Positions 1-64,000 of a DNA stretch of 64,000 nt are shown in pieces (positions within the stretch are counted from its first letter, which is position 1; each line of letters starts with the position of its first letter). The notes beneath the pieces were generated by a model. It made no database searches and had not been told where the DNA came from. It worked only from the letters and a program-made list of their open reading frames with translations. The translations under genes were made by a program, and so were the position numbers. Source of the DNA: Rebecca billardiae RCC1528 (Eukaryota; Protista; Haptophyta); contig OZ251224.1 in NCBI GenBank assembly GCA_965240325.2, positions 1,550,001 through 1,614,000 of the forward strand, in the 5' to 3' direction.

Positions 1-1656
1 ACCGACATTGGTGCCATGCTGCACGCGCCGCTCTGCAAGCATGGGAGCCGGGTGCAGCACGTGCTGGACGTGTGGGCGAATCACCACGAGCTATTTCGAC
101 CAGGGCACCTCGCCACGGCGATGTCCCAGCTCGGGCGCAGCAGGCGCCAATGGCCGCGCGAGGGACTCGATGCGGACGGCACGCGCAGAGTACGTGAGCT
201 GCTCGGCTCGACCGAGGCAGCGCTGCCGCGGCTGCGCTCGCGTCAGGTCGCCGCCGTGATGTACGCGGCGTCGGTGCTCCCCGATCGAAACGCGCGCACC
301 CTCGTCGGCCGCGCCGCCGACGCCATGGTCGAGCTCGCGCCGCGCGCGCCGCCGCAGGACCTTGCGGTGGCTGCGCTCGCGTGCGCCAAGGCGGACACGC
401 GCCACCTGCCGCTGCTCGAGGCGGTGGCGAGCGCGGCGTGCGGCGTGGCCGAGCGGCTCGACGCGCGGGACATCTCGAACCTGGCGTGGTCCTTCGCCAC
501 GCTCAACGTGCGCGACGAGGCCTTCTTCGCGCGCCTCGCCGACGCCGCGCCCTCAGCGCTCGCGAGGCCGGGCGCGTCCACGCAGGCGCTCGCCAACATT
601 GCGTGGGCGTACGCGCGCGCGGGCGTCGACGCGGCGGGGCTGTACGAGCAGATCGCGCGGCTCGCGACCGCGAGGCTGGACGAGCTACGGCCGCTTGAGA
701 TCCCGATGCTCCTCTGGGCGCTCGCCAAGGCCGGCCGCCCCGACAGCCGCCTCTTCGCCGCGTGCGTGCGGCGCGCGTCCGAGTTGCTCCCGCAGATGGC
801 GCCGCAGTCCATCTCGACACTCGTGTACGCGTACGCGGCGGGCGACGTGCGCTCGGAGGCGCTGCTGGGCGCTGTGGCGGCGCACGTGCCGGCGCGGCTG
901 CGGCACTTCGGCCCGCAGGCGCTCGTCAACCTCGCGTGGGGCCTGTGCGTCGCCAGCGTGTACCCGCGCGCGCTGCTGCAGACGATCGTCTCGCGCATCG
1001 ACGCGCTGCCCGTCACGCAGCACACGTCGATTGCGTATCTGATGCAGGTGGTGCAGCTGGACAACGCGCTGCGGCTGGAGGCGCCGACGCTGGGCGTGCG
1101 CGTGCACCCCGACGTGCTCGAGGCGTGCTTCGCGCGCACCGCCCTCGACGACCGCGAGCGCGGCCGCCACTCCGACGGCTCGTCCGACCTGCACTGGGAG
1201 GTGTCGGAGGCGCTCGGCCGGCTGCGCGTGCCGCACGAGAATGAGTACACGGTGCCGGAGGTGGGCTACTTCGTCGACATCGGGCTGCCCGAGCGGCGGC
1301 TGGTGATCGAGGTGAACGGCCCGCCGCACTACTTTGCGTACCGCGCGGCGCGCCCCGCGGGCACGCGCGCGAGCCGGGTGCGCGCGCGCACGGCCGACGC
1401 GGTCACGGTGGATGACGACGACGCCGCCTGGCCGCACGGCTCGCCGCCGAGCGCGCGCAAGACGATGAAGTACCGCCACCTGCGGCTGTCGGGCTGGCGC
1501 GTGCTCATCGTGCCGTTCTACGACTGGGCGCAGCTCAAAGGCGACCAGGCCGCGCAGGCCACGTACCTCGAGGAGCGCATCGCCGAAGCGACGACCAGAG
1601 ACGCCGACGAGCGCGCGCGCGCACGCGCCGTGCTGCCGCCGTTGCTGTGGGATTGA
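1..1656 (+). CDS. Helical-repeat (FAST/OPR-like) RNA-binding protein with C-terminal RAP domain; probably 5'-truncated by window edge
   Basis: Repeated motifs (ISNLAWSFA, LANIAWAYA, IPMLLWALA, LVNLAWGL) followed by the RAP signature VDIGLPERRLVIEVNGPPHY...MKYRHLRLSGWRVLIVPFYDW. The frame is open from base 1. Confidence 0.85.
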   Translation, partial: TDIGAMLHAPLCKHGSRVQHVLDVWANHHELFRPGHLATAMSQLGRSRRQWPREGLDADGTRRVRELLGSTEAALPRLRSRQVAAVMYAASVLPDRNARTLVGRAADAMVELAPRAPPQDLAVAALACAKADTRHLPLLEAVASAACGVAERLDARDISNLAWSFATLNVRDEAFFARLADAAPSALARPGASTQALANIAWAYARAGVDAAGLYEQIARLATARLDELRPLEIPMLLWALAKAGRPDSRLFAACVRRASELLPQMAPQSISTLVYAYAAGDVRSEALLGAVAAHVPARLRHFGPQALVNLAWGLCVASVYPRALLQTIVSRIDALPVTQHTSIAYLMQVVQLDNALRLEAPTLGVRVHPDVLEACFARTALDDRERGRHSDGSSDLHWEVSEALGRLRVPHENEYTVPEVGYFVDIGLPERRLVIEVNGPPHYFAYRAARPAGTRASRVRARTADAVTVDDDDAAWPHGSPPSARKTMKYRHLRLSGWRVLIVPFYDWAQLKGDQAAQATYLEERIAEATTRDADERARARAVLPPLLWD

Positions 1657-1712
1657 CAACGCAGGCCGGAAGTCATCGGTCAGCGTCGATCACAAAAAAA
1701 TCGTAGTTGGCG

Positions 1713-1767
1713 GGCGTCAATCTCGCCTGCCTGAGCTGTGTGCGTCTCTTATTCTTAGTAAACTGTA
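1713..1767 (+). repeat. Short dispersed element ending in TAGTAAACTGTA (copy 1)
   Basis: tctcgcctgcctgagctgtgtgcgtctcttattcttagtaaactgta recurs as the reverse complement at 2833-2883 and 43444-43490. Confidence 0.85.
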
Positions 1768-1845
1768 GTCGTCATAATCGACTGCTGTGAGTGCTGTCCC
1801 GCGGATTCTCGCGGCCAACGAGAATCTGAACCTCGCGGCCGATCA

Positions 1846-2634
1846 ATGACGCTCCGCGTGCCGATTGCTCTCGCCGGCGCGAGCGGCGGTCTCGCTCTGC
1901 TGTGGTGGTGGAGGAGGCGCGCAGATCGTGTGAGCGTGCAGGGTACCAATCAGGAGAGCTCTGCTGTCCCTCGATCAGTACCCTCGGCTACCAACGCCGC
2001 GCAGCCCGAGACTGCGCCCATCGCCAGCGAGTGCGCGGCTGAGGCCTTCCCACCGCTACTCACCATCCTCTACGACGAAGGGCTAGCTGCAGACCTCGCG
2101 GAGGCGCTTGTGAACTCACCCACGCGTCCAAAAGGTATCGAGCTTCTTCCTCGCCCCATCGCTGAGTTCAAGAAGATCGAGTGGAGCGGTGGCGGCCGGC
2201 ACGCGGTCGCATTCATTATTTCGACGCTCGAAAACGAGCAGCCTAGCGAGTCGGCAGGGGCGTGCGTGCGCTTCTTCCACAGGCGAGCACACCCGGCAGA
2301 CATGCTCAGCGGTGGACGCCTCCGCTTCGCCGTGCTGGGCCTCGGCGACTCGAACCTGCTGCTCGACCGGCAGACAACTACCGCCAAGGACTGCAACCAG
2401 GTCGCTCAGCGGCTGGACCGCCGCCTCGAGGAGCTCGGTGCCACACGCTTCTGCCCGCGCGGGGAGGCGGACGAGCGCACGGACAACACGGAGATCGAGC
2501 TGTGGCTGCGCACTTTCGAGGCGGCGCTCGCGCGCCAGGTAGCGCCGCGCAGCGCGGCCGATGCTGCACCGCCATCATGCCCGTGCTGCAACCTGGCCAA
2601 CCGCCCACGCATCCGACTCCGTCCATCGCGCTGA
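1846..2634 (+). CDS. Flavodoxin-like (CPR/MTRR FMN-domain-like) protein with N-terminal membrane anchor
   Basis: RFAVLGLGDSN, LDRRLEELGATRFCPRGEADE and AFIISTLENEQPS motifs; hydrophobic N-terminus IALAGASGGLALLWWW followed by RRR. Confidence 0.8.
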   Translation: MTLRVPIALAGASGGLALLWWWRRRADRVSVQGTNQESSAVPRSVPSATNAAQPETAPIASECAAEAFPPLLTILYDEGLAADLAEALVNSPTRPKGIELLPRPIAEFKKIEWSGGGRHAVAFIISTLENEQPSESAGACVRFFHRRAHPADMLSGGRLRFAVLGLGDSNLLLDRQTTTAKDCNQVAQRLDRRLEELGATRFCPRGEADERTDNTEIELWLRTFEAALARQVAPRSAADAAPPSCPCCNLANRPRIRLRPSR

Positions 2635-2832
2635 GACTGCGCGGTGATGGTGACGGAGCGATCGGATTGGCCTCGTCGGCGGTGGTGCGAAATTGTGTCA
2701 GCGCCGCGTGAGCAGCAATGTCGTCTGGCATCATGCTCACGCTGTGGCTGTGCCTCGGCGCCTTATAGTTATAAATACGTGCGCCTTTAGATACTGCTAT
2801 GCATGGCCATTATTCAGTACTGATGCGCGTCT

Positions 2833-2892
2833 TACAGTTTATTATTACTAAGAATAAGAGACGCACACAGCTCAGGCAGGCGACAGTTATAC
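2833..2892 (-). repeat. Short dispersed element ending in GTAAACTGTA (copy 2)
   Basis: Reverse complement of the 1723-1767 core, with a small insertion in the tail and a degenerate gtataactg at its 5' side. Confidence 0.8.
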
Positions 2893-3611
2893 ACCATCTG
2901 CGTCCATCACCGAGTCCATCACTCATTGACTACGCATCATATTATTAGTAGTAATAATAATCGTCAATGTTATTAGCCAGTTAACTCGTCATCATCAATG
3001 GTGGACGTGGGCGTGGCACTGCGTCTGCTGCAGCAATGAGCAAGCCTAGCGCATTTTTAATATATAAAGAATGGCAGCAGCTGTGGCAGGCGCGCCCGCG
3101 CATGCGCAAGACGACCGCAGTCCCGAGTCCGCATCGATCTTGGCATCTTATTAATATTCTGTCGTCACACGAATAATATATGCGTGCGCGCTGTATGTAT
3201 CATAGCTCGTCGGACGATGCCAACCAAACGACGCACACGGCCTGACGCGTCACGCCAGAGTCACACACACCGCCGCGCGGCCCGTGAGACCCGTGAGACT
3301 CCGCCCTCCGGGTCTGTCTCAGTCTGTGTGAGTCACTCTGTGAGTGAGTGTGACTGACTCGGAGACCGACTCCGAGTATAGGTCCGCGATTGACATTCTC
3401 CGAAGACGACCGACTCGACAGCGGACAGACGGACTGTCAGACGACAGAGTCGACAGACGTGAGAAATTGATGACTGTCATTCATGCAGCATCTGCTGCAG
3501 TCGTATATCATGATGATAAGTCATCAGCAAGTGTCCCTTATAAGTGTCAAGCTCTAAGACTCACTATACTGTTACCTCGAGTGCGGAGTCGGTCATCATT
3601 ATTATCAATTC

Positions 3612-4925
3612 ATGACCGCGTTCCGCGGTCCTTTTCTGCATAGAATCAACGCAGTTGGGGGCCCGCGGTGGCCGTGCAATCGCGGCTCTCCGCCGTAGTG
3701 GCAGTTCGCCAGTTGAAGTCGGTTCTGAGATGACTGAAGCTATATTAGTCCGACCGTCGCCCTGCCTGCGCGACCGCGAGACTCATTCACACTTCACACA
3801 ATCACAGCAGCGGACCTGAGACCGCACCCGGCACCGGTCGTCAAATCGGACGTCCGTCTGACAACTAGCTGCCAAATGTCCAACTGGCTGATCAGCTCGG
3901 ATCCGACCCGTCCGCGATCGTGCCATCGGCATCGGAATTACTACTAGTAGCTGCCAAACTGTTACTGTGTCCAACTCTGGCTGATCACAGATCAGCTCGG
4001 ATCCGACCCGTCCGCGATCGTGCCGAGTGAGTCGTGCCGCGGAGCTCGGAGTACTGAAGGAGTCGGGTGTGACAGCAGGGTGCTTTAGCGCTGCGGCCCG
4101 TGCCAGCCAACGACCAGACGTACTCTGGCCACTTGACCCGTTGCACGGGTGAGTGACCGTACAGTACGCCCTGCCTAGTGCCTACCGCGCGCGCCGCGCG
4201 ACCGGCGACTCGGGGTGATGGAGAGCGGATGGCGACAGCAGCAGCAGTCCTCATGAAGACGATGAAACTGGCGGCACGGGTGCACGAGGTGGCAGGCGAA
4301 AGCGCGCCGACGAGACCGCATTTGACACACCTGAGCCGCACGCGCGTGCCGTCACGCCGAGCGGCGAGCGCTGCAAACGCGCAACCGTACCGCGCGCGCC
4401 ACGACGGCGCGGCACTAGCTGATGCAGGCCGTACTGCCGGCACTGCTTCTGCGATCATGCGCCACGGTCGCAGCTGACTGCATGAGCAGCAAGCGGGAGG
4501 CGGGTCCGGAGGCACGTGCAGGCGCCGTCCCGCATATCCGCCGCATCGCCCATCGTGCCGGGGCACGTCACCTCCGACGATCCGGATGTGGCCCAGTCCG
4601 GACGTCACGCGATCCGGGAAGACGAGTACGATTCGCTCGTAACGAACCGTTACACTAATGTCACGTCCAGCTGACGTCCAGATCGCACTTTACTTAAGGG
4701 AATCAGCTGGGCGCGGTTTTTTTTGGCCTGATAGACCTCTCAATGCGATCTCAAAAACTCGAAACTCGGTCTCCGCCAGCCCTAAAAATCGCCCCCCGTC
4801 CCTTTTTTTCCGCCGCCCCCCGTCCCTTTTTTCTTGATGATCAATAAAGATCTTTTTGAAACGTGGTTCGGGCCCGCTGGTGCGGGCTCCACGCTGCGCG
4901 CTCCGCCCTGCACCGCGGGCCATAA
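3612..4925 (-). mobile_element. Non-autonomous Helentron/HINE-like element, copy A
   Basis: Near-identical copy at 14372-15676. The minus strand starts TTATGGCCCGCGGTG; there is an 11-bp subterminal inverted repeat (4911-4921 vs 3660-3670) and a terminal hairpin GACCGCG-ttc-CGCGGTC (3614-3630). No TSD or transposase ORF seen. Confidence 0.7.
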
Positions 4926-5312
4926 TTATCAGCAGCATTTAATCATTCACTGACGGTCGAACATAGCATCAGTTCGGACGACCCTGGCTGCCACCGGGTC
5001 CGGTAACTCGAGAGTGCGGGCTGATAATGTTGGGACCGTGAATCGTGATGGCCGTGATGCCCGGCGGCGGCTGGGCCGGCTGCCAGAAGTTGGCGCGTGT
5101 TCAGAATGTTCAAGCCGCCTTAGCCCTGGTTGATGAGTCGCCCCGCCGCCGGGCCACAACCAAGACCTTCGCCACTGCGGATGGCAGCCAAGGCGCGTCT
5201 GAGTAGCAGCAAAGCCAGTCGAGCACTGCGCGCGCGGAGCTCCTGGCCGAGGCACAGCAGCCTCAGTTGATGGCCGAGCAACGCCCTTGCCTGCGCTTAC
5301 CTGCAAGACGAG

Positions 5313-6863
5313 TCAGTAGTACTGATTCGGCGCGACCCCTTCATAGCGGATGCGGTACTCCGGGTAGGCCTGCGCGTTGTCGAAGACGCATATCATGTAG
5401 CCCGGGACGCTGCCCGGCGCTTGCCCCTTGGCCGAGTGCGTGCCCACGTCAGGCCGCCGCTGGTTCGCGACGCCCTTGCCCGTGTCGCCGACGACGACGC
5501 GGCACAGCAGCATGTAGCGCCCGTTGTCCGGCGTGTAGCACGCGCCCGCTTGCTGCACGACCTGCGGGTAGACGGCCGCCATGCCGGGGTTGTCGCGGAG
5601 CCACTGGCCGAGCTGCTGCTGGTACGCGTGCCAGTCGGTGCGCGAGGCCCTGCTCTTGCCCTTTCCCTTGCCCCTGCTTCTGGCCGCGTGAGACGTGGGC
5701 GGCGGTGGCGGCCTCGGGATGTGCGCGCCGTAGCCGTACGCGCCTCTCGCGCGGTTCTGCGTCTCGTGATCGTGCGCAGAGCGCGCGCTGTAGTCGTCCG
5801 AGTACCGGCTCTTCTCCGCGAAGTAGACGCCGGCGCCGAGCGCGCCACTGAGGTTCGAGACGCGCACGTCGAAGCCGGTCTCGACGATCGTGCGGATCAC
5901 GCTCGAAGCTGCGCCGTGAAAAAGGTAGCGCTCGTCTGCGACGGCGCAAAGCTCGGTCGAATCGCGCGCGGGCGTGCCGTGCCGCTCGCGCGCGACCTCG
6001 GTCTTGCGCTGCCAGTACTTGCGCCAGAGCGCATGGTTCTCGATGCGCTCGACGCTGCGCACGCGATCGCGCGCGATGCCGCCGCTGACCCAGACAGACA
6101 GCACCTTCTCCGCCTCCTGCATGCGCGAGATCGCGCCGCGGAGGCGCGCAGCAGGTCACGCGTGCGCGCACCACGCATTCACGCACAGCGCGCCCCCAGC
6201 GACGCGCCGCGCGTGTTGGGCGCGCACCGCTGAGTTCAGATCAATAGGCACGCCTTGGTAGCCGCTCGGTCCGACCCCCGGCGAGTCCTGCTTCGTCTGC
6301 CAGTACGCGGGGATCGGTGCGGCCAGCTGCTCGTGGAGGCGCTTGATGCGCTCGAGCTCGCGCTGCAGCTGGCGGTTCTGCGCCTTGAGGGACGGCTGGA
6401 TGCGCTGAGCCTCCGCGCTGGTGAGGACCAGGACATCCGGGTCGGCAGCAGCGTCGCCCGAACAGCCTGAGCCGTCGGGCCTGCCGCCCTGCCGCTGTTC
6501 ATCCGGCTCATCACTCTTCCGCGCGCGCTTGCTTGCCGGCGGCGAGAGGACTTGCAGATCGGGGTCTGCCGCAAGCGCGCCGTCGATGTGGTCTGTCTGA
6601 GAGTCGTCGAGCGAGAGTACCTCCCGATCCTGTGCAGCCGCGTCCGCCGGGACGTGCAACGCCACGTCAGCCATTCGTAGCAAGCGCCGCCCATTGGTTT
6701 GGCCCCCCTCGTTCTCGTCATCGTCCAGCACGACCACCTCGACGTCAGGGTCGCTCACGGCCGCGCTGACGGACGAGCACCTGCGTGCCGCCTTCGGGCG
6801 CTGCGGCGCCGCGCCTGAGAGCTCGGCGGTCAGATCGACGAGCACAGGCTCGCTCTCAGCCAT
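5313..6863 (-). CDS. PARP-family mono-ADP-ribosyltransferase-like protein with N-terminal SIM-like motifs (exons 6863-6228, 6116-5313)
   Basis: YLFHG, GAGVYFA..SRYSDDY, MLLCRVVVG and VFDNAQAYPEY motifs. A phase-0 GT-AG intron at 6227-6117 joins the two ORFs in frame. Confidence 0.85.
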
Positions 6864-9050
6864 GGTCGGCGTTCAAGTGAGCCCTCCTGCGCCTTGGGCG
6901 ACCTGCGCGCCGACGCGATGACGGTTGTCACTGCTGCTCACCACTGTCTTCGATCAACTCGGCGCAAGTCCGGCCTCGTTGCTTCGTCCTACAAGTACGG
7001 TGAGCAGCTCTCAACCAAGACGATTGACGATTCATCACGATTGTGATTTGTCCCCGTACCTGCTGGACAGATGCTCACTCCGGACCCCGGTGTGCCGTGT
7101 GGCACGTCGAATCAGTTACAATACTGTAGAGACATAGAGTCAGCGTGATGATTGATGATCGCCCTGGTAACCGGCAGCGCCAGCAGGCTGAGACTAACTG
7201 AGACCGACTGCCCCAGGCCGGGGCGTCCTGCCGTACTTATATAATGTCGTTATGTGACATGCGTAATGCTGTGACACGGATCGGCCAGTGCCAATGTGTT
7301 GACTTGACTGTTCACATTTGCGGAACCAGCCTGACTGCGCCCCCGACTCCGCACTGCCAGTGGCATTGTGATCCGACTACTGTGAGTTCGAATGTGCACA
7401 ATTCTCCACTCTAAGCAGTTACTAGTTAGAACTAACGTGACTGACTGTACGCTCGCAGTGCAGCCTGCCGTCCCGAGTGGCACTCAGTTGCAGTTGCTAT
7501 TAGCTAATGCTAGACGAGTCGTCAGTCGTCACTGATGCCACTGGGTGACCGACACAGTGCCGTGACTATCCGAGTGACACTCGTGCAGCTAGTAATTCTG
7601 CAGTTGTTCAATTCTGGGTGACAGTAGTTAGCCGTTACGTTTAGATGGCCCTTGTTGAGGCTTGACTCGGTGAGTCGGTCCATGGCCAGTCAGCAGCCAG
7701 CTTCCCAGCTCGGCACTGGCAGAGCACGAACTCGTGCACTGACTGACTGACCGTGCAGTGACCCGTGACGGTCTGCCGTCCGTGCGTCGGGGAGTCAGTC
7801 ACGTGACAGGTCAGATTGATCGATTACCCGTCGGCCGTCCGCGGCGCCGGCTTCACGCCGCTACTCAGATTAATTGACACCGAGACACGCCGCGTACACT
7901 ACTCTCTAATCTCCGACGTATAGTACGGACCGTATAGTACCCGGCATCGGTATGCTTAATTTATGCTACCCGCCTACCGTCGATGCTCAGATTGATTCGG
8001 ATGCTGACAATAACGAATCATATTATATATAATAATTGATGATGACTACTGAATCGAGTTCAATTTTCAGCATTTGCTGCTGAATGCTGATGACATCTGA
8101 TCCTGAATCTGATGATGAAGCGGCTGCGGCACTGAGGCGCTGAACATCGACGATCGTCACCGCGTATCGCCAGTCTCGGATGACGTGCTCATGTTTCATG
8201 CTTCATCGGCGCGTTGACGATGAAGCCGTGAGCGGGGGTGTGCACGAGGCCAATCAGCAGCCGCGCGTCTGAGCCCATGCCTCCTCAGAAACGGGGCTGT
8301 GGGACCGCCAGGAAGGCGCACGTGCGCACATGAAGGGAGGGGGTCATTGAGGTAAGCGGATGGCAGCGCGGGTGCTCTGCAGCTGCACAGTAAGTGGGTA
8401 GTGCCCTCGGTGCGACAAATGACAGCAGTGTAGAGCTCAGAACAGGTCTGTGTGAAGCTTTCCTCGTCATGGGGCAGGCCGTGCTCGCTGAGCCCCCGCG
8501 CAAGACGCCTCACCTGCTTACACCCCCCGTGAGGGCGACATCTTCGAAAGGCACCTGCATTGTCGGCGCGCAGGCATGTGATTAGGCGCGTGAGTCCCGG
8601 AGCAATAGCGCGGGTGCGGTGCTGGGCGAGTTGCGGAAGTGGACATTCCTCCTAGCCCATCACTCCGGGTGCTCAGAGATAGAACAATGGACAATTCGCT
8701 CAGATATGGTTTCGCGAAGGGGAATCCGTTCTCCTCATCAGCGCACCACGCAATGGCTGCCAAACCCTGGGCTCGGTCGAGTTGTATGGCATCAAAGCAA
8801 TTATCAGTAAAGATTAAGCCTTGAAATCTCTCGTCACCGCCCGCAGCTTCCCGGTGCCCGGCCCAGCACTCCCCGCGCGGACAGCGGTGACGTGCGACGT
8901 CGCCTCCAGCCATACCTCACGTGTGCGGCGGCACGGTCCTGCTTCACGAGCGACCGGACGAAAGCAGCCTCCGGAGTGGCGGAGTCCGGCCGGGGCGGTG
9001 TCGTACGAGTCGGTGGGCGCCTGGGCGGCGGCGGCGGCATCGGCGCCCGT

Positions 9051-10880
9051 ATGGCGGACGCCACGGATGGCGACGGCTCAGCCACGCCGAGCGAGATGGC
9101 GCCAGCGAGCCGTCCTTCAGTCCTCGAGTCTTCAGACACGTTGATACCCCAAGAGCCAGGCGCCGATCCCGCGCCGAAGGACATCAGTGCGGAGGCAGCC
9201 GGAGCAGAGGGCGACAATGTCGCACTCGTGACGCCAGCTGAGGGCGCGCCCGCTGTCGCTTCTCCAGCTACACCAGACGGGCTTCTCCCCAGCGAGCCGG
9301 CGTCCGATTGGCCTGTTCCAAACGCCGCATCGCCAGCGGGCGACCCTCCTGGCGAGCCGAGCACCGCTGCCGTTCCGGACCTCTCGGCGCTCACAGACGC
9401 CTGTGCCTCGGTGGACTCCCCAGCAGGAGCCGATGAGCGCGTCTCCCCGCACGCGACGCCAGTGGGAAACGAGGAGGCGCTTCAGGCCGCCCCGGAGGCA
9501 GCCAGAGAAGGCGAGCGCGCACCGCAGCCTGCTGCGGAGGCGTCCGCACTCGAGCCTGCCGCGGCCGCCGACGCATCTTCTCCGAAGGAGCACGCGCGCC
9601 AGCACGCCGCCCAGACGGCCGCGGCGGACGCGTCTGCGTCCCAGCCTGCACCCGGGCCAGCTGGGGCCGACGAGGACACGCCGGCGCGCGTCGCACTTGA
9701 TGAGCCCGGGCCGCAGCCCGCCGCCAAGCCGCCAACGCCGGCCAGACTCACCAAGCAGGCCGCTGCCGCCAAGCCCTCCGCGGGGCTCGGTGACGGCGAG
9801 TGGCTGGCGTGCCCGCATGTCGACGTCGCCTGCTGCGACGAGCTGAGCGGCCGGCTCCTTCACTGCCTCGCGTGCCAGATCGTGATGCGCTCGCTCTCAC
9901 CCGAGGCCGCGATCGCGGAGCTGCGCAAGTCCGTGCTGCCGGCCGAGTCTGGCAAGCACGAGACGCGCGGCCCGTTCGGGCTCGCTGAGCCGATCCCATT
10001 CGGGATGGAGCTGCTGCGCACGCGCATCGAGCGCGCGCAGAGCAAGAAGAGTCTCGGCGGGATGCTGGCGCACACGTTCACCAAGGACCAGCTCGCGCAG
10101 CGCGTGACCGCCAAGCAGCACGAGCTCGACCAGGGCGGCCTCTTCACCAAGGAGCTGCGCGACAGCCTCGCCAAGATCCTCGTGCGGCACTACGACCTCA
10201 CGTTTGAGAACCACTGCTCGATGAACTTGACGGGCGCGTCGCCGGAGGAGATCGAGCGGCACAAGGCGGGCTGCCAGTTCCGAACCGTCGCGTGCGAGCA
10301 CACGGGCTGCGGCGTGCTCATGTCCGCGCACCGGCTCGCGCAGCACGACCACGAGTGCGAGCACAAGCGCGTGCCGTGCACGCGCGGCTGCGGGGATCTT
10401 GTGCCGCGCTGCGCCATGCTGCAGCACGTCGAAGGGTCGTGCACGAAGAAGCCCGTCGTCTGCCCCTTCTCGTCGGTCGGCTGCACGGTGGACTGCACGC
10501 AGGGCGAGCTGCGCGCGCACCTGGCCGCGGAGACGCAGCAGCACCTCTGGCTCGCCGTCGCTCGCATCGGCGCGCAGCAGCAGCTGATCGAACAGCTGAG
10601 GAAGGACGTGGCCGACTCGCGAGAGCGCGCCAAGGCCGCGTCAGACGAGTCGCTCGCGCTGAAGAAGCTCGTCGAGTCGATGCGCAAGGAGCATGACACG
10701 ATGCTCAAGCAGCACAAGGCCACCGAGGCGCACGTCAAGCGCACGGAGGAGCGGCTGACCAAGCTGAGCCACGCGCAGGGCTCGGGCGAGCGCGAGCTCA
10801 AGGCGGCGGTAAACAAGCTTGTGGGCGACCACTTGCAGCTCAAGGGGACCGTCGAGGCGACCCTCAACCGCGAGCGATGA
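9051..10880 (+). CDS. TRAF-type zinc finger protein with low-complexity N-terminus and C-terminal coiled coil
   Basis: Tandem motifs HKAGCQFRTVACEHTGC..HDHECEHKRVPCTRGC..HVEGSCTKKPVVCPFSSVGC; first ATG at 9051. Confidence 0.8.
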   Translation: MADATDGDGSATPSEMAPASRPSVLESSDTLIPQEPGADPAPKDISAEAAGAEGDNVALVTPAEGAPAVASPATPDGLLPSEPASDWPVPNAASPAGDPPGEPSTAAVPDLSALTDACASVDSPAGADERVSPHATPVGNEEALQAAPEAAREGERAPQPAAEASALEPAAAADASSPKEHARQHAAQTAAADASASQPAPGPAGADEDTPARVALDEPGPQPAAKPPTPARLTKQAAAAKPSAGLGDGEWLACPHVDVACCDELSGRLLHCLACQIVMRSLSPEAAIAELRKSVLPAESGKHETRGPFGLAEPIPFGMELLRTRIERAQSKKSLGGMLAHTFTKDQLAQRVTAKQHELDQGGLFTKELRDSLAKILVRHYDLTFENHCSMNLTGASPEEIERHKAGCQFRTVACEHTGCGVLMSAHRLAQHDHECEHKRVPCTRGCGDLVPRCAMLQHVEGSCTKKPVVCPFSSVGCTVDCTQGELRAHLAAETQQHLWLAVARIGAQQQLIEQLRKDVADSRERAKAASDESLALKKLVESMRKEHDTMLKQHKATEAHVKRTEERLTKLSHAQGSGERELKAAVNKLVGDHLQLKGTVEATLNRER

Positions 10881-11492
10881 TCAGGACTTTGCCGCATCGT
10901 GCTGGCGAAGGCGCGCGTACGTCAGAGTCGCCCGGCTGCGGGCATCCTGACGAGCGACGGTGGCCCGAAAGAACGGCGTCACAGGCTGGCGTCGTCGCCG
11001 CCCGTGAAGCCCGACGGTGAAGCCCACCGGTGACTAGCTGCTCTGATATCACTGCTCAGAATTGATGCTGACTACGCCAGTTACATCACTAGGACTGTCT
11101 AGTACGTATACTCGACTCGTAGCTAGTAGTGGCCGCGGACGTACTGTACGGGCGGCCTACCGGATCACCGCGGTCAGTTTGAATGAGTTTCAACTGCCAA
11201 TTATTAATGATGATGCTGTCGAATCGGTTCCGCCAGAGTATAGGCGTCGTAATATACGCAGCGCAGTGAGCAGACGCAGTTGTCGTCAGCCAATCAGGCG
11301 GTCGCGTTCGAAGATTCTGCTTAACTCTGATAGCAGTCGTCGCGTAGTTATATCAGTGTCCTGTGACCGGCGGACCGTAGCCAGCTACTCGGGGCCGAAC
11401 CCGTATTCGGAGTAGCAGCGACAATCGCGCGGCATCGTCAGTGCCGCTGGTAGAGTCCGAGATGAAGTGATGCTGCCATCGGAGTCAGCATA

Positions 11493-12518
11493 TCATTCGC
11501 GATGGGCCTTGCCCTGAGCCGCTGGGCCATTTGTCGTCGATCCATGCTGCTGCTGCTGCAGCTGCACGGCTGGTTGACCGCTGGGACCCATCTTATTGGC
11601 GCTGCCGGCGCGAGAAGCATATCGCTTCGTCTCAGCCTCGCGAGCGAACGCAAAGCACACGGCACCCACGATCGCAAGGCTGCACCCGAACATGGACCTC
11701 AGCGTGCACCGGTCGCCCAGGATGCTAACACCGAACGCGATGACGGCCACCTTGTTCACGTTGCTCATTACCAGCACGGCAGAGGCAGAGACGAGCCGCT
11801 GCGCGGCCACGCCCGCGTGGCTGATGAGCACTCCATTGGCGCAGCTGGCGAGCAGAAACGCCCATGCCGTCGGCGAGGCGACAGCTGCCGTCTCCCGCGC
11901 GCGCGCGAGCTCGCCCACCCACCATGCAAGGCCGAGCGCGAGCACGCTGCCAAGCGCGTTGTTGATGAGCACGATCCCTGAGGAGGAGATCTTGAGCGGC
12001 GCGATGGCGAGCATCTGGCGCTGTAACAGCCGCTCAAGGATGGCGAGTGAGATATTGAGTAGTAGCCAGCCCATGCCCGCCGACCGGAAGGAGACCCGAA
12101 TGTCGCCCTCGTACATCACGATGCCTGCTGCGATCGCAATCAGCGAGGCAAAGGACAACGGGCCGGCACGCGTCATGCCACACGTGGTCTCGAGCACGAG
12201 GGTGAGCACCGGGCTCAGGTTGCGCACAACCACGACCGTGCCAAGCGGGTTCGTCTGCATCGCCAGGGCGGACGTAACCAGCATGCCTGCGAAGAGAGGC
12301 GGGACTGAGCACGCCCATCGTAGCATGTCATGCCACGGGCCTAGCTGCACCGTCTGGACGCGCGCAAGTGTGCAGACGCACGTCGTAACCATCTGGGCAA
12401 CGACGAGCAGGTATGGGAGCGGCAGATACCTGAGCGTCATCTTGTTGAAGACGGCCATGCCGGCGCTCGCCGCCATGAAAAGAGCACATGCACACACCAC
12501 CTCCCGCCGAGCCGCCAT
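11493..12518 (-). CDS. Nucleotide-sugar transporter (GDP-mannose/GDP-fucose, TPT/DMT family)
   Basis: Multiple hydrophobic segments; GMAVFNK, VVVRNLSP, NNALG and VMSNVNKV motifs typical of GONST/VRG4-like transporters. Confidence 0.8.
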   Translation of the reverse strand: MAARREVVCACALFMAASAGMAVFNKMTLRYLPLPYLLVVAQMVTTCVCTLARVQTVQLGPWHDMLRWACSVPPLFAGMLVTSALAMQTNPLGTVVVVRNLSPVLTLVLETTCGMTRAGPLSFASLIAIAAGIVMYEGDIRVSFRSAGMGWLLLNISLAILERLLQRQMLAIAPLKISSSGIVLINNALGSVLALGLAWWVGELARARETAAVASPTAWAFLLASCANGVLISHAGVAAQRLVSASAVLVMSNVNKVAVIAFGVSILGDRCTLRSMFGCSLAIVGAVCFAFAREAETKRYASRAGSANKMGPSGQPAVQLQQQQHGSTTNGPAAQGKAHRE

Positions 12519-12609
12519 GATAGCTCTGATCTGCTGGAGATCGGTCTCGCTGAGTCGGAGGCCTGGCACATGGCCGCCGCCGGCGAGAGCACGTGCTGAG
12601 AATCACCTC

Positions 12610-13935
12610 ATGAGCGCGCAGGACGACCTGGATGGACTCAGCCGCGATGAGCTGGTCGAGCGTGTGAAGCAGCTGCGTGAGGAGCTTCGGCAGCTAAGCC
12701 GTGCGAGGGTTGCCGCCCCCACCTCCTCAGCCGCTCCGCGGCCCGTCGAACGCGCGGGTGTGAAGTTCGAGGGAAAGAAGAAGCGGCCTCGCGAATTCGA
12801 CATGTCGCGCTACGTGCAGCGCAAGATTGCGCTGCGCATCGCGTACGATGGGCGCACGTTCCACGGGCTCGCGGCGCAGGAGGATAGCGACAACACCATC
12901 GAGGCGCACCTCTTCAACGCCCTGACCAAGACGTGCCTCATCACATCACGCACCGAGTGCGGCTTCTCACGCGGCGGACGCACGGACAAGGGGGTGAGCG
13001 CCACCGGTCAGGTCGTCGCGCTGACCGTGCGCTCCGGGGTGAAGAAGCGTGGCCCTGACGACTGCATCGACTCGCCTTGCGCCCCCGCCGACGACGGCGC
13101 GGAGCTCGACTACGTCACGCTGCTGAATCGGGTGCTCCCCGCGGAGATCAGAGTGCTCGCGTGGGCACCCGTGGAGGAGAGCTTCGACGCGCGCTTCAGC
13201 GCCACGCACCGCGTGTACCGGTACTTCTTCGTGCGCGGGGCGCTCGATCTCGCGCGCATGCAGCAGGCCGCCTCGCACTTCATCGGCGAGCACGACTTCC
13301 GCAACTTCTGCAAGGCAGACACGGAGCACGTGGCGCACTTTGTGCGCACCCTGCTTGCATTTGAGGTGCTGCCGGTCGAGCCTGCGCCCGCGGGGACGGC
13401 CGGCGAGGCGGCTGCGCACATGCAGCTGTGCGCGTGCGTGATCAAGGGGCGGGCCTTCCTGTGGCACCAGGTGCGCTGCATGGTGGCCGTGCTCTTCCTC
13501 GTCGGCCAGGGCCTCGAGGAGCCGGACGTGGTGGCCCAGCTGCTCGACGTGAAGGCCAACCCGTGCAAGCCGCAATACAACATGGCGGCCGAGCACCCTC
13601 TCGTGCTGTGTGAGATCGGCTACCGGCCCGCTCCGGAGTTCACAGCGGGGCATCGTGCGGCCCAGCCGCGCGCGAAGCTGCTGCGCGATGCGCTTCAGGA
13701 CGTGTGCGCGCGCTCGGTCCACCGTGGGTATTCAACGCACCTGCTCGGTGTGCTCACGGGGGGCGCCGATGAGCGCACGTGGTGGCCAGCAGACGGGCAC
13801 GCGCCCGGTGGCGTGGACTGCCTGAGCGCGGCCAATGCTGCCAGAGGGGGCGCGTACACGCCCCTCCTTCGGCGCACCAGGAATGCGCCGTTGCAGCTGC
13901 GCGATGAGACGACGACGCCGAGGGGTACGCAGTAG
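12610..13935 (+). CDS. PUS3: tRNA pseudouridine(38/39) synthase
   Basis: IALRIAYDG, SRGGRTDKGVSA, FDARFSA..RVYRYFF, GEHDFRNFCK and AFLWHQVRCMVAVLF motifs. Confidence 0.92.
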   Translation: MSAQDDLDGLSRDELVERVKQLREELRQLSRARVAAPTSSAAPRPVERAGVKFEGKKKRPREFDMSRYVQRKIALRIAYDGRTFHGLAAQEDSDNTIEAHLFNALTKTCLITSRTECGFSRGGRTDKGVSATGQVVALTVRSGVKKRGPDDCIDSPCAPADDGAELDYVTLLNRVLPAEIRVLAWAPVEESFDARFSATHRVYRYFFVRGALDLARMQQAASHFIGEHDFRNFCKADTEHVAHFVRTLLAFEVLPVEPAPAGTAGEAAAHMQLCACVIKGRAFLWHQVRCMVAVLFLVGQGLEEPDVVAQLLDVKANPCKPQYNMAAEHPLVLCEIGYRPAPEFTAGHRAAQPRAKLLRDALQDVCARSVHRGYSTHLLGVLTGGADERTWWPADGHAPGGVDCLSAANAARGGAYTPLLRRTRNAPLQLRDETTTPRGTQ

Positions 13936-14371
13936 TAGCCAAACTACGCATGTGCAATCCGCCGAACCGTGATTGAATCCACAGACCAGCTGTCCAGCAG
14001 CACATGACAATGATGATGACGATTCCCAGGAGACTATTTTATGATGGCAACGCCGACACTACGGCACTCACTCCGCACTGCCGATCCCGGCACTGATAAC
14101 GGAAGCCGGAAGGCCGTGCCGTCCGACCGCCAGGCCGCCCGGCACCGCCCGCCGACACCGGCCTGATGGCTGATGTCGGCTGATGAGTGATGGCCGATGG
14201 CCGATTATCGCGCTGTCATCCATGCCCATGGCCATATGGATTATGGGATATTGGAAATGAATAGCAGTATCATCGTCATCTGCATCTGAGAATATCGTCT
14301 ATGCTACTAATAACCTCATAAAGTCTACGACTGTGACATCGGCACTAACGCGGGCAGCCTAGTATTCGGAA

Positions 14372-15676
14372 ATGACCGCGTTCCGCGGTCCTTTTCTGCA
14401 TAGAATCAACGCAGTTGGGGGCCCGCGGTGGCCGTGCAATCGCGGCTCTCCGCCGTAGTGGCAGTTCGCCAGTTGAAGTCGGTTCTGAGATGACTGAATA
14501 TAAGCTATTACTAGTCCGACCGTCGCCCTGCCTGCGCGACCGCGAGACTCATTCACACTTCACACAATCACAGCAGCGGACCTGAGACCGCACCCGGCAC
14601 CGGTCGTCAAATCGGACGTCCGTCTGACAACTAGCTGCCAAATGTCCAACTGGCCGATCAGCTCGGATCCGACCCGTCCGCGATCGTGCCATCGGCATCG
14701 GAATTACTACTAGTAGCTGCCAAACTGTGTCCAACTCTGGCTGATCAGCTCGGATCCGACCCGTCCGCGATCGTGCCGAGTGAGTCGTGCCGCGGAGCTC
14801 GGAGTACTGAAGGAGTCGGGTGTGACAGCAGGGTGCTTTAGCGCTGCGGCCCGTGCCAGCCAACGACCAGACGTACTCGTCTGGCCACTTGACCCGTTGC
14901 ACGGGTGAGTGACCGTACGCCCTGCCTAGTGCCTACCGCGCGCGCCGCGCGACCGGCGACTCGGGGTGATGGAGAGCGGATGGCGACAGCAGCAGCAGTC
15001 CTCATGAAGACGATGAAACTGGCGGCACGGGTGCACGAGGTGGCAGGCGAAAGCGCGCCGACGAGACCGCATTTGACACACCTGAGCCGCACGCGCGTGC
15101 CGTCGCCGAGCCGGCGAGCGCTGCAAACGCGCAACCGTAGGCCGCGCGCGCCACGACGGCGCGGCACTAGCTGATGCAGGCCGTACTGCCGGCACTGCTT
15201 CTGCGATCATGCGCCACGGTCGCAGCTGACTGCGTGAGCAGCAAGCGGGAGGCGGGTCCGGAGGCACGTGCAGGCGCCGTCCCGCATATCCGCCATCGCC
15301 CATCGTGCCGGGGCACGTCACCTCCGACGATCCGGATGTGGCCCAGTCCGGACGTCACGCGATCCGGGAAGACGAGTACGATTCGCTCGTAACGAACCGT
15401 TACACTAATGTCACGGCCAGGCTCACGTCCCGTCCATCGATTACTTATGGAATCAGCTGGGCGCGCTCTTTTTCGGCCTAATAGACCTCGATCTCTATGC
15501 GATCTCAAAAACTCGAAACTCGGTCTCCGCCAGCCCTAAAAATCGCCCCCCGTCCCTTTTTTTCCGCCGCCCCCCGTCCCTTTTTTCTTGACGATCAAAG
15601 ATCTTTTTGAAACGTGGTTCGGGCCCGCTGGTGCGGGCTCCACGCTGCGCGCTCCGCCCTGCACCGCGGGCCATAA
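14372..15676 (-). mobile_element. Non-autonomous Helentron/HINE-like element, copy B
   Basis: Colinear with 3612-4925 with the same ends; abuts a TA/CA microsatellite. Confidence 0.7.
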
Positions 15677-15678
15677 AG

Positions 15679-15845
<167 letters not shown>

Positions 15846-16389
15846 CGCCTGGCCCTAGCAGTGGACGGACTCATTCTATGATTTAACGACACAGGTAGGA
15901 CGACGCGGGTCTCCTGATTCGTCGGCGGCAGTGCCCGATCGTCGACACGAAGTCGGCGTTGGTGGCAGAGCATAGCCTGCACCGCGATCGTAAAGCTTGA
16001 GCGCGGCCTTGAGCTGCTGGAGCGCGATCCACCTGCGCTGCGCGGCTCGCATGGCCCTGCTGTGCCCCGAGCGAGGGCGATGGTGCAGGTCCGGATGTCA
16101 GCTGGCAGTCTCAGCCGCTGGTAGCAGCTGGTCGAGCCTGCCCCGTGCTCCCCGAGCGGTCGCGTACTGGACCGTGGACGGGACTGGAAGTGGAACTAGT
16201 AATAAGTGGAGACAGGAGAGGCTCCGATGCTGATTGAAATAATAATATTAATAGCTCGCGAGCTGCTAGCTATACTGCCGCCGAAATAATACGTCCCATT
16301 CATGAGCCACGCTGCCACCCGGGCCCACACCGTGCATCAAGCGTGATTCATCCACCAGTCTCTGACCTCGCCCGTGCCGACGCGTGTCC

Positions 16390-17592
16390 TTACGCCCTCG
16401 CGTCGCCAGCGGATGCGCGTCGCACAGCGCTCACGGCATGCGCCTGCTCGCGCGAACGCTTCTCAGCTTGGGCCGAGCCCTCGGCCTTGTCCGACAATGC
16501 ACCATCGCGGCACCACGAGTGGTGCGGGATGTGCTCCGCGACGGGGCGATCGGTCGGGCTGACGGCGAGCATACTGCACACCAGGTTGCGCGCGGCCGGC
16601 GAGAGCGCGGCCGAGGCCTTCCGGCGATGCCCCTTCATGATGCGCAGCTTGAGCCCCTCCAGGGTCGGCGCGTCAAACGGAAGCATGAGGTGCAGCATCT
16701 CGAACGCGAGGACGCCCAGCGCGAAGACGTCTGCCGCGCGTCCGTCGTACGCTCCCTTAGTGTACAACTCAGGCGCCATGTGGGAGGGGGTGCCGCACTT
16801 GTTGGCCGCGCTCGCGCTCTGTGCCTCCTCGCACGGCGCAGCGAAGCCAAAGTCGACGAGCTTGACCGAGGTGCGGCTGGGGTCGGCGAAGAGCACATTC
16901 GCCGCCTTGACGTCGCGGTGGATGATGCCTGCCTCGTGGCAGTGCGCGAGAGCCTCAGCGATCTGTCGGACGAGAGGCGCGGCGACCGCCTCATCGAGCG
17001 GCCGTGAGCGCTGCCTGAGGACAAGCCGCAGGCTGCCACCCCCGCAGTACTCCATGATGGCGTACGTGTAGTTCGCTCCCTCGATGCACTGGTACAGCCG
17101 CATCACGTGGGTGTGCTCGAGCGCGCGCAGCGCGCCGAGCTCGCGCTGCATTCCCTTCTTCTCCTCGGGGGACGCGTTCACCTTCTTGTGGCTGAAGCAC
17201 TTGATCGCGATCTCGGCCTGGTCATCTTCGCGCTTCTTGCCGCGAAGCACCTGCGAGAACGCACCCTGGGCAATGGGTCCGATCACGTCGTAGTCCTTCA
17301 GGTCCGCCCGGAATTCGGCACCACCGTACGAGCCACGCCGCTGTGCGACCGGCGGGTTGGACAACGGGCGGGTGGCGCCCACGAAGTACGGGCTGGGCAT
17401 GTGCGTCGTGTTTGCGCGCTGTACCAGCGGCCGGAGCGGCGCCGGTGGTGGCTGCCCGTACGTGCTGTGCACTCGTTGCAGCTTGCGGTCGGCGGGCGTG
17501 TAGCCCACCATTTGGATTGAGTTGGCGTGCGTGCTCCAGCCGTGCCTGCTCTGCTCAAGAACTGCCGGGCCGGACGCAAAGTCCTCCGCCAT
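16390..17592 (-). CDS. Ser/Thr protein kinase (CAMK group, AMPK/MARK-like)
   Basis: QGAFSQV, AIK, HRDVKAAN, DFG, CGTPSHMAPE and DVFALGV motifs. Confidence 0.92.
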   Translation of the reverse strand: MAEDFASGPAVLEQSRHGWSTHANSIQMVGYTPADRKLQRVHSTYGQPPPAPLRPLVQRANTTHMPSPYFVGATRPLSNPPVAQRRGSYGGAEFRADLKDYDVIGPIAQGAFSQVLRGKKREDDQAEIAIKCFSHKKVNASPEEKKGMQRELGALRALEHTHVMRLYQCIEGANYTYAIMEYCGGGSLRLVLRQRSRPLDEAVAAPLVRQIAEALAHCHEAGIIHRDVKAANVLFADPSRTSVKLVDFGFAAPCEEAQSASAANKCGTPSHMAPELYTKGAYDGRAADVFALGVLAFEMLHLMLPFDAPTLEGLKLRIMKGHRRKASAALSPAARNLVCSMLAVSPTDRPVAEHIPHHSWCRDGALSDKAEGSAQAEKRSREQAHAVSAVRRASAGDARA

Positions 17593-18162
17593 GAAACGGC
17601 CTCGAAGAGGCCACGCACCTGTCCAGCACACGACAGCACGGCCACGGTACCGACTACCGGACGCACGCACGTTACTAATAGCTTGTGAGTTAGGTACAGC
17701 ACTACAGGAGTCAATACTACAGCCCTAATCAGCTCGCTAGCCATCTAAGCCATGTCGCCGTCGGTCGATCATCGCCCTTATCGCTGTGGCATGGTCAGCT
17801 CGCCTGCTCACCACCGGCGGGAATACGATGACGTCGGTCGACATGATTGTTGTACAAACCGATCCGGTGTAATCCGGCGACGGGCCACCCGGGTCTCTGG
17901 CCCGGGGTCCGAGCAGGGAGCAGCGCGCGTGATGAGAGTTGGTACGACATGATTCATCAGTGGTCACTGTAGATTCGTCATATAATGCCGTAAGACCCCG
18001 ATATCGGTCTAAGATTCGCGTTACAGTACGACGGGAACGGGCAGAACGGCCAGCCAGGCTCCACCAATGGCATCATGGCTCCATGCATCATGCTTAGCTC
18101 TGAATGATGATTGATACTGGGTGCACGACGCCGTTTTTACACTGATTTCCATCCGAACTTTG

Positions 18163-18618
18163 CGATGGCATCGCCATCGATCACGCGGCGGCGGTCAGCG
18201 GTCCTGCGCTTGCTGCACGCAGCTGAATTCCGAATCTGTACTGCCCGCGCCGTTACGGTGTCCCGCGGCCCGCCGCGGCGGCCGCGGCCCGCCCGCGCGA
18301 CGCTCATCAGGGTCTCAGAGATCTATCTTACGACTCATACTCTCTACATTAACCGTCAACGGTATTGACATACCAACGAGTTAGTACTAGTACCGTAGTA
18401 GCTTATGTGGGTATACGCACGCGTAATTAATATTGACTGACGATCCAACGTCATTACAGGCCTAAAGTATCAGAGTCTATAAAGTCGTAACCAATTGTGT
18501 CACGTAATCAAATATATGTTTTTAAAGACATTATAACGTCAGGCGTCAGCGACAGCGTGGTTCGTGCCCGCGCTGCAGGCTCCTCGCTGCGCGCTCTGCC
18601 CTGCACCGCTGGCCATAA
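18163..18618 (-). mobile_element. Possible related short HINE-like element
   Basis: 18556-18618 is homologous to the HINE 5' end (..ccctgcaccgctggccataa). A candidate 3' hairpin CGATGGC-atc-GCCATCG (18163-18179) and a degenerate subTIR (18193-18203) are present; the left boundary is uncertain. Confidence 0.4.
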
Positions 18619-19646
18619 ATGGTATAGATATTCATGAATTCGGAACGGCATTATCAACAGTGACGACCGAAAGGGCTTGCTCGGAATCCGCGCGCGACTT
18701 CCATGACGCCACTGACAGACCGAACGGCTCAGTGAGCCACTGAGGCAGTCACTGAGGGCTGAGGCGGGCGGCGTTCCGACGGGCGGCTGATCCGACAGGA
18801 GTGAACCGGAGACGGAGTAACGCTCACTACTAACGCCTAATACAACGAGCCGCTGAGCTGCCGACGGCACTCGGCTCAATCACAATGCCGGTGTAACTCG
18901 TCGTAGCAGACGTCACAGTCGTCGTGAGTAGCCAGTGACTCGTCGTCGCGGACGCGCCACGCGGTCGCGGGCCGGGCACTCTCTTCAGCTCACTGAAATT
19001 ATGTCGGCGGCAAGTGAGGTCCCGTATCTGTCCGTATCACGTTACACGTATGGTCACGCCCACGGCATGTAATAAGTCTAAGACCGAGGCTCTACGTAAC
19101 AGTATTCATTCAATTTTAATAATATATATATGTGTGCTTAATTAAATACTTATTTCCGGATAGAACTAACGGTATTTCAAGTGACTACGGTGCCGGTTGT
19201 TCTGAGCTGTACCTCTTAGACAACTCATCCGTTTGATCATGACCCGGACAGTCAGCGTGCGCCAGTCTCTGAGACCCGCCCCAGTGCACGGTGGCAGCGC
19301 CGTTACCAGCAGGATTCACGCCCGCCGGCCGTCCGACACGCGTCCGCGCCGCTCGGCACTCCAATATAAGCGACAAGCCAGTTGTCAAAGTCCCTCGCTT
19401 CGTCTCAACAGCATATCCACGGTGCTATCACCTTCACCGCGACGTCGCAGTTCTCTCGCTGCACGCGCAGCCAAGATCCACGACGGACCTCTTGGCACAC
19501 ATATTCGAAGCGGATGAGTGTGGATCGTTGTGGAAAGCCAGGATGCGCAAGAGCTGAGATGAGGACGCCTCCGTGATCGGACATCGTGTCCAGCGAGTGT
19601 GTTGGCGCAGCGAGTGTGCCGGCGATGCCGTTCGGCACAAATGCTA

Positions 19647-20108
19647 CTATGTTCCCTTCTTCTTCTGGGTGCTAATGTACAAGACTGCCCCCGCATCGCG
19701 CCCGTCCACGGCGGCGCAGCGCGCGAAAAGGTCAGCAGTGCAGTGATGGCGACGTGCCACATGCGGAGAGGGCGCGCACCATTGTTCCCACGAATGAACG
19801 CGTCCCCGTACTTTGCCTTGAGCTGGCCGTTCACATACTCCTCGGTCTGCTCCATGGCAATGTTCATGTAGCCATCGAGGCATGCGAGGACGCCTGTGCA
19901 GCGATGCCAATCGCACATGAGTGTTCGGACGATGATCCAGCGCGCCAAGGCGCCGCGCCCGCGTGCGCGCAGGTGAGGGATGCCGCGCGCGCAGCCCATG
20001 ACGCGCACCTCGGTAGTCGACACCCGAGTTGAGCTTCACGACGACAGGTCGTCCAATCACGGACTTGAGGAAGTCCGAGGGGTTGGACTTGCCCTCGGTA
20101 GACGCCAT
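19647..20108 (-). CDS. LSM6: Sm-like protein LSm6 (exons 20108-20009, 19893-19780, 19684-19647)
   Basis: Spliced product PSDFLKSVIGRPVVVKLNSGVDYRG/VLACLDGYMNIAMEQTEEYVNGQLKAKYGDAFIRGNN/VLYIST, with two GT-AG introns. Confidence 0.95.
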   Translation of the reverse strand: MASTEGKSNPSDFLKSVIGRPVVVKLNSGVDYRGARHGLRARHPSPARTRARRLGALDHRPNTHVRLASLHRRPRMPRWLHEHCHGADRGVCERPAQGKVRGRVHSWEQWCAPSPHVARRHHCTADLFARCAAVDGRDAGAVLYISTQKKKGT

Positions 20109-20186
20109 GGCCGCTGGCTCGCGCAGGCACCGTGGACCCGACGGAACTCCGCTGCCGCTGGAGTCCCGCCCGAAGACGCGGCATCA

Positions 20187-21524
20187 ATGGCGTGGGGCAA
20201 GTCCGGCAGCAACGAGCGGCCAGCATGGCTGGGGTCGCTGCAACGCGACGACGCCACGCTCGTGGAGCTCGCGGTGCTTCGACCTCTCGACCGCTCGATG
20301 TGGCTCGAGCTGTGCGCGGCGCTGGGCAAGTCGACGCAGCTCAAGCGGCTCAGCGCGCACAAGAGTTTGGATGAGGAGGTGCTGGGCAAGATGGCCGACG
20401 CCGTGGCGAGCTCGCGCCTCGAGAAGGTGAGCGTGGGCACGAGCGCGCTCGGGGACGCGGGTGTGGCGCTCCTCCTCCCTGGCCTGGCCGCCTGTGCCAC
20501 CCTGACCGCGTGTGACCTCGAGCGCCGAGGCCTGACGGCTGCAGGCGCGCGCGCTGTGGCCGAGCAGCTCGTCGCACGATCGCCATCGCTGCGCTCGCTG
20601 GCTGTCGGGCGCAATGAGTTTGGCTCCGAGGGCGTGCAGGTGCTCGCCCATGCAGTGGCCGCGTCGCGCCTCACGGAGCTGGACATCTCGCACACCAGCG
20701 GCATCGAGCCGGCCAGTGCGGCCGCGCTCGCGCGCGCGTGCCATCCGCCGAGCGCGCTGTCTGCGCTGGTCATGCGCGGTGCGCCACTCGGCGCGGAGGG
20801 GGCGACGGCTTTTGCGAGCGCGCTCTTGTCGGCGTCGGCGAGCTGCACGCTAGCCTCCGTCGTCCTCGCCGACGCGAGCCTCGGCTCGGACGACTCAGCC
20901 GCGGCGCTCCTCACCGCGCTCGCCGGCGCGTGTGCGCACCTCGCGACGGTCGACGTGGAGAGCGCGAACATCGGCCCGGGGGCGTGTGATGCGGTGGGCG
21001 CGCTGGCGGCGCGGCAGCCGCTGCGCGTGCTCAGGCTTGGGCGGAACGCGCTCGGTGACGACGGCATCGGCCGCCTGGCACGCGCGCTCGACGGCCGCGC
21101 GGCCGCGCTGGAGGAGCTCCACCTCGGCTGTGTCGGCCTGGAGGGCGCGGATGCACTCGGCGCTCTGCTGCGTGCGCTGCGCCCGTGCGCCGCGCTGCGG
21201 ACGCTCGAGCTGATGGGGAACCCGCTCGGCGACGCGGGGGTGCGAGCACTCGTTGAGGAGGCCGCCGCCGCGCACGCCGGTGGCCTCGGCGCCGTCGACG
21301 CACTCGGGCTCGCGGGCTGCGCCATCGGCATTGAGGGCGCGCGCACAATTGCTGGCGCGCTGTGCGCGCGCGGCGTGCTGCCGCGCCTGGCCGCGCTGGA
21401 GTGCGCGAAGAATCCGGCGTGCGAGCATGCAGATTGGGAGGCTAGCGTCGTGCGCCCCCTCAGCGAGGCGCGGCCAACGACGATTGTCGTCTGGCGCGCG
21501 CATGGCTCTGAGGCTGCGCCCTAG
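20187..21524 (+). CDS. Leucine-rich repeat protein (RI-like)
   Basis: Repeated LxxLxLxxNxLGDxG motifs, e.g. LRVLRLGRNALGDDG and LRTLELMGNPLGDAG. Confidence 0.85.
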   Translation: MAWGKSGSNERPAWLGSLQRDDATLVELAVLRPLDRSMWLELCAALGKSTQLKRLSAHKSLDEEVLGKMADAVASSRLEKVSVGTSALGDAGVALLLPGLAACATLTACDLERRGLTAAGARAVAEQLVARSPSLRSLAVGRNEFGSEGVQVLAHAVAASRLTELDISHTSGIEPASAAALARACHPPSALSALVMRGAPLGAEGATAFASALLSASASCTLASVVLADASLGSDDSAAALLTALAGACAHLATVDVESANIGPGACDAVGALAARQPLRVLRLGRNALGDDGIGRLARALDGRAAALEELHLGCVGLEGADALGALLRALRPCAALRTLELMGNPLGDAGVRALVEEAAAAHAGGLGAVDALGLAGCAIGIEGARTIAGALCARGVLPRLAALECAKNPACEHADWEASVVRPLSEARPTTIVVWRAHGSEAAP

Positions 21525-22859
21525 GCTGTAGGCAAGGCAAGTCTCACTTGGACGACGCTGACGACGCGGTGGAACTATTTTCGATCATCGTTTTGACATT
21601 CAAGTCAAGGTGCAATCAGAACCCTTTCGGGTATGTAGTTTGGTGCAATCTTCCTATGAGGGTACGACCAAGGGCGGTACGACCAAGCCTTTGGGCTTTG
21701 GTACGACTCCGGTTCCTTTGACTTTTTTAAATTCCCCTTTATAACAGCCAGGTTTGGCGTTTGCCACTGGCGACTGCACACGGCAACAGGGGCGTTTGCG
21801 CCCTGTTGTCGTGTGCACACTGGGGCGCAAAAGGGGTCACCCTCAGGGGGTTTCGCACTGCTGTTGCCGTGTGCACCGGCCCGCTGTGGCCGTGCACACG
21901 GCAACAGGGCGCAAACGGCCCTGTTGCCGTGTGCAGGCGTGCATGGCTTGCGATGGCAGCCAGCCGTCAGCAGGGCGCCACGCCCACTGTTCGTTGGTAG
22001 GCTGGCCCGATGGCGTCGCGGAGCTCACGCGTACGGGGGAGGAGGGCATCGACGAGGAGACGACCAAGGGCGAGAAGCAGCAGGGGGCACGCAGCACGGG
22101 GCTCGGAGCATGCCGCGAGCACGCGTGCCTCCACACCGTCGCACATCAACCTTGCTCGTAGCTGTGCGCTGTGCTGCCACTCATCTCACCATCGCCCATG
22201 CTACGGGCGGGGCCCGGTGGTGGGCATCTACCTGTCGGCGCAGCACTGGCACCGGTGGTCGCCAGACACTCCTCGACTTGCTCTGCGCGTCACAGCAAGG
22301 AGACGGCAGCGGCACAGCTGCGTGAGCACATGAGGTCCTACTACTCTAGTAGTACTCGGCGAGGCAGTACAGGCATGGACTGCACTCCAGGTGCATGCGA
22401 GCTACTGGCATACTCCCCTACTCAGACCGCAGGACCATCAATGCGGCGCTGCTTCGGATACACGAGCGCAGCGCTGCTGGTAACAGCGGCGCTGTTGATG
22501 CTGCAGCAGCAGTACGTACAGTATAATGACGGGCGGCAGCAGTTGCTCCAACTAACAGCTCGGTGGTGCTCGCTTGAACGGCCTGGGCAATGGCGCGCCA
22601 AACGCAGCGACCTGGCCCATCGCGCCCGCATCGATGGGGTCGCTGGCACCTGATGATGCTGCACCCGCGCCCATCCGGGCCGCCAACACCAGCGGCAGCC
22701 ACGCTCGAGTCTGCACTGCATGCGGCAGCAGCTGCTGGAATGGTCCCGCGGCGGATGACGGCTTTCGCCGCAGATGACAGCTCGGTGTCGCTCGCTCGAG
22801 GGGCCTCGTCGATGGACGCGCCGAGCGCCGTGACGTTGCTCCACACGACCACGGCACTG

Positions 22860-25150
22860 CCCAGCGCGCTGGAGCCGCTGCCATCTGGTGCTGCTGTGCC
22901 CGCGCCCAGCTGGGGCCCAGCTGCAGCTGCACTTGACTCCGCGCCGCATTCGCTGCAGCAGCAGGGATGGTGCCACGGCGGGCGGCGTGGGTCGGCGCAG
23001 CTGTCAGCTCGGCGGTGCGCGCCCGAGGGGCCCGGGCATTGGATGCACCGAGCGCGGTGTCACTGCTCGCCTCCCGCAGCGCGCTGGAGCCGCTGCCATC
23101 CGACGCTGCTGCGCCCGCGCCAAGCTTGGGCAGCAGCGGCTGCGCTAGACTCCGCGCCGCGTGCGGCAGCAGCAGCAGGGATGGTGCCACGGTGGGCGGC
23201 GGCGGTCGCTGGAGCTGAAAACTCGGCTGTGTGCGCCCGAGGGGCCTGGGCGGTGGGCGCACCGAACGCGGTGCCGCTGCTCGCCTCGCCCATGGCGCTC
23301 GAGCCGCTGCCATCCGACGCTGCTGCGCACGCGCCAAGCTTGGGCAGCAGCGGCTGCGCTCGACTCCGCGCCGCGTGCGGCAGCAGCAGCAGGGATGGTG
23401 CCACGGTGGGCGGCGGCGGTCGCTGGAGCTGAAAGCTCGGCTGTGTGCGCGCGAGGGGCCTGGGCGGTGGGCGCACCGAACGCGGTGCCGCTGCTCGCCT
23501 CGCCCATGGCGCTCGAGCCGCTGCCATCCGACGCTGCTGCGCCCGCGCCAAGCTTGGGCAGCAGCGGCTGCGCTCGACTCCGCGCCGAGTGCGGCGGCAG
23601 CAGCAGGGATGGTGCCACGGCGGGCGGCGTGGGTCGCTGGAGCTGAAAGCTCGGCGGTGTGCGCCCGAGGGGCGTGGGCGCTGGACGCACCGAGCGCGGT
23701 GCCGCTGCTCGCCTCGCCCATGGCGCTCGAGCCGCTGCCATCCGGTGCTGGTGCGCCCACGCCCAGCTGGGGCAGCAGCAGCAGCGGCGCTCGACTCCGC
23801 GCCGCGTGCGGCAGCAGCAGCAGGAATGGTGCCACTGTGGGCGGCGGCGGTTGCTGCAGCCGGCAGCTCGGTGGCGCACGCCCGAGGGGCCTGGGCTGCA
23901 GACGCGCTGAGCGCGCCATCGCCGCTCGCCTCCCGCAGCGCGCTGGAGCCCTGCCATCCGACGCTGCTGCGCTTGCGCCCAGCTTGGGCAGCAGCAGCTG
24001 CGCTCGACTCCGCGCCGCGTGCGGCGGCAGCAGCAGGGATGGTGCCATGGCGGGCGGCGGCGGTCGACGGAGCTGAAAGCTCGGCGGTGTGCGCCCGAGG
24101 GGCCTAGGCGTTGGACGCACCGAACGCGGTGTCCCCGCTGGCCTCCCGCAGCGCGCTCGAGCCGCTGCCATCCGATGCTGCTGCACCAGCGCCCAGCTTG
24201 GGCAGCAGTAGCCGCGCCTGACTCCGCGCCGCGTGCGGCGGCAGCAGCAGGGATGGTGCCACGGCGGGTGGCGGCGGTCGACGCAGCTGAAAGCTCGGCG
24301 GCGCACGCCCGAGGGACCTGTGCTGCGGACGCGCTGAGCGCGCCATCGCCGCTCGCCTCCCGCAGCGCGCTGGAGCCGCTGCCATCCGATGCTGCTGCAC
24401 CAGCGCCCAGCTTGGGCAGCAGCAGCCGCGCCTGACTCCGCGCCGCGTGCGGCGGCAGCAGCAGGGATGGTGCCACGGCGGGCGGCGGCGGTCGACGCAG
24501 CTGGAAGCTCGGCAGCGCACGCCCGAGGGGCCTGGGCGCTGGGCGCACCGAACGCGGTGCCGCTGCTCGCCTCGCCCATGGCGCTCGAGCCGCTGCCATC
24601 CGACGCTGCTGCGCCCGCGCCCAGCTTGGGCAGCAGCGGCTGCGCTCGACTCCGCACCGCGTGCGGCAGCAGCAGCAGGGATGGTGGCACGGCGGGCGGC
24701 GGTGGTTGCTGCAGCCGGCAGCTCGGCGGTGCACGCCCGTGGGGCCTGGGCGCTGGACGCACCGAGCGCGGTGCCGCTGCTCGCCTCGCCCATAGCGCTG
24801 GAGCCGCTGCCATCCGGTGCTGCTGCGCCCGCGCCCGGCCAGGGCAGCAGCAGCAGCGCTCCATTCCGCGCCGCGTGCGGCAGCAGCAGCAGGGATGGTG
24901 CCACGGCGGGCGGCCGCAGCAGCTGAAAGCTTGGCAGTGCCCACCCGAGAGGCGTGGGCGCTGGACGCACCGAGCGCGGTGTAGCCGCTCGCCTCGTTCC
25001 GTAGCGCGCTCGAGCCTCTGCCATCCGATGCCGCTGCGCCCGCGCCCCGGCGCCGCTGCACGGCTGCAGCTGGCAGGCCTGGCAGCAGCTGCGCTCCGGA
25101 GGCTTCGCGCCGCATGCGGTGGTAGCAGCAGGGAGGTGCCACGGCCAAGC
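22860..25150 (+). repeat. ~214-bp GC/CAG-rich tandem array, left arm of element 1
   Basis: Recurring gagccgctgccatccgacgctgctgcgcccgcgcc..cagcagcagggatggtgccacgg units. Confidence 0.9.
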
Positions 25151-25989
25151 CGGCGGCGGTGGTCGGGCGGTGCTGAGTGCTGCTTGGCACGCGCGCCGAC
25201 CGGTCGTCGTTAAAACTACGTAGCGTATACGTACTCTACTACAGTACTACGGTCCCGGCGTAAGTATAGACTGCTGACCAGCTGACCGTGACCGTGTCGC
25301 GCCGGAGTGTAGCACGGTGATGACGCCAGCAGTCGAGCTGCTACTGCTGCTGCTCACTACTGATGCTCTTACATTGATGAGTTAGCTTCTACTAACTTAC
25401 ACTGTGAGCCGCCAGGCCCAGCACGACTTGTCGTCGCGACAGTCCGGACGCGGACGACGAGACCATCACATCACTGATAAGTGACTAGCTATAACGCGAG
25501 CAGTCAGGCTGTGACGGCGGACAGACGACAACACCGCCGCCAGGGTACCGATCCGGATAGACCGCTAGGTGGAGTAAGAGTCACTTATATATACGCACAT
25601 GACGGCAGAGTGTCGGACAGCCGCCGCCCCGGAGCTGGCTGATGCATCGTCGTAGTCGGAGTACCGCTCTGAACGGCTAGTCGGAGCAGATTGACGATGA
25701 TTCGAGATATATATGCTCGGTGCCGTAGTACGCGTGGATAATTTAAATATAAGAGTTCTTACGTACTCGTCTAGGCAGATGCTGATGTAGATTGTAGTGA
25801 TGACGATGCATGCATGATGCTGCTGATAACTTCTGCATCGCCTACCTGCCGGGCTACGACTGGTCTGCGCCGCCGGCCTTATGAATATGAGCTGACCGGC
25901 ATTGCCCGCCCCGGAACCTGCTGGCGGCTCGGCTCGCAGAAGGACAGAAGAAGTGTCGTAGCAACAGCTCCGGGGGCTGGCCAGCGCGC

Positions 25990-27780
25990 CTGACGCGTGC
26001 ATCAGCGTCACTGCATTGCGCGCGTCTGCCGCCCAGGCCCCTCGCGCGTGCAGCACCGAGCTGCTAGCTGCATGCACCGCCGCCCGCCCGCCGTGGCGCC
26101 ATCCCTGATGCTGCAGCCGCACTCGGCGCGACAGGGCGCGGGCGCGGCAGCATCGGATGGCAGCGGCTCGAGCGCGCCGGGCGAGGCGAGAGGCGTCAGC
26201 GCGCTCAATGCACCCACCGACCAGGCCCCTCAGGCGCACACCGCCGAGCTTTCAGCTCTAGCGTCGTCGCCCACCGTAGCACCATCCCTGGTGCTGCCGC
26301 CCCACGCGGCGCGGAGTCGAGCGCAGCCGCTGCTGCGCAAGCTTGGCGCGGGTGCAGCAGCGTCGGATGGCAGCGGCTCCAGCGCCATGGGCGAGGCGAG
26401 CAGCGGCACCGCGTTCGGTGCGTCCAGCGCCCAGGCCCCTCGGGCGTGCACCGCCGAGCCGACAGCTCCGTCGACCCACGCCGCCCGCCGTGGCACCATC
26501 CCTGCTGCTGCCGCCGCACTCTGCGCGGAGTCGAGCGCAGCCGCTGCTGCCCAAGCTTGGCGCAGGCGCAGCAGCGTCGGATGGCAGCGGCTCCAGCGCC
26601 ATGGGCGAGGCGAGCAGCGGCACCGCGTTCGGTGCGCCCACCGCCCAGGCCCCTCAGGCGCGCACCGCCGAGCTTTCAGCTCTAGCGACCGTCGTCGCCC
26701 ACCGTAGCACCATCCCTGCTGCTGCCGCCCCACGCGGCGGGGAGTCGAGCGCAGCCGCTGCTGCGCAAGCTTGGCGCGGGCGCAGCAGCGTCGGATGGCA
26801 GCGGCTCCAGCGCCATGGGCGAGGCGAGCAGCGGCACCGCGTTCGGTGCGCCCAGCGCCCAGGCCCCTCGGGCGTGCACCGCCGAGCTGACAGCTCCGTC
26901 GACCGCCGCCGCCCGCCGTGGCACCATCCCTGGTGCTGCCGCCGCACTCTGCGCGGAGTCGAGCGCAGCCGCTGCTGCCCAAGCTTGGCGCGGGCGCAGC
27001 AGCGTCGGATGGCAGCGGCTCCAGCGCCATGGGCGAGGCGAGCAGCGGCACCGCGTTCGGTGCGCCCACCACCCAGGCCCCTCGGGCGCGCACCGCCGAG
27101 CTTTCAGCTCTAGCGACCGTCGTCGGCCACCGTAGCACCATCCCTGGTGCTGCCGCCCCACGCGGCGGGGAGTCGAGCGCAGCCGCTGCTGCGCAAGCTT
27201 GGCGCGGGCGCAGCAGCGTCGGATGGCAGCGGCTCCAGCGCCATGGGCGAGGCGAGCAGCGGCACCGCGTTCGGTGCGCCCAGCGCCCAGGCCCCTCGGG
27301 CGTGCACCGCCGAGCTGACAGCTCCGTCGACCGCCGCCGCCCGCCGTGGCACCATCCCTGGTGCTGCCGCCGCACTCTGCGCGGAGTCGAGCGCAGCCGC
27401 TGCTGCCCAAGCTTGGCGCGGGCGCAGCAGCGTCGGATGGCAGCGGCTCCAGCGCCATGGGCGAGGCGAGCAGCGGCACCGCGTTCGGTGCGCCCACCGC
27501 CCAGGCCCCTCGGGCGTGCACCGCCGAGCCGACAGCTCCGTCGACCGCCGCCGGCCGCCGTGGCACCATCCCTGCTGCTGCCACGGCACGCGGCGCGGAG
27601 TTGAGCGCAGCTGCTGCTGCCCAAGCTGGGCGCGGGCACAGTAGTGCTCGAGGCAGCGGCTCCAGCGCGCTTGGCAGTGCCGTGGGCGCATCGAGCAGCG
27701 TCACCACGCTCGGCGCGTCCGTCGTCCAGGCCCTTCGAACCAGTGACACCAAGCTGTCAGCCGCGGCGACCGCCGTCATC
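25990..27780 (-). repeat. ~214-bp tandem array, inverted, right arm of element 1
   Basis: aagcttggcg recurs about every 214 bp between about 26339 and 27409; alternating variants give a 428-bp higher-order unit. Confidence 0.9.
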
Positions 27781-28600
27781 CGTGCAGGACCGTCCCAACG
27801 GCCCAGCTGCTGCTGCCGCGTGCAGCATAGAGTAGAGCGCCCCTCAGCCTGCCGGCAGAGTGGGGCGCAGGTGTTTGAAGCAGCACCCGGCGGTTGGTCC
27901 TGCGCTCCTGGGCACGGCTATGTACCTGTTGGTCTCATGAATGCGGGGGAATGCCAGCGCTCGCCACGCGTGCTCAGCCTCTCAGCCTCGCAAAGCAGAG
28001 GAGCACTTCATCTGCGAGCTCACACAGCTGTGCCGCTGCCGTCTCCTTGCTGTGACGCGCAGAGCAAGTCGAGGAGTGTCTGGCGACCACCGGTGCCAGT
28101 GCTGCGCCGACAGGTAGATGCCCACCACCCGGCCGCGCCCGTAGCATGGGCGATGGTGAGATGAGTGGCAGCACAGCGCACAGCTACGAGCAAGGTTGAT
28201 GTGCGACGGTGTGGAGGCACGCGTGCTCGCGGCATGCTCCGAGCCCCGTGCTGCGTGCCCCCTGCTGCTTCTCGCCCTTGGTCGTCTCCTCGTCGATGCC
28301 CTCCTCCCCCGTACGCGTGAGCTCCGCGACGCCATCGGGCCAGCCTACCAACGAACAGTGGGCGTGGCGCCCTGCTGACGGCTGGCTGCCATCGCAAGCC
28401 ATGCACGCCTGCACACGGCAACAGGGCCGTTTGCGCCCTGTTGCCGTGTGCACGGCCACAGCGGGCCGGTGCACACGGCAACAGCAGTGCGAAACCCCCT
28501 GAGGGTGACCCCTTTTGCGCCCCAGTGTGCACACGACAACAGGGCGCAAACGCCCCTGTTGCCGTGTGCAGTCGCCAGTGGCAAACGCCAGACCTTACTG

Positions 28601-28762
28601 TTTATAACGGGCTCCGGGTGATCAGACTGGCGGCCGAAGCCTCCAGCCCTACCCTGGCCAGCCCCCAACCAACCACCACCCTCACCCAACCTCGAACCAC
28701 TGACCGATACACCAAGTGCCTTGACACCACTCCGCTGTGGACAGCCCGCCTCCAGAGGGGGC
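28601..28762 (-). mobile_element. SINE-like repeat split by element 1 (remainder at 21723-21744)
   Basis: Reverse-complement match to 60942-61127; A-box-like CAGCGGAGTGG, B-box-like GGTTCGAG and an A-rich tail. Confidence 0.55.
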
Positions 28763-29001
28763 TCCGGCATGGTTTCGTGGATGGCTACGATATGGTTACG
28801 ATGTCCGGCGACATAGCCCCGCTATCATTGGCGCCGGACCACACCGTAGCAAAGAGCCAGCAGGCTGAAGGCGGCAAGAAACACAGACGACAAAGGCGAG
28901 AGGCTCGCCCCCCGCCTCCGCGACCTTTTTACCTGCCGCGCGGCGCACGGCGCGGCGACTGTGGTGTGCGGTGGAGCCCAGCCGCAGCCTAGCGCAGAGG
29001 T

Positions 29002-30102
29002 ATGGGGAGCGCGTGCACAAAAGGCAGCCCCGACGGCTCGCCTGACGGCGCTGACGTTGACGACGAGGCGCAGGACACGGTGGGTGAGGTGCACTCGCCC
29101 ACGAAGCACAAGACATTCCGCGACCGGCGATTGACGGTGAGCCAGGTGCGCGATCCAAAGTCAAAGGACCGGCACAAGCGACTCTCCGTCTATGGTGGCG
29201 GCTCGGTGGACGACCCGGCGCCGCAGGTCGAAGATGTCGGCCTCACAACCATTGCTGCGAAATCGATCCCCGGAGTCGAGCCGGTGCCCGGCGGCTCTGT
29301 CGCAAAGATCAACCAGGATCGTGCGATCGCGATCTATCCCTTCCTGAACGACCGCAAATGTGTTCTTCTCGGCGTGTACGACGGCCACGGCCGGCAGGGC
29401 GAGCAGATCTCGCAGTTCGTCAAGCAGAACCTGCCGAACACGATTTTGCGGCACGCGGCCGTGCAGACGAGGCCAGCCGTGGCGCTCAAGGAGGCGTATG
29501 TTGTCTGCGACGAGGAGCTCGCAGCTAGCACTATCGAGGCGAGCGTAAGCGGCACCACCGCTGTCACCGTGCTCGTTAAGGACGCTACCTACTGGGTCGC
29601 CAACTCTGGCGACTCGCGCGCTGTGATTGGCAGATGGAAGTCTGGCAAGAAGGCCATGACTGCGCACGACGTCTCCTTCGACCAGAAGCCCGACACGCCG
29701 TCGGAGATGAAGCGCATCATCGCGGCGGGCGGGCACGTGACGCCTGCCGGCGCGAACGGCACGCCGGCGCGCGTGTGGCACAACTTCCGCGGCCTGGCCA
29801 TGGCGCGCTCGATCGGCGACCACAACGCGTCCACGGTCGGAGTCGTCGCCGAGCCCGAGGTGCACCAGTACACTTTCGACAAGGACGACGCCGTGATGGT
29901 GATCGGCTCGGACGGCGTGTGGGAGCTGCTCGACTCACAACAGGTGATCGACATCGCCGTGCAGCACTACTCGCTGCCGGCGGCCGATATCGTCGACCGC
30001 ATCATCGAGCAATCGGCGTACATGTGGAAGGTGGAGGAGGGCGACTACCGCGACGACATCTCGTGCATCGTGCTCAAGCTGCCATGGCACGAGCAGGCGT
30101 GA
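29002..30102 (+). CDS. Protein phosphatase 2C with putative N-myristoylation signal
   Basis: NQDR, GVYDGHG, ANSGDSRA, ARSIGD, GSDGVW and DDIS motifs; N-terminus MGSAC. Confidence 0.93.
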   Translation: MGSACTKGSPDGSPDGADVDDEAQDTVGEVHSPTKHKTFRDRRLTVSQVRDPKSKDRHKRLSVYGGGSVDDPAPQVEDVGLTTIAAKSIPGVEPVPGGSVAKINQDRAIAIYPFLNDRKCVLLGVYDGHGRQGEQISQFVKQNLPNTILRHAAVQTRPAVALKEAYVVCDEELAASTIEASVSGTTAVTVLVKDATYWVANSGDSRAVIGRWKSGKKAMTAHDVSFDQKPDTPSEMKRIIAAGGHVTPAGANGTPARVWHNFRGLAMARSIGDHNASTVGVVAEPEVHQYTFDKDDAVMVIGSDGVWELLDSQQVIDIAVQHYSLPAADIVDRIIEQSAYMWKVEEGDYRDDISCIVLKLPWHEQA

Positions 30103-30729
30103 TCCCCGCGCCCACGCTGCTCTGCGCGCAGGCCGAGCGGTGGCTCGCGGTGGTGGCCCGCCGCCCGCGCGACGCCCGGCGAGCTGTCCGCGCTCGCGCC
30201 GCACGCACCACGCCGCGCAGGGTGGCCTTCGTGACGTGGTGGGCGGCGTGCACACAGCCCTACGGCAGCAGCCAGCCCAGCCGGTCTGCCCGCCGCGGCT
30301 GGCGTCTCTCGCTCGCTTCGCCTGTTTCGAGTGCGTGCGTTGGCTGTCTCCGCCAGCTGGCGCTGGGGCCCGCGGTGTTAGCTCGTCCGCCCAGCTTCGG
30401 CCGTGCTCGTGACAGATCGGCGAAGGATGCCGAGTTGCTAAGTCGGACAGCGCGCCTCGCGGCTCACAGTCATCAGGCCGTTCCGACTCGGCGACTCCGC
30501 GACCGCCCGCCGACAGGGCCGGCAGGGCAGATTCAGACAGTCTCACTCTTCGACTTCACTCTTTCAGTCAGCCACTTCGAGTGACGTCGAGTCTTCCGCG
30601 GCTGGCGTCCGCAGCAATCAATGGCGACGATGACGTATAAAAATTAAAAATAATTCTGCATAATTATTAACGACGCATATTATTAGTCTGCTGCTTTAAT
30701 AGTCACTCCAGAAGAGTCACTACAAAAAG

Positions 30730-32475
30730 TCTCCGCTGGCGGAGCATCCGGGCAAGGGGCCCAGACCCTCCGCAGGCGGAGATTTTTGTGGCCACGAAAA
30801 ATCCCCGCTGGCGGAGCATGGGCGCTCCACGAATGCTCCGCTGGTGGAGCCTCGGCTAGGCCAATGTCATTATTGATGACTGACTTGACTTGAGCTGAGC
30901 TCCGCTGGCGGAGCTTTGGTGGCGGAGCATGTCATATTGGAGTGATGCGTAGCCGTCAACCGTCATCAGAATCCATATGACAGTATCCACACTCAACCTC
31001 CGCTGGCGGAGCTCGCAGACCTATTTGACTTGAACTGAGCTCCGCTGGCGGAGCCTCGGCTGCGCCGAATGTCATTATTAATGACCCACTAGACTAGTGA
31101 ACTGAGCTCCATTGGCGGAGCCTCGGCTGCGCCGAATGTTATTGTTGACGACCCACTTGACTTGAACTGAGCTCCGCTGGCGGAGCTTTGGTGGCGCCGT
31201 ATCAGTGTCATATTGGAGTAATGCGAAGCCGTTAACCGTAATCATCATCATCATCCATATTGGCACGTAACCTCCGCTGGCGGAGCTCGCAGACCTATTG
31301 AACTTGAACTAAGCTCCGCTGGCGGAGCCTCGGCTGCGCCGAATTTCATTATTAATGACCCACTTGACTAGTGGACTGAGCTCCACTGGCGGAGCCTCGG
31401 CTGCGCCGAATGGTATTGTTGACGACCCACTTGACTTGAACTGAGCTCCGCTGGCGGAGCTTTGGTGGCGCCGTATGTCATATTGGAGTAATGCGAAGCC
31501 GTTAATCGTCGTAATCATCATCCATATTGACACGTAACCTCCGCTGGCGAAGCCCACTGGCCTATTCGACTTGAACTGAGCTCCGCTGGCGGAGCCTCGG
31601 CTGCGCCGAATGTCATTATTAATGACCCACTAGACTAGTGAACTGAGCTCCATTGGCGGAGCCTCGGCTGCGCCGAATGTTATTGTTGACGACCCACTTG
31701 ACTTGAACTGAGCTCCGCTGGCGGAGCTTTGGTGGCGCCGTATCAGTGTCATATTGGAGTAATGCGAAGCCGTTAACCGTAATCATCATCATCATCCATA
31801 TTGGCACGTAACCTCCGCTGGCGGAGCTCGCAGACCTATTGAACTTGAACTAAGCTCCGCTGGCGGAGCCTCGGCTGCGCCGAATGTCATTATTGATGAC
31901 CCACTTGACTTGAACTGAGCTCCGCTGGCGGAGCTTTGGTGGCGCCGTACGTCATATTGGAGTAATGCGAAGCCGTTGACCGTAATCATATCATCCATAT
32001 TGACACGTAACCTCCGCTGGCGGAGCTCGCAGATCGACCTATTGGACTTGAACTGAGCTCCACTGGCGGAGCCTCGACTGCGCCGAATGTCATTATTAAT
32101 GACCCACTTGACTTGAATTGACCTCCGCTGGCAGAGCTTTGGTGGCGCCGTATGTCATATTGGAGTAATGCGAATCGTAAATAACCGTAATCATATCCAT
32201 ATTGACACTCAACCTCCGCTGGCCGAGCTCGCTGATCTATTCGACTCGAACTGAGCTCCGCTGGCGGAGCCTCGGCTGCGCCGAATGTCATTATTAATGA
32301 CCCACTTGACTTGAATTGAGCTCCGCTGGCGGAGCTTTGGTGGCGCCGTATGTCATATTGGAGTAATGCGAATCGTAAATAACCGTAATCATATCCATAT
32401 TGACACTCAACCTCCGCTGGCCGAGCTCGCTGATCTATTCGACTCGAACCGAGCTCCGCTGGCGGAGCCTCGGCT
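30730..32475 (+). repeat. CACTA left subterminal array of the quasi-palindrome CTCCGCTGGCGGAG with recurring spacers
   Basis: Dozens of motif copies; a 541-bp offset duplication is shown by identical ORFs at 31078 and 31619. Confidence 0.92.
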
Positions 32476-33099
32476 TGCGGTTTGCTGCAATTGGGGCTGG
32501 GCTCAGCATGGGGCAGCTGTTCTGCACAGCCCAGGCGGGGCGTCACCGCCTGTGGGCCGCCGGTGGGCAGGGCCGACGGCGTCGCAGAGCTCGTGCGTGG
32601 GAGCAGCGCGTTGAGGAAGCGATCAAGGTCGAGAAGGAAGGGGCAAGCAGCAGGGGCTGCCGGTACGGCACGTTTGTACATGCCTCCACACCGGTGCACA
32701 TCACCCTTGCTCACTGCAGTGAACAGTGCTGTCACTCATCTCATCCTCGCTCACCATGCAGTGACGGCCGAGCTGCGGCAAACACTCACCGGCACCGAAC
32801 ACGCATCGGCGGTGCCCGCTGGCGCTGGCATCATGCTGTCCTCTACTTGCTGTCGGACAGCATTAGGAGACGGCACCGCCGCATTTCTGCGAGCGGGCGA
32901 GGTGCTGTCCTCTACTCAGCGAGGCTGAGAGGCTGAGCACGGATCACGGATGGTGAGCCCTGGTATCTCAACGCATCCAGGAGAGCAGTTGGTGCATGAC
33001 TGTGCTCAGACGTGCAGGACCAACCATCCGGTGCTGCTTCAAGCACCCGCGCCAACAGCGGCGGCACTCAACTCCACGCTGTTGATGCGGCCGCACGGC

Positions 33100-34555
33100 T
33101 GCAGGGATGGTACCACGGCGGGCGACGGCGGGCGCAGCAGCTCGCAGCTCAAAGTTGCGCGCCAGTGGGGCCTGGGCGCCGGGCGCACCGAGCGCGGTGA
33201 CGCTGCTCACCTCGCCCAGCGCGCTGGAGCCGCTGTCATCCGACGCTGCTGTGCCCGCGTCCAGCTTGGGCTGCAGCAGCTGCGCTCGACTCCGCGCCGA
33301 GTGCGGCGGCAGCAGCGGGGATGGTGCCACGGCGGGCGGCGGCAGTCGCCGCAGCTGGCAGCTCGGCGGCTCTCGCCTGAGGGGCCTGGACGGTGGACGC
33401 ACCGAGCGCGGTGACGCTGCTCGCCTCGCCCAGCGCGCTGGAGCCGCTGCTACCGGGCGCTGCTGTGCCCGCGTCCAGCTTGGGCTGCAGCAGCTGCGCT
33501 CGACTCCTCGCCGAGTGCGGCGGCAGCAGCAGGGATGGTACCACGGCGGGCGGCGGCTATCACTTTGGCTGGCAGCTCGGCGGCTCTCGCCTGAGGGGCC
33601 TGGACGGTGGACGCACCGAGCGCGGTGACGCTGCTCGCCTCGCCCAGCGCGCTGGAGCCGCTGCCATCCGGTGCTGCGGTGTCCGCGCCCAGCCGGAGCA
33701 GAAAGAGGTGCGCTCGACTCCGCACCCGTGCGGCGGCAGCAGCAGGGATGGTATCAAGGCGGGCGGCGGCAGTCGCTGCAGCTGGCAGCTCGGTGGTGCC
33801 TGCCCGAGGGACCTGGGCGACGGACGCGCCGAGCGAGCTGACGCCCCTCGCCTCCCCTATCACGCTCGAGCCGCTGCCATTTGATGCTGCTGCAGCGTTC
33901 GGGCAGCTGCAGACTCTGCGCTCGACTCCACGCCGCGTGCGGCCGCAGGCAGCAGCAGCAGCGGGCCCGAGGGGCCTGGACCACGGACGCGCCGAGCGCG
34001 GTGACGCCTCTCGCCTCGCTCAGCGCGCTGGAGCCGCTGCCACCGGGCGCTGCTGCGCCCGCGTCCAGCTTGGGCTGCAGCAGGCCGCTCAATCAACTCC
34101 TCGCCGAGTACGGCGGCAGCAGCAGGGACGTTGCCACGGCGGGCGGCGGCTATCACTTCAGCTGGCAGCTCGGTGGTGCCTGCCGGGGCCTGGACGGTGG
34201 ATGCACCGAGCGTGGTGGCGTCGCTCGCCGCGCCCAGCGCGCTGGAGCCGCTGCCATCCGGCGCTGCGGTGTCCGCACCCAGCCGGAGCATCAGGAGGCG
34301 CGCTCGACTCCGCACCCGTGCGGCGGCAGCAGCAGGGATGGTATCACGGCGGGCGGCGGCAGTCGCTGCAGCTGGTAGCTCGGTGGTGCCTGCCCGAGGG
34401 ACCTTGGCGACGGACGCGCCGAGCGAGCTGACGCCCCTCGCCTCCCCTATCGCGCTCGAGCCGCTGCCGTTTGATGCTGCTGCAGCGTTCGGGCAGCTGC
34501 AGACTCTGCGCTCGACTCCACGCCGCGTGCGGCCGCAGGCAGCAGCAGCAGCAGG
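33100..34555 (+). repeat. 214-bp-family satellite in CACTA left arm
   Basis: Same unit family as 22860-25150. Confidence 0.85.
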
Positions 34556-35409
34556 CTGGTGATTAACAGCTGCTGTCAGATCTCCGTGACTGCTCGGTTG
34601 CTGCGTATGAACCAGGTGGGTGAGCCGCTGAGTCGCAGGGGCCGCATGAATTAACTGGCGACCGCACGCCGGTATAGGCTTAAGACGTACGGCGTACGTC
34701 CGAGTCCCAATCATCATCAGCGCAGGAGTTTTGAGAACGCGGTGACGGGTCACACGCAGCTACTGTTATTATGAGGGCGCTATTCCTTTATCGATAGTAG
34801 TAGTAAGCTACTACGCTGCCGGCCCCGCCCTCAGCACTATATTGACGGCATATGGAGGCGCAGGTCCGCCTGACCGCTATATTGCATCTTCATGATGATG
34901 AGTTGATGACGATGACGATAACGACTCCTCCGATTCCGGAGTCATAAGTGTGACACCGCCACTGGACACGGGCTACTTACGTACTCAGCTCGGATCATTT
35001 GCGCCTGCTACTGGTAGTCGGGCTCCGCGCGGCGGATCATCATCATCAGTCATATCAGCAGTGCTATCTGATGCATAGCCATATCCGCTGCACAGTGATG
35101 TCGTAGTACTGATGGTGCGTGCGCTGAGATCTGGGCCGCGGCACTTCGGCGGCGCGCCTTGCTCGGCCTCACCTACGCCGGGCCATACTTGTTCGCGCGC
35201 CCGGCGCCGGGCTAGCTCAAAGAGCTGACCGCAGCGGCTCCCGCGCCCCGGAAGGCCTGCGGCCCTCACAGGTCATTGGCAGGCAGCAGTGTCCGGGACT
35301 GAAGCCTGCCGGGTTCTCCCCGATTCGAATTCACCGATGTGACCGAGGTACCGCCTGCTGCCGTCAGCCGGCGGAAGAAGTGTCACAACGGCTGCTGCTG
35401 GCCAGCATA

Positions 35410-36905
35410 TCGGACGCGTGCATCAGCGTCACCGCATTGGGCGCGTCTGCCGCCCAGGCCCCTCGCGCGCACACAACCGAGCTGATCGCTGCATCCACCA
35501 CCGCGGCCCGCCGTGGCGCCTTCCCTGCTACTGCAGCCGCACTCGGCGCGGAGTCGAGCGCAGCTGCTGCTGCCTAAGCCGGTCACGCCCCTCGGGCGCG
35601 CACCACCGAGATGCCAGCTGCATCGACCGCCACCGCCCGCCGAAGCATCATCCCTCCCACTGGCGCGGAGTCGAGCGCAGCTGCCAGCTGTGACAGCTAG
35701 CTGCCCCGGCGGGGCGCGGAGCCGCGGACAACGCAGCGCCGGATGGCAGCGGCTCCAGCGCGCTGGGCGAGGCGAGCGACGTCGCCGCGCTCGGTGCATC
35801 CACCACCCAAGCCCCTCGGGCAGGCACCACCGAGCTGCCAGCTGAAGTGATAGCCGCCGCCCGCCGTGGCAACGTCCCTGCTGCTGCCGCCGTACTCGGC
35901 GAGGAGTTGATTGAGCGGCCTGCTGCAGCCCAAGCTGGACGCGGGCGCAGCAGCGCCCGGTGGCAGCGGCTCCAGCGCGCTGAGCGAGGCGAGAGGCGTC
36001 ACCGCGCTCGGCGCGTCCGTGGCCCAGGCCCCTCGGGCCCGCTGCTGCTGCTGCCTGCGGCCGCACGCGGCGTGGAGTCGAGCGCAGAGTCTGCAGCTGC
36101 CCGAACGCTGCAGCAGCATCAAATGGCAGCGGCTCGAGCGTGATAGGGGAGGCGAGGGGCGTCAGCTCGCTCGGCGCGTCCGTCACCCAGGTCCCTCGGG
36201 CAGGCACCACCGAGCTGCCAGCTGCAGCGACTGCCGCCGCCCGCCTTGATACCATCCCTGCTGCTGCCGCCGCACGGGTGCGGAGTCGAGCGCACCTCTT
36301 TCTGCTCCGGCTGGGCGCGGACACCGCAGCGCCGGATGGCAGCGGCTCCAGCGCGCTGGGCGAGGCGAGCAGCGTCACCGCGCTCGGTGCATCCACCGTC
36401 CAGGCCCCTCAGGCGAGAGCCGCCGAGCTGCCAGCTGAAGTGATAGCCGCCGCCCGCCGTGGTACCATCCCTGCTGCTGCCGCCGCACTCGGCGAGGAGT
36501 CGAGCGCAGCTGCTGCAGCCCAAGCTGGACGCGGGCACAGAAGCGTCGGATGACAGCGGCTCCAGCGCGCTGGGCGAGGCGAGCAGCGTCACCGCGCTCG
36601 GTGCATCCACCGTCCAGGCCCCTCAGGCGAGAGCCGCCGAGCTGCCAGCTGAAGTGATAGCCGCCGCCCGCCGTGGTACCATCCCCGCTGCTGCCGCCGC
36701 ACTCGGCGAGGAGTCGAGCGCAGCTGCTGCAGCCCAAGCTGGACGCGGGCACAGCAGCGTCGGATGACAGCGGCTCCAGCGTGCTGGGCGAGGTGAGCAG
36801 CGTCACCGCGCTCGGTGCGCCCGGCGCCCAGGCCCCACTGGCGCGCAACTTTGAGCTGCGAGCTGCTGCGCCCGCCGTCGCCCGCCGTGGTGCCATCCCT
36901 GCAGC
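35410..36905 (-). repeat. 214-bp-family satellite in CACTA right arm (inverted)
   Basis: Reverse complement of the left-arm array. Confidence 0.85.
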
Positions 36906-37529
36906 CGTGCGGCCGCATCAGCAGCGTGGAGTTGAGTGCCGCCGCTGTTGGCGCGGGTGCTTGAAGCAGCACCGGATGGTTGGTCCTGCACGTCTGAGCA
37001 CAGTCATGCACCAACTGCTCTCCTGGATGCGTTGAGATACCAGGGCTCACCATCCGTGATCCGTGCTCAGCCTCTCAGCCTCGCTGAGTAGAGGACAGCA
37101 CCTCGCCCGCTCGCAGAAATGCGGCGGTGCCGTCTCCTAATGCTGTCCGACAGCAAGTAGAGGACAGCATGATGCCAGCGCCAGCGGGCACCGCCGATGC
37201 GTGTTCGGTGCCGGTGAGTGTTTGCCGCAGCTCGGCCGTCACTGCATGGTGAGCGAGGATGAGATGAGTGACAGCACTGTTCACTGCAGTGAGCAAGGGT
37301 GATGTGCACCGGTGTGGAGGCATGTACAAACGTACCGTACCGGCAGCCCCTGCTGCTTGCCCCTTCCTTCTCGACCTTGATCGCTTCCTCAACGCGCTGC
37401 TCCCACGCATGAGCTCTGCGACGCCGTCGGCCCTGCCCACCGGCGGCCCACAGGCGGTGACGCCCCGCCTGGGCTGTGCAGAACAGCTGCCCCATGCTGA
37501 GCCCAGCCCCAATTGCAGCAAACCGCAAG

Positions 37530-39673
37530 CCGAGGCTCCGCCAGCGGAGCTCGGTTCGAGTCGAATAGATCAGCGAGCTCGGCCAGCGGAGGTTGAGTGT
37601 CAATATGGATATGATTACGGTTATTTACGATTCGCATTACTCCAATATGACATACGGCGCCACCAAAGCTCCGCCAGCGGAGCTCAATTCAAGTCAAGTG
37701 GGTCATTAATAATGACATTCGGCGCAGCCGAGGCTCCGCCAGCGGAGCTCAGTTCGAGTCGAATAGATCAGCGAGCTCGGCCAGCGGAGGTTGAGTGTCA
37801 ATATGGATATGATTACGGTTATTTACGATTCGCATTACTCCAATATGACATACGGCGCCACCAAAGCTCCGCGCCAGCGGAGCTCAGTTCAAGTCAAGTG
37901 GGTCGTCAACAATAACATTCGGCGCAGCCGAGGCTCCGCCAGTGGAGCTCAGTTCACTAGTCAAGTGGGTCATTAATAATATGACATTCGGCGCAGTCGA
38001 GGCTCCGCCAGCGGAGCTCAGTTCAAGTCAAATAGGTCTGCGAGCTCCGCCAGCGGAGGTTGAGCGTGGATACTGTCATATGGATTCTGATGACGGTTGA
38101 AGGCTACGCATCACTCCGATATGACAATCATACGGTGCCACCAAAGCTCCGCCAGCGGAGCTCAGTTCAAGTCAGGTGGGTCGTCAACAATAACATTCGG
38201 CGCAGCCGAGGCTCCGCCAGTGGAGCTCTGTTCACTAGTCAAGTGGGTCATTATTAATAATGACATTCGGCGCAGCCGAGGCTCCGCCAGCGGAGCTCAG
38301 TTCGAGTCGAATAGGCCAGTGGGCTCCGCCAGCGGAGGTTACGTGTGAATATGGATGATGATTACGGTTAACGGCTTCGCATTACTCCAATATGACATAC
38401 GGCGCCACCAAAGCTCCGCCAGCGGAGCTCAGTTCAAGTCAAGTGGGTCGTCAACAATAACATTCGGCGCAGCCGAGGCTCCGCCAGTGGAGCTCTGTTC
38501 ACTAGTCAAGTGGGTCATTATTAATAATGACATTCGGCGCAGCCGAGGCTCCGCCAGCGGAGCTCAGTTCGAGTCGAATAGGCCAGTGGGCTCCGCCAGC
38601 GGAGGTTACGTGTGAATATGGATGATGATTACGGTTAACGGCTTCGCATTACTCCAATATGACATACGGCGCCACCAAAGCTCCGCGCCAGCGGAGCTCA
38701 GTTCAAGTCAAGTGGGTCGTCAACAATAACATTCGGCGCAGCCGAGGCTCCGCCAGTGGAGCTCTGTTCACTAGTCAAGTGGGTCATTAATAATCACATT
38801 CGGCGCAGCCGAGGCTCCGCCAGCGGAGCTCTGTTCAAGTCGAATAGGCCAATGGGCTCCGCCAGCGGAGGTTAGGTGTGAATATGGATGATGATTACGG
38901 TTAACGGCTTCGCATTACTCCAATATATGACATACGGCGCCACCAATTAGCTCCGCCAGCGGAGCTCAGTTCAAGTCAAGTGGGTCGTCAACAATAACAT
39001 TCGGCGCAGCCGAGGCTCCGCCAGTGGAGCTCAGTCCACTAGCTAAGTGGGTCATTAATAATAATGAAATTCGGCGCAGCCGAGGCTCCGCCAGCGGAGC
39101 TTAGTTCAAGTTCAATAGGTCTGCGAGCTCCGCCAGCGGAAGTTACGTAGTGCCAATATGGATGATGATTACGGTTAACGGCTTCGCATTACTCCAATAT
39201 GACATACGGCGCCACCAAAGCTCCGCCAGCGGAGCTCAGTTCAAGTCAAGTGGGTCGTCAACAATAACATTCGGCGCAGCCGAGGCTCCGCCAGTGGAGC
39301 TCTGTTCACTAGTCAAGTGGGTCATTAATAATGACATTCGGCTCAGTCGAGGCTCCGCCAGCGGAGCTCAGTTCAAGTCAAATAGGTCTGCGAGCTCCGC
39401 CAGCGGAGGTTGAGTGTGGATACTGTCATATGGATTCTGATGACGGTTGACGGCTACGCATCACTCCAATATGACATGCTCCGCCACCAAAGCTCCGCCA
39501 GCGGAGCTCAGCTCAAGTCAAGTCAGTCATCAATAATGACATTGGCCTAGCCGAGGCTCTACCAGCGGAGCATTCGTGGAACGCCCATGCTCCGCCAGCG
39601 GGGATTTTTCGTGGCCACAAAAATCTCCGCCTGCGGAGGGTCTGGGTCTCCCACGATGCTCCGCCAGCGGAGA
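37530..39673 (-). repeat. CACTA right subterminal array (CTCCGCCAGCGGAG)
   Basis: Reverse complement of the left array, with a different unit number and order. Confidence 0.92.
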
Positions 39674-39945
39674 CTTTTTGTAGTGACTGCCCTGCACTCA
39701 CACTGATGCGTACTTTGAATTTAATAGTGATGATATTAATGATATTATGGACGACTACTACAGGCTCCAGAGGGCCGCGCGGCCGCTCTGACAGCTGCTG
39801 CTGCTGGTTACGTTCGAGAGGGTGCGACGTGATGACATCATCACCGCGTGCAGCCGTGCTGCGGACCCATGGCCATGGCAAGGCGTGTGCGTGACTCAAT
39901 ATTTGAGTCAATACATCATGTCGAGCGTGCTGATGAATCTGATGA

Positions 39946-41472
39946 TTAGACCTCCACTTTCGTGTTCTCGTACACGCCAGCCGGCACCTTCTTCTTGCCC
40001 GCCGACGACGCAACAATCGTCACGTCACCAATGATGGTGACGCCGGCCTCGAACTCCACCTCGCCCTGCAGCAGCCGACCGCGGTGGGCCGCGGGGGCGG
40101 GGGGTAATTCGGGGAGGGGGAGGGGGTGAGCGACAACGCTTCGCTCCGCTCGTGGCGTTCCTGCGCCCGGGCGAGCGAGCGGCGCCGCGTGCGGCGCGTG
40201 GCATACCTCGACAACAAGCTTGTTGCACTTGATCAGCGACGGCACTGCGCCAAGCGTGTCCATCGCGTCGACAAACTTGTACCGGCCGTCGAGCTTGATG
40301 TTGGGGGGGATGCCGTTGCGCTCCGGCGCGAGCTCGATGCGGTGATCGGGAGTGAGCACGTACGCGTCGGAGCGCAGCGCAAGCAGGTCGTTGGTCGTCT
40401 TCACCGGCGCGAAGCGCGAGCGCGGGATGCACACCGCGATCGCCCCCTCGAAGCACGAGATGGCCGAGCCCATGGCCGTCTCGAGCTGAAGCACCTTGGC
40501 GCTCGCCTTGTCGCGCGGGTCGACGGTCTTGCCGTTCTTGATGACGGGCAGGGGCAGCGCGCCGCTGTGCTTGTCGAACGCCGCCTTGAGCGCGGGCAGG
40601 TTCACCCACAGGTTGTTCGTGTTGAAGAACTTGTACTTGCCCACGTTCTGGAACTCCTTCTCGTCCTCGTCCGGGCACTGCGCCGACTCGCGCAGCAGCA
40701 GCGAGCCCGTCTTCGCGTCGCGCGCGAGGTGGCCGCCCTTCTTGTCGGCGTCGGTGCGCTCGGCCACCTCCATCATGAACGGCGCGCCGCTCTTCACGAA
40801 GTGCGTGAGCAGCGTGAGGTCCATCGTCGCGCCCAGGTTGTCCGAGTTGGACACGAACATGTACTTGAAGCCCTTGGCGAGCAGCTTGTCGAGCGTGCCG
40901 CTCCCGACCATCGCCGGGTACAGGTCGCCGTGGCCCGGCGGGCAGTACTCGTGCGAGGGGTCCTTGGGCCACGACGCCGGCTTCATATCCGCCGCGTTCA
41001 CCTTCGGCGCCTTGTTCTGCACGAACTCGAGGTCCTCGCCCGTGCCGAGCGCCGGGTACTTGGAGAGGTACGCGAGCGTGTCCGCCGAGGTCGAGAACGA
41101 GTTCATCAGCATGAAGGCGAGGTTCGCCTTGAACTCCTCGCGCATCGAGCCCACCTGCATGGCGATGAGGTCGAGGAAGGTCGCCTCGCCCTTCACGGGC
41201 AGCAGCGACTTGGCCTTATCCAGCCCCATGCCTGTGCCCAGGCCGCCGTTCAGCTTCACCATCACTGTCGACTGCAGCAGCGATGGGTCGGGCTTCACGC
41301 CGATCGACTTGAGGTCGGGCAGGGAGTCGACGGGCGCGATCGACGACTCGGGGATCATTGTGCTCGCACCCGACATCAGCACGCCGAGGTTGTACTTGAA
41401 GGCCGCGATCGCGGAGTCATTGAGACCCTCCGCCTTCATCTTCTTCTCGTACTCAGGCCACAGCTCCTCCAT
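39946..41472 (-). CDS. UGP: UTP--glucose-1-phosphate uridylyltransferase (exons 41472-40207, 40065-39946)
   Basis: KLNGGLGTGMGL.KAKS, LMNSFST, CPPGHGD, FVSNSDNLGA, KKGGHL, FNTNNLW, QLETAMG and RFAPVKT motifs; in-frame 141-bp GT-AG intron at 40206-40066. Confidence 0.95.
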   Translation of the reverse strand: MEELWPEYEKKMKAEGLNDSAIAAFKYNLGVLMSGASTMIPESSIAPVDSLPDLKSIGVKPDPSLLQSTVMVKLNGGLGTGMGLDKAKSLLPVKGEATFLDLIAMQVGSMREEFKANLAFMLMNSFSTSADTLAYLSKYPALGTGEDLEFVQNKAPKVNAADMKPASWPKDPSHEYCPPGHGDLYPAMVGSGTLDKLLAKGFKYMFVSNSDNLGATMDLTLLTHFVKSGAPFMMEVAERTDADKKGGHLARDAKTGSLLLRESAQCPDEDEKEFQNVGKYKFFNTNNLWVNLPALKAAFDKHSGALPLPVIKNGKTVDPRDKASAKVLQLETAMGSAISCFEGAIAVCIPRSRFAPVKTTNDLLALRSDAYVLTPDHRIELAPERNGIPPNIKLDGRYKFVDAMDTLGAVPSLIKCNKLVVEVCHAPHAAPLARPGAGTPRAERSVVAHPLPLPELPPAPAAHRGRLLQGEVEFEAGVTIIGDVTIVASSAGKKKVPAGVYENTKVEV

Positions 41473-41796
41473 TGCGCTGATTCGTCTGCGACGGAGCGCG
41501 GGGGGCGCAGCGGAGGCGCGCGCGCCGGAGACGTGGGCGCCGGCGCGCGGGCGCGCACGCGTTGCGGCCTCGCCATGCGCGGGCGCGCGCGCGTGCACGC
41601 ACAGATACCCCGAGCGGCGGAGGCGGTAAGATCCGGGCGTAATCTACTTGGCGAGATCTCCAGATCGCGCGGCCGATGCCGCAGCTCAGACTGGGCAACG
41701 ACCGATCCGCACCGCGCGAGCTCGTTCGTGAGCAGGTCTGGAGAAATCACCGGACGAAGTTTCCGAAGCCCGCCCTGCGGCAGGTCCGGACTCGTA

Positions 41797-43341
41797 ATGA
41801 AACATTCACGATGGCGCGCGACCGCCTTCGGGCTGCTCGTGACGGGGGCGGGCGCCCTGGACAACGGCCTCGCGCTCTCGCCGCAGATGGGCTACAACAC
41901 GTGGAACGATTTCCGCTGCGACGGTCTCACCTCCGAGCGCGTGAAGAGCATCGCCGACCGCATGGTGGACTCGGGCCTGCTGAGCGCCGGGTATCACTAC
42001 CTCAACATTGACGACTGCTGGTCGCGCGAGCTCTCTGCAGAGGGGCGGCTCATCGCGGATCCCGACGCGTTCCCCGAGGGGATCGAAGCCTTGATCGACT
42101 ATGTGCACTCCCGTGGCCTCCTCTTCGGCATCTACACGTGCCGCGGCGTGCGCACGTGTGCATTCCGGCCGGGCTCCAAGAATCTCGAGCGGCTTCACGC
42201 GCGCCAGTTCGCCGAGTGGGGCGTCGACTACGTGAAGGAGGACAGCTGCTGGGCCTCTGGCAAGCACGAACGCGCCTTCGCCGAGTACGCGCGCATGCGC
42301 GACGCGCTCAACGGGACGGGCAGGCAGATCTTCTTCTCGCTGTGCGGCTGGAACGCGTGGTACGCGCCGCAAGGGCAGCGGCTGGGCAACTCGTGGCGGA
42401 TCGCGCCGGACTGCGACGAGTGGGCCAACGTGTACGTCGCCATCCGCACGAACGAGCGCCTCGCCCGCTTCGCCGGGCCGGGTGGGTGGAACGACCCCGA
42501 CATGCTCGTCGGCTCCAACCCGGCCGCCGCGGCGCACCTGACGCCCCAGCAGGTGCAGTCGCAGTTCTCGATGTGGGCGGTGATGGCGTCCCCGCTCCTG
42601 ATCGGCTCGGCGCTGCTGCGGATGCCCGAGAGCGACCGCGAGACGTACGTGAACCCCGAGGTGATCGCCATCAACCAGGACCCGCTCGGCACTCAGGGCG
42701 AGCCGCTGCGGTCCAACTGCCCGCCGTTTGTGACGCGCGACAACTTTTGGATGGCGCCGTGGACGATGCCGCCTGACGTGGCGCAAGCGTGGACGCTCGC
42801 GCTGTGCACGCTGCTCGCCGTGGCCGCCGTCTCGCTGCCCCTGCTCGGTGGCTCCCTCCGCCAGCGCGCGCGGCGGCCGCATGGGCGTGGCGCAGCGTAC
42901 ACTGGCGTTGCGGACAGCCCGGCGGCGGCCCCGCCCCAGCCGAGACACGTCGTGTGCGGCAGCGTGCCGAGGGGGTGCGTGCTGCTGCTCGTGCTGCTGC
43001 TCGTCCTCGTCTCGATCCCGGCGGCAGGGATGCTCGCCGCGATCCACATCATGAAGCCACGGGTCGACCCATGCCAGCAGGTGTGGGCGCGGCCGCTCAG
43101 CGGCGGCGCGCACGCTCTGTGCTTCATCAACTTCGCGCCCGAGGCCGCCGTCATCACGTGCGACCATGCGTGCATGGCCCAAATCGGCATGCAGCGCGGT
43201 GCGCACGCGCGCGATGTTGTCGCGCACGTGGACATGGGCGAGCGTGCGGAGTTTGCGCTGACGATTCCCGGTGACGGGGGCTCCATGTTGCTCCGTCTCG
43301 TCCCCGTCGCTGGCGGGAGTGACAGCCAGAATGTTAACTGA
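41797..43341 (+). CDS. GH27 alpha-galactosidase-like enzyme with signal peptide and internal two-helix hydrophobic insertion
   Basis: LDNGLALSPQMGYNTWN, NIDDCW, WGVDYVKEDSC, NSWRIAPD, GWNDPDML, INQDPLG and QVWARPL motifs. Confidence 0.92.
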   Translation: MKHSRWRATAFGLLVTGAGALDNGLALSPQMGYNTWNDFRCDGLTSERVKSIADRMVDSGLLSAGYHYLNIDDCWSRELSAEGRLIADPDAFPEGIEALIDYVHSRGLLFGIYTCRGVRTCAFRPGSKNLERLHARQFAEWGVDYVKEDSCWASGKHERAFAEYARMRDALNGTGRQIFFSLCGWNAWYAPQGQRLGNSWRIAPDCDEWANVYVAIRTNERLARFAGPGGWNDPDMLVGSNPAAAAHLTPQQVQSQFSMWAVMASPLLIGSALLRMPESDRETYVNPEVIAINQDPLGTQGEPLRSNCPPFVTRDNFWMAPWTMPPDVAQAWTLALCTLLAVAAVSLPLLGGSLRQRARRPHGRGAAYTGVADSPAAAPPQPRHVVCGSVPRGCVLLLVLLLVLVSIPAAGMLAAIHIMKPRVDPCQQVWARPLSGGAHALCFINFAPEAAVITCDHACMAQIGMQRGAHARDVVAHVDMGERAEFALTIPGDGGSMLLRLVPVAGGSDSQNVN

Positions 43342-43443
43342 GATGCCGCGTAACTTCCGATTCCCGGCCCGACGGCGTCGGCAAGTGGTGCGCACCGCTG
43401 CTGCTGTCGATGAACTGCTACGGCTGTGACGCCAGACGACTGC

Positions 43444-43646
43444 TACAGTTTACTAAGAATAAGAGACGCACACAGCTCAGGCAGGCGAGATACAGTAGTT
43501 TACCATGTTTTATATATAGCGTGCACCGACTTGCTAAGCAGTGGTTACTACTAAGTACTCCCGCGAAACTAGTAGGCTAAGTAGGCGTGATTGACGCCAT
43601 CGGCAGGCACTGCACAAAGACACCGCCAGCACAAAATAGACCGGCG
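43444..43646 (-). repeat. Two tandem GTAAACTGTA-ending elements
   Basis: 43444-43490 matches 1721-1767; 43491-43646 is homologous to 57047-57140. Confidence 0.75.
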
Positions 43647-43956
43647 CAGGCAGGTGAGGGGCGCGTTGCCGCACCTCATCGAGGCGGCCATTGCAGCAAG
43701 CGGCCGCCCCGCGCTCGGAGGCACGCGCTCGAGAGCGCGCTCTGACACCACACGGGGAGGGTGCTGCACCTGGACAGTAAATGAGTAATTGATGGCGTCG
43801 TCAGCTTCCGCATCGCGCGAGTTTTTTTCCCAAAAAGAATAACTTCTTTATCGGTGGCCGACGAGGCGACGACAGGAACGACGGCCGTTGATCGGGCAGT
43901 TCGCACAGCATGGCCGCAGCGGAGCTGCGCCCCATCACCGCTCGATCGTCGCATTG

Positions 43957-45282
43957 ATGCAGCTGACACGCTGGCGCTCTGCGAGCGTGGCTGTGGCCGC
44001 GTTCGTGCTTGCAGCCACGCTCGCCATCGTGGCAGTCTCCTTCGGCCAGCGCATGGCCAGCGCGCCAAGGGAGCCAGCAATGGACGAGGACACGAGCGCG
44101 GATGGTACCGACCCAGAGGACTCGGCCGACGCGCGCTTCTACGAGGCCATGCTCGCTGTCGACCGCGCGTTCATGGAGACGACCCCGCGCTTGAATGCAA
44201 CGGCCATCGCCCCCGCCGCAACGAGCACGCCCGAGGGAACCCGTCAGTACGCCGTGCACGAGAAGGTCACGCGCGTGCAGCCAGAGCGGCCGCAGCTCGA
44301 GGCGTCGCAGATCCAATTCATCGTGATGTCGAGCAAGAAGCTGCGCTTCAAGGCGCACATGGCGCACCGCACGTGGTGCAGCGTGGCTGGCGTGCGCTGC
44401 CTGTTCGTGGTGGACAACTACTTCGGCGACGGCCGAGGCAACAACCTCGAGCCCATGTTCAAGGTGCCAAGGGTGCGGATGGACACGTCGCGCTGCTGCA
44501 AGGGCGGGAGTGGAAGGGGATTCTTCTGTGGTGCACACCGGCAGGAGACGCTGCCAGCGCAGTACCGCTTCTTGCCCGCGCTCAATCACGCCAAGCAGCT
44601 TGACCACGTGCGTGGCGGTCAGGTAAAGTGGATGGTGATCGTCGACGACGACTCGTTTGTGTTCGTGCCCAACCTGCTCCGGCTGCTCGGCTCGTTCGAC
44701 CCGTCGGTGCCGTACTACTTTGGAGACTTCCACCCGGGGCGCGAGGTGGTGTGTGGCGGCGGCGGCTCGGTCTTCTCGATCGCCGCCGTGAATACGATGG
44801 ACGTCGGCCGGTGCATATCGGCCATGCACCGCACGTGCATGCAGTCCGACTGGATGCTCGGTGAGTGCGCCCGCCGTGCAAAGGTGCAGTTCGTGAAGCA
44901 CCTCAGCTGCTGGACATGTGCTGCCGGCGCGCGCAAGTGGTACAGCAAGATCGAGAACGCTCTCGGCTCGTGCTACTTCATGCAAGAGGTCGATCCGTTC
45001 TTGGACAAGCTGCCCCTCGGTGGTCCGACGCCTGCCATCATCCACGGCATCGACGCCAACATCCTCGCAGAAACCTTCCATCGGCTGCATCAGTACAACG
45101 CGCCGCAGCAGGCACCGGCTCAGCCGGCGCGCCGACGCTTACGCGAGCCCTCCACACGCGACGGCGACATGCGCCCAACGGCTGCCGCGGTACTGCGCGC
45201 GGGTGGCAATGCGTCGCGCCCCGCGGCACTTGACGAGACCGGCGAGTCGGACTCGGATCGCCGTGCGCTTCGCCCAAGATGA
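43957..45282 (+). CDS. Fringe-like / GT31 glycosyltransferase, type II membrane
   Basis: N-terminal TM segment; KWMVIVDDDSFVFVPNLLRLL..FDP..PYYFG, GGGGSVFS and SDWMLG motifs. Confidence 0.85.
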   Translation: MQLTRWRSASVAVAAFVLAATLAIVAVSFGQRMASAPREPAMDEDTSADGTDPEDSADARFYEAMLAVDRAFMETTPRLNATAIAPAATSTPEGTRQYAVHEKVTRVQPERPQLEASQIQFIVMSSKKLRFKAHMAHRTWCSVAGVRCLFVVDNYFGDGRGNNLEPMFKVPRVRMDTSRCCKGGSGRGFFCGAHRQETLPAQYRFLPALNHAKQLDHVRGGQVKWMVIVDDDSFVFVPNLLRLLGSFDPSVPYYFGDFHPGREVVCGGGGSVFSIAAVNTMDVGRCISAMHRTCMQSDWMLGECARRAKVQFVKHLSCWTCAAGARKWYSKIENALGSCYFMQEVDPFLDKLPLGGPTPAIIHGIDANILAETFHRLHQYNAPQQAPAQPARRRLREPSTRDGDMRPTAAAVLRAGGNASRPAALDETGESDSDRRALRPR

Positions 45283-45485
45283 CAGCATCGCCATCGAGAG
45301 CTCGACAGCAACCATGAGTATGGGGCCCATCGGAACGCGAATACGACGATGACACTTCGCACTTGACGGTCGCATGGACCATCCATGGTAGACCTGCTTC
45401 GGAGACTGAGTGCTGACTGCTGCAGCCATCGGCTGACTCAGGACAGCCAGGAGACGCAGAATGAACAACACTACAAATAAGTCTA

Positions 45486-45603
<118 letters not shown>

Positions 45604-46333
45604 CAAGGGCCGTGCACGGTGCAGCCTGTCGCCCGGATTGAGTTTTGAGAATGAGATTCGCCGCTGAGTGACTCAGACTACTGGCAACTGGGTCGACCGT
45701 GCTGATGACGACGTTTGCGCCTTTGCCGAAACTTTAACTTTGCCCGAATTGCCGGTTTGGATTGTGTATATTATTTGTGCACATCATTCTGAATGATGTA
45801 ATATATATATACATATATATATTACATCATCGGCGCGGCTAATTAGTAAACTATAATAGATGAGCCGATGACTTCAATATTCAATAAGCTAGATACCGCC
45901 TATACTGCCTAGGATCGAGCTTGGCCAGTCACACTGACACGCTGATCTTTTGAGCCGCTCGTAACGCAATACTACTTCGCTCATCGTTGTTGCGTCGTCA
46001 GCTCGCCGTAGCCGTCATGATCAGCCGATGGCGATGCCCGATCTGCATCTGTTATCCGTCGTTGAATGGATCAGCCTCGCCACCGAAAAAAAGCAGGGAA
46101 AAAGCTCGCGCTGGAAAATCATGACGATCACGATGATGCATTTTCTTTTGATGGCGGCTTTTTGCCACGGCGTGCGCTGCCACTACTGAAGAGCTTTCAT
46201 TTTGAGCCTCGCGTCGTCCGCCGCACGCCTGGGCTACGACGGAGTCCTCCGGCGGCGGAGTGGGGTCGCTGCGCTCCACCGAGAGCGGCCGTCTAAAGTG
46301 CGAGCTTCTGGCGCGTCTTGGAGCGAGGGCATC

Positions 46334-49300
46334 ATGTCCGGCCGCTCGCCATCGGGCACGCCGCCGCCGACTGCTTCGAGCTCCCCGTTCCAGTTCGGTT
46401 CGGCACAGCCTGCATCGGCCGGCGCTGAAGGTGGCGATGCCGCCCGGGGCGCGCCCGGGCCTCGCGTCAAGAAGGTTGACGTGCAGTTCTCGGGCGCGGA
46501 CTCGATCGGCGACGTGGTCAAGGCGGTGCGCGGCCCGCCCGCGGCGACCGCTCTCGAGCTGTACGGCGCCGCGATGGATCAGGAGGAGAGCGACACGCTG
46601 TGTGACGGCGCGGGCATCGCCCTTGCCGAGGCCATCACAGCCGCGCGCGGCTCGCTGGGCGAGGTGACGCTGCGGCAGCAACGTATCTGCGCCTCCGAGG
46701 TCAAGGCCCTGATGGGGTCCTTGTCCGAGCAGAGCGCGCTGCGCCAGCTCGACCTGACGGAGAGCAGCATTGGCGACGAGGCCGGCGAGGTGCTGGCATC
46801 GGCGCTGGGCTCGTGCGCGGCGCTGCGCGTCGTGCGGCTCGGCGACTGCTCGCTCGAATCGAGCGTGGAGCTCGTGGTCAATGCGCTACGCATGGCTGGG
46901 TCGCTGGAGGAGCTCGATCTGTCGTACAACGAGCTGGACGCGTCGGTGGTGAGCGTGCTGTGCGACTGCGCGTCTGCATGGCCGTCACTCCGCTTGCTCA
47001 ACCTCGAGGGCACCGAGCTCGAGGAGGAGGACGTCGAGCCGTTGCGCGAGGCTTTGCGCGAGACGGGCACTGCGTCGGCGCTGCGGCTGGAGGAGGAGTC
47101 CGAGGATTCGGAGGACGAGGACGAGGACGGCTCCGACGCCGAGAAGGCGCAGGATGAGGCAAAGCAAGCCGTCAGCGCTGGCGGTCCAGGCGCGCAGGGC
47201 AACGCCAGCCAGCGCACAGCGACTGGGGCGGGAGGCGCTTCAGCCGCTGCTGGGGCTGGCGGCAAGGCCGGAGCCGTCCCATCGGCGTCCGGAGAGGGCG
47301 CTTCGACCAAAGCTGCCGCAAGCGCAGGTGCGAGCGGCTGGGCGGGCACTGCTCTCGCCACGGCGGCGAGCGGCAGCGGTGGCGGCAGCGGCGGCGATAC
47401 CTGGGAGTGCCCGACGTGCTCCGTGGCGAATCAACGCTCTGCTGTCGCGTGCATCGCGTGTGGCTGGGTGGACGAGACGCGTGCGCCATCCAAGAGTGAC
47501 CTCGCGGCCAAGTTCGCAAGCTCCTCCGCGTCCGGTGCCGGCGGCGGGACTGGCTTCGCGTTCGGAGGAGCTGCGTCGGCCTCTGCCTCGGGCCCAAGCA
47601 CGGGCTTCTCCTTCGGCGGCGCGGCGAGTGGCTCCGCTGGGGCGTCGGAGACCAAGGGCGGTGGCTTCTCCTTCGGCGGCGCGGCGAGTGGCTCCGGTGG
47701 CGCGTCGGAGACCAAGGGCGGTGGCTTCTCCTTTGGCGGCGCAGCGGCTGGCTCGAGCAGCGCGCCCGAGGCCAAGGGCGCGCAGAGCGCAGGATTCTCC
47801 TTCGGCGGCGCGGCTGTCGGTGCCACTGCCGCGTCGGACAGCAAGGGGGCACAGAGCTCGGGCTTCTCCTTCGGCGGCGCCGCAGCCGCGAGTCAGCCCG
47901 GTCAGAGCACTACGGCTGGCTTCTCGTTTGGCAAGCCTCAGCCGGCTGCAGCGGGAAGCGGCGGGGCGAGCACCAGCCAGGCGGGCGGCTTCGCCTTTGG
48001 CAGCTCGGCTCCGTGTCCCACGCGGCCCTGCGAGCAGGCGGACAGTACCGCACCGACCGCCGCGGCGGGGGCTGGTGGGACCCCTGGATTCGCGTTTGGC
48101 GGCGGCAGCAGCCCTGCGAGCGGCGGGGCGGTTGCCACGGCAGCCGGCGGCTTCCATTTCGGCGCGAGCCCCTCGGCTGGCGGACCAAGTGGCGGCGGTG
48201 GCACCGGCGGAACGCCGGCGACAGCCACTGGCGCTGCATTTGCCTTCGGGTCCGCTGCTACTGCTGCTGCGGACGGCGACCCAGCCCCGAGCGCGGCCAC
48301 GCCGAGCACGGCGGCAGCTGGAGTGCGCGTCAAGAAGGTTGACGTGCAGTTCTCGGGCGCGGACTCGATCGGCGACGTGGTCAAGGCGGTGCGTGGCCCG
48401 CCCGTGGCGACCGCTCTCGAGCTGTACGGCGCCGCGATGGACCAGGAGGAGAGCGACACGCTGTGTGACGGCGCGGGCATCGCCCTTGCCGAGGCCATCA
48501 CAGCCGCGCGCGGCTCGCTGGGCGAGGTGACGCTGCGGCAGCAACGTATCTGCGCCTCCGAGGTCAAGGCCCTGATGGGGTCCTTGTCCGAGCAGAGCGC
48601 GCTGCGCCAGCTCGACCTGACGGAGAGCAGCATTGGCGACGAGGCCGGCGAGGTGCTGGCATCGGCGCTGGGCTCGTGCGCGGCGCTGCGCGTCGTGCGG
48701 CTCGGCGACTGCTCGCTCGAATCATGCGCTGAGGTCTTGGTCGAGGCCCTGCGCATGGCTGGGTCGCTGGAGGAGCTCGATCTGTCGTACAACGAGCTGG
48801 ACGCGTCGGTGGTGAGCGTGCTGTGCGACTGCGCGTCTGCATGGCCGTCACTCCGCTTGCTCAACCTCGAGGGCACCGAGCTCGAGGAGGAGGACGTCGA
48901 GCCGTTGCGCGAGGCTTTGCGCGAGACGGGCACGGCGTCGGCGCTGCGGCTGGAGGAGGAGTCCGAGGATTCGGAGGACGAGGACGACGACGATTCGGAG
49001 CCCGGCAGCGGCGACGATGCGGCCGCCGAGGATGAGGCCGACGCGGCAGCTGCGTCGCACTCGGACGATCGGAAAGGCGCCGCCGCCGATGACAGCGCGG
49101 GTGACTCCGAGGAGACGGACGAGGACGACGGCCAGTTCAGCGCAGCCTCCGCCCAGTCAGCGGCCTCGGGCTCCGAGCACGTCCGCCAGCGCATGCCGGC
49201 TGCGCCGCCGGCTCGCGCCGTGCCTCCCGCGCCAGCAGCGTCGGCCTCGCCCTTCTCCGCGCCGGCACGCCCAGACGGGAGTGCGACCAAGCCCACGTTC

Positions 49301-52300
49301 GCCTTTGGCTCAGCAGCGCAGGCGCTTTCGCCTGCAGCTGGCGGCCCGACCGCGTTCGCCTCCCCGCCGGCCGGGAGTCAGCTCACCTTCGGCATGCTGG
49401 CTGCTGCCGCGAGCAAGAGCCCTCCTGTCGCCTTCGGCGGCGTGGGCATCGCGCCAACCTTCAGCGCGTCGCCCGGGCCGGCGGGCAGTCCGGCCCTTGG
49501 CACTCCGAGCTCGGTGCCGCACCAGACGTCCACCATCCACTCGCCTGCCGCCCCTGCGCCCACCTCGGCCAAAGCCAGCCCTGCCTCGAGTCGCGCGGCG
49601 GTACGGACGGGTCCGGTGGTGAAGGGCAAGGCCGAGGAGGACCTGCTCAACGCGGCCGAGCTGGGCGACCACGATGCTCTGGTGCAGGCGCTGGGCGCGG
49701 GCGCGGACGTGCGCTGCGTGGACGACAAGTCTTACACGGCGCTGCACTGGGCGGCGAAGGAGGGCCGGCTGGACGACGTGCACTCGCTAGTGGGCGCCGG
49801 GGCGCCGCTCGACGCGCAGAACAAGATCGGCGCGACGGCGGTGATCCTGGCGGCGTCGAGCGGTTGGGACGACTGCGTGGGCGCGCTGCTCGAGGCGGGC
49901 GCGAGCCTGGGCGTGCTGACGAACAAGGGCAAGTCCGCGCTGCAGGTGGCGCGTGAGAAGAAGGACAAGGTGGACGACGCGGACGAGGTGAAGCGGCTGG
50001 AGGCGTGCATCAAGCTGCTCGGCGCAGCTGAGGGCGGCACCATGCCAGCCGGCGTCGCACCGGGCAGCGCGACGCCGACAGCCGTTGCGGCCGCCACGGG
50101 CAGCACTCCGGCTGGGAGCGGCGCCGAGGCCAAGCCGGCCGTATCCGCCGCTGGCTCTGGCTTGGCGCAGTTCAACTTCTCGTTCGGCGGCGGTGGCGCG
50201 ACGCCATCGAGCGGCGCGAAGCCGAGCTTCGGTTTTGCGCCGGGCAGCGGCGGCACGCCTTCGTTCCCCAAGCCGAGCGCGCCGCTGTTTGGCGGCGGCA
50301 GCGGCGCCTTTGGCAGCGGCGGCGCGACGCCCGGCGGCTTTGGGGTCTCGCCGGTGGCTTCCGCTGGTGGCAGTCCGTTTGGGCTGGGCTCGGCGTCGAA
50401 GCCGCTGACGTTCGGGGCCGTGGCGGCCACAGCCGGAGCTGGCGGCTTCGGGGCCCCAGCTGCATCGGCGGGCGCGTGCGGCTTCGGTCTGGCGCCATCG
50501 GCTCCGGCCACATCGGCTGCGCCGAGCCCGTTCAGCTTCAGCTTTGGCGGCGGCAGCGGCATCGGCAGCGGCTCGGCGGGCGCGTTCGGCGGCACGCCCA
50601 AGTCTGCGGCGCCGTGCGTGGTGGCCGCGAGCACGCCGCCGTCGACGGCAGACGCGAGCAGCGGTGCGACGATCTCGAGCAGCGCTCCCACGGTCACGTG
50701 CGCGCCATCCATGTTCCCGAAGCCGACGGTGCCGCCCGCCTCGAGCGCAGCCGTGTCGGCAGCGCCGCCGAGCGTGCCAACCGTCGCCCCGCTGCGCGCG
50801 GCGGTACGGACGGGTCCGGTGGTGAAGGGCAAGGCCGAGGAGGACCTGCTCAACGCGGCCGAGCTGGGCGACCACGATGCTCTGGTGCAGGCGCTGGGCG
50901 CGGGCGCGGACGTGCGCTGCGTGGACGACAAGTCTTACACGGCGCTGCACTGGGCGGCGAAGGAGGGCCGGCTGGACGACGTGCACTCGCTAGTGGGCGC
51001 CGGGGCGCCGCTCGACGCGCAGAACAAGATCGGCGCGACGGCGGTGATCCTGGCGGCGTCGAGCGGTTGGGACGACTGCGTGGGCGCGCTGCTCGAGGCG
51101 GGCGCGAGCCTGGGCGTGCTGACGAACAAGGGCAAGTCCGCGCTGCAGGTGGCGCGTGAGAAGAAGGACAAGGTGGACGACGCGGACGAGGTGAAGCGGC
51201 TGGAGGCGTGCATCAAGCTGCTCGGCGCAGCTGAGGGCGGCACCATGCCAGCCGGCGTCGCACCGGGCAGCGCGACGCCGACAGCCGTTGCGGCCGCCAC
51301 GGGCAGCACTCCGGCTGCGAGCGGCGCCGAGGCCAAGCCGGCCGTATCCGCCGCTGGCTCTGGCTTGGCGCAGTTCAACTTCTCGTTCGGCGGCGGTGGC
51401 GAGACGCCATCGAGCGGCGCGAAGCCGAGCTTCAGCTTTGCGCCGGGCAGCGGCGGCACGCCTTCGTTCCCCAAGCCGAGCGCGCCGCTGTTTGGCGGCG
51501 GCAGCGGCGCCTTTGGCAGCGGCGGCGCGACGCCCGGCGGCTTTGGCGGCTCGCCGGCAGGGGCGGGCGGCAGTCCGTTTGGGCTGGGCTCGGCGTCGAA
51601 GCCGCTGACGTTCGGGGCCGTGGCGGCCACAGCCGGAGCTGGCGGCTTCGGGGCCGCACCTGCATCGGCGGGCGCGTGCGGCTTCGGTCTGGCGCCATCG
51701 GCTCCGGCCACATCGGCTGCGCCGAGCCCGTTCAGCTTCAGCTTTGGCGGCGGCAGCGGCATCGGCAGCGGCTCGGCGGGCGCGTTCGGCGGCACGCCCA
51801 AGTCTGCGGCGCCGTGCGTGGTGGCCGCGAGCACGCCGCCGTCGACGGCAGGCGCGAGCAGCGGTGCGACGATCTCGAGCAGCGCTCCCACGGTCACGTG
51901 CGCGCCATCCATGTTCCCGAAGCCGACGGTGCCGCCCGCCTCGAGCGCAGCCGTGTCGGCAGCGCCGCCGAGCGTGCCAACCGTCGCCCCGCTGCGCGCG
52001 GCGGTACGGACGGGTCCGGTGGTGAAGGGCAAGGCCGAGGAGGACCTGCTCAACGCGGCCGAGCTGGGCGACCACGATGCTCTGGTGCAGGCGCTGGGCG
52101 CGGGCGCGGACGTGCGCTGCGTGGACGACAAGTCTTACACGGCGCTGCACTGGGCGGCGAAGGAGGGCCGGCTGGACGACGTGCGCTCGCTGGTGGGCGC
52201 CGGGGCGCCGCTCGACGCGCAGAACAAGATCGGCGCGACGGCGGTGATCCTGGCGGCGTCGAGCGGTTGGGACGACTGCGTGGGCGCGCTGCTCGAGGCG

Positions 52301-55300
52301 GGCGCGAGCCTGGGCGTGCTGACGAACAAGGGCAAGTCCGCGCTGCAGGTGGCGCGTGAGAAGAAGGACAAGGTGGACGACGCGGACGAGGTGAAGCGGC
52401 TGGAGGCGTGCATCAAGCTGCTCGGCGCAGCTGAGGGCGGCGCCACGCCAGCCGGCGTCGCACCGGGCAGCGCGACGCCGACAGCCGTTGCGGCCGCCAC
52501 GGGCGGCACTCCGGCTGGGAGCGGCGCCGAGGCCAAGCCGGCCGTATCCGCCGCTGGCTCTGGCTTGGCGCAGTTCAACTTCTCGTTCGGCGGCGGTGGC
52601 GCGACGCCATCGAGCGGCGCGAAGCCGAGCTTCGGTTTTGCGCCGGGCAGCGGCGGCACGCCTTCGTTCCCCAAGCCGAGCGCGCCGCTGTTTGGCGGCG
52701 GCAGCGGCGCCTTTGGCAGCGGCGGCGCGACGCCCGGCGGCTTTGGGGTCTCGCCGGTGGCTTCCGCTGGTGGCAGTCCGTTTGGGCTGGGCTCGGCGTC
52801 GAAGCCGCTGACGTTCGGGGCCGTGGCGGCCACAGCCGGAGCTGGCGGCTTCGGGGCCCCAGCTGCATCGGCGGGCGCGTGCGGCTTCGGTCTGGCGCCA
52901 TCGGCTCCGGCCACATCGGCTGCGCCGAGCCCGTTCAGCTTCAGCTTTGGCGGCGGCAGCGGCATCGGCAGCGGCTCGGCGGGCGCGTTCGGCGGCACGC
53001 CCAAGTCTGCGGCGCCGTGCGTGGTGGCCGCGAGCACGCCGCCGTCGACGGCAGGCGCGAGCAGCGGTGCGACGATCTCGAGCAGCGCTCCCACGGTCAC
53101 GTGCGCGCCATCCATGTTCCCGAAGCCGACGGTGCCGCCCGCCTCGAGCGCAGCCGTGTCGGCAGCGCCGCCGAGCGTGCCAACCGTCGCCCCGCTGCGC
53201 GCGGCGGTACGGACGGGTCCGGTGGTGAAGGGCAAGGCCGAGGAGGACCTGCTCAACGCGGCCGAGCTGGGCGACCATGATGCTCTGGTGCAGGCGCTGG
53301 GCGCGGGCGCGGACGTGCGCTGCGTGGACGACAAGTCTTACACGGCGCTGCACTGGGCGGCGAAGGAGGGCCGGCTGGACGACGTGCACTCGCTAGTGGG
53401 CGCCGGGGCGCCGCTCGACGCGCAGAACAAGATCGGCGCGACGGCGGTGATCCTGGCGGCGTCGAGCGGTTGGGACGACTGCGTGGGCGCGCTGCTCGAG
53501 GCGGGCGCGAGCCTGGGCGTGCTGACGAACAAGGGCAAGTCCGCGCTGCAGGTGGCGCGTGAGAAGAAGGACAAGGTGGACGACGCGGACGAGGTGAAGC
53601 GGCTGGAGGCGTGCATCAAGCTGCTCGGCGCAGCTGAGGGCGGCACCAAGCCAGCCGGCGTCGCACCGGGCAGCGCGACGCCGACAGCCGTTGCGGCCGC
53701 CACGGGCAGCACTCCGGCTGCGAGCGGCGCCGAGGCCAAGCCGGCCGTATCCGCCGCTGGCTCTGGCTTGGCGCAGTTCAACTTCTCGTTCGGCGGCGGT
53801 GGCGCGACGCCATCGAGCGGCGCGAAGCCGAGCTTCGGTTTTGCGCCGGGCAGCGGCGGCACGCCTTCGTTCCCCAAGCCGAGCGCGCCGCTGTTTGGCG
53901 GCGGCAGCGGCGCCTTTGGCAGCGGCGGCGCGACGCCCGGCGGCTTTGGGGTCTCGCCGGTGGCTTCCGCTGGTGGCAGTCCGTTTGGGCTGGGCTCGGC
54001 GTCGAAGCCGCTGACGTTCGGGGCCGTGGCGGCCACAGCCGGAGCTGGCGGCTTCGGGGCCCCAGCTGCATCGGCGGGCGCGTGCGGCTTCGGTCTGGCG
54101 CCATCGGCTCCGGCCACATCGGCTGCGCCGAGCCCGTTCAGCTTCAGCTTTGGCGGCGGCAGCGGCATCGGCAGCGGCTCGGCGGGCGCGTTCGGCGGCA
54201 CGCCCAAGTCTGCGGCGCCGTGCGTGGTGGCCGCGAGCACGCCGCCGTCGACGGCAGGCGCGAGCAGCGGTGCGACGATCTCGAGCAGCGCTCCCACGGT
54301 CACGTGCGCGCCATCCATGTTCCCGAAGCCGACGGTGCCGCCCGCCTCGAGCGCAGCCGTGTCGGCAGCGCCGCCGAGCGTGCCAACCGTCGCCCCGCTG
54401 CGCGCGGCGGTACGGACGGGTCCGGTGGTGAAGGGCAAGGCCGAGGAGGACCTGCTCAACGCGGCCGAGCTGGGCGACCATGATGCTCTGGTGCAGGCGC
54501 TGGGCGCGGGCGCGGACGTGCGCTGCGTGGACGACAAGTCTTACACGGCGCTGCACTGGGCGGCGAAGGAGGGCCGGCTGGACGACGTGCACTCGCTAGT
54601 GGGCGCCGGGGCGCCGCTCGACGCGCAGAACAAGATCGGCGCGACGGCGGTGATCCTGGCGGCGTCGAGCGGTTGGGACGACTGCGTGGGCGCGCTGCTC
54701 GAGGCGGGCGCGAGCCTGGGCGTGCTGACGAACAAGGGCAAGTCCGCGCTGCAGGTGGCGCGTGAGAAGAAGGACAAGGTGGACGACGCGGACGAGGTGA
54801 AGCGGCTGGAGGCGTGCATCAAGCTGCTCGGCGCAGCTGAGGGCGGCGCCACGCCAGCCGGTGCCACGCCAGCCGGGTCGGCGCCGGGCGGCACCAAGCC
54901 GACAGCATCATCAGCTGCCCTGGGCTCGTTCGGATCCGGGCTGGGTGTCGCGACCGCGCTTCCGACGACGGCTTCCTTCGCTTTGGCCGCGGGAGGGCTC
55001 GGCCTGCCCCCGGCCGGCTCATCAGCCGCCGCGCCGCCCGCGTTCGGCGCGCAGCCCTTCGGTGCGTCTCTTTTCGGTGCCCCGTCCAAGGCGGATCCGA
55101 CGGCATCGCTTGGAGCGTCAGTCCGGATGCCCGCCGAGTCGTCGCGAGCCGCCGCTGCTGCTGCCGCAGTCACAAAGCCGGCAGCGGGCACTGTCTCCTC
55201 GTCAGCAGGCGCAGCTGGCGGCGGCCAGCGCGCGGCGCAGCTGGCCACTGCGGCGAGGCTCGCAGATGAGGCTGGCTTCCACGCAGCGCTCGCGGCGAAG

Positions 55301-56762
55301 GCGGACTCGCGCGCAGCCGACGGCTCGGGGAACACAGCGCTCCATTACGTGGCTGCGCGAGGCTCGGAGTCGATGCTTCGCTCGCTGCTCGCGCTCCCAG
55401 GCGAGGTGGACCTGATAAACAAGGTGTGCGCGCGCGTGAGCCGTGCTGCGCGCTGCGTGCGCGCGGCACAGCCTGCGCGCATGCGACAGCACGCGCCGCC
55501 CATCCGAGACGCCCTGCCGCTGAGTACTCGTCCACCGCTGCGCGCCCCCGCCTCCACGCACCCACATTACAGGATGGTGCCACGCCGCTCATCCTGGCGG
55601 CATCGAACGGCTGGCCGAGCTGCGTGCAGCTCCTGCTCAGCGCCGGCGCGGACGCGAGCGCGCGCACGGCCGAGGGCAAGTCTGCAGCGCAGCTCGCGGA
55701 CGAGCACATGGCCGCGGATGCGGAGGACAGCAGCGCGCAGGACGCGTACGGTCGCGTCCTGAGCTTGCTGCACTCGTCGGCTACCGCGGCTGGCTCGAAG
55801 CCTCCCCCGGCATCGACGGCGCCACCCGCCACTCCAGCCCCGGCGAGCTCCGCGCGGGCAGGAGCGGAGGCGCAGCAGAACTCCACCGCCGCCGCGCAGC
55901 TCGCAGCAGCCGAGCGCGCGCGCGCTCTGCTGGCGCGTCTGAGCGCAGCGGAGGCGTCCAAGGCGAAGGAGCTCGAGGCTAGCGAGGTGCGGATGCAGGC
56001 CTCGGCTGGGCCACGCCGCGCTGCACGCGCCTCCGCGCGCCCCGTGCGTGCTCTGACGCGCGAGCGTTCCCATTGCCCCTGCTCACGGCCCGCGCGCGCC
56101 CGCAGGCGCGGAGCAGGGCCCTCGAGCGGCAGCTGGACGCCGAGAAGGCTGCGGCCAAGGCAGCACAGGCCGAGGCTGCGGAGGCGCAGCGGCACGCCGC
56201 GCAGCTCGAGGCAGAGGCGAGCGTGCTGCGGCGCGAGAAGCTCCTACTCGACCAGGCGGAGGCGCTCGTCGAGACGCTGCTCGGCGACCTTCGCCGCACG
56301 GAGGACGAGCTCAGGGAGGCGGACCAACGCGCCCGCACGGCCTCGCTGCCGCCACCAGTCCACAGCGCGGACGCGGCAACCTCAACAGATGTGCCTCTGG
56401 GCACGACAGCTGCCCACGATGAGCCCGTCGATGCTGACTGTGCTGGTGCTACGCCGCAGACGCCGACGACTCCTGTGCCGCGCGACGAGACGCCGATGTC
56501 GCAGCCGCCGTCGTCGACGAGGCAACGTCAGGAGACGATGCACGCGGCACGCATTGCGCTGATGGCGTCGCCGGCCAAGCGGCCGCCCATGGATGCGCTC
56601 ACGCTGCGTGTAGCTTCAGAGCGCACACGTCCCGGCGGCGGCGCGCCGCCTGCGCAGGGTTGGTCAACCATTGGCAGCACGTCTGGGCCGCGCGACAGGT
56701 CTGATCCGCAGCTTCCACTCGGCGTCGCCCTGCTGAACGCGTCTCCAGCTGCGCGTAAGTAA
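46334..56762 (+). CDS. Giant nucleoporin-like protein: 2x(LRR+acidic tail), RanBP2-type ZnF, FG repeats, ankyrin modules, coiled coil (exons 46334-55423, 55573-55986, 56106-56762)
   Basis: Open frame of over 9 kb containing WECPTCSVANQRSAVACIACG, many FSFG/FAFG and ankyrin TALHWAA motifs. GT-AG introns at 55424-55572 and 55987-56105 restore an ankyrin repeat (NK/DGATPLILAA) and the coiled coil. Confidence 0.85.
46463..48987 (+). repeat. Intragenic duplication of ~660-bp LRR module (46463-47124; 48326-48987)
   Basis: Near-identical DNA offset by 1863 bp. Confidence 0.92.
49592..54860 (+). repeat. In-frame tandem repeat with 1200-1203-bp unit (ankyrin + FG region), 4 full plus 1 partial copy
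   Basis: Units start at 49592, 50795, 51995, 53198 and 54401. Confidence 0.95.
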
Positions 56763-57046
56763 GCAGCGGTGCGAGCGCGACACCGGACACGCCCTCGCAG
56801 TCGCGTTCGGCGTTGCTGCGCACGAAAGTGCCACGACCGACGATGACGCCGATTACCGATGATGCGTCAATGCTACACTGGGCTACACGATGATCGTCGT
56901 AGTCGATAATGATATGTTGATTCAGCGACTGAGTAGACTGCGGCGGCGTGTCTGGCTTGTGAGACTGAGTTGTGTTCGACACTGGCAGCACACTGCTGCA
57001 TTCTGCAAGTTACACTGACGAACACTAGCTGCCAGTCACTGCCACT

Positions 57047-57140
57047 TACAGTTTACTATGATTTAACGTGCACACTTGGTTAAGGCGTGATTAACGCCAT
57101 CCAACACTGCACAAAGACACCGCCACAAAACAGACCGGCG
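57047..57140 (-). repeat. GTAAACTGTA-ending element (related subfamily)
   Basis: Homologous to 43491-43646; hairpin GGCGTTAATCACGCC followed by ..catagtaaactgta. Confidence 0.7.
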
Positions 57141-57170
57141 ACAGTCTCGGACAATCCCAGTCCCACTTCA

Positions 57171-58133
57171 TCACCGCGCGACACGGCCACCGCCTGCTGG
57201 AGGCCTCCGCTCACCCCACGGAGTGCAGCTATTGTCCACAGCTGTCATATCGTCCATCCGCAGACCACCGCGACGGAGAGCCCCCTCGATTGCCCTGTAC
57301 GCCCTGCTGCCCACCGGGGGGACGTGACCTGAGCGCGTGTACACGTTTGCTCCTCCGTAACCCTCCCATGCGGCGTTGCTCCCATGGTAGCGCACAGCAA
57401 ACCAGGGCTCCTCAGCCGAGTTGCTCACTTGGGCGCCGAGCACGAGCCACTTGTCCTCGTAGTTGAGGTAGGCTGGCTCGAGGCGCAGCAAGAGCTCATG
57501 CGGACGCGAGGGGTCGGGCTGCGTGATCCGTTTGCCCCCTTCCCGGGTGAACCATTTGTCCCCGTCCAGGTGCACGCGGTAACGGAACACGGCCGGCACT
57601 GAGCGGGTCGCGCCCACCCGCTCGCCCTTGGAGAAGGTGTGCACCTGGCAGTCAAACTTGTCAAACGCGGGGTTGAGCCCCAGGGTGAGCTTCCAAGTAC
57701 CCGAGAGCAGCTCGTCAACGGGTGGTACAGCCGGTGGCTCCAGCTGGAGGGCAGCGCGCGCGCGATCGAACTCGGCAGCATCGCTCGTGTCCCCCGCCAA
57801 GGGCGGCACGCATCGTGACTGCGTCATCGCGCATTCCGAAAAGGATCGTAGCGTAGAGTCCTCGTATAGATCCATGCAGCGCACCTGGCCGAGGGGGTCC
57901 GAGGCGGACGCGCCAGCGCACGCGATGCCACGCGCGCACGAGCCGCTCTGCATGCAGGCGGCCAGTTCAGGCTTGCACTCGCGCACGACACAGCGCATGT
58001 CAGCGGCATGCGCGACGGCCAGTTCAGGATGCGCTGGTGGATGCAAGCACAGCAGCCAGCTGGCGGCATGCGCTACGACGCTTGTCGCGAGGGACCGCGA
58101 CGCGTGCGAGCCCACGGGGCCGCCTCCGCGCAT
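57171..58133 (-). CDS. VDL: Violaxanthin de-epoxidase-like lipocalin protein
   Basis: Cys-rich N-domain; GTWKLTLGLNPAFDKFDCQVHTF, LNYEDKWLVL, YHGSNAAWEGYGGANVYTR and DNSC motifs; lacks the Glu-rich tail of true VDE. Confidence 0.85.
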   Translation of the reverse strand: MRGGGPVGSHASRSLATSVVAHAASWLLCLHPPAHPELAVAHAADMRCVVRECKPELAACMQSGSCARGIACAGASASDPLGQVRCMDLYEDSTLRSFSECAMTQSRCVPPLAGDTSDAAEFDRARAALQLEPPAVPPVDELLSGTWKLTLGLNPAFDKFDCQVHTFSKGERVGATRSVPAVFRYRVHLDGDKWFTREGGKRITQPDPSRPHELLLRLEPAYLNYEDKWLVLGAQVSNSAEEPWFAVRYHGSNAAWEGYGGANVYTRSGHVPPVGSRAYRAIEGALRRGGLRMDDMTAVDNSCTPWGERRPPAGGGRVAR

Positions 58134-59201
58134 CGTGGATTCGCGAGCCAGGGCGCGGGGCGGTCCTGGACTCCTGGTCGAGCTTCCGAGTTCCAAGCCG
58201 GACTTGTTTCCAGATGTCGATTTGCCTGGGCGATGGTGGCGGCGCCGCGCCGCCGCGCGGGCCGGCTGTCAGACGCGCGTAGGAGCCCGCGGCGCGCGCT
58301 CGGCCTGGCTCGCCGCCTGCTCGCCGCCTGCGCGCGCGGCACGCGGCCGGCGCGACCCAGGCGGCGCGCGGCGCGAGGTTCGCACGCCCGGCCGCGTGAG
58401 CGAGTCGGGCGCGTTCGGTCGGCGGCACCTTGGCGATCGTGTTCGTCACGGGCTGTAGCGAACCGGCTTCATTCGCATCGACGCCCGAGGCTGTGCGTCG
58501 CGCGCGTTCTGTGCCATTCTGCGGCAGTGCAGTGGCTGCTCTTATTGCGCACAGACGGCCGTTGGGCTTCGGGACGGGCGCTCTCGAGGGCGCTTGGCGG
58601 CGGATCCCGTGGCGGGCTGGGGCAGGCACGGCAGTCCGCCGTGTCCGCGCCCAGGTGACCTGAAGCGCAAAGTAATGTTGAGCATGGTGATGTGCTCTAT
58701 CCAACGATACCCCATGTGCGCAGTGCGCTTATCTGGCATACAAGTGTCGAAGTGATGCGAGTCGACAACTGTCGAAACACTTGTGGGGCAGTGGGCAGGT
58801 CACACACCAGTCGGCGGCACCGAGCGGATGGCCTGGACGCGTGGAAGAAGCTGCTCAGGTCCGCACATGTTGAAGGCAGCAGGGCTGTTCTGAGTGTTCA
58901 GCGGCTGATGCAGCCGGCGGTGGGTCACTACTCACTCGCCTGTAGTCACTATCTAATCCGTAGCGATTCTCACTAGCTGCGGGTACAGTAACAATGTCAA
59001 TGATTCTGACTCTGTCGACCGCGATCGCCCCGTGTCGAAGTTGTTGAGCCGACGCTGCGCACGGCGCCGCCGCTGCAACTCTGAGTCATGCTGCAAGGCG
59101 CCATCCTGCTGATGAGATTGCTCTCGCAGTGGCGTGCTTCTGCTTCGGCGCGAGCTGCTGTCAAGGGAGGGTGAGTCAGCCGGTCTGACGATCGAGTATG
59201 A

Positions 59202-60731
59202 CTAGCCCGGTGGCACTCGCCTGCGCCGGTCACGCTTCGGCTTCGACTTTGAAATTGAAGCCTGCTTCATCGTTGTAGTCGCCCGCATGCGCCCAAATGC
59301 GGCGCTGGCGGCACTCCCGCCATGAGGCTCCATCAAGATGGGTGGGCGCATCATCGTAGGGACAGGGGGCGCAGGTGGTCTCTCGACCATCCACCACTCG
59401 GGGCCAGCAGCGCGTGCATCGGTTGTGGCAGGCGTGCTGTACGGCGTGCGCGGACCACCAACGAGCCTGAGGAGCCATCGTGGCTCGTTATTCGTCGGGG
59501 CCGCGCGCTTTTGGCCCGGGCGTTGGACCCCCCACCACGAGCGCTCGTACGCGGCCGGTGATGCATGGTCCATGTTGCCGGACCAGAAGTCTGCGGTGGC
59601 AGTAAACTGTACCAGCGAGATGCCGATCCTGGCGAGAAGGGGCCCAACGAGAGATGCAGCCGGCATGATGCGTATCGCCGTCGACGCATTCCGGTACGCC
59701 TTCTCCAGGCCGCGCAGCGTACAGTCCGTGTCAATGGCGCGCGGCACTCTCTTGGAGAAAAGCGCACCTCCAATCGTATGGGTCAGCAGCGAGGGGTAGG
59801 TCATCTCGTTCACGATGAACGTGCCATCGGCGGCGATGAAGCAGTCGAGGCGGAAGAAGTCGGCCCCGAACGCCTCGCCGAGGGTGCGCGCCGCTCGCAT
59901 GAGATACGGTCGCATGGCCTGGAGGAGGCGGGCGATGCGCGGGCAGTCTAGCAGCCACCGCCCGCCGCCCGCGGACATGGGGTCGCACACCACGCGGCGC
60001 GCGTAGGTGCAGAAGGAGACGTACACGGCGCCGATCCGCTCGCCGCCAAGGGGTAGGACGATGCCCGAGCCTAGGAAGCGCCGACCGGCGTGGTCGAGCG
60101 AAACGTGCACCTTGAGCTCAAAATGCGACAGGGAGGCGGCCTTCTCTGCCTCGCGTGACGGTGTAAAGAGCGTTTGCACGAGCACGCCGCGGTGCTCATA
60201 CATCTGGCCCCAGGTACTCCACAGCCGGCCACCGGGGTTGCAGATGGAATCGCCAGCCTTGACGAGCTCGGCTCGGGACACCTCAGCGGGCTTGCGCACG
60301 ACGAGTACGTGCTCGCCGCCCGCATCAGTCAACGACTTGACCACGAAGCCGACGCCCGGCGATCTGCGGATGTGCGCAGCAACGGTGCTCAGGAAGTCCT
60401 GCCGGTTGTATCGCGGCCATGGGCCGAGCGCATGCGAGGCAAACGCGCCGTAGATGGTGCGCGCACAGGGCACATGGAGTGCCTGCATAACTGCGCCGCA
60501 CAGCAGCTTGTTCTCGAGCACGCCAAACGAAGCACCTCGTCGGAATCGCCTCAGCTCCCACCGGATGTGCGTCCAGTTACTGGTCGCCGGTATGACGTAG
60601 CCAGCTTGGTGAATTTCGGGAAAGAGCGAGAAGTCCGAGCTCACCACCGCATATGCCCGCACTTGGGCTACTTGGCAGGTCGCCCCCAGGGTGAGGAGCA
60701 CGAGCTGGGGCGCCCCGGTCCACGGCCGCAT
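59202..60731 (-). CDS. ATP-grasp fold protein (TupA-like) with hydrophobic N-terminus
   Basis: LENKLL, FVVKS, GVLVQ, ELKVHV and DFFRLDCF...FIVNEMT motifs occur in ATP-grasp order. Confidence 0.6.
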   Translation of the reverse strand: MRPWTGAPQLVLLTLGATCQVAQVRAYAVVSSDFSLFPEIHQAGYVIPATSNWTHIRWELRRFRRGASFGVLENKLLCGAVMQALHVPCARTIYGAFASHALGPWPRYNRQDFLSTVAAHIRRSPGVGFVVKSLTDAGGEHVLVVRKPAEVSRAELVKAGDSICNPGGRLWSTWGQMYEHRGVLVQTLFTPSREAEKAASLSHFELKVHVSLDHAGRRFLGSGIVLPLGGERIGAVYVSFCTYARRVVCDPMSAGGGRWLLDCPRIARLLQAMRPYLMRAARTLGEAFGADFFRLDCFIAADGTFIVNEMTYPSLLTHTIGGALFSKRVPRAIDTDCTLRGLEKAYRNASTAIRIMPAASLVGPLLARIGISLVQFTATADFWSGNMDHASPAAYERSWWGVQRPGQKRAAPTNNEPRWLLRLVGGPRTPYSTPATTDARAAGPEWWMVERPPAPPVPTMMRPPILMEPHGGSAASAAFGRMRATTTMKQASISKSKPKRDRRRRVPPG

Positions 60732-60941
60732 CGTTTCCGTGACCGTGACTCCCGACCTCGAAGAAATAATCCGACGAACGAACGAAATGCATGGCGAAAT
60801 GCATGGCGCGGCGGCAGAGCTGCTTGAATTCAGTTCGACGATGCTAGCAAGGCAGTTATAATTAGGCAGTGCACTGCTTGTACCTGGGACCACCCCATGG
60901 ACAGTGTTGGGCTTGTATGCTGTTGGCAATGGCATACCCCC

Positions 60942-61127
60942 GCCCCCTCTGGAGGCGGGCTGTCCACAGTGGAGTGGTGTCAAGGCACTTGGTGTCTCGG
61001 TCAGTGGTTTGAGGTTGGGTGAGGGTGGCGGTTGGTTGGGGGCTGGCCAGCCGGTAGGGCTGGAGGCCGTTCGGCCGCCCACGGTCTGATCACCCGGAGC
61101 CCGTTATAAAGCGGGGGATTTAAAAAA
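60942..61127 (+). mobile_element. Intact SINE-like repeat (~185 bp) ending TTTAAAAAA
   Basis: Paralog of the split copy at 28601-28762 plus 21723-21744; contains a single TTATAAA site. Confidence 0.55.
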
Positions 61128-61363
61128 GCTATAGCTGATGTACCATGGCAAGGGGCGCGGGTACCATAGTGACAACCGCGGTGTTGTAGTTACCATCGCG
61201 ACTTGCAGCCGTGGTCATCCTGGACCTGCTGATCCACGACGAATGCGATACGACACTGGGCCACACGGTGCGCACCGACCGCGACCGTGGGCGAGACCTT
61301 ACGCTGACACGACGATCAGCGCCCCCACTGCGTACCCGAAATCACTGTTGCCGAGCGCAGTCA

Positions 61364-63187
61364 TCATGCAAGGTTTGGGCCCGTCGCCATCGCAGCCGCA
61401 TCCGGCGGTGCCGCACCCGCAGCCGTGCGCGCGTTTGACGCAACGTCCGCGTCGTACGGCGCGGGTGGCTGCTCATCGCCAGACCCACCGACGCTGCCGC
61501 TCGCTGGCAGCGCAGCGAGCGACTCGTGCGGCGGGGTTGCAGCACCGAGCGGCTGGATGGTGACAGCATAGTCAGCAGCTTGCAGGCTCTCCTGCGCGCT
61601 GTCTGCAGCCACGAGGTGCGCGTCGCTTTGCCGGCCGCGCTGCCAGCCAGCCAGGCCTCCACGGCGGACACGAATCACGAGGACGAGCGCACCGACGGCC
61701 AAGAGGACGACGACGATGACCACGGCGACGACGGCGCCCGTGTGGTGCCGGTGCGAGTGCCGACGCACATCCTGCTGCGCCCACACGAAGCCGTGCCGCT
61801 TCGCCTGCTGGAAGAAGACGGCAAACGCGTCGCACTCGGTGCAGTTGTGCTTGAGCTGCGCGAAGGAGACGGTCGTTCGGAACTCCTTGTAACGCGCCAG
61901 GTAGCGCGAGTTCTGCCCGCAGTACGCGTCCGCGGTGCGAGCGGCCTCGCAGCACGCCGTCGAGCAGGCAATCGTCTCATTCGCGCCGTCGCCGCACGCC
62001 TCCTCGAACACCGCCAGCGGGCCGGAAGGCGGGCTCGTGGGCGCAAAGCACGGCATCTGGTCGCCGTGGCGGATCGCGACCAGCGGCATCTCCCCCGGCT
62101 GGCAGTGCGCCCACGGCTCGCCGACGTCGCACGGCTCGAAGCGCACGGCGGGGTCCATCGTGTAGCACCACGCGCCCGCGTGCCCGTCCGGGTTGCGGCA
62201 GTGGTTGTGCCCGCCCAGCCCGGCCCGAGGGTAGGTCGCGTGCGTGTCGCCGTGCACATGCGGCGCGCTCGACTCCCACGGTTGGCAGGCCTTGCCCGAG
62301 GCGGTCACGTTGACCGTGCCCCTGTAGTCGGAGGCGTCGGGCTCGGCGTAGCACTCGCCCGCGCCGTGGAAGCAGTCCTCGCCGTCCCAGCCGCACTCGG
62401 CCGTGTTGCACGCGCTGTCGCACTCGCCGTCGTCCACAAAGTCCTCCAGGCAGCCTGGGTTGCACCCACTGAACGTCTGGCAGTCCCCGCGGTCCCAGCC
62501 GCACGCGGCGTTGAAGCACGCGGAGTCGCAGTACCCGTCGCCTGGCCACGTGACGTGGCATCCGGGGGCGCACTTTGCGTCGTCACAGTCGCCGCCATCG
62601 TCGTAGCACCCAAGGGCCAGGCACTCCTGCACGAGCCGCGCGCAGGGGCGCGCCGACACAGGTCAAAGGCGCGCACGAGCAGAGACACGCGAGTGCGCGG
62701 CAGAGAAGGGGCGCGCGCGCACTTGTTGGCAGACACCGTCGCCGATGAGGTCACTGGAGCAGCCTGGCGCACACTGGTCGTTGGCACGAATCTCAGACTC
62801 GGCCAGCATGTACGCGCCGATCGTGTACTCAGACTCCTCAAAGCCGTAGACGGACATGTGCAACGTGCACGGCTCTGCGGTGCAGAAGAATGGCCGGCCG
62901 CGCAGGAAGACGGCTTCCTCGGTGCCGATGTCGTCCATCACCCAGCTGGCTGTCATGCTATCGGGCATGGGATACATGAACGACGCGTACACGTCCGGAT
63001 CGCCATAGGATGGGATGAGCCGGACCTTCACACCGGCCGCGTCCTCGGGCACGTTGACGGCGTAGTACTGGAAAGAGTCCTCATTGACGAAGGCGGAGCG
63101 CAAGGTGCCGGGCTCGAGCACTTGCTCCGAGCCTGTTGTGCTCGACGCGACGGCGAGGACGAGCAGGGCGAGGAGAGCGCGGGCCAT
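61364..63187 (-). CDS. Single-pass membrane protein: signal peptide, PPC-like domain, 3 LNR (Notch) repeats, kringle, TM (exons 63187-62723, 62626-61364)
   Basis: CAPGC..GDG.C...C...C..D.GDC three times; kringle DYRG..TASGKACQPW..HNHCRNPDG..AWCYT; TM AVVAVVIVVVLLAVGALVLVI; phase-0 intron at 62722-62627. Confidence 0.88.
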
Positions 63188-63352
63188 GGAAAGGCAAGTG
63201 TGCGATGGCGGGCGGGCGGAGGCCGGTCCGGGGTGGGCGGTCGGCGTGGCTCGTCGACGAAATCGTCGCGATCTTACTTCGATCTATCTAATAGTATGGA
63301 AATATTGTACCCCCATAGGCCCAGGGAGTCACGTGTACATGGCGACGCTCGC

Positions 63353-64000
63353 ATGGACGACCTCGACGTGACTGCGCTGCTGCCCGAGGGGCTGTCGGAT
63401 CGTTGGGTGCGCCTCTACGTCCGCCTTTGGCGTGACGCAGCAAGGCTCACCGCCGCCGACGGCCTCCCGCGCGCGGTGCACATCTCCCTCCTGCCAGATG
63501 GGAGTGTCCGTCTGACGGTGTCTGTGCGTCCGCCTGATGCACAAGGGCCTGATGCTTCTCCACAGGGAACCCCCGCTGGTGGCAGCCAGCGGCGCGAGGG
63601 AGGTGGTGGCGCGCCTTCTAAAGCTCCCCTGCATCCCGCCCCGCGCCGAGCGCGCAAGTCGGCTCCGCCGGCGCGCGCGCTCGCCGCGCAGGGCTCGGGT
63701 ACTGGAGTGCAGGCTGCAAACGGCGAGCAGCAGCACTCTCAGAAGCGGAAGAAGAAGCCTCGGCGCGGGAAGCGCGGGCCTCGGCGTGACGCGCAAGGCA
63801 GGCGGATTCGATCTCCATCGAGCCGCCGCACCTCGTCGCGGCGCGCCGTCGAGAAACGCCAGGAGCGCAAGGCGGCGCGGCTGGCGGCCTCTCTGCCCGC
63901 AGCACCTGCGCCTGCTCCAGCTGCTGTCCCCCACGCGGACCGAGACTCGTCCATGGACGACGACTCGGACGACGAGGATGCGCAGCAGTCGGGGGCAAAG
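63353..64000 (+). CDS. Hypothetical basic protein, 3'-truncated by window edge
   Basis: Frame from ATG 63353 is open to the end of the window (MDDLDVTALL...KRKKKPRRGKR...DDDSDDED); no recognised domain. Confidence 0.45.
   Translation, partial: MDDLDVTALLPEGLSDRWVRLYVRLWRDAARLTAADGLPRAVHISLLPDGSVRLTVSVRPPDAQGPDASPQGTPAGGSQRREGGGGAPSKAPLHPAPRRARKSAPPARALAAQGSGTGVQAANGEQQHSQKRKKKPRRGKRGPRRDAQGRRIRSPSSRRTSSRRAVEKRQERKAARLAASLPAAPAPAPAAVPHADRDSSMDDDSDDEDAQQSGAK

What the first reader, a model, noticed from the sequence alone, without database searches (positions are those of the whole stretch)
21745..39685. Two giant palindromic elements share one internal core but carry unrelated transposon ends (terminus swapping)
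Seen: both elements read terminus - unique segment - 214-bp satellite - spacer - inverted satellite - inverted unique segment - terminus. The interiors are homologous. 22000-22090 resembles 32565-32656; gcgaggctgagaggctgagcac is shared (32919-32940, with reverse complements near 27971 and 37063); even the spacer/right-arm junction matches (gagctgacc..gccccggaa..gaagaagtgtc..gctggccagc..gacgcgtgcatcagcgtcac at about 25890-26030 and 35220-35450). The ends, however, are unrelated: CAG..CTG with CACACGGCAACAG repeats and a TTTATAA duplication, versus CACTA with CTCCGCTGGCGGAG repeats. Inference: a non-coding palindromic cargo has been fitted with the cis ends of two different transposase superfamilies, i.e. 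a modular selfish element that switches mobilisation systems. I know of no description of this arrangement.
Basis: partly seen in the sequence, partly recalled or inferred. Interest (0 to 1): 0.88.

Follow-up and report, generated by a model that had tools for sequence, protein, structure and literature searches.

The report
Foldback transposons sharing body, different ends
Two neighbouring non-coding, hairpin-shaped jumping-DNA copies in a haptophyte alga share an old inner body but have unrelated ends and leave 7- versus 5-letter insertion scars, so two different enzymes probably move them; the supposed 'CACTA' end is a misreading, and similar chimeras are known from Drosophila.

Summary
Both palindromic elements are real insertions in a Pavlovales-type haptophyte. 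E1 is 21745-28600, with CAG..CTG ends and a 7-bp TSD (an empty paralogous site lies at about 61.1 kb). They share a body: a unique segment (67-75% identical), a 214-bp array (~81%), an orthologous last unit (88%) and a ~150-bp tail. Terminal modules and most of the spacers do not align.

Main correction: E2 is not CACTA-ended. It spans 30709-39694, with CAG..CTG ends and a perfect 5-bp TSD (CACTC); CACTA lies 9 bp inside. Chance is about 8e-4, and short-read contigs break or start aligning at the CAG. So both elements have CAG tips. TSDs of 7 and 5 bp suggest different transposases but not different superfamilies, since hAT5 and hAT7 exist.

Best reading: one body passed between two non-autonomous foldback families long ago, and arm-to-arm conversion then made the arms symmetric. 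Precedent: Galileo copies with one centre and three subfamilies' TIRs. No transposase was found. The scan already noted this pattern ~820 kb away (s1-332110, s1-332086). New variant of a known kind.

The parts
21738..21744 (.). E1 left target-site duplication TTTATAA (7 bp)
   Evidence: single copy in the empty paralog at 61104-61110
21745..28600 (.). E1: 6,856-bp non-coding foldback element, CAG..CTG ends
   Evidence: short-read contig L003 is 100% identical to the window and ends at 21774 = terminus+29
21745..21935 (+). E1 left terminal module: 30-bp tip (asymmetric to the right tip at +4/+5) plus a ~160-bp hairpin of alternating TGCACACGGCAACAG motifs
21961..22500 (+). E1 left unique segment U; outer part identical to the right arm up to ~22321, inner part only 61% to the right arm
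22520..25130 (+). E1 left 214-bp array (~12 units)
25170..25830 (.). E1 spacer, no alignment to the E2 spacer, no Pfam or Rfam hit
25830..26130 (-). E1 last degenerate array unit J (25976-26130, 88% to E2's) plus shared tail
26131..27800 (-). E1 right 214-bp array (~8 units, alternating two-unit pattern)
27845..28384 (-). E1 right unique segment U; inner part 75% to E2's U
28410..28600 (-). E1 right terminal module
28601..28607 (.). E1 right target-site duplication TTTATAA
28601..28762 (+). Right part of the small host repeat into which E1 inserted (left part 21723-21744)
   Evidence: 93% to 61110-60942; contig L001 starts at 28733 = repeat end-29
60942..61127 (-). Empty paralogous copy of the host repeat, with a single TTTATAA
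29002..30102 (+). Single-copy PP2C phosphatase gene between the two elements (not part of either)
   Evidence: Pfam PF00481; 75% to Pavlovales sp. CCMP2436
30704..30708 (.). E2 left target-site duplication CACTC (5 bp)
30709..39694 (.). E2: 8,986-bp non-coding foldback element, CAG..CTG ends; CACTA starts 9 bp inside (30718 / 39685)
30709..32475 (+). E2 left terminal module: tip (asymmetric at +4 to +6) and a 1.75-kb array of the palindromic motif CTCCGCTGGCGGAG with 42/67/65/~100-bp spacing
32527..33050 (+). E2 left unique segment U, homologous to E1's U, 99-100% to E2's right arm
33100..34545 (+). E2 left 214-bp array (~7 units, some truncated)
34560..35160 (.). E2 spacer
35160..35550 (-). 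E2 last degenerate unit J (35397-35550) plus tail, orthologous to E1's
35551..36900 (-). E2 right 214-bp array
36950..37476 (-). E2 right unique segment U
37528..39694 (-). E2 right terminal module (2.15-kb motif array plus tip)
39695..39699 (.). E2 right target-site duplication CACTC

Best explanation
E1 and E2 are copies of two non-autonomous foldback-type cut-and-paste DNA transposon families. Shown: each has CAG..CTG tips and a perfect TSD (7 bp for E1, 5 bp for E2), each end type is repeated elsewhere in the genome, and neither encodes a recognisable protein. Inferred: the terminal motif arrays are transposase-binding sites, and two different transposases supplied in trans move the two families. 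The inner body (unique segment + 214-bp array + last unit + tail) is of common descent (shown). Inferred: it passed once, long ago (25-33% divergence), from one family into the ends of the other, by gap repair or template switching at an excision break or by recombination between neighbouring copies. Afterwards each element's arms copied each other (over 577 bp in E1, ~3.5 kb in E2), which made the new ends and the body symmetric, and the arrays homogenised within each element. The superfamily of either end, and which family was the donor, are undetermined; both could belong to one superfamily.
For: TSDs and CAG tips. Empty site for E1. Ends are multi-copy, since short-read contigs stop 29 nt inside them. 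Body homology begins at 21961/32527, 26-52 bp inside the inner edge of each terminal array, with nothing alignable outward. J units are orthologous (score 226 vs at most 162 for any other unit). Array units are on average more alike within an element (84-89%) than between elements (81-82%). Arm-identity steps. E1's left inner U is outgroup to E1-right plus E2 (36:11:15 sites), so E2's left arm was overwritten by a right-type arm. Asymmetric left and right tips in both elements mean that each has a true left and right end, which fits body-into-ends capture rather than duplication of one end. Precedents: PMC3573991, PMC8277862 and PMC6379663.
Against: No transposase or autonomous partner was found. 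No other full copy could be read, so family-wide TSD lengths rest on one copy each. The spacers also became unalignable over the same time span, so lack of similarity alone does not prove exchange. Both ends share a design (CAG, asymmetric bases, then a motif hairpin from +22 to +30), which vertical descent would also give. No breakpoint microhomology can be seen at this divergence.
Confidence: 0.55

Rival explanations
1. Vertical descent with no swap: one ancestral foldback split into two lineages, and their terminal arrays were replaced in place by birth and death of motifs while tracking diverging transposases of one superfamily (as with hAT5 and hAT7).
For: Both have CAG..CTG tips with asymmetric bases at +4 to +6 followed by a motif hairpin. 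Spacers of similar length (about 710 and 655 bp) at the same position are also unalignable. TSD length varies within hAT.
Against: No trace of similarity in the tips (z=0.8), directly beside a segment that keeps 67-75% identity. The motifs are wholly different. From general knowledge, transposon termini are usually better conserved than non-coding interiors.
Confidence: 0.18
2. The body is itself a separate mobile or repeated unit (a third foldback, or a Helitron-like carrier of the 214-bp array) that inserted into, or was captured by, two unrelated small hairpin elements independently; arm copying then mirrored it.
For: The shared unit is polar: U - array - J - tail is complete only in the right arms. 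In a low-coverage run, E2's U and the array are covered more deeply than the ends (not a copy number). Arrays carried by Helentrons are known (PMC7492417, seen by title and abstract only).
Against: No TSD, TIR or Helitron-type end was seen at either body boundary. Two independent insertions would both have to land within about 50 bp of the array edge. Arm conversion could, however, have erased a TSD.
Confidence: 0.18
3. One reading: E2 is a true CACTA/EnSpm element bounded at 30718/39685, whose 3-bp TSD (AGT) mutated or was converted to ACT on one side; the body has moved between CACTA and a P/hAT-like superfamily.
For: CACTACAAAAAG resembles plant En/Spm TIRs (recalled, not tested). Arrays of short motifs in both orientations resemble CACTA subTIRs (PMC8978399).
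Against: No direct TSD at that boundary, and the symmetry runs through it. CAG tips plus a 5-bp TSD lie 9 bp further out, with chance 8e-4. Contig L001 stops at 30737, not about 30747. A contig from another copy aligns from 30709. Another 'CACTA' foldback in this genome was noted to lack a TSD (s1-343777, unchecked).
Confidence: 0.06
4. Assembly artefact: collapsed or fold-back chimeric reads made the palindromes.
For: Inverted repeats are prone to this, and no spanning long read was examined.
Against: The arms differ in unit number and sequence. TSDs are perfect. Short-read contigs confirm the E1-left and E2-left junctions. Contigs of another run match inside the arms, one at 100% over 27906-28054.
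Confidence: 0.03

Closest known systems
Galileo (P superfamily, Drosophila) two-TIR and chimeric copies (PMC3573991)
   Same: Long, internally repetitive TIRs; non-autonomous copies; 7-bp TSD (as E1); TIR growth by inverted copying of internal sequence; one central region found with TIRs of three subfamilies (D, E, X).
   Different: Galileo's swapped TIRs are still 77% alike and of one family. Here the terminal modules do not align and the TSD lengths differ (7 vs 5). Arms here are 2.7-4.5 kb, against about 1.3 kb at most. No transposase links these elements to P.
Tetris / FB-type foldback elements (PMC4079207)
   Same: Arm = flanking domain + ~220-bp tandem array + inner domain, around a non-coding middle; array-bearing.
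   Different: Tetris has 8-10-bp TSDs (suggested Mutator). No sharing of the body with unrelated ends appears in the passages read.
Pack-TIR / Pack-CACTA capture (PMC8277862, PMC6379663)
   Same: Foreign sequence comes to lie between transposon ends by gap filling, fork switching or use of neighbouring ends, and then moves as a unit.
   Different: The cargo here is another element's non-coding body, mirrored into both arms, not a gene fragment.
Fanzor1 and TET/JBP cargo shared across superfamilies (PMC3627910, PMC12730594)
   Same: Homologous cargo is found with the ends of several transposon groups.
   Different: That cargo is protein-coding. Here it is non-coding, and the superfamilies are not established.
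hAT5 / hAT7 and the CMCT clade (PMC12730594)
   Same: 5-bp and 7-bp TSDs occur in hAT; CA..TG termini with 2-5-bp TSDs occur in CMCT.
   Different: Membership needs a transposase, which is absent. Kilobase palindromic arms are not a defining feature of these groups.

Membership tests
CACTA/EnSpm (E2) | CACTA/CACTG motif at the very terminus | tested here: not met
   CACTA starts 9 bp inside the CAG tip; boundary fixed by the TSD and contig breaks
CACTA/EnSpm (E2) | 2-3-bp direct TSD | tested here: not met
   none at CACTA (AGT/ACT); 5-bp CACTC at CAG
CACTA/EnSpm (E2) | Subterminal short repeats in direct and inverted orientation | tested here: met
   26 and 29 copies of a palindromic 14-mer in the two arrays; not exclusive to CACTA
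CACTA/EnSpm (E2) | EnSpm-type transposase in the element or in a partner with the same ends | not testable with these tools
   no Pfam hit in element ORFs; the rest of the genome is not readable
P superfamily / Galileo (E1) | 7-8-bp TSD | tested here: met
   TTTATAA, with an empty site
P superfamily / Galileo (E1) | THAP-P-type transposase partner | not testable with these tools
   no coding sequence; no partner accessible
hAT (hAT7 for E1, hAT5 for E2) | TSD of 5-8 bp depending on subgroup | tested here: met
   7 and 5 bp; subgroups per PMC12730594
hAT (hAT7 for E1, hAT5 for E2) | YARNG terminal consensus (recalled from memory) | tested here: inconclusive
   only E2's right tip CAGGG fits; CAGAA, CAGCC and CAGTA do not
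hAT (hAT7 for E1, hAT5 for E2) | hAT transposase partner | not testable with these tools
   none found
CMCT clade (E2) | CA..TG termini and 2-5-bp TSD | tested here: met
   CAG..CTG and 5 bp; definition from PMC12730594; not diagnostic on its own
Foldback-type non-autonomous TIR element (structural class) | Very long inverted arms with internal tandem repeats around a non-coding middle | tested here: met
Foldback-type non-autonomous TIR element (structural class) | TSD and dispersed copies | tested here: met
   TSDs; ends are repeated elsewhere
Helitron/Helentron carrier (body only) | 3' hairpin plus CTRR end or asymmetric TIRs at the body boundaries | tested here: inconclusive
   by inspection, none conserved between E1 and E2; boundaries are 25-35% diverged

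The most novel reading that the evidence does not exclude
A non-coding, array-bearing palindromic body has repeatedly changed vehicles in this alga. It would be mobile today under three or more unrelated end types served by transposases of different superfamilies (7-bp and 5-bp TSDs shown here; 9-bp and 3-bp types only in unchecked scan notes, and possibly on another body), with foldback arm conversion acting as a routine way to fix newly acquired ends.
Probability: 0.2. Interest if true: 0.7.

Novelty: new variant of a known kind. Interest (0 to 1): 0.42.

Why it matters
It is a clear case of a non-coding foldback body outliving one set of transposon ends and moving under another. This bears on how non-autonomous elements persist after their transposase declines, and on how satellite arrays spread. 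If the two transposases prove to be of different superfamilies, cross-superfamily cargo exchange would extend from coding cargo (Fanzor, TET/JBP) to purely structural DNA. In practice, the corrected E2 boundary predicts that many 'CACTA foldbacks' noted in this genome are misclassified and have CAG tips with 5-bp TSDs. It also points to an unidentified 5-bp-TSD transposase in haptophytes.

Tried and rejected
1. CACTA boundary for E2: rejected.
2. A 9-bp direct repeat TTTAATAGT at 30695-30703 / 39720-39728 as a Mutator-type TSD: chance about 0.02, no inverted termini there, and contig L001 would have to stop at about 30733; rejected.
3. An 8-bp TSD for E1 (TTTATAAC): formally possible, but it gives asymmetric termini; 7 bp preferred.
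4. A 3-bp TSD ACT at 30708/39695: only the middle of the 5-bp TSD.
5. Spacer homology, and spacer versus unique segment: none.
6. TGCA as a TSD of a nested body: it is simply the end of E1's motif.
7. Coding capacity or RNA families inside the elements: no Pfam hit (one E=0.059 match below cut-off) and no Rfam hit.
8. Origin of the 214-bp unit from the ends or U: no alignment beyond the array's own edge.
9. Other copies in public collections: 0 exact matches for the E2 terminus in metagenome and viral contigs, and 0 for the shared 22-mer in metagenomes; no similarity in the 21-kb PP2C locus of CCMP2436.
10. A short-read contig over E2's right junction via the UDPGP gene: not on record.
11. Run X1 does not cover single-copy DNA (PP2C depth 0), so it gives no copy numbers.
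12. Paper searches for non-coding bodies with termini of different superfamilies returned nothing relevant; keyword search in an open-access library is weak evidence of absence.

Full report
Context. The window is 66% G+C, gene-rich and eukaryotic. The PP2C gene between the two elements is 75% identical to a Pavlovales sp. CCMP2436 protein, and about 50-57% to proteins of other named haptophytes, so the host is most likely a Pavlovales haptophyte. Two Logan short-read contigs from run ERR14847148 match the window at 99.95% (28733-30737) and 100% (16138-21774). That run is probably the same sample, so it checks the assembly but is not an independent strain.

Element 1. E1 runs 21745-28600, begins CAG, ends CTG and is flanked by TTTATAA. 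It interrupts a ~185-bp repeat whose uninterrupted paralog, with one TTTATAA, lies at 60942-61127 on the minus strand. This shows an insertion with a duplicated target. The terminal module is a 30-bp tip plus a ~160-bp hairpin of one motif in alternating orientation. The arms are identical at 571 of 577 positions from the tip, fall to 61% in the inner unique segment, and carry about 12 and 9 units of a 214-bp array.

Element 2, corrected. Scanning symmetric boundaries gives one good solution, 30709/39694: tips CAGAAGAGT and CAGGGCAGT, flanked by CACTC on both sides. Random flank pairs from the window give a 5-bp duplication plus a 3-base inverted tip within 20 bp with probability 8e-4.

The contigs support this boundary. 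In ERR14847148, contig ends fall 29 bases inside a repeat: L003 ends at 21774 (E1 tip + 29) and L001 starts at 28733 (host-repeat end - 29). L001 ends at 30737 = 30708 + 29, one base outside the CAG (a C shared by chance would explain that), and ten bases short of what a CACTA terminus predicts. An allelic difference at 30738 could also break the contig there. However, in a different run a contig of another copy aligns from exactly 30709 with 21 unmatched letters before it; it has 10 gap letters, so it is neither of E2's own ends. E2 is therefore a CAG..CTG element with a 5-bp TSD, not a classical CACTA. Its terminal modules are 1.75- and 2.15-kb arrays of a palindromic 14-mer. Its arms are 95-100% identical from the tip to about 34270.

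Shared body. Homology starts at 21961 in E1 and 32527 in E2, within 26-52 bp of the inner edge of each terminal array. The unique segment is 67-75% identical (scores far above shuffles). Array units are 81-82% identical between elements and 84-89% within them. The innermost degenerate unit of the right arm is 88% identical between E1 and E2 and scores 226 against at most 162 for any other unit, so it is orthologous. A tail beyond it also aligns (25830-25920 vs 35160-35260, z=6.2). The other ~600 bp of spacer do not align (z=0.7), nor do the termini (z=0.8). In the inner unique segment, 36 sites group E1-right with E2, 11 group E1-left with E2 and 15 group E1's two arms. So E1's arms split before E1 and E2 did (or E1-left evolved faster), and E2's left arm was later overwritten by a right-type arm.

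Mechanism. Shown: two TSD-flanked, non-coding foldback elements with repeated ends; a homologous body; non-homologous ends; different TSD lengths; recent arm homogenisation of different extent. Inferred: the motif arrays are transposase-binding sites (as proposed for Galileo); different TSD lengths mean different enzymes; the body entered one family's ends by gap repair, template switching or recombination (as for Pack-TIRs). Each element has distinct left and right tips, which fits a body captured between a donor's two ends better than one end copied to both sides. I put this reading at 0.55. In-place turnover of the ends in one lineage (0.18) cannot be excluded, because the spacers also lost similarity and the ends share a design. 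Independent capture of a separate mobile body gets 0.18, a true CACTA boundary 0.06 and artefact 0.03.

Comparison with known systems. Foldback architecture with a ~220-bp array is described for Tetris. One central region with TIRs of three subfamilies is described for Galileo, though there the TIRs remain 77% alike. Coding cargo shared across superfamilies is described for Fanzor1 and TET/JBP. TSDs of 5, 6 and 7 bp occur within hAT, and CA..TG termini with 2-5-bp TSDs occur in the CMCT clade, so neither end can be assigned without its transposase. I found no paper on a non-coding body with unalignable ends and different TSD lengths, but the searches were limited.

Earlier scan notes (unchecked leads). 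The same pattern was noted about 820 kb away (s1-332110, s1-332086). There are many 'CACTA' foldbacks in this genome, one explicitly without a TSD (s1-343777); that note prompted the boundary re-scan. A 7-bp-TSD family with conserved asymmetric tips was also noted (s1-355055). I could not read those sequences.

Verdict. The two-superfamily claim is unproven and its CACTA basis is wrong. This is a new variant of a known kind; interest 0.42. The novel reading (repeated cross-superfamily vehicle switching) has probability about 0.2 and interest 0.7 if true.

Noticed in passing
window 3612-4925 and 14372-15676: Two 95%-identical copies of a 1.3-kb repeat in the same orientation, with weak inverted ends (ATGACCGCG.. 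/ ..CGCGGGCCAT). A ~65-75-bp piece of its end recurs near 18556-18630. The second copy abuts an (AC)28(AT)47 microsatellite.
   Followed up: partly
window 1723-2883 and 43443-43491: A 1.16-kb stretch bounded by a perfect 39-bp inverted repeat and containing a 262-aa ORF (1846-2634). A third copy of the end (49 bp, 100%) lies at 43443-43491. Possibly another TIR family; TSD not resolved.
   Followed up: partly
window 46202-55762: 3,186-aa ORF with FG-rich repeats and ankyrin-like modules; internal ~1.2-kb tandem repeats about 99% identical (49592-54861), and a 667-bp duplication (46463-47129 / 48326-48992).
   Followed up: no
window 30695-30703 and 39720-39728: 9-bp direct repeat TTTAATAGT just outside E2's TSDs. 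In the empty site it would be a short local duplication; chance about 0.02.
   Followed up: yes
window 26131-27800: E1's right array alternates two unit types (units two apart are 96-99% identical, neighbours about 91%), i.e. an incipient 428-bp higher-order repeat.
   Followed up: partly
window 59202-61082 (-): 626-codon open frame without a Pfam hit that starts inside the empty copy of the host repeat; may be spurious.
   Followed up: no
window 61364-62659 (-): ORF with LNR/Notch and Kringle domains in a haptophyte.
   Followed up: no
L002 10001-15025: In Pavlovales sp. CCMP2436 the PP2C gene lies 3 kb upstream of the pseudouridine synthase gene; in this window the synthase match (12790-13623) lies about 15 kb upstream of PP2C. 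The linkage is kept but the order differs, and no foldback sequence is present in that locus.
   Followed up: partly
window 45490-45601: (AT)56 microsatellite in a G+C-rich genome.
   Followed up: no

Follow-up and report, generated by a model that had tools for sequence, protein, structure and literature searches.

The D-x-F-T-G-R loop of LRR-type RanGAP is invariant, and its arginine (Arg93 in the human protein) contacts switch I of Ran. RanGAP is placed at the nuclear pore by SUMO and Nup358 in animals and by a WPP domain in plants, and is untethered in yeasts (PMC11825100). Haptophytes and myzozoans have been reported to be without LRR-RanGAP and to have TBC9 instead, the acidic low-complexity tail of which binds a basic patch of Ran (bioRxiv 10.64898/2026.08.05.743068).

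Positions 46334-56762 of the window (i.e., the whole 64,000-nucleotide stretch of DNA that was analysed) hold an intact gene, the product of which is a giant, lineage-specific FG-repeat protein. The protein is encoded on the forward strand, as are all of its parts given below, and is laid out as two LRR-acidic modules, one RanBP2-type zinc finger, FG linkers, ankyrin+FG units, and a C-terminal helical tail. Its LRR modules are specifically homologous to the C-terminal half of LRR-type RanGAP.

Gene structure and repeat units

The gene consists of three exons with 3,386 codons, starting with an ATG at 46334 and closing with a TAA that ends at 56762. Exon 1 (46334..55423; 3,030 codons) is an uninterrupted ORF that opens with the ATG and reaches the GT donor of intron 1, and is followed by intron 1 (55424-55572; GT..AG, with the donor GTGTGC at 55424 and the AG acceptor at 55571-55572), exon 2 (55573..55986; 138 codons, with a GT donor following at 55987), intron 2 (55987-56105; GT..AG), and exon 3 (56106..56762; 218 codons plus the TAA). 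Splice sites were assigned from the GT..AG signals and by comparison with an ortholog on contig JACLAC010006021.1 (henceforth called L058), in which the junction INK|DGATPL across intron 1 corresponds to an uninterrupted ANKLSITPL. Exons were searched one by one, and the joined protein was used solely for motif counts and coordinate mapping. Each of the elements listed in a previous sequence-only reading of this DNA was found at, or a few bases from, the place it had been assigned.

The repeated ankyrin modules with FG-rich spacers that had been noticed in that reading comprise five units, starting at 49595, 50798, 51998, 53201, and 54404, plus a sixth, diverged domain. The first four (49595..54403) are near-identical tandem units of 1,200 or 1,203 bp, each encoding an ankyrin domain of ~150 aa and an uncharged FG linker of ~250 aa; in pairwise comparison, they are 4-25 nt apart in 1,200 (98-99.7% identical, with the copy number as assembled). 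The fifth (54404..55078) has the ankyrin part alone in common with them, which covers its first ~444 nt and is followed by a diverged FG linker with 4 FG. The sixth ankyrin domain (55250..55770) is split by intron 1, with Pfam Ank matches on both exon pieces. Pfam Ank_2 matched the ankyrin units above threshold (73 bits, E 2e-20), and the PDB matches of the module were consensus-like ankyrins. Downstream, the composition indicates a helical stretch rich in Ala, Glu, Gln, Arg, and Leu (~55891-55986 and 56106-56370), after which exon 3 encodes a Pro/Ser/Thr-rich tail from ~56370 onwards. Of the C-terminal coiled coil that had been proposed here, the helical stretch is present; the coiled-coil label comes from the sequence pattern, and a search of the stretch against Pfam returned no match. 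It is probably a coiled coil, and its sequence is not conserved between the window gene and L058.

L058 is an independent contig of another organism, one ORF of which encodes LRR-acidic/FG/LRR-acidic/FG/ankyrin/FG/ankyrin/FG/helical tail, i.e., the domain order of the window gene without the zinc finger. Between the two proteins, the ankyrin module is conserved best, at 59% identity (E 1e-47), and the LRR modules are 29-36% identical. Since the order of LRR, FG, ankyrin, and helical tail is conserved on L058, the fusion is considered a real, selected architecture. The near-identity of units 1-4 and of the two LRR copies (97.75% at the DNA level over 667 nt) could also be explained by mis-assembled repeats that inflated the giant ORF or made it chimeric, but units 1-4 have copy-specific differences, one of them a 3-nt indel, the frame is open through 9.1 kb, and the same domain order occurs independently in L058. 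An artefact of assembly or gene model is therefore hardly credible; doubt is limited to the unit copy number only, and the architecture stands.

Further relatives were a metagenome fragment (P0141), in which N-terminal FG repeats precede an LRR module at 54% identity, and Prymnesium parvum KAL1499154.1 with two LRR modules in tandem. A search of representative proteins returned mostly giant multi-LRR proteins that scored by summed repeats, with P0141, P0078, and P0049 being informative. The LRR pair has been homogenised within species in three lineages, which, along with the near-identical ankyrin+FG units, is an example of concerted evolution.

RanGAP homology of the LRR modules

LRR module 1 (46466..47140) has ~7 RI-type repeats and a C-terminal cap, with the acidic tail starting at 47090, and LRR module 2 (48329..49003, acidic tail included; RanGAP profile score 95 bits) continues into a longer acidic stretch to ~49150. 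The sequence-only reading had the LRR plus acidic tract occurring twice, as is the case; the two modules share 96% protein identity, and both tails contain EEESEDSEDED. Using an alignment as input, AF2 yielded a model of module 1 with a pLDDT of 88, ~210 folded residues, and 7 strands, which may lean towards RanGAP geometry because RanGAP rows were included in that alignment. It was used instead of the model predicted from the single sequence, which was poor (pLDDT 57).

With hhalign, the module family was aligned to a RanGAP profile, built on five sequences that were all from animals or an opisthokont protist, at a probability of 99.7% and an E-value of 2.4e-25 (columns 50-211 on 187-347 of 380), and to one RanGAP sequence at 5.8e-20, whereas two RI-like LRR proteins of the same genome serving as controls reached only 1.2e-5 and 1.2e-9. 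In VIA-align, the LRR module matched residues 147-359 of human RanGAP1 best, with a Z of 22.1 and an rmsd of 2.3 A over 201 residues, as against a Z of 20.0 for the second-best match. The proposed RanGAP likeness hence goes beyond the general RI/NLRC3 type. In a genome search with the RanGAP profile, the window modules alone reached profile positions 357-358 of 361, and the alignment of module and RanGAP is colinear as far as the C-terminal cap and acidic tail. A word search with the module gave just two matches, both to animal RanGAP1. The Asp and Cys of the GDC motif are nearly invariant over the algal family and the RanGAPs, and the aspartate retained in the module corresponds to human Asp273, a Ran contact (PMC12246119).

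Foldseek by itself did not separate RanGAP from RI, NLR, or axonemal LRR proteins, and a look-alike search of an atlas returned generic LRR clusters only, with low scores. An ANP32-like (LRR plus acidic tail) or TONSL-like identity was set aside in view of the RI-type repeats and of the PDB matches listed, which included no ANP32 chain.

Catalytic elements and the Ran system of the genome

The LRR module spans only the C-terminal ~60% of the GAP domain, i.e., repeats ~6-11, the cap, and the acidic tail, and falls short of a full GAP domain of ~11 RI-type LRRs and ~330-350 residues. The caveat of the sequence-only reading that each module is shorter than a full RanGAP was well placed, as RanGAP1 residues 147-359 alone are matched. 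In alignments with RanGAP, the module has neither the D-x-F-T-G-R loop (Arg93) nor the five preceding repeats, and the A-G-R-N-R-L-E-N loop (human Arg189/Arg191) is swapped for an acidic G-A-A-M-D-Q-E-E-S-D-T in the window modules, of which the pattern G-A-x-x-D-x-x-E-x-x-T is invariant across the algal family. The equivalent of the Ran contact Phe302 is Tyr in the window module and Asn in L058 and Prymnesium, and the Ran-facing surface is thus not clearly conserved. Co-folding of LRR module 1 with the Ran of this genome (as two separate exon chains) and GTP resulted in a score of 0.21 (mark 0.34), which speaks neither for nor against binding. Owing to the absence of the FTGR loop and the replacement of GRNRLEN by an acidic loop, autonomous GAP activity of the module is unlikely, and the hard-wired RanGAP-like domain suggested earlier is unlikely to be an active RanGAP.

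A separate canonical RanGAP had been named as something to look for, and no canonical LRR-RanGAP was found in the genome by six-frame and profile searches, from which an intron-split gene could escape. Six-frame, profile, and pattern searches of the whole genome also returned no FTGR-bearing locus. Loci at C8:1353233, C3:3744428, and C21:326918 were rejected as canonical RanGAP, having no FTGR motif and other domain contexts, and an FTGR...EIP pattern match on C31 was a chance match in a frame full of stops. The lack of a canonical RanGAP in these searches agrees with the preprint on haptophytes and myzozoans (bioRxiv 10.64898/2026.08.05.743068), and an acidic-tailed, dual-finger TBC gene is present in the genome. 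RanBP1 has a single locus on another contig, with PF00638 found only at C30:958916-959430 and not in the window gene; the Nup62-type Nsp1_C domain belongs to a separate gene on C39.

These results bear on a reading in which the LRR modules work as RanGAP enzymes within an FG filament, so that Ran-GTP would be hydrolysed on the nucleoporin itself. It would account for the specific RanGAP homology including cap and acidic tail, the kept GDC aspartate, and the lack of a separate canonical RanGAP in the genome searches, and natural Nup358-like proteins (P0003/P0005) do carry a full embedded RanGAP domain. We nevertheless regard it as very unlikely, given the confinement of the match to RanGAP1 residues 147-359, the missing FTGR/Arg93 loop and five repeats, the conserved acidic loop in place of GRNRLEN, TBC9 being the reported RanGAP of these lineages (bioRxiv 10.64898/2026.08.05.743068), and the dual-finger TBC gene of this genome. 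It is equally doubtful that the half-RanGAP modules would be catalytic or co-catalytic on the FG filament, whether as a pair in tandem or in concert with a TBC9-type enzyme or RanBP1.

Zinc finger and FG linkers

The canonical W-x-C-x2-C-x3-N-x6-C-x2-C finger described previously, WECPTCSVANQRSAVACIAC, lies at 47402..47461 and matches the motif exactly, while its PF00641 score is borderline (24.5 bits in the excised piece at a cut-off of 27 bits, against 28.5 bits when the genome was searched in six frames). The Ran-contact motif L-V-x-N of published Nup153 fingers is S-V-A-N in the window gene. Among five zinc-finger loci inspected (the one in the window and four others), the window gene alone is FG-rich. 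Because of the borderline Pfam score and its absence from the L058 ortholog, the finger is not considered a core feature.

FxFG repeat region 1 (47561..48250) contains 11 FG dipeptides and, inside it, three copies of a 60-nt tandem repeat (47603-47780); a short cluster with 3 FG (49304..49438) follows LRR module 2, ahead of the first ankyrin unit. Dense FxFG repeats had been described and are evident throughout: the protein has 62 FG dipeptides, i.e., Phe is followed by Gly in 62/113 cases (55%) where ~16 would be expected from its Gly content of 14%, and FSFG occurs 14 times alongside GFG, PFG, and LFG motifs. The linkers are nearly uncharged, with nine charged residues in one of 253 aa, and rich in A/G/S/P/T. 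FG-rich low-complexity proteins exist outside the pore as well.

FG motifs of this kind and density in such linkers are typical of FG nucleoporins. A cytoplasmic or nuclear low-complexity scaffold away from the pore, e.g., a condensate, with partners unrelated to Ran such as histones, would fit the lack of any match to a Pfam nucleoporin domain or known Nup anchor, the generic sequence of the ankyrin module, acidic loops and tails that suit any basic ligand, and a zinc finger that is not conserved in L058. Such a scaffold would, however, have to combine FSFG, GFG, PFG, and LFG motifs at nucleoporin-like density with two domains related to the Ran system and with a helical C-terminal region, and we consider it a possible but rather unlikely alternative.

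Proposed function

The protein most likely belongs to the periphery of the nuclear pore in a haptophyte-like alga, and we lean towards a lineage-specific, FG nucleoporin-like protein with a repurposed RanGAP remnant that probably acts as a docking module. In this nucleoporin-like protein, the C-terminal helical region would serve as the anchor. As the composition of the almost uncharged FG linkers suggests, these would be the binding sites for transport receptors; they amount to ~2,000 residues and have strongly conserved ankyrin domains in between. The N-terminal part holds two modules derived from the C-terminal half of LRR-type RanGAP together with one Nup153/Nup358-like finger. The module is read as a repurposed pseudo-GAP because the N-terminal GAP half is absent and an acidic loop stands in for GRNRLEN; via its retained rear surface and acidic tail, it may dock Ran or Ran-receptor complexes, or alternatively some other basic partner. 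As the lineage is apparently without canonical LRR-RanGAP and TBC9 has been reported for it, the module may be what is left of the ancestral enzyme.

This alga and, among haptophytes, at least Prymnesium thus retain RanGAP-derived sequence, but only as a truncated tandem module within a protein that also has FG, ankyrin, and helical-tail parts. If located at the pore, the protein would add a fourth solution, a covalent one, for presenting RanGAP-type surfaces at that site, and would exemplify a former enzyme part that was retained for docking after non-homologous replacement. If the modules were catalytic, haptophyte-like algae would have shrunk LRR-RanGAP and built it into the pore rather than lost it. 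The ankyrin+FG units and the homogenisation of the LRR pair offer a clean case of concerted evolution within an FG protein.

Relation to described proteins

TBC9 resembles the protein in its acidic tail and in its occurrence in lineages reported without LRR-RanGAP, but its TBC fold is unrelated to LRR, and it is not an FG protein but a small enzyme, soluble or membrane-associated. The plan of Nsp1/Nup62 and Nup159/Nup214, FG nucleoporins with a coiled-coil anchor at the C-terminus, is alike in that a folded module at the N-terminus is followed by long FG domains and a helical segment at the C-terminus; the window gene differs in having no Nsp1_C or beta-propeller domain and in ankyrin domains that break up the FG region. 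Nup153 shares the W-x-C-x2-C-x3-N-x6-C-x2-C finger followed by FSFG-type repeats, yet has four fingers where the window gene has one (and the L058 ortholog none), and an N-terminal pore-targeting region that is absent from the window gene.

Nup358/RanBP2 with SUMO1-RanGAP1, as well as the uncharacterised Nup358-like P0003/P0005, likewise combine a large FG protein, RanBP2-type finger(s), and RanGAP-type LRRs. P0003/P0005 contain a full RanGAP domain, whereas the LRR part of the window gene is a half-domain; compared with Nup358/RanBP2, the window gene is without Ran-binding (RanBD1) domains and the SUMO E3 or cyclophilin part, and adds the ankyrin modules and the C-terminal helical tail. With LRR-type RanGAP itself (S. 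pombe Rna1p, GAP domain of human RanGAP1), the module has in common the RI-type LRR fold, colinear over repeats ~6-11, the motifs GSLEEV, an LDL-type strand, GDC, and L-x-EL-x-LS-x-NE, and a cap helix ('AL..xG...AL') that runs straight into the acidic tail. It differs in size (~210 residues and 7 repeats versus ~340 residues and 11 repeats), in lacking the D-x-F-T-G-R loop (Arg93/Arg74), in carrying an acidic loop for G-R-N-R-L-E-N, and in standing twice in tandem inside an FG protein.

Gene structure and domain organisation

Positions 46334–56762 (+) are read as one gene with predicted splicing, comprising three exons on the plus strand (3,030 + 138 + 218 = 3,386 codons). An open reading frame of 3,186 codons (46202–55762, +) contains the ATG at 46334 and is left at a GT donor right after 55423 (…DLINK, then GTGTGC). 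Exon 2 is entered at 55573 after an AG (DGATPLILAASNGW…), its frame is left again at 55987, and exon 3 runs from 56106 to the TAA stop at 56760–56762. The first splice is corroborated by an ortholog on metagenome contig JACLAC010006021.1 (L058), in which the ankyrin repeat is unbroken at the equivalent place (ANKLSITPL). Protein searches were performed with single exons or single domains as queries. The GC-poor intergenic DNA upstream of the gene contains a perfect (AT)56 microsatellite (45490–45601), about 730 bp away from the ATG. The adjoining gene (57171–58196, −) codes for a lipocalin of the violaxanthin de-epoxidase type (Pfam VDE, E 5e-48) with relatives at 50–56% identity in transcriptome and metagenome sources. 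A further ORF (61364–62659, −) joins a Kringle domain with Notch/LNR domains, an extracellular-type pairing that is unusual for an alga.

The protein starts with a short FG-containing head, followed by LRR module 1 with its acidic tail (46466–47140, +), a linker, a RanBP2-type finger (47402–47461, +), eleven FxFG motifs (47561–48250, +), LRR module 2 (48329–49003, +) with a longer acidic stretch, and three FG motifs. Five tandem units follow (49595–55078, +), their starts spaced 1,200–1,203 bp, then a diverged sixth ankyrin domain spanning intron 1, a helical stretch rich in Ala/Glu/Gln/Arg, and a C-terminal tail rich in Pro/Ser/Thr. Each of units 1–4 consists of an ankyrin domain of about 150 aa and an FG linker of about 250 aa; unit 5 retains the ankyrin domain, and the linker after it is shorter and diverged. 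The linkers are rich in A/G/S/P/T and nearly free of charge (9 of 253 residues), and phenylalanine is followed by glycine in 62 of 113 cases across the protein. At the DNA level, units 1–4 differ from each other by 4–25 nt, and the two LRR modules differ at 15 of 667 nt.

Relatives and conservation

An exhaustive protein search returned mostly giant multi-LRR proteins, along with a 219-aa metagenome fragment (P0141), in which FG repeats precede an LRR module of 54% identity, and Prymnesium parvum KAL1499154.1, with two LRR modules in tandem. The L058 ortholog was located by a pattern scan of metagenome contigs. A single ORF there, exceeding 1,819 codons, encodes in order LRR-acidic, FG, LRR-acidic, FG, ankyrin, FG, acidic patch, FG, ankyrin, FG, and helical tail; it has no zinc finger, and its helical tail shows no sequence conservation with that of the window protein. 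The LRR modules of L058 are 29–36% identical to those of the window protein; for the first ankyrin module the figure is 59% (E 1e-47), which makes the ankyrin domain the best-conserved part. By sequence comparison, the gene is thus placed in a conserved gene family.

LRR modules 1 and 2 share 96% identity in the window protein, 95% in Prymnesium, and 67% in L058, i.e., far more than modules of different organisms (29–48%), suggesting gene conversion or several rounds of duplication. No close paralogs of the LRR or ankyrin module were found in the Rebecca genome outside this gene. At the Prymnesium locus (L041, CM083881.1, 6001–9805), the annotated 622-aa protein stops within a third LRR module, and the next ORF carries on with the cap, acidic tail, and FG-like motifs, so the public annotation has probably divided a single gene.

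Origin of the LRR module

The module could be a generic ribonuclease inhibitor (RI)-type LRR domain or a RanGAP derivative. Its fold is RI-type, and ribonuclease inhibitor ranked first by summed score in a PDB sequence search. In pairwise and multiple alignments, the module lines up colinearly with the C-terminal RanGAP half, starting at the helix that precedes the 'LKVF-AGRNRLEN' strand and running through the cap helix into the acidic tail, at 24–32% identity to five RanGAP domains. With RanGAP rows excluded from the algal family alignment, hhalign gave a probability of 99.7% (E 2.4e-25, score 173) against the RanGAP profile and E 5.8e-20 (score 135) against a single RanGAP sequence, compared with scores of 45 and 68 for two RI-like LRR control proteins of the same genome. 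A separate RI-type LRR_6 protein in the window (19980–21524, +, E 7e-17) served as a generic LRR control. When the genome was searched in six frames with the RanGAP profile, both modules ranked fourth and fifth of 130 matches and were the only ones extending to profile positions 357–358 of 361. An AF2 model (pLDDT 88) matched human RanGAP1 residues 147–359 best (Z 22.1, rmsd 2.3 Å, 201 residues), two Z units over axonemal LRR proteins and ribonuclease inhibitor, with the caveat that 5 of the 11 rows of the input alignment were RanGAPs. Descent from RanGAP is therefore considered probable, in keeping with the RanGAP likeness proposed in the sequence-only reading.

Catalytic residues

As that reading had cautioned, the module is shorter than a full RanGAP, corresponding only to repeats ~6–11. 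The invariant D-x-F-T-G-R loop, whose Arg93 in human RanGAP1 bridges Ran Glu46/Ala41 beside the gamma-phosphate (PMC12246119), belongs to the missing N-terminal half. Where RanGAP has A-G-R-N-R-L-E-N (human Arg189/Arg191; PMC13317620), the module has G-A-A-M-D-Q-E-E-S-D-T, and the pattern G-A-x-x-D-x-x-E-x-x-T is invariant throughout the algal family, as is an Arg at module position 73, where RanGAP has P-Q-N-G-I. For the two rear-surface Ran contacts of the human complex, Asp273 (G-D-C) is retained, and Phe302 corresponds to Tyr in the window module and Asn in L058 and Prymnesium. We conclude that the module appears homologous to RanGAP, yet its sequence lacks features that define an active GAP domain. 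Catalysis is very improbable; binding of Ran or Ran-receptor complexes without catalysis is a tentative prediction, judged less likely than not.

RanGAP and Ran elsewhere in the genome

The RanGAP N-terminal half was found at no locus of the genome by searches with animal RanGAP, a five-sequence full-length profile, an N-terminal profile, or a back-translated FTGR…EIP pattern, from which an intron-split or highly divergent gene could escape; the best canonical candidates were rejected on inspection. The separate canonical LRR-RanGAP considered earlier was thus not located, matching a report that LRR-RanGAP could not be found in Myzozoa and haptophytes (bioRxiv 10.64898/2026.08.05.743068). According to the same report, Toxoplasma RanGAP is TBC9, whose acidic C-terminal motif binds the Ran basic patch, and haptophyte TBC9 bears the same acidic tail. 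Together with the adjoining VDE gene and the Prymnesium relative, the missing LRR-RanGAP is suggestive of a haptophyte-like alga. One of 19 TBC loci in the genome has the IxxDxxR and YxQ fingers (L076, C1:4856622–4856849). This intron-containing gene (L076 604–2049; C1:4855725–4857170, +) encodes an acidic C-terminal stretch (DESDDEIVFSDEEEDED) and a product ending in …DESDDEIVFSDEEEDEDPEERLRKLAEAN, and is a lead as candidate ortholog of the TBC9-type RanGAP of Myzozoa and haptophytes.

The Ran gene (L057 1206–2063, −; C10:3191547–3194569) has at least three coding exons with GT..AG introns; the P-loop exon has no in-frame ATG immediately upstream of it, which makes another short exon at the 5' end likely. 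RCC1-repeat ORFs (~500–700 aa) are massively expanded at many loci, especially on contigs C31, C25, C35, C27, and C34 (3,340 candidates at first look; all 150 scored were above the Pfam cut-off).

Comparison with known pore proteins

Five zinc-finger loci were inspected, including that of the window gene; the window gene is FG-rich, and the remaining four are not. An Nsp1_C (Nup62-type) domain and a single RanBP1 locus lie elsewhere in the genome. In the literature searched, no nucleoporin with this LRR/finger/FG/ankyrin combination is described. We predict, with reasonable confidence, a pore-associated FG protein. In Amoebidium parasiticum, two complete RanGAP domains in tandem make up a 793-aa protein (P0049, EukProt). 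A complete RanGAP is fused into an FG protein elsewhere in nature: Nup358-like proteins from ENA metagenome assemblies (P0003/P0005, cluster of 62 members) combine four RanBDs, a RanBP2 finger, and FG repeats with a complete embedded RanGAP domain with FTGR, and are a natural covalent Nup358-RanGAP fusion.
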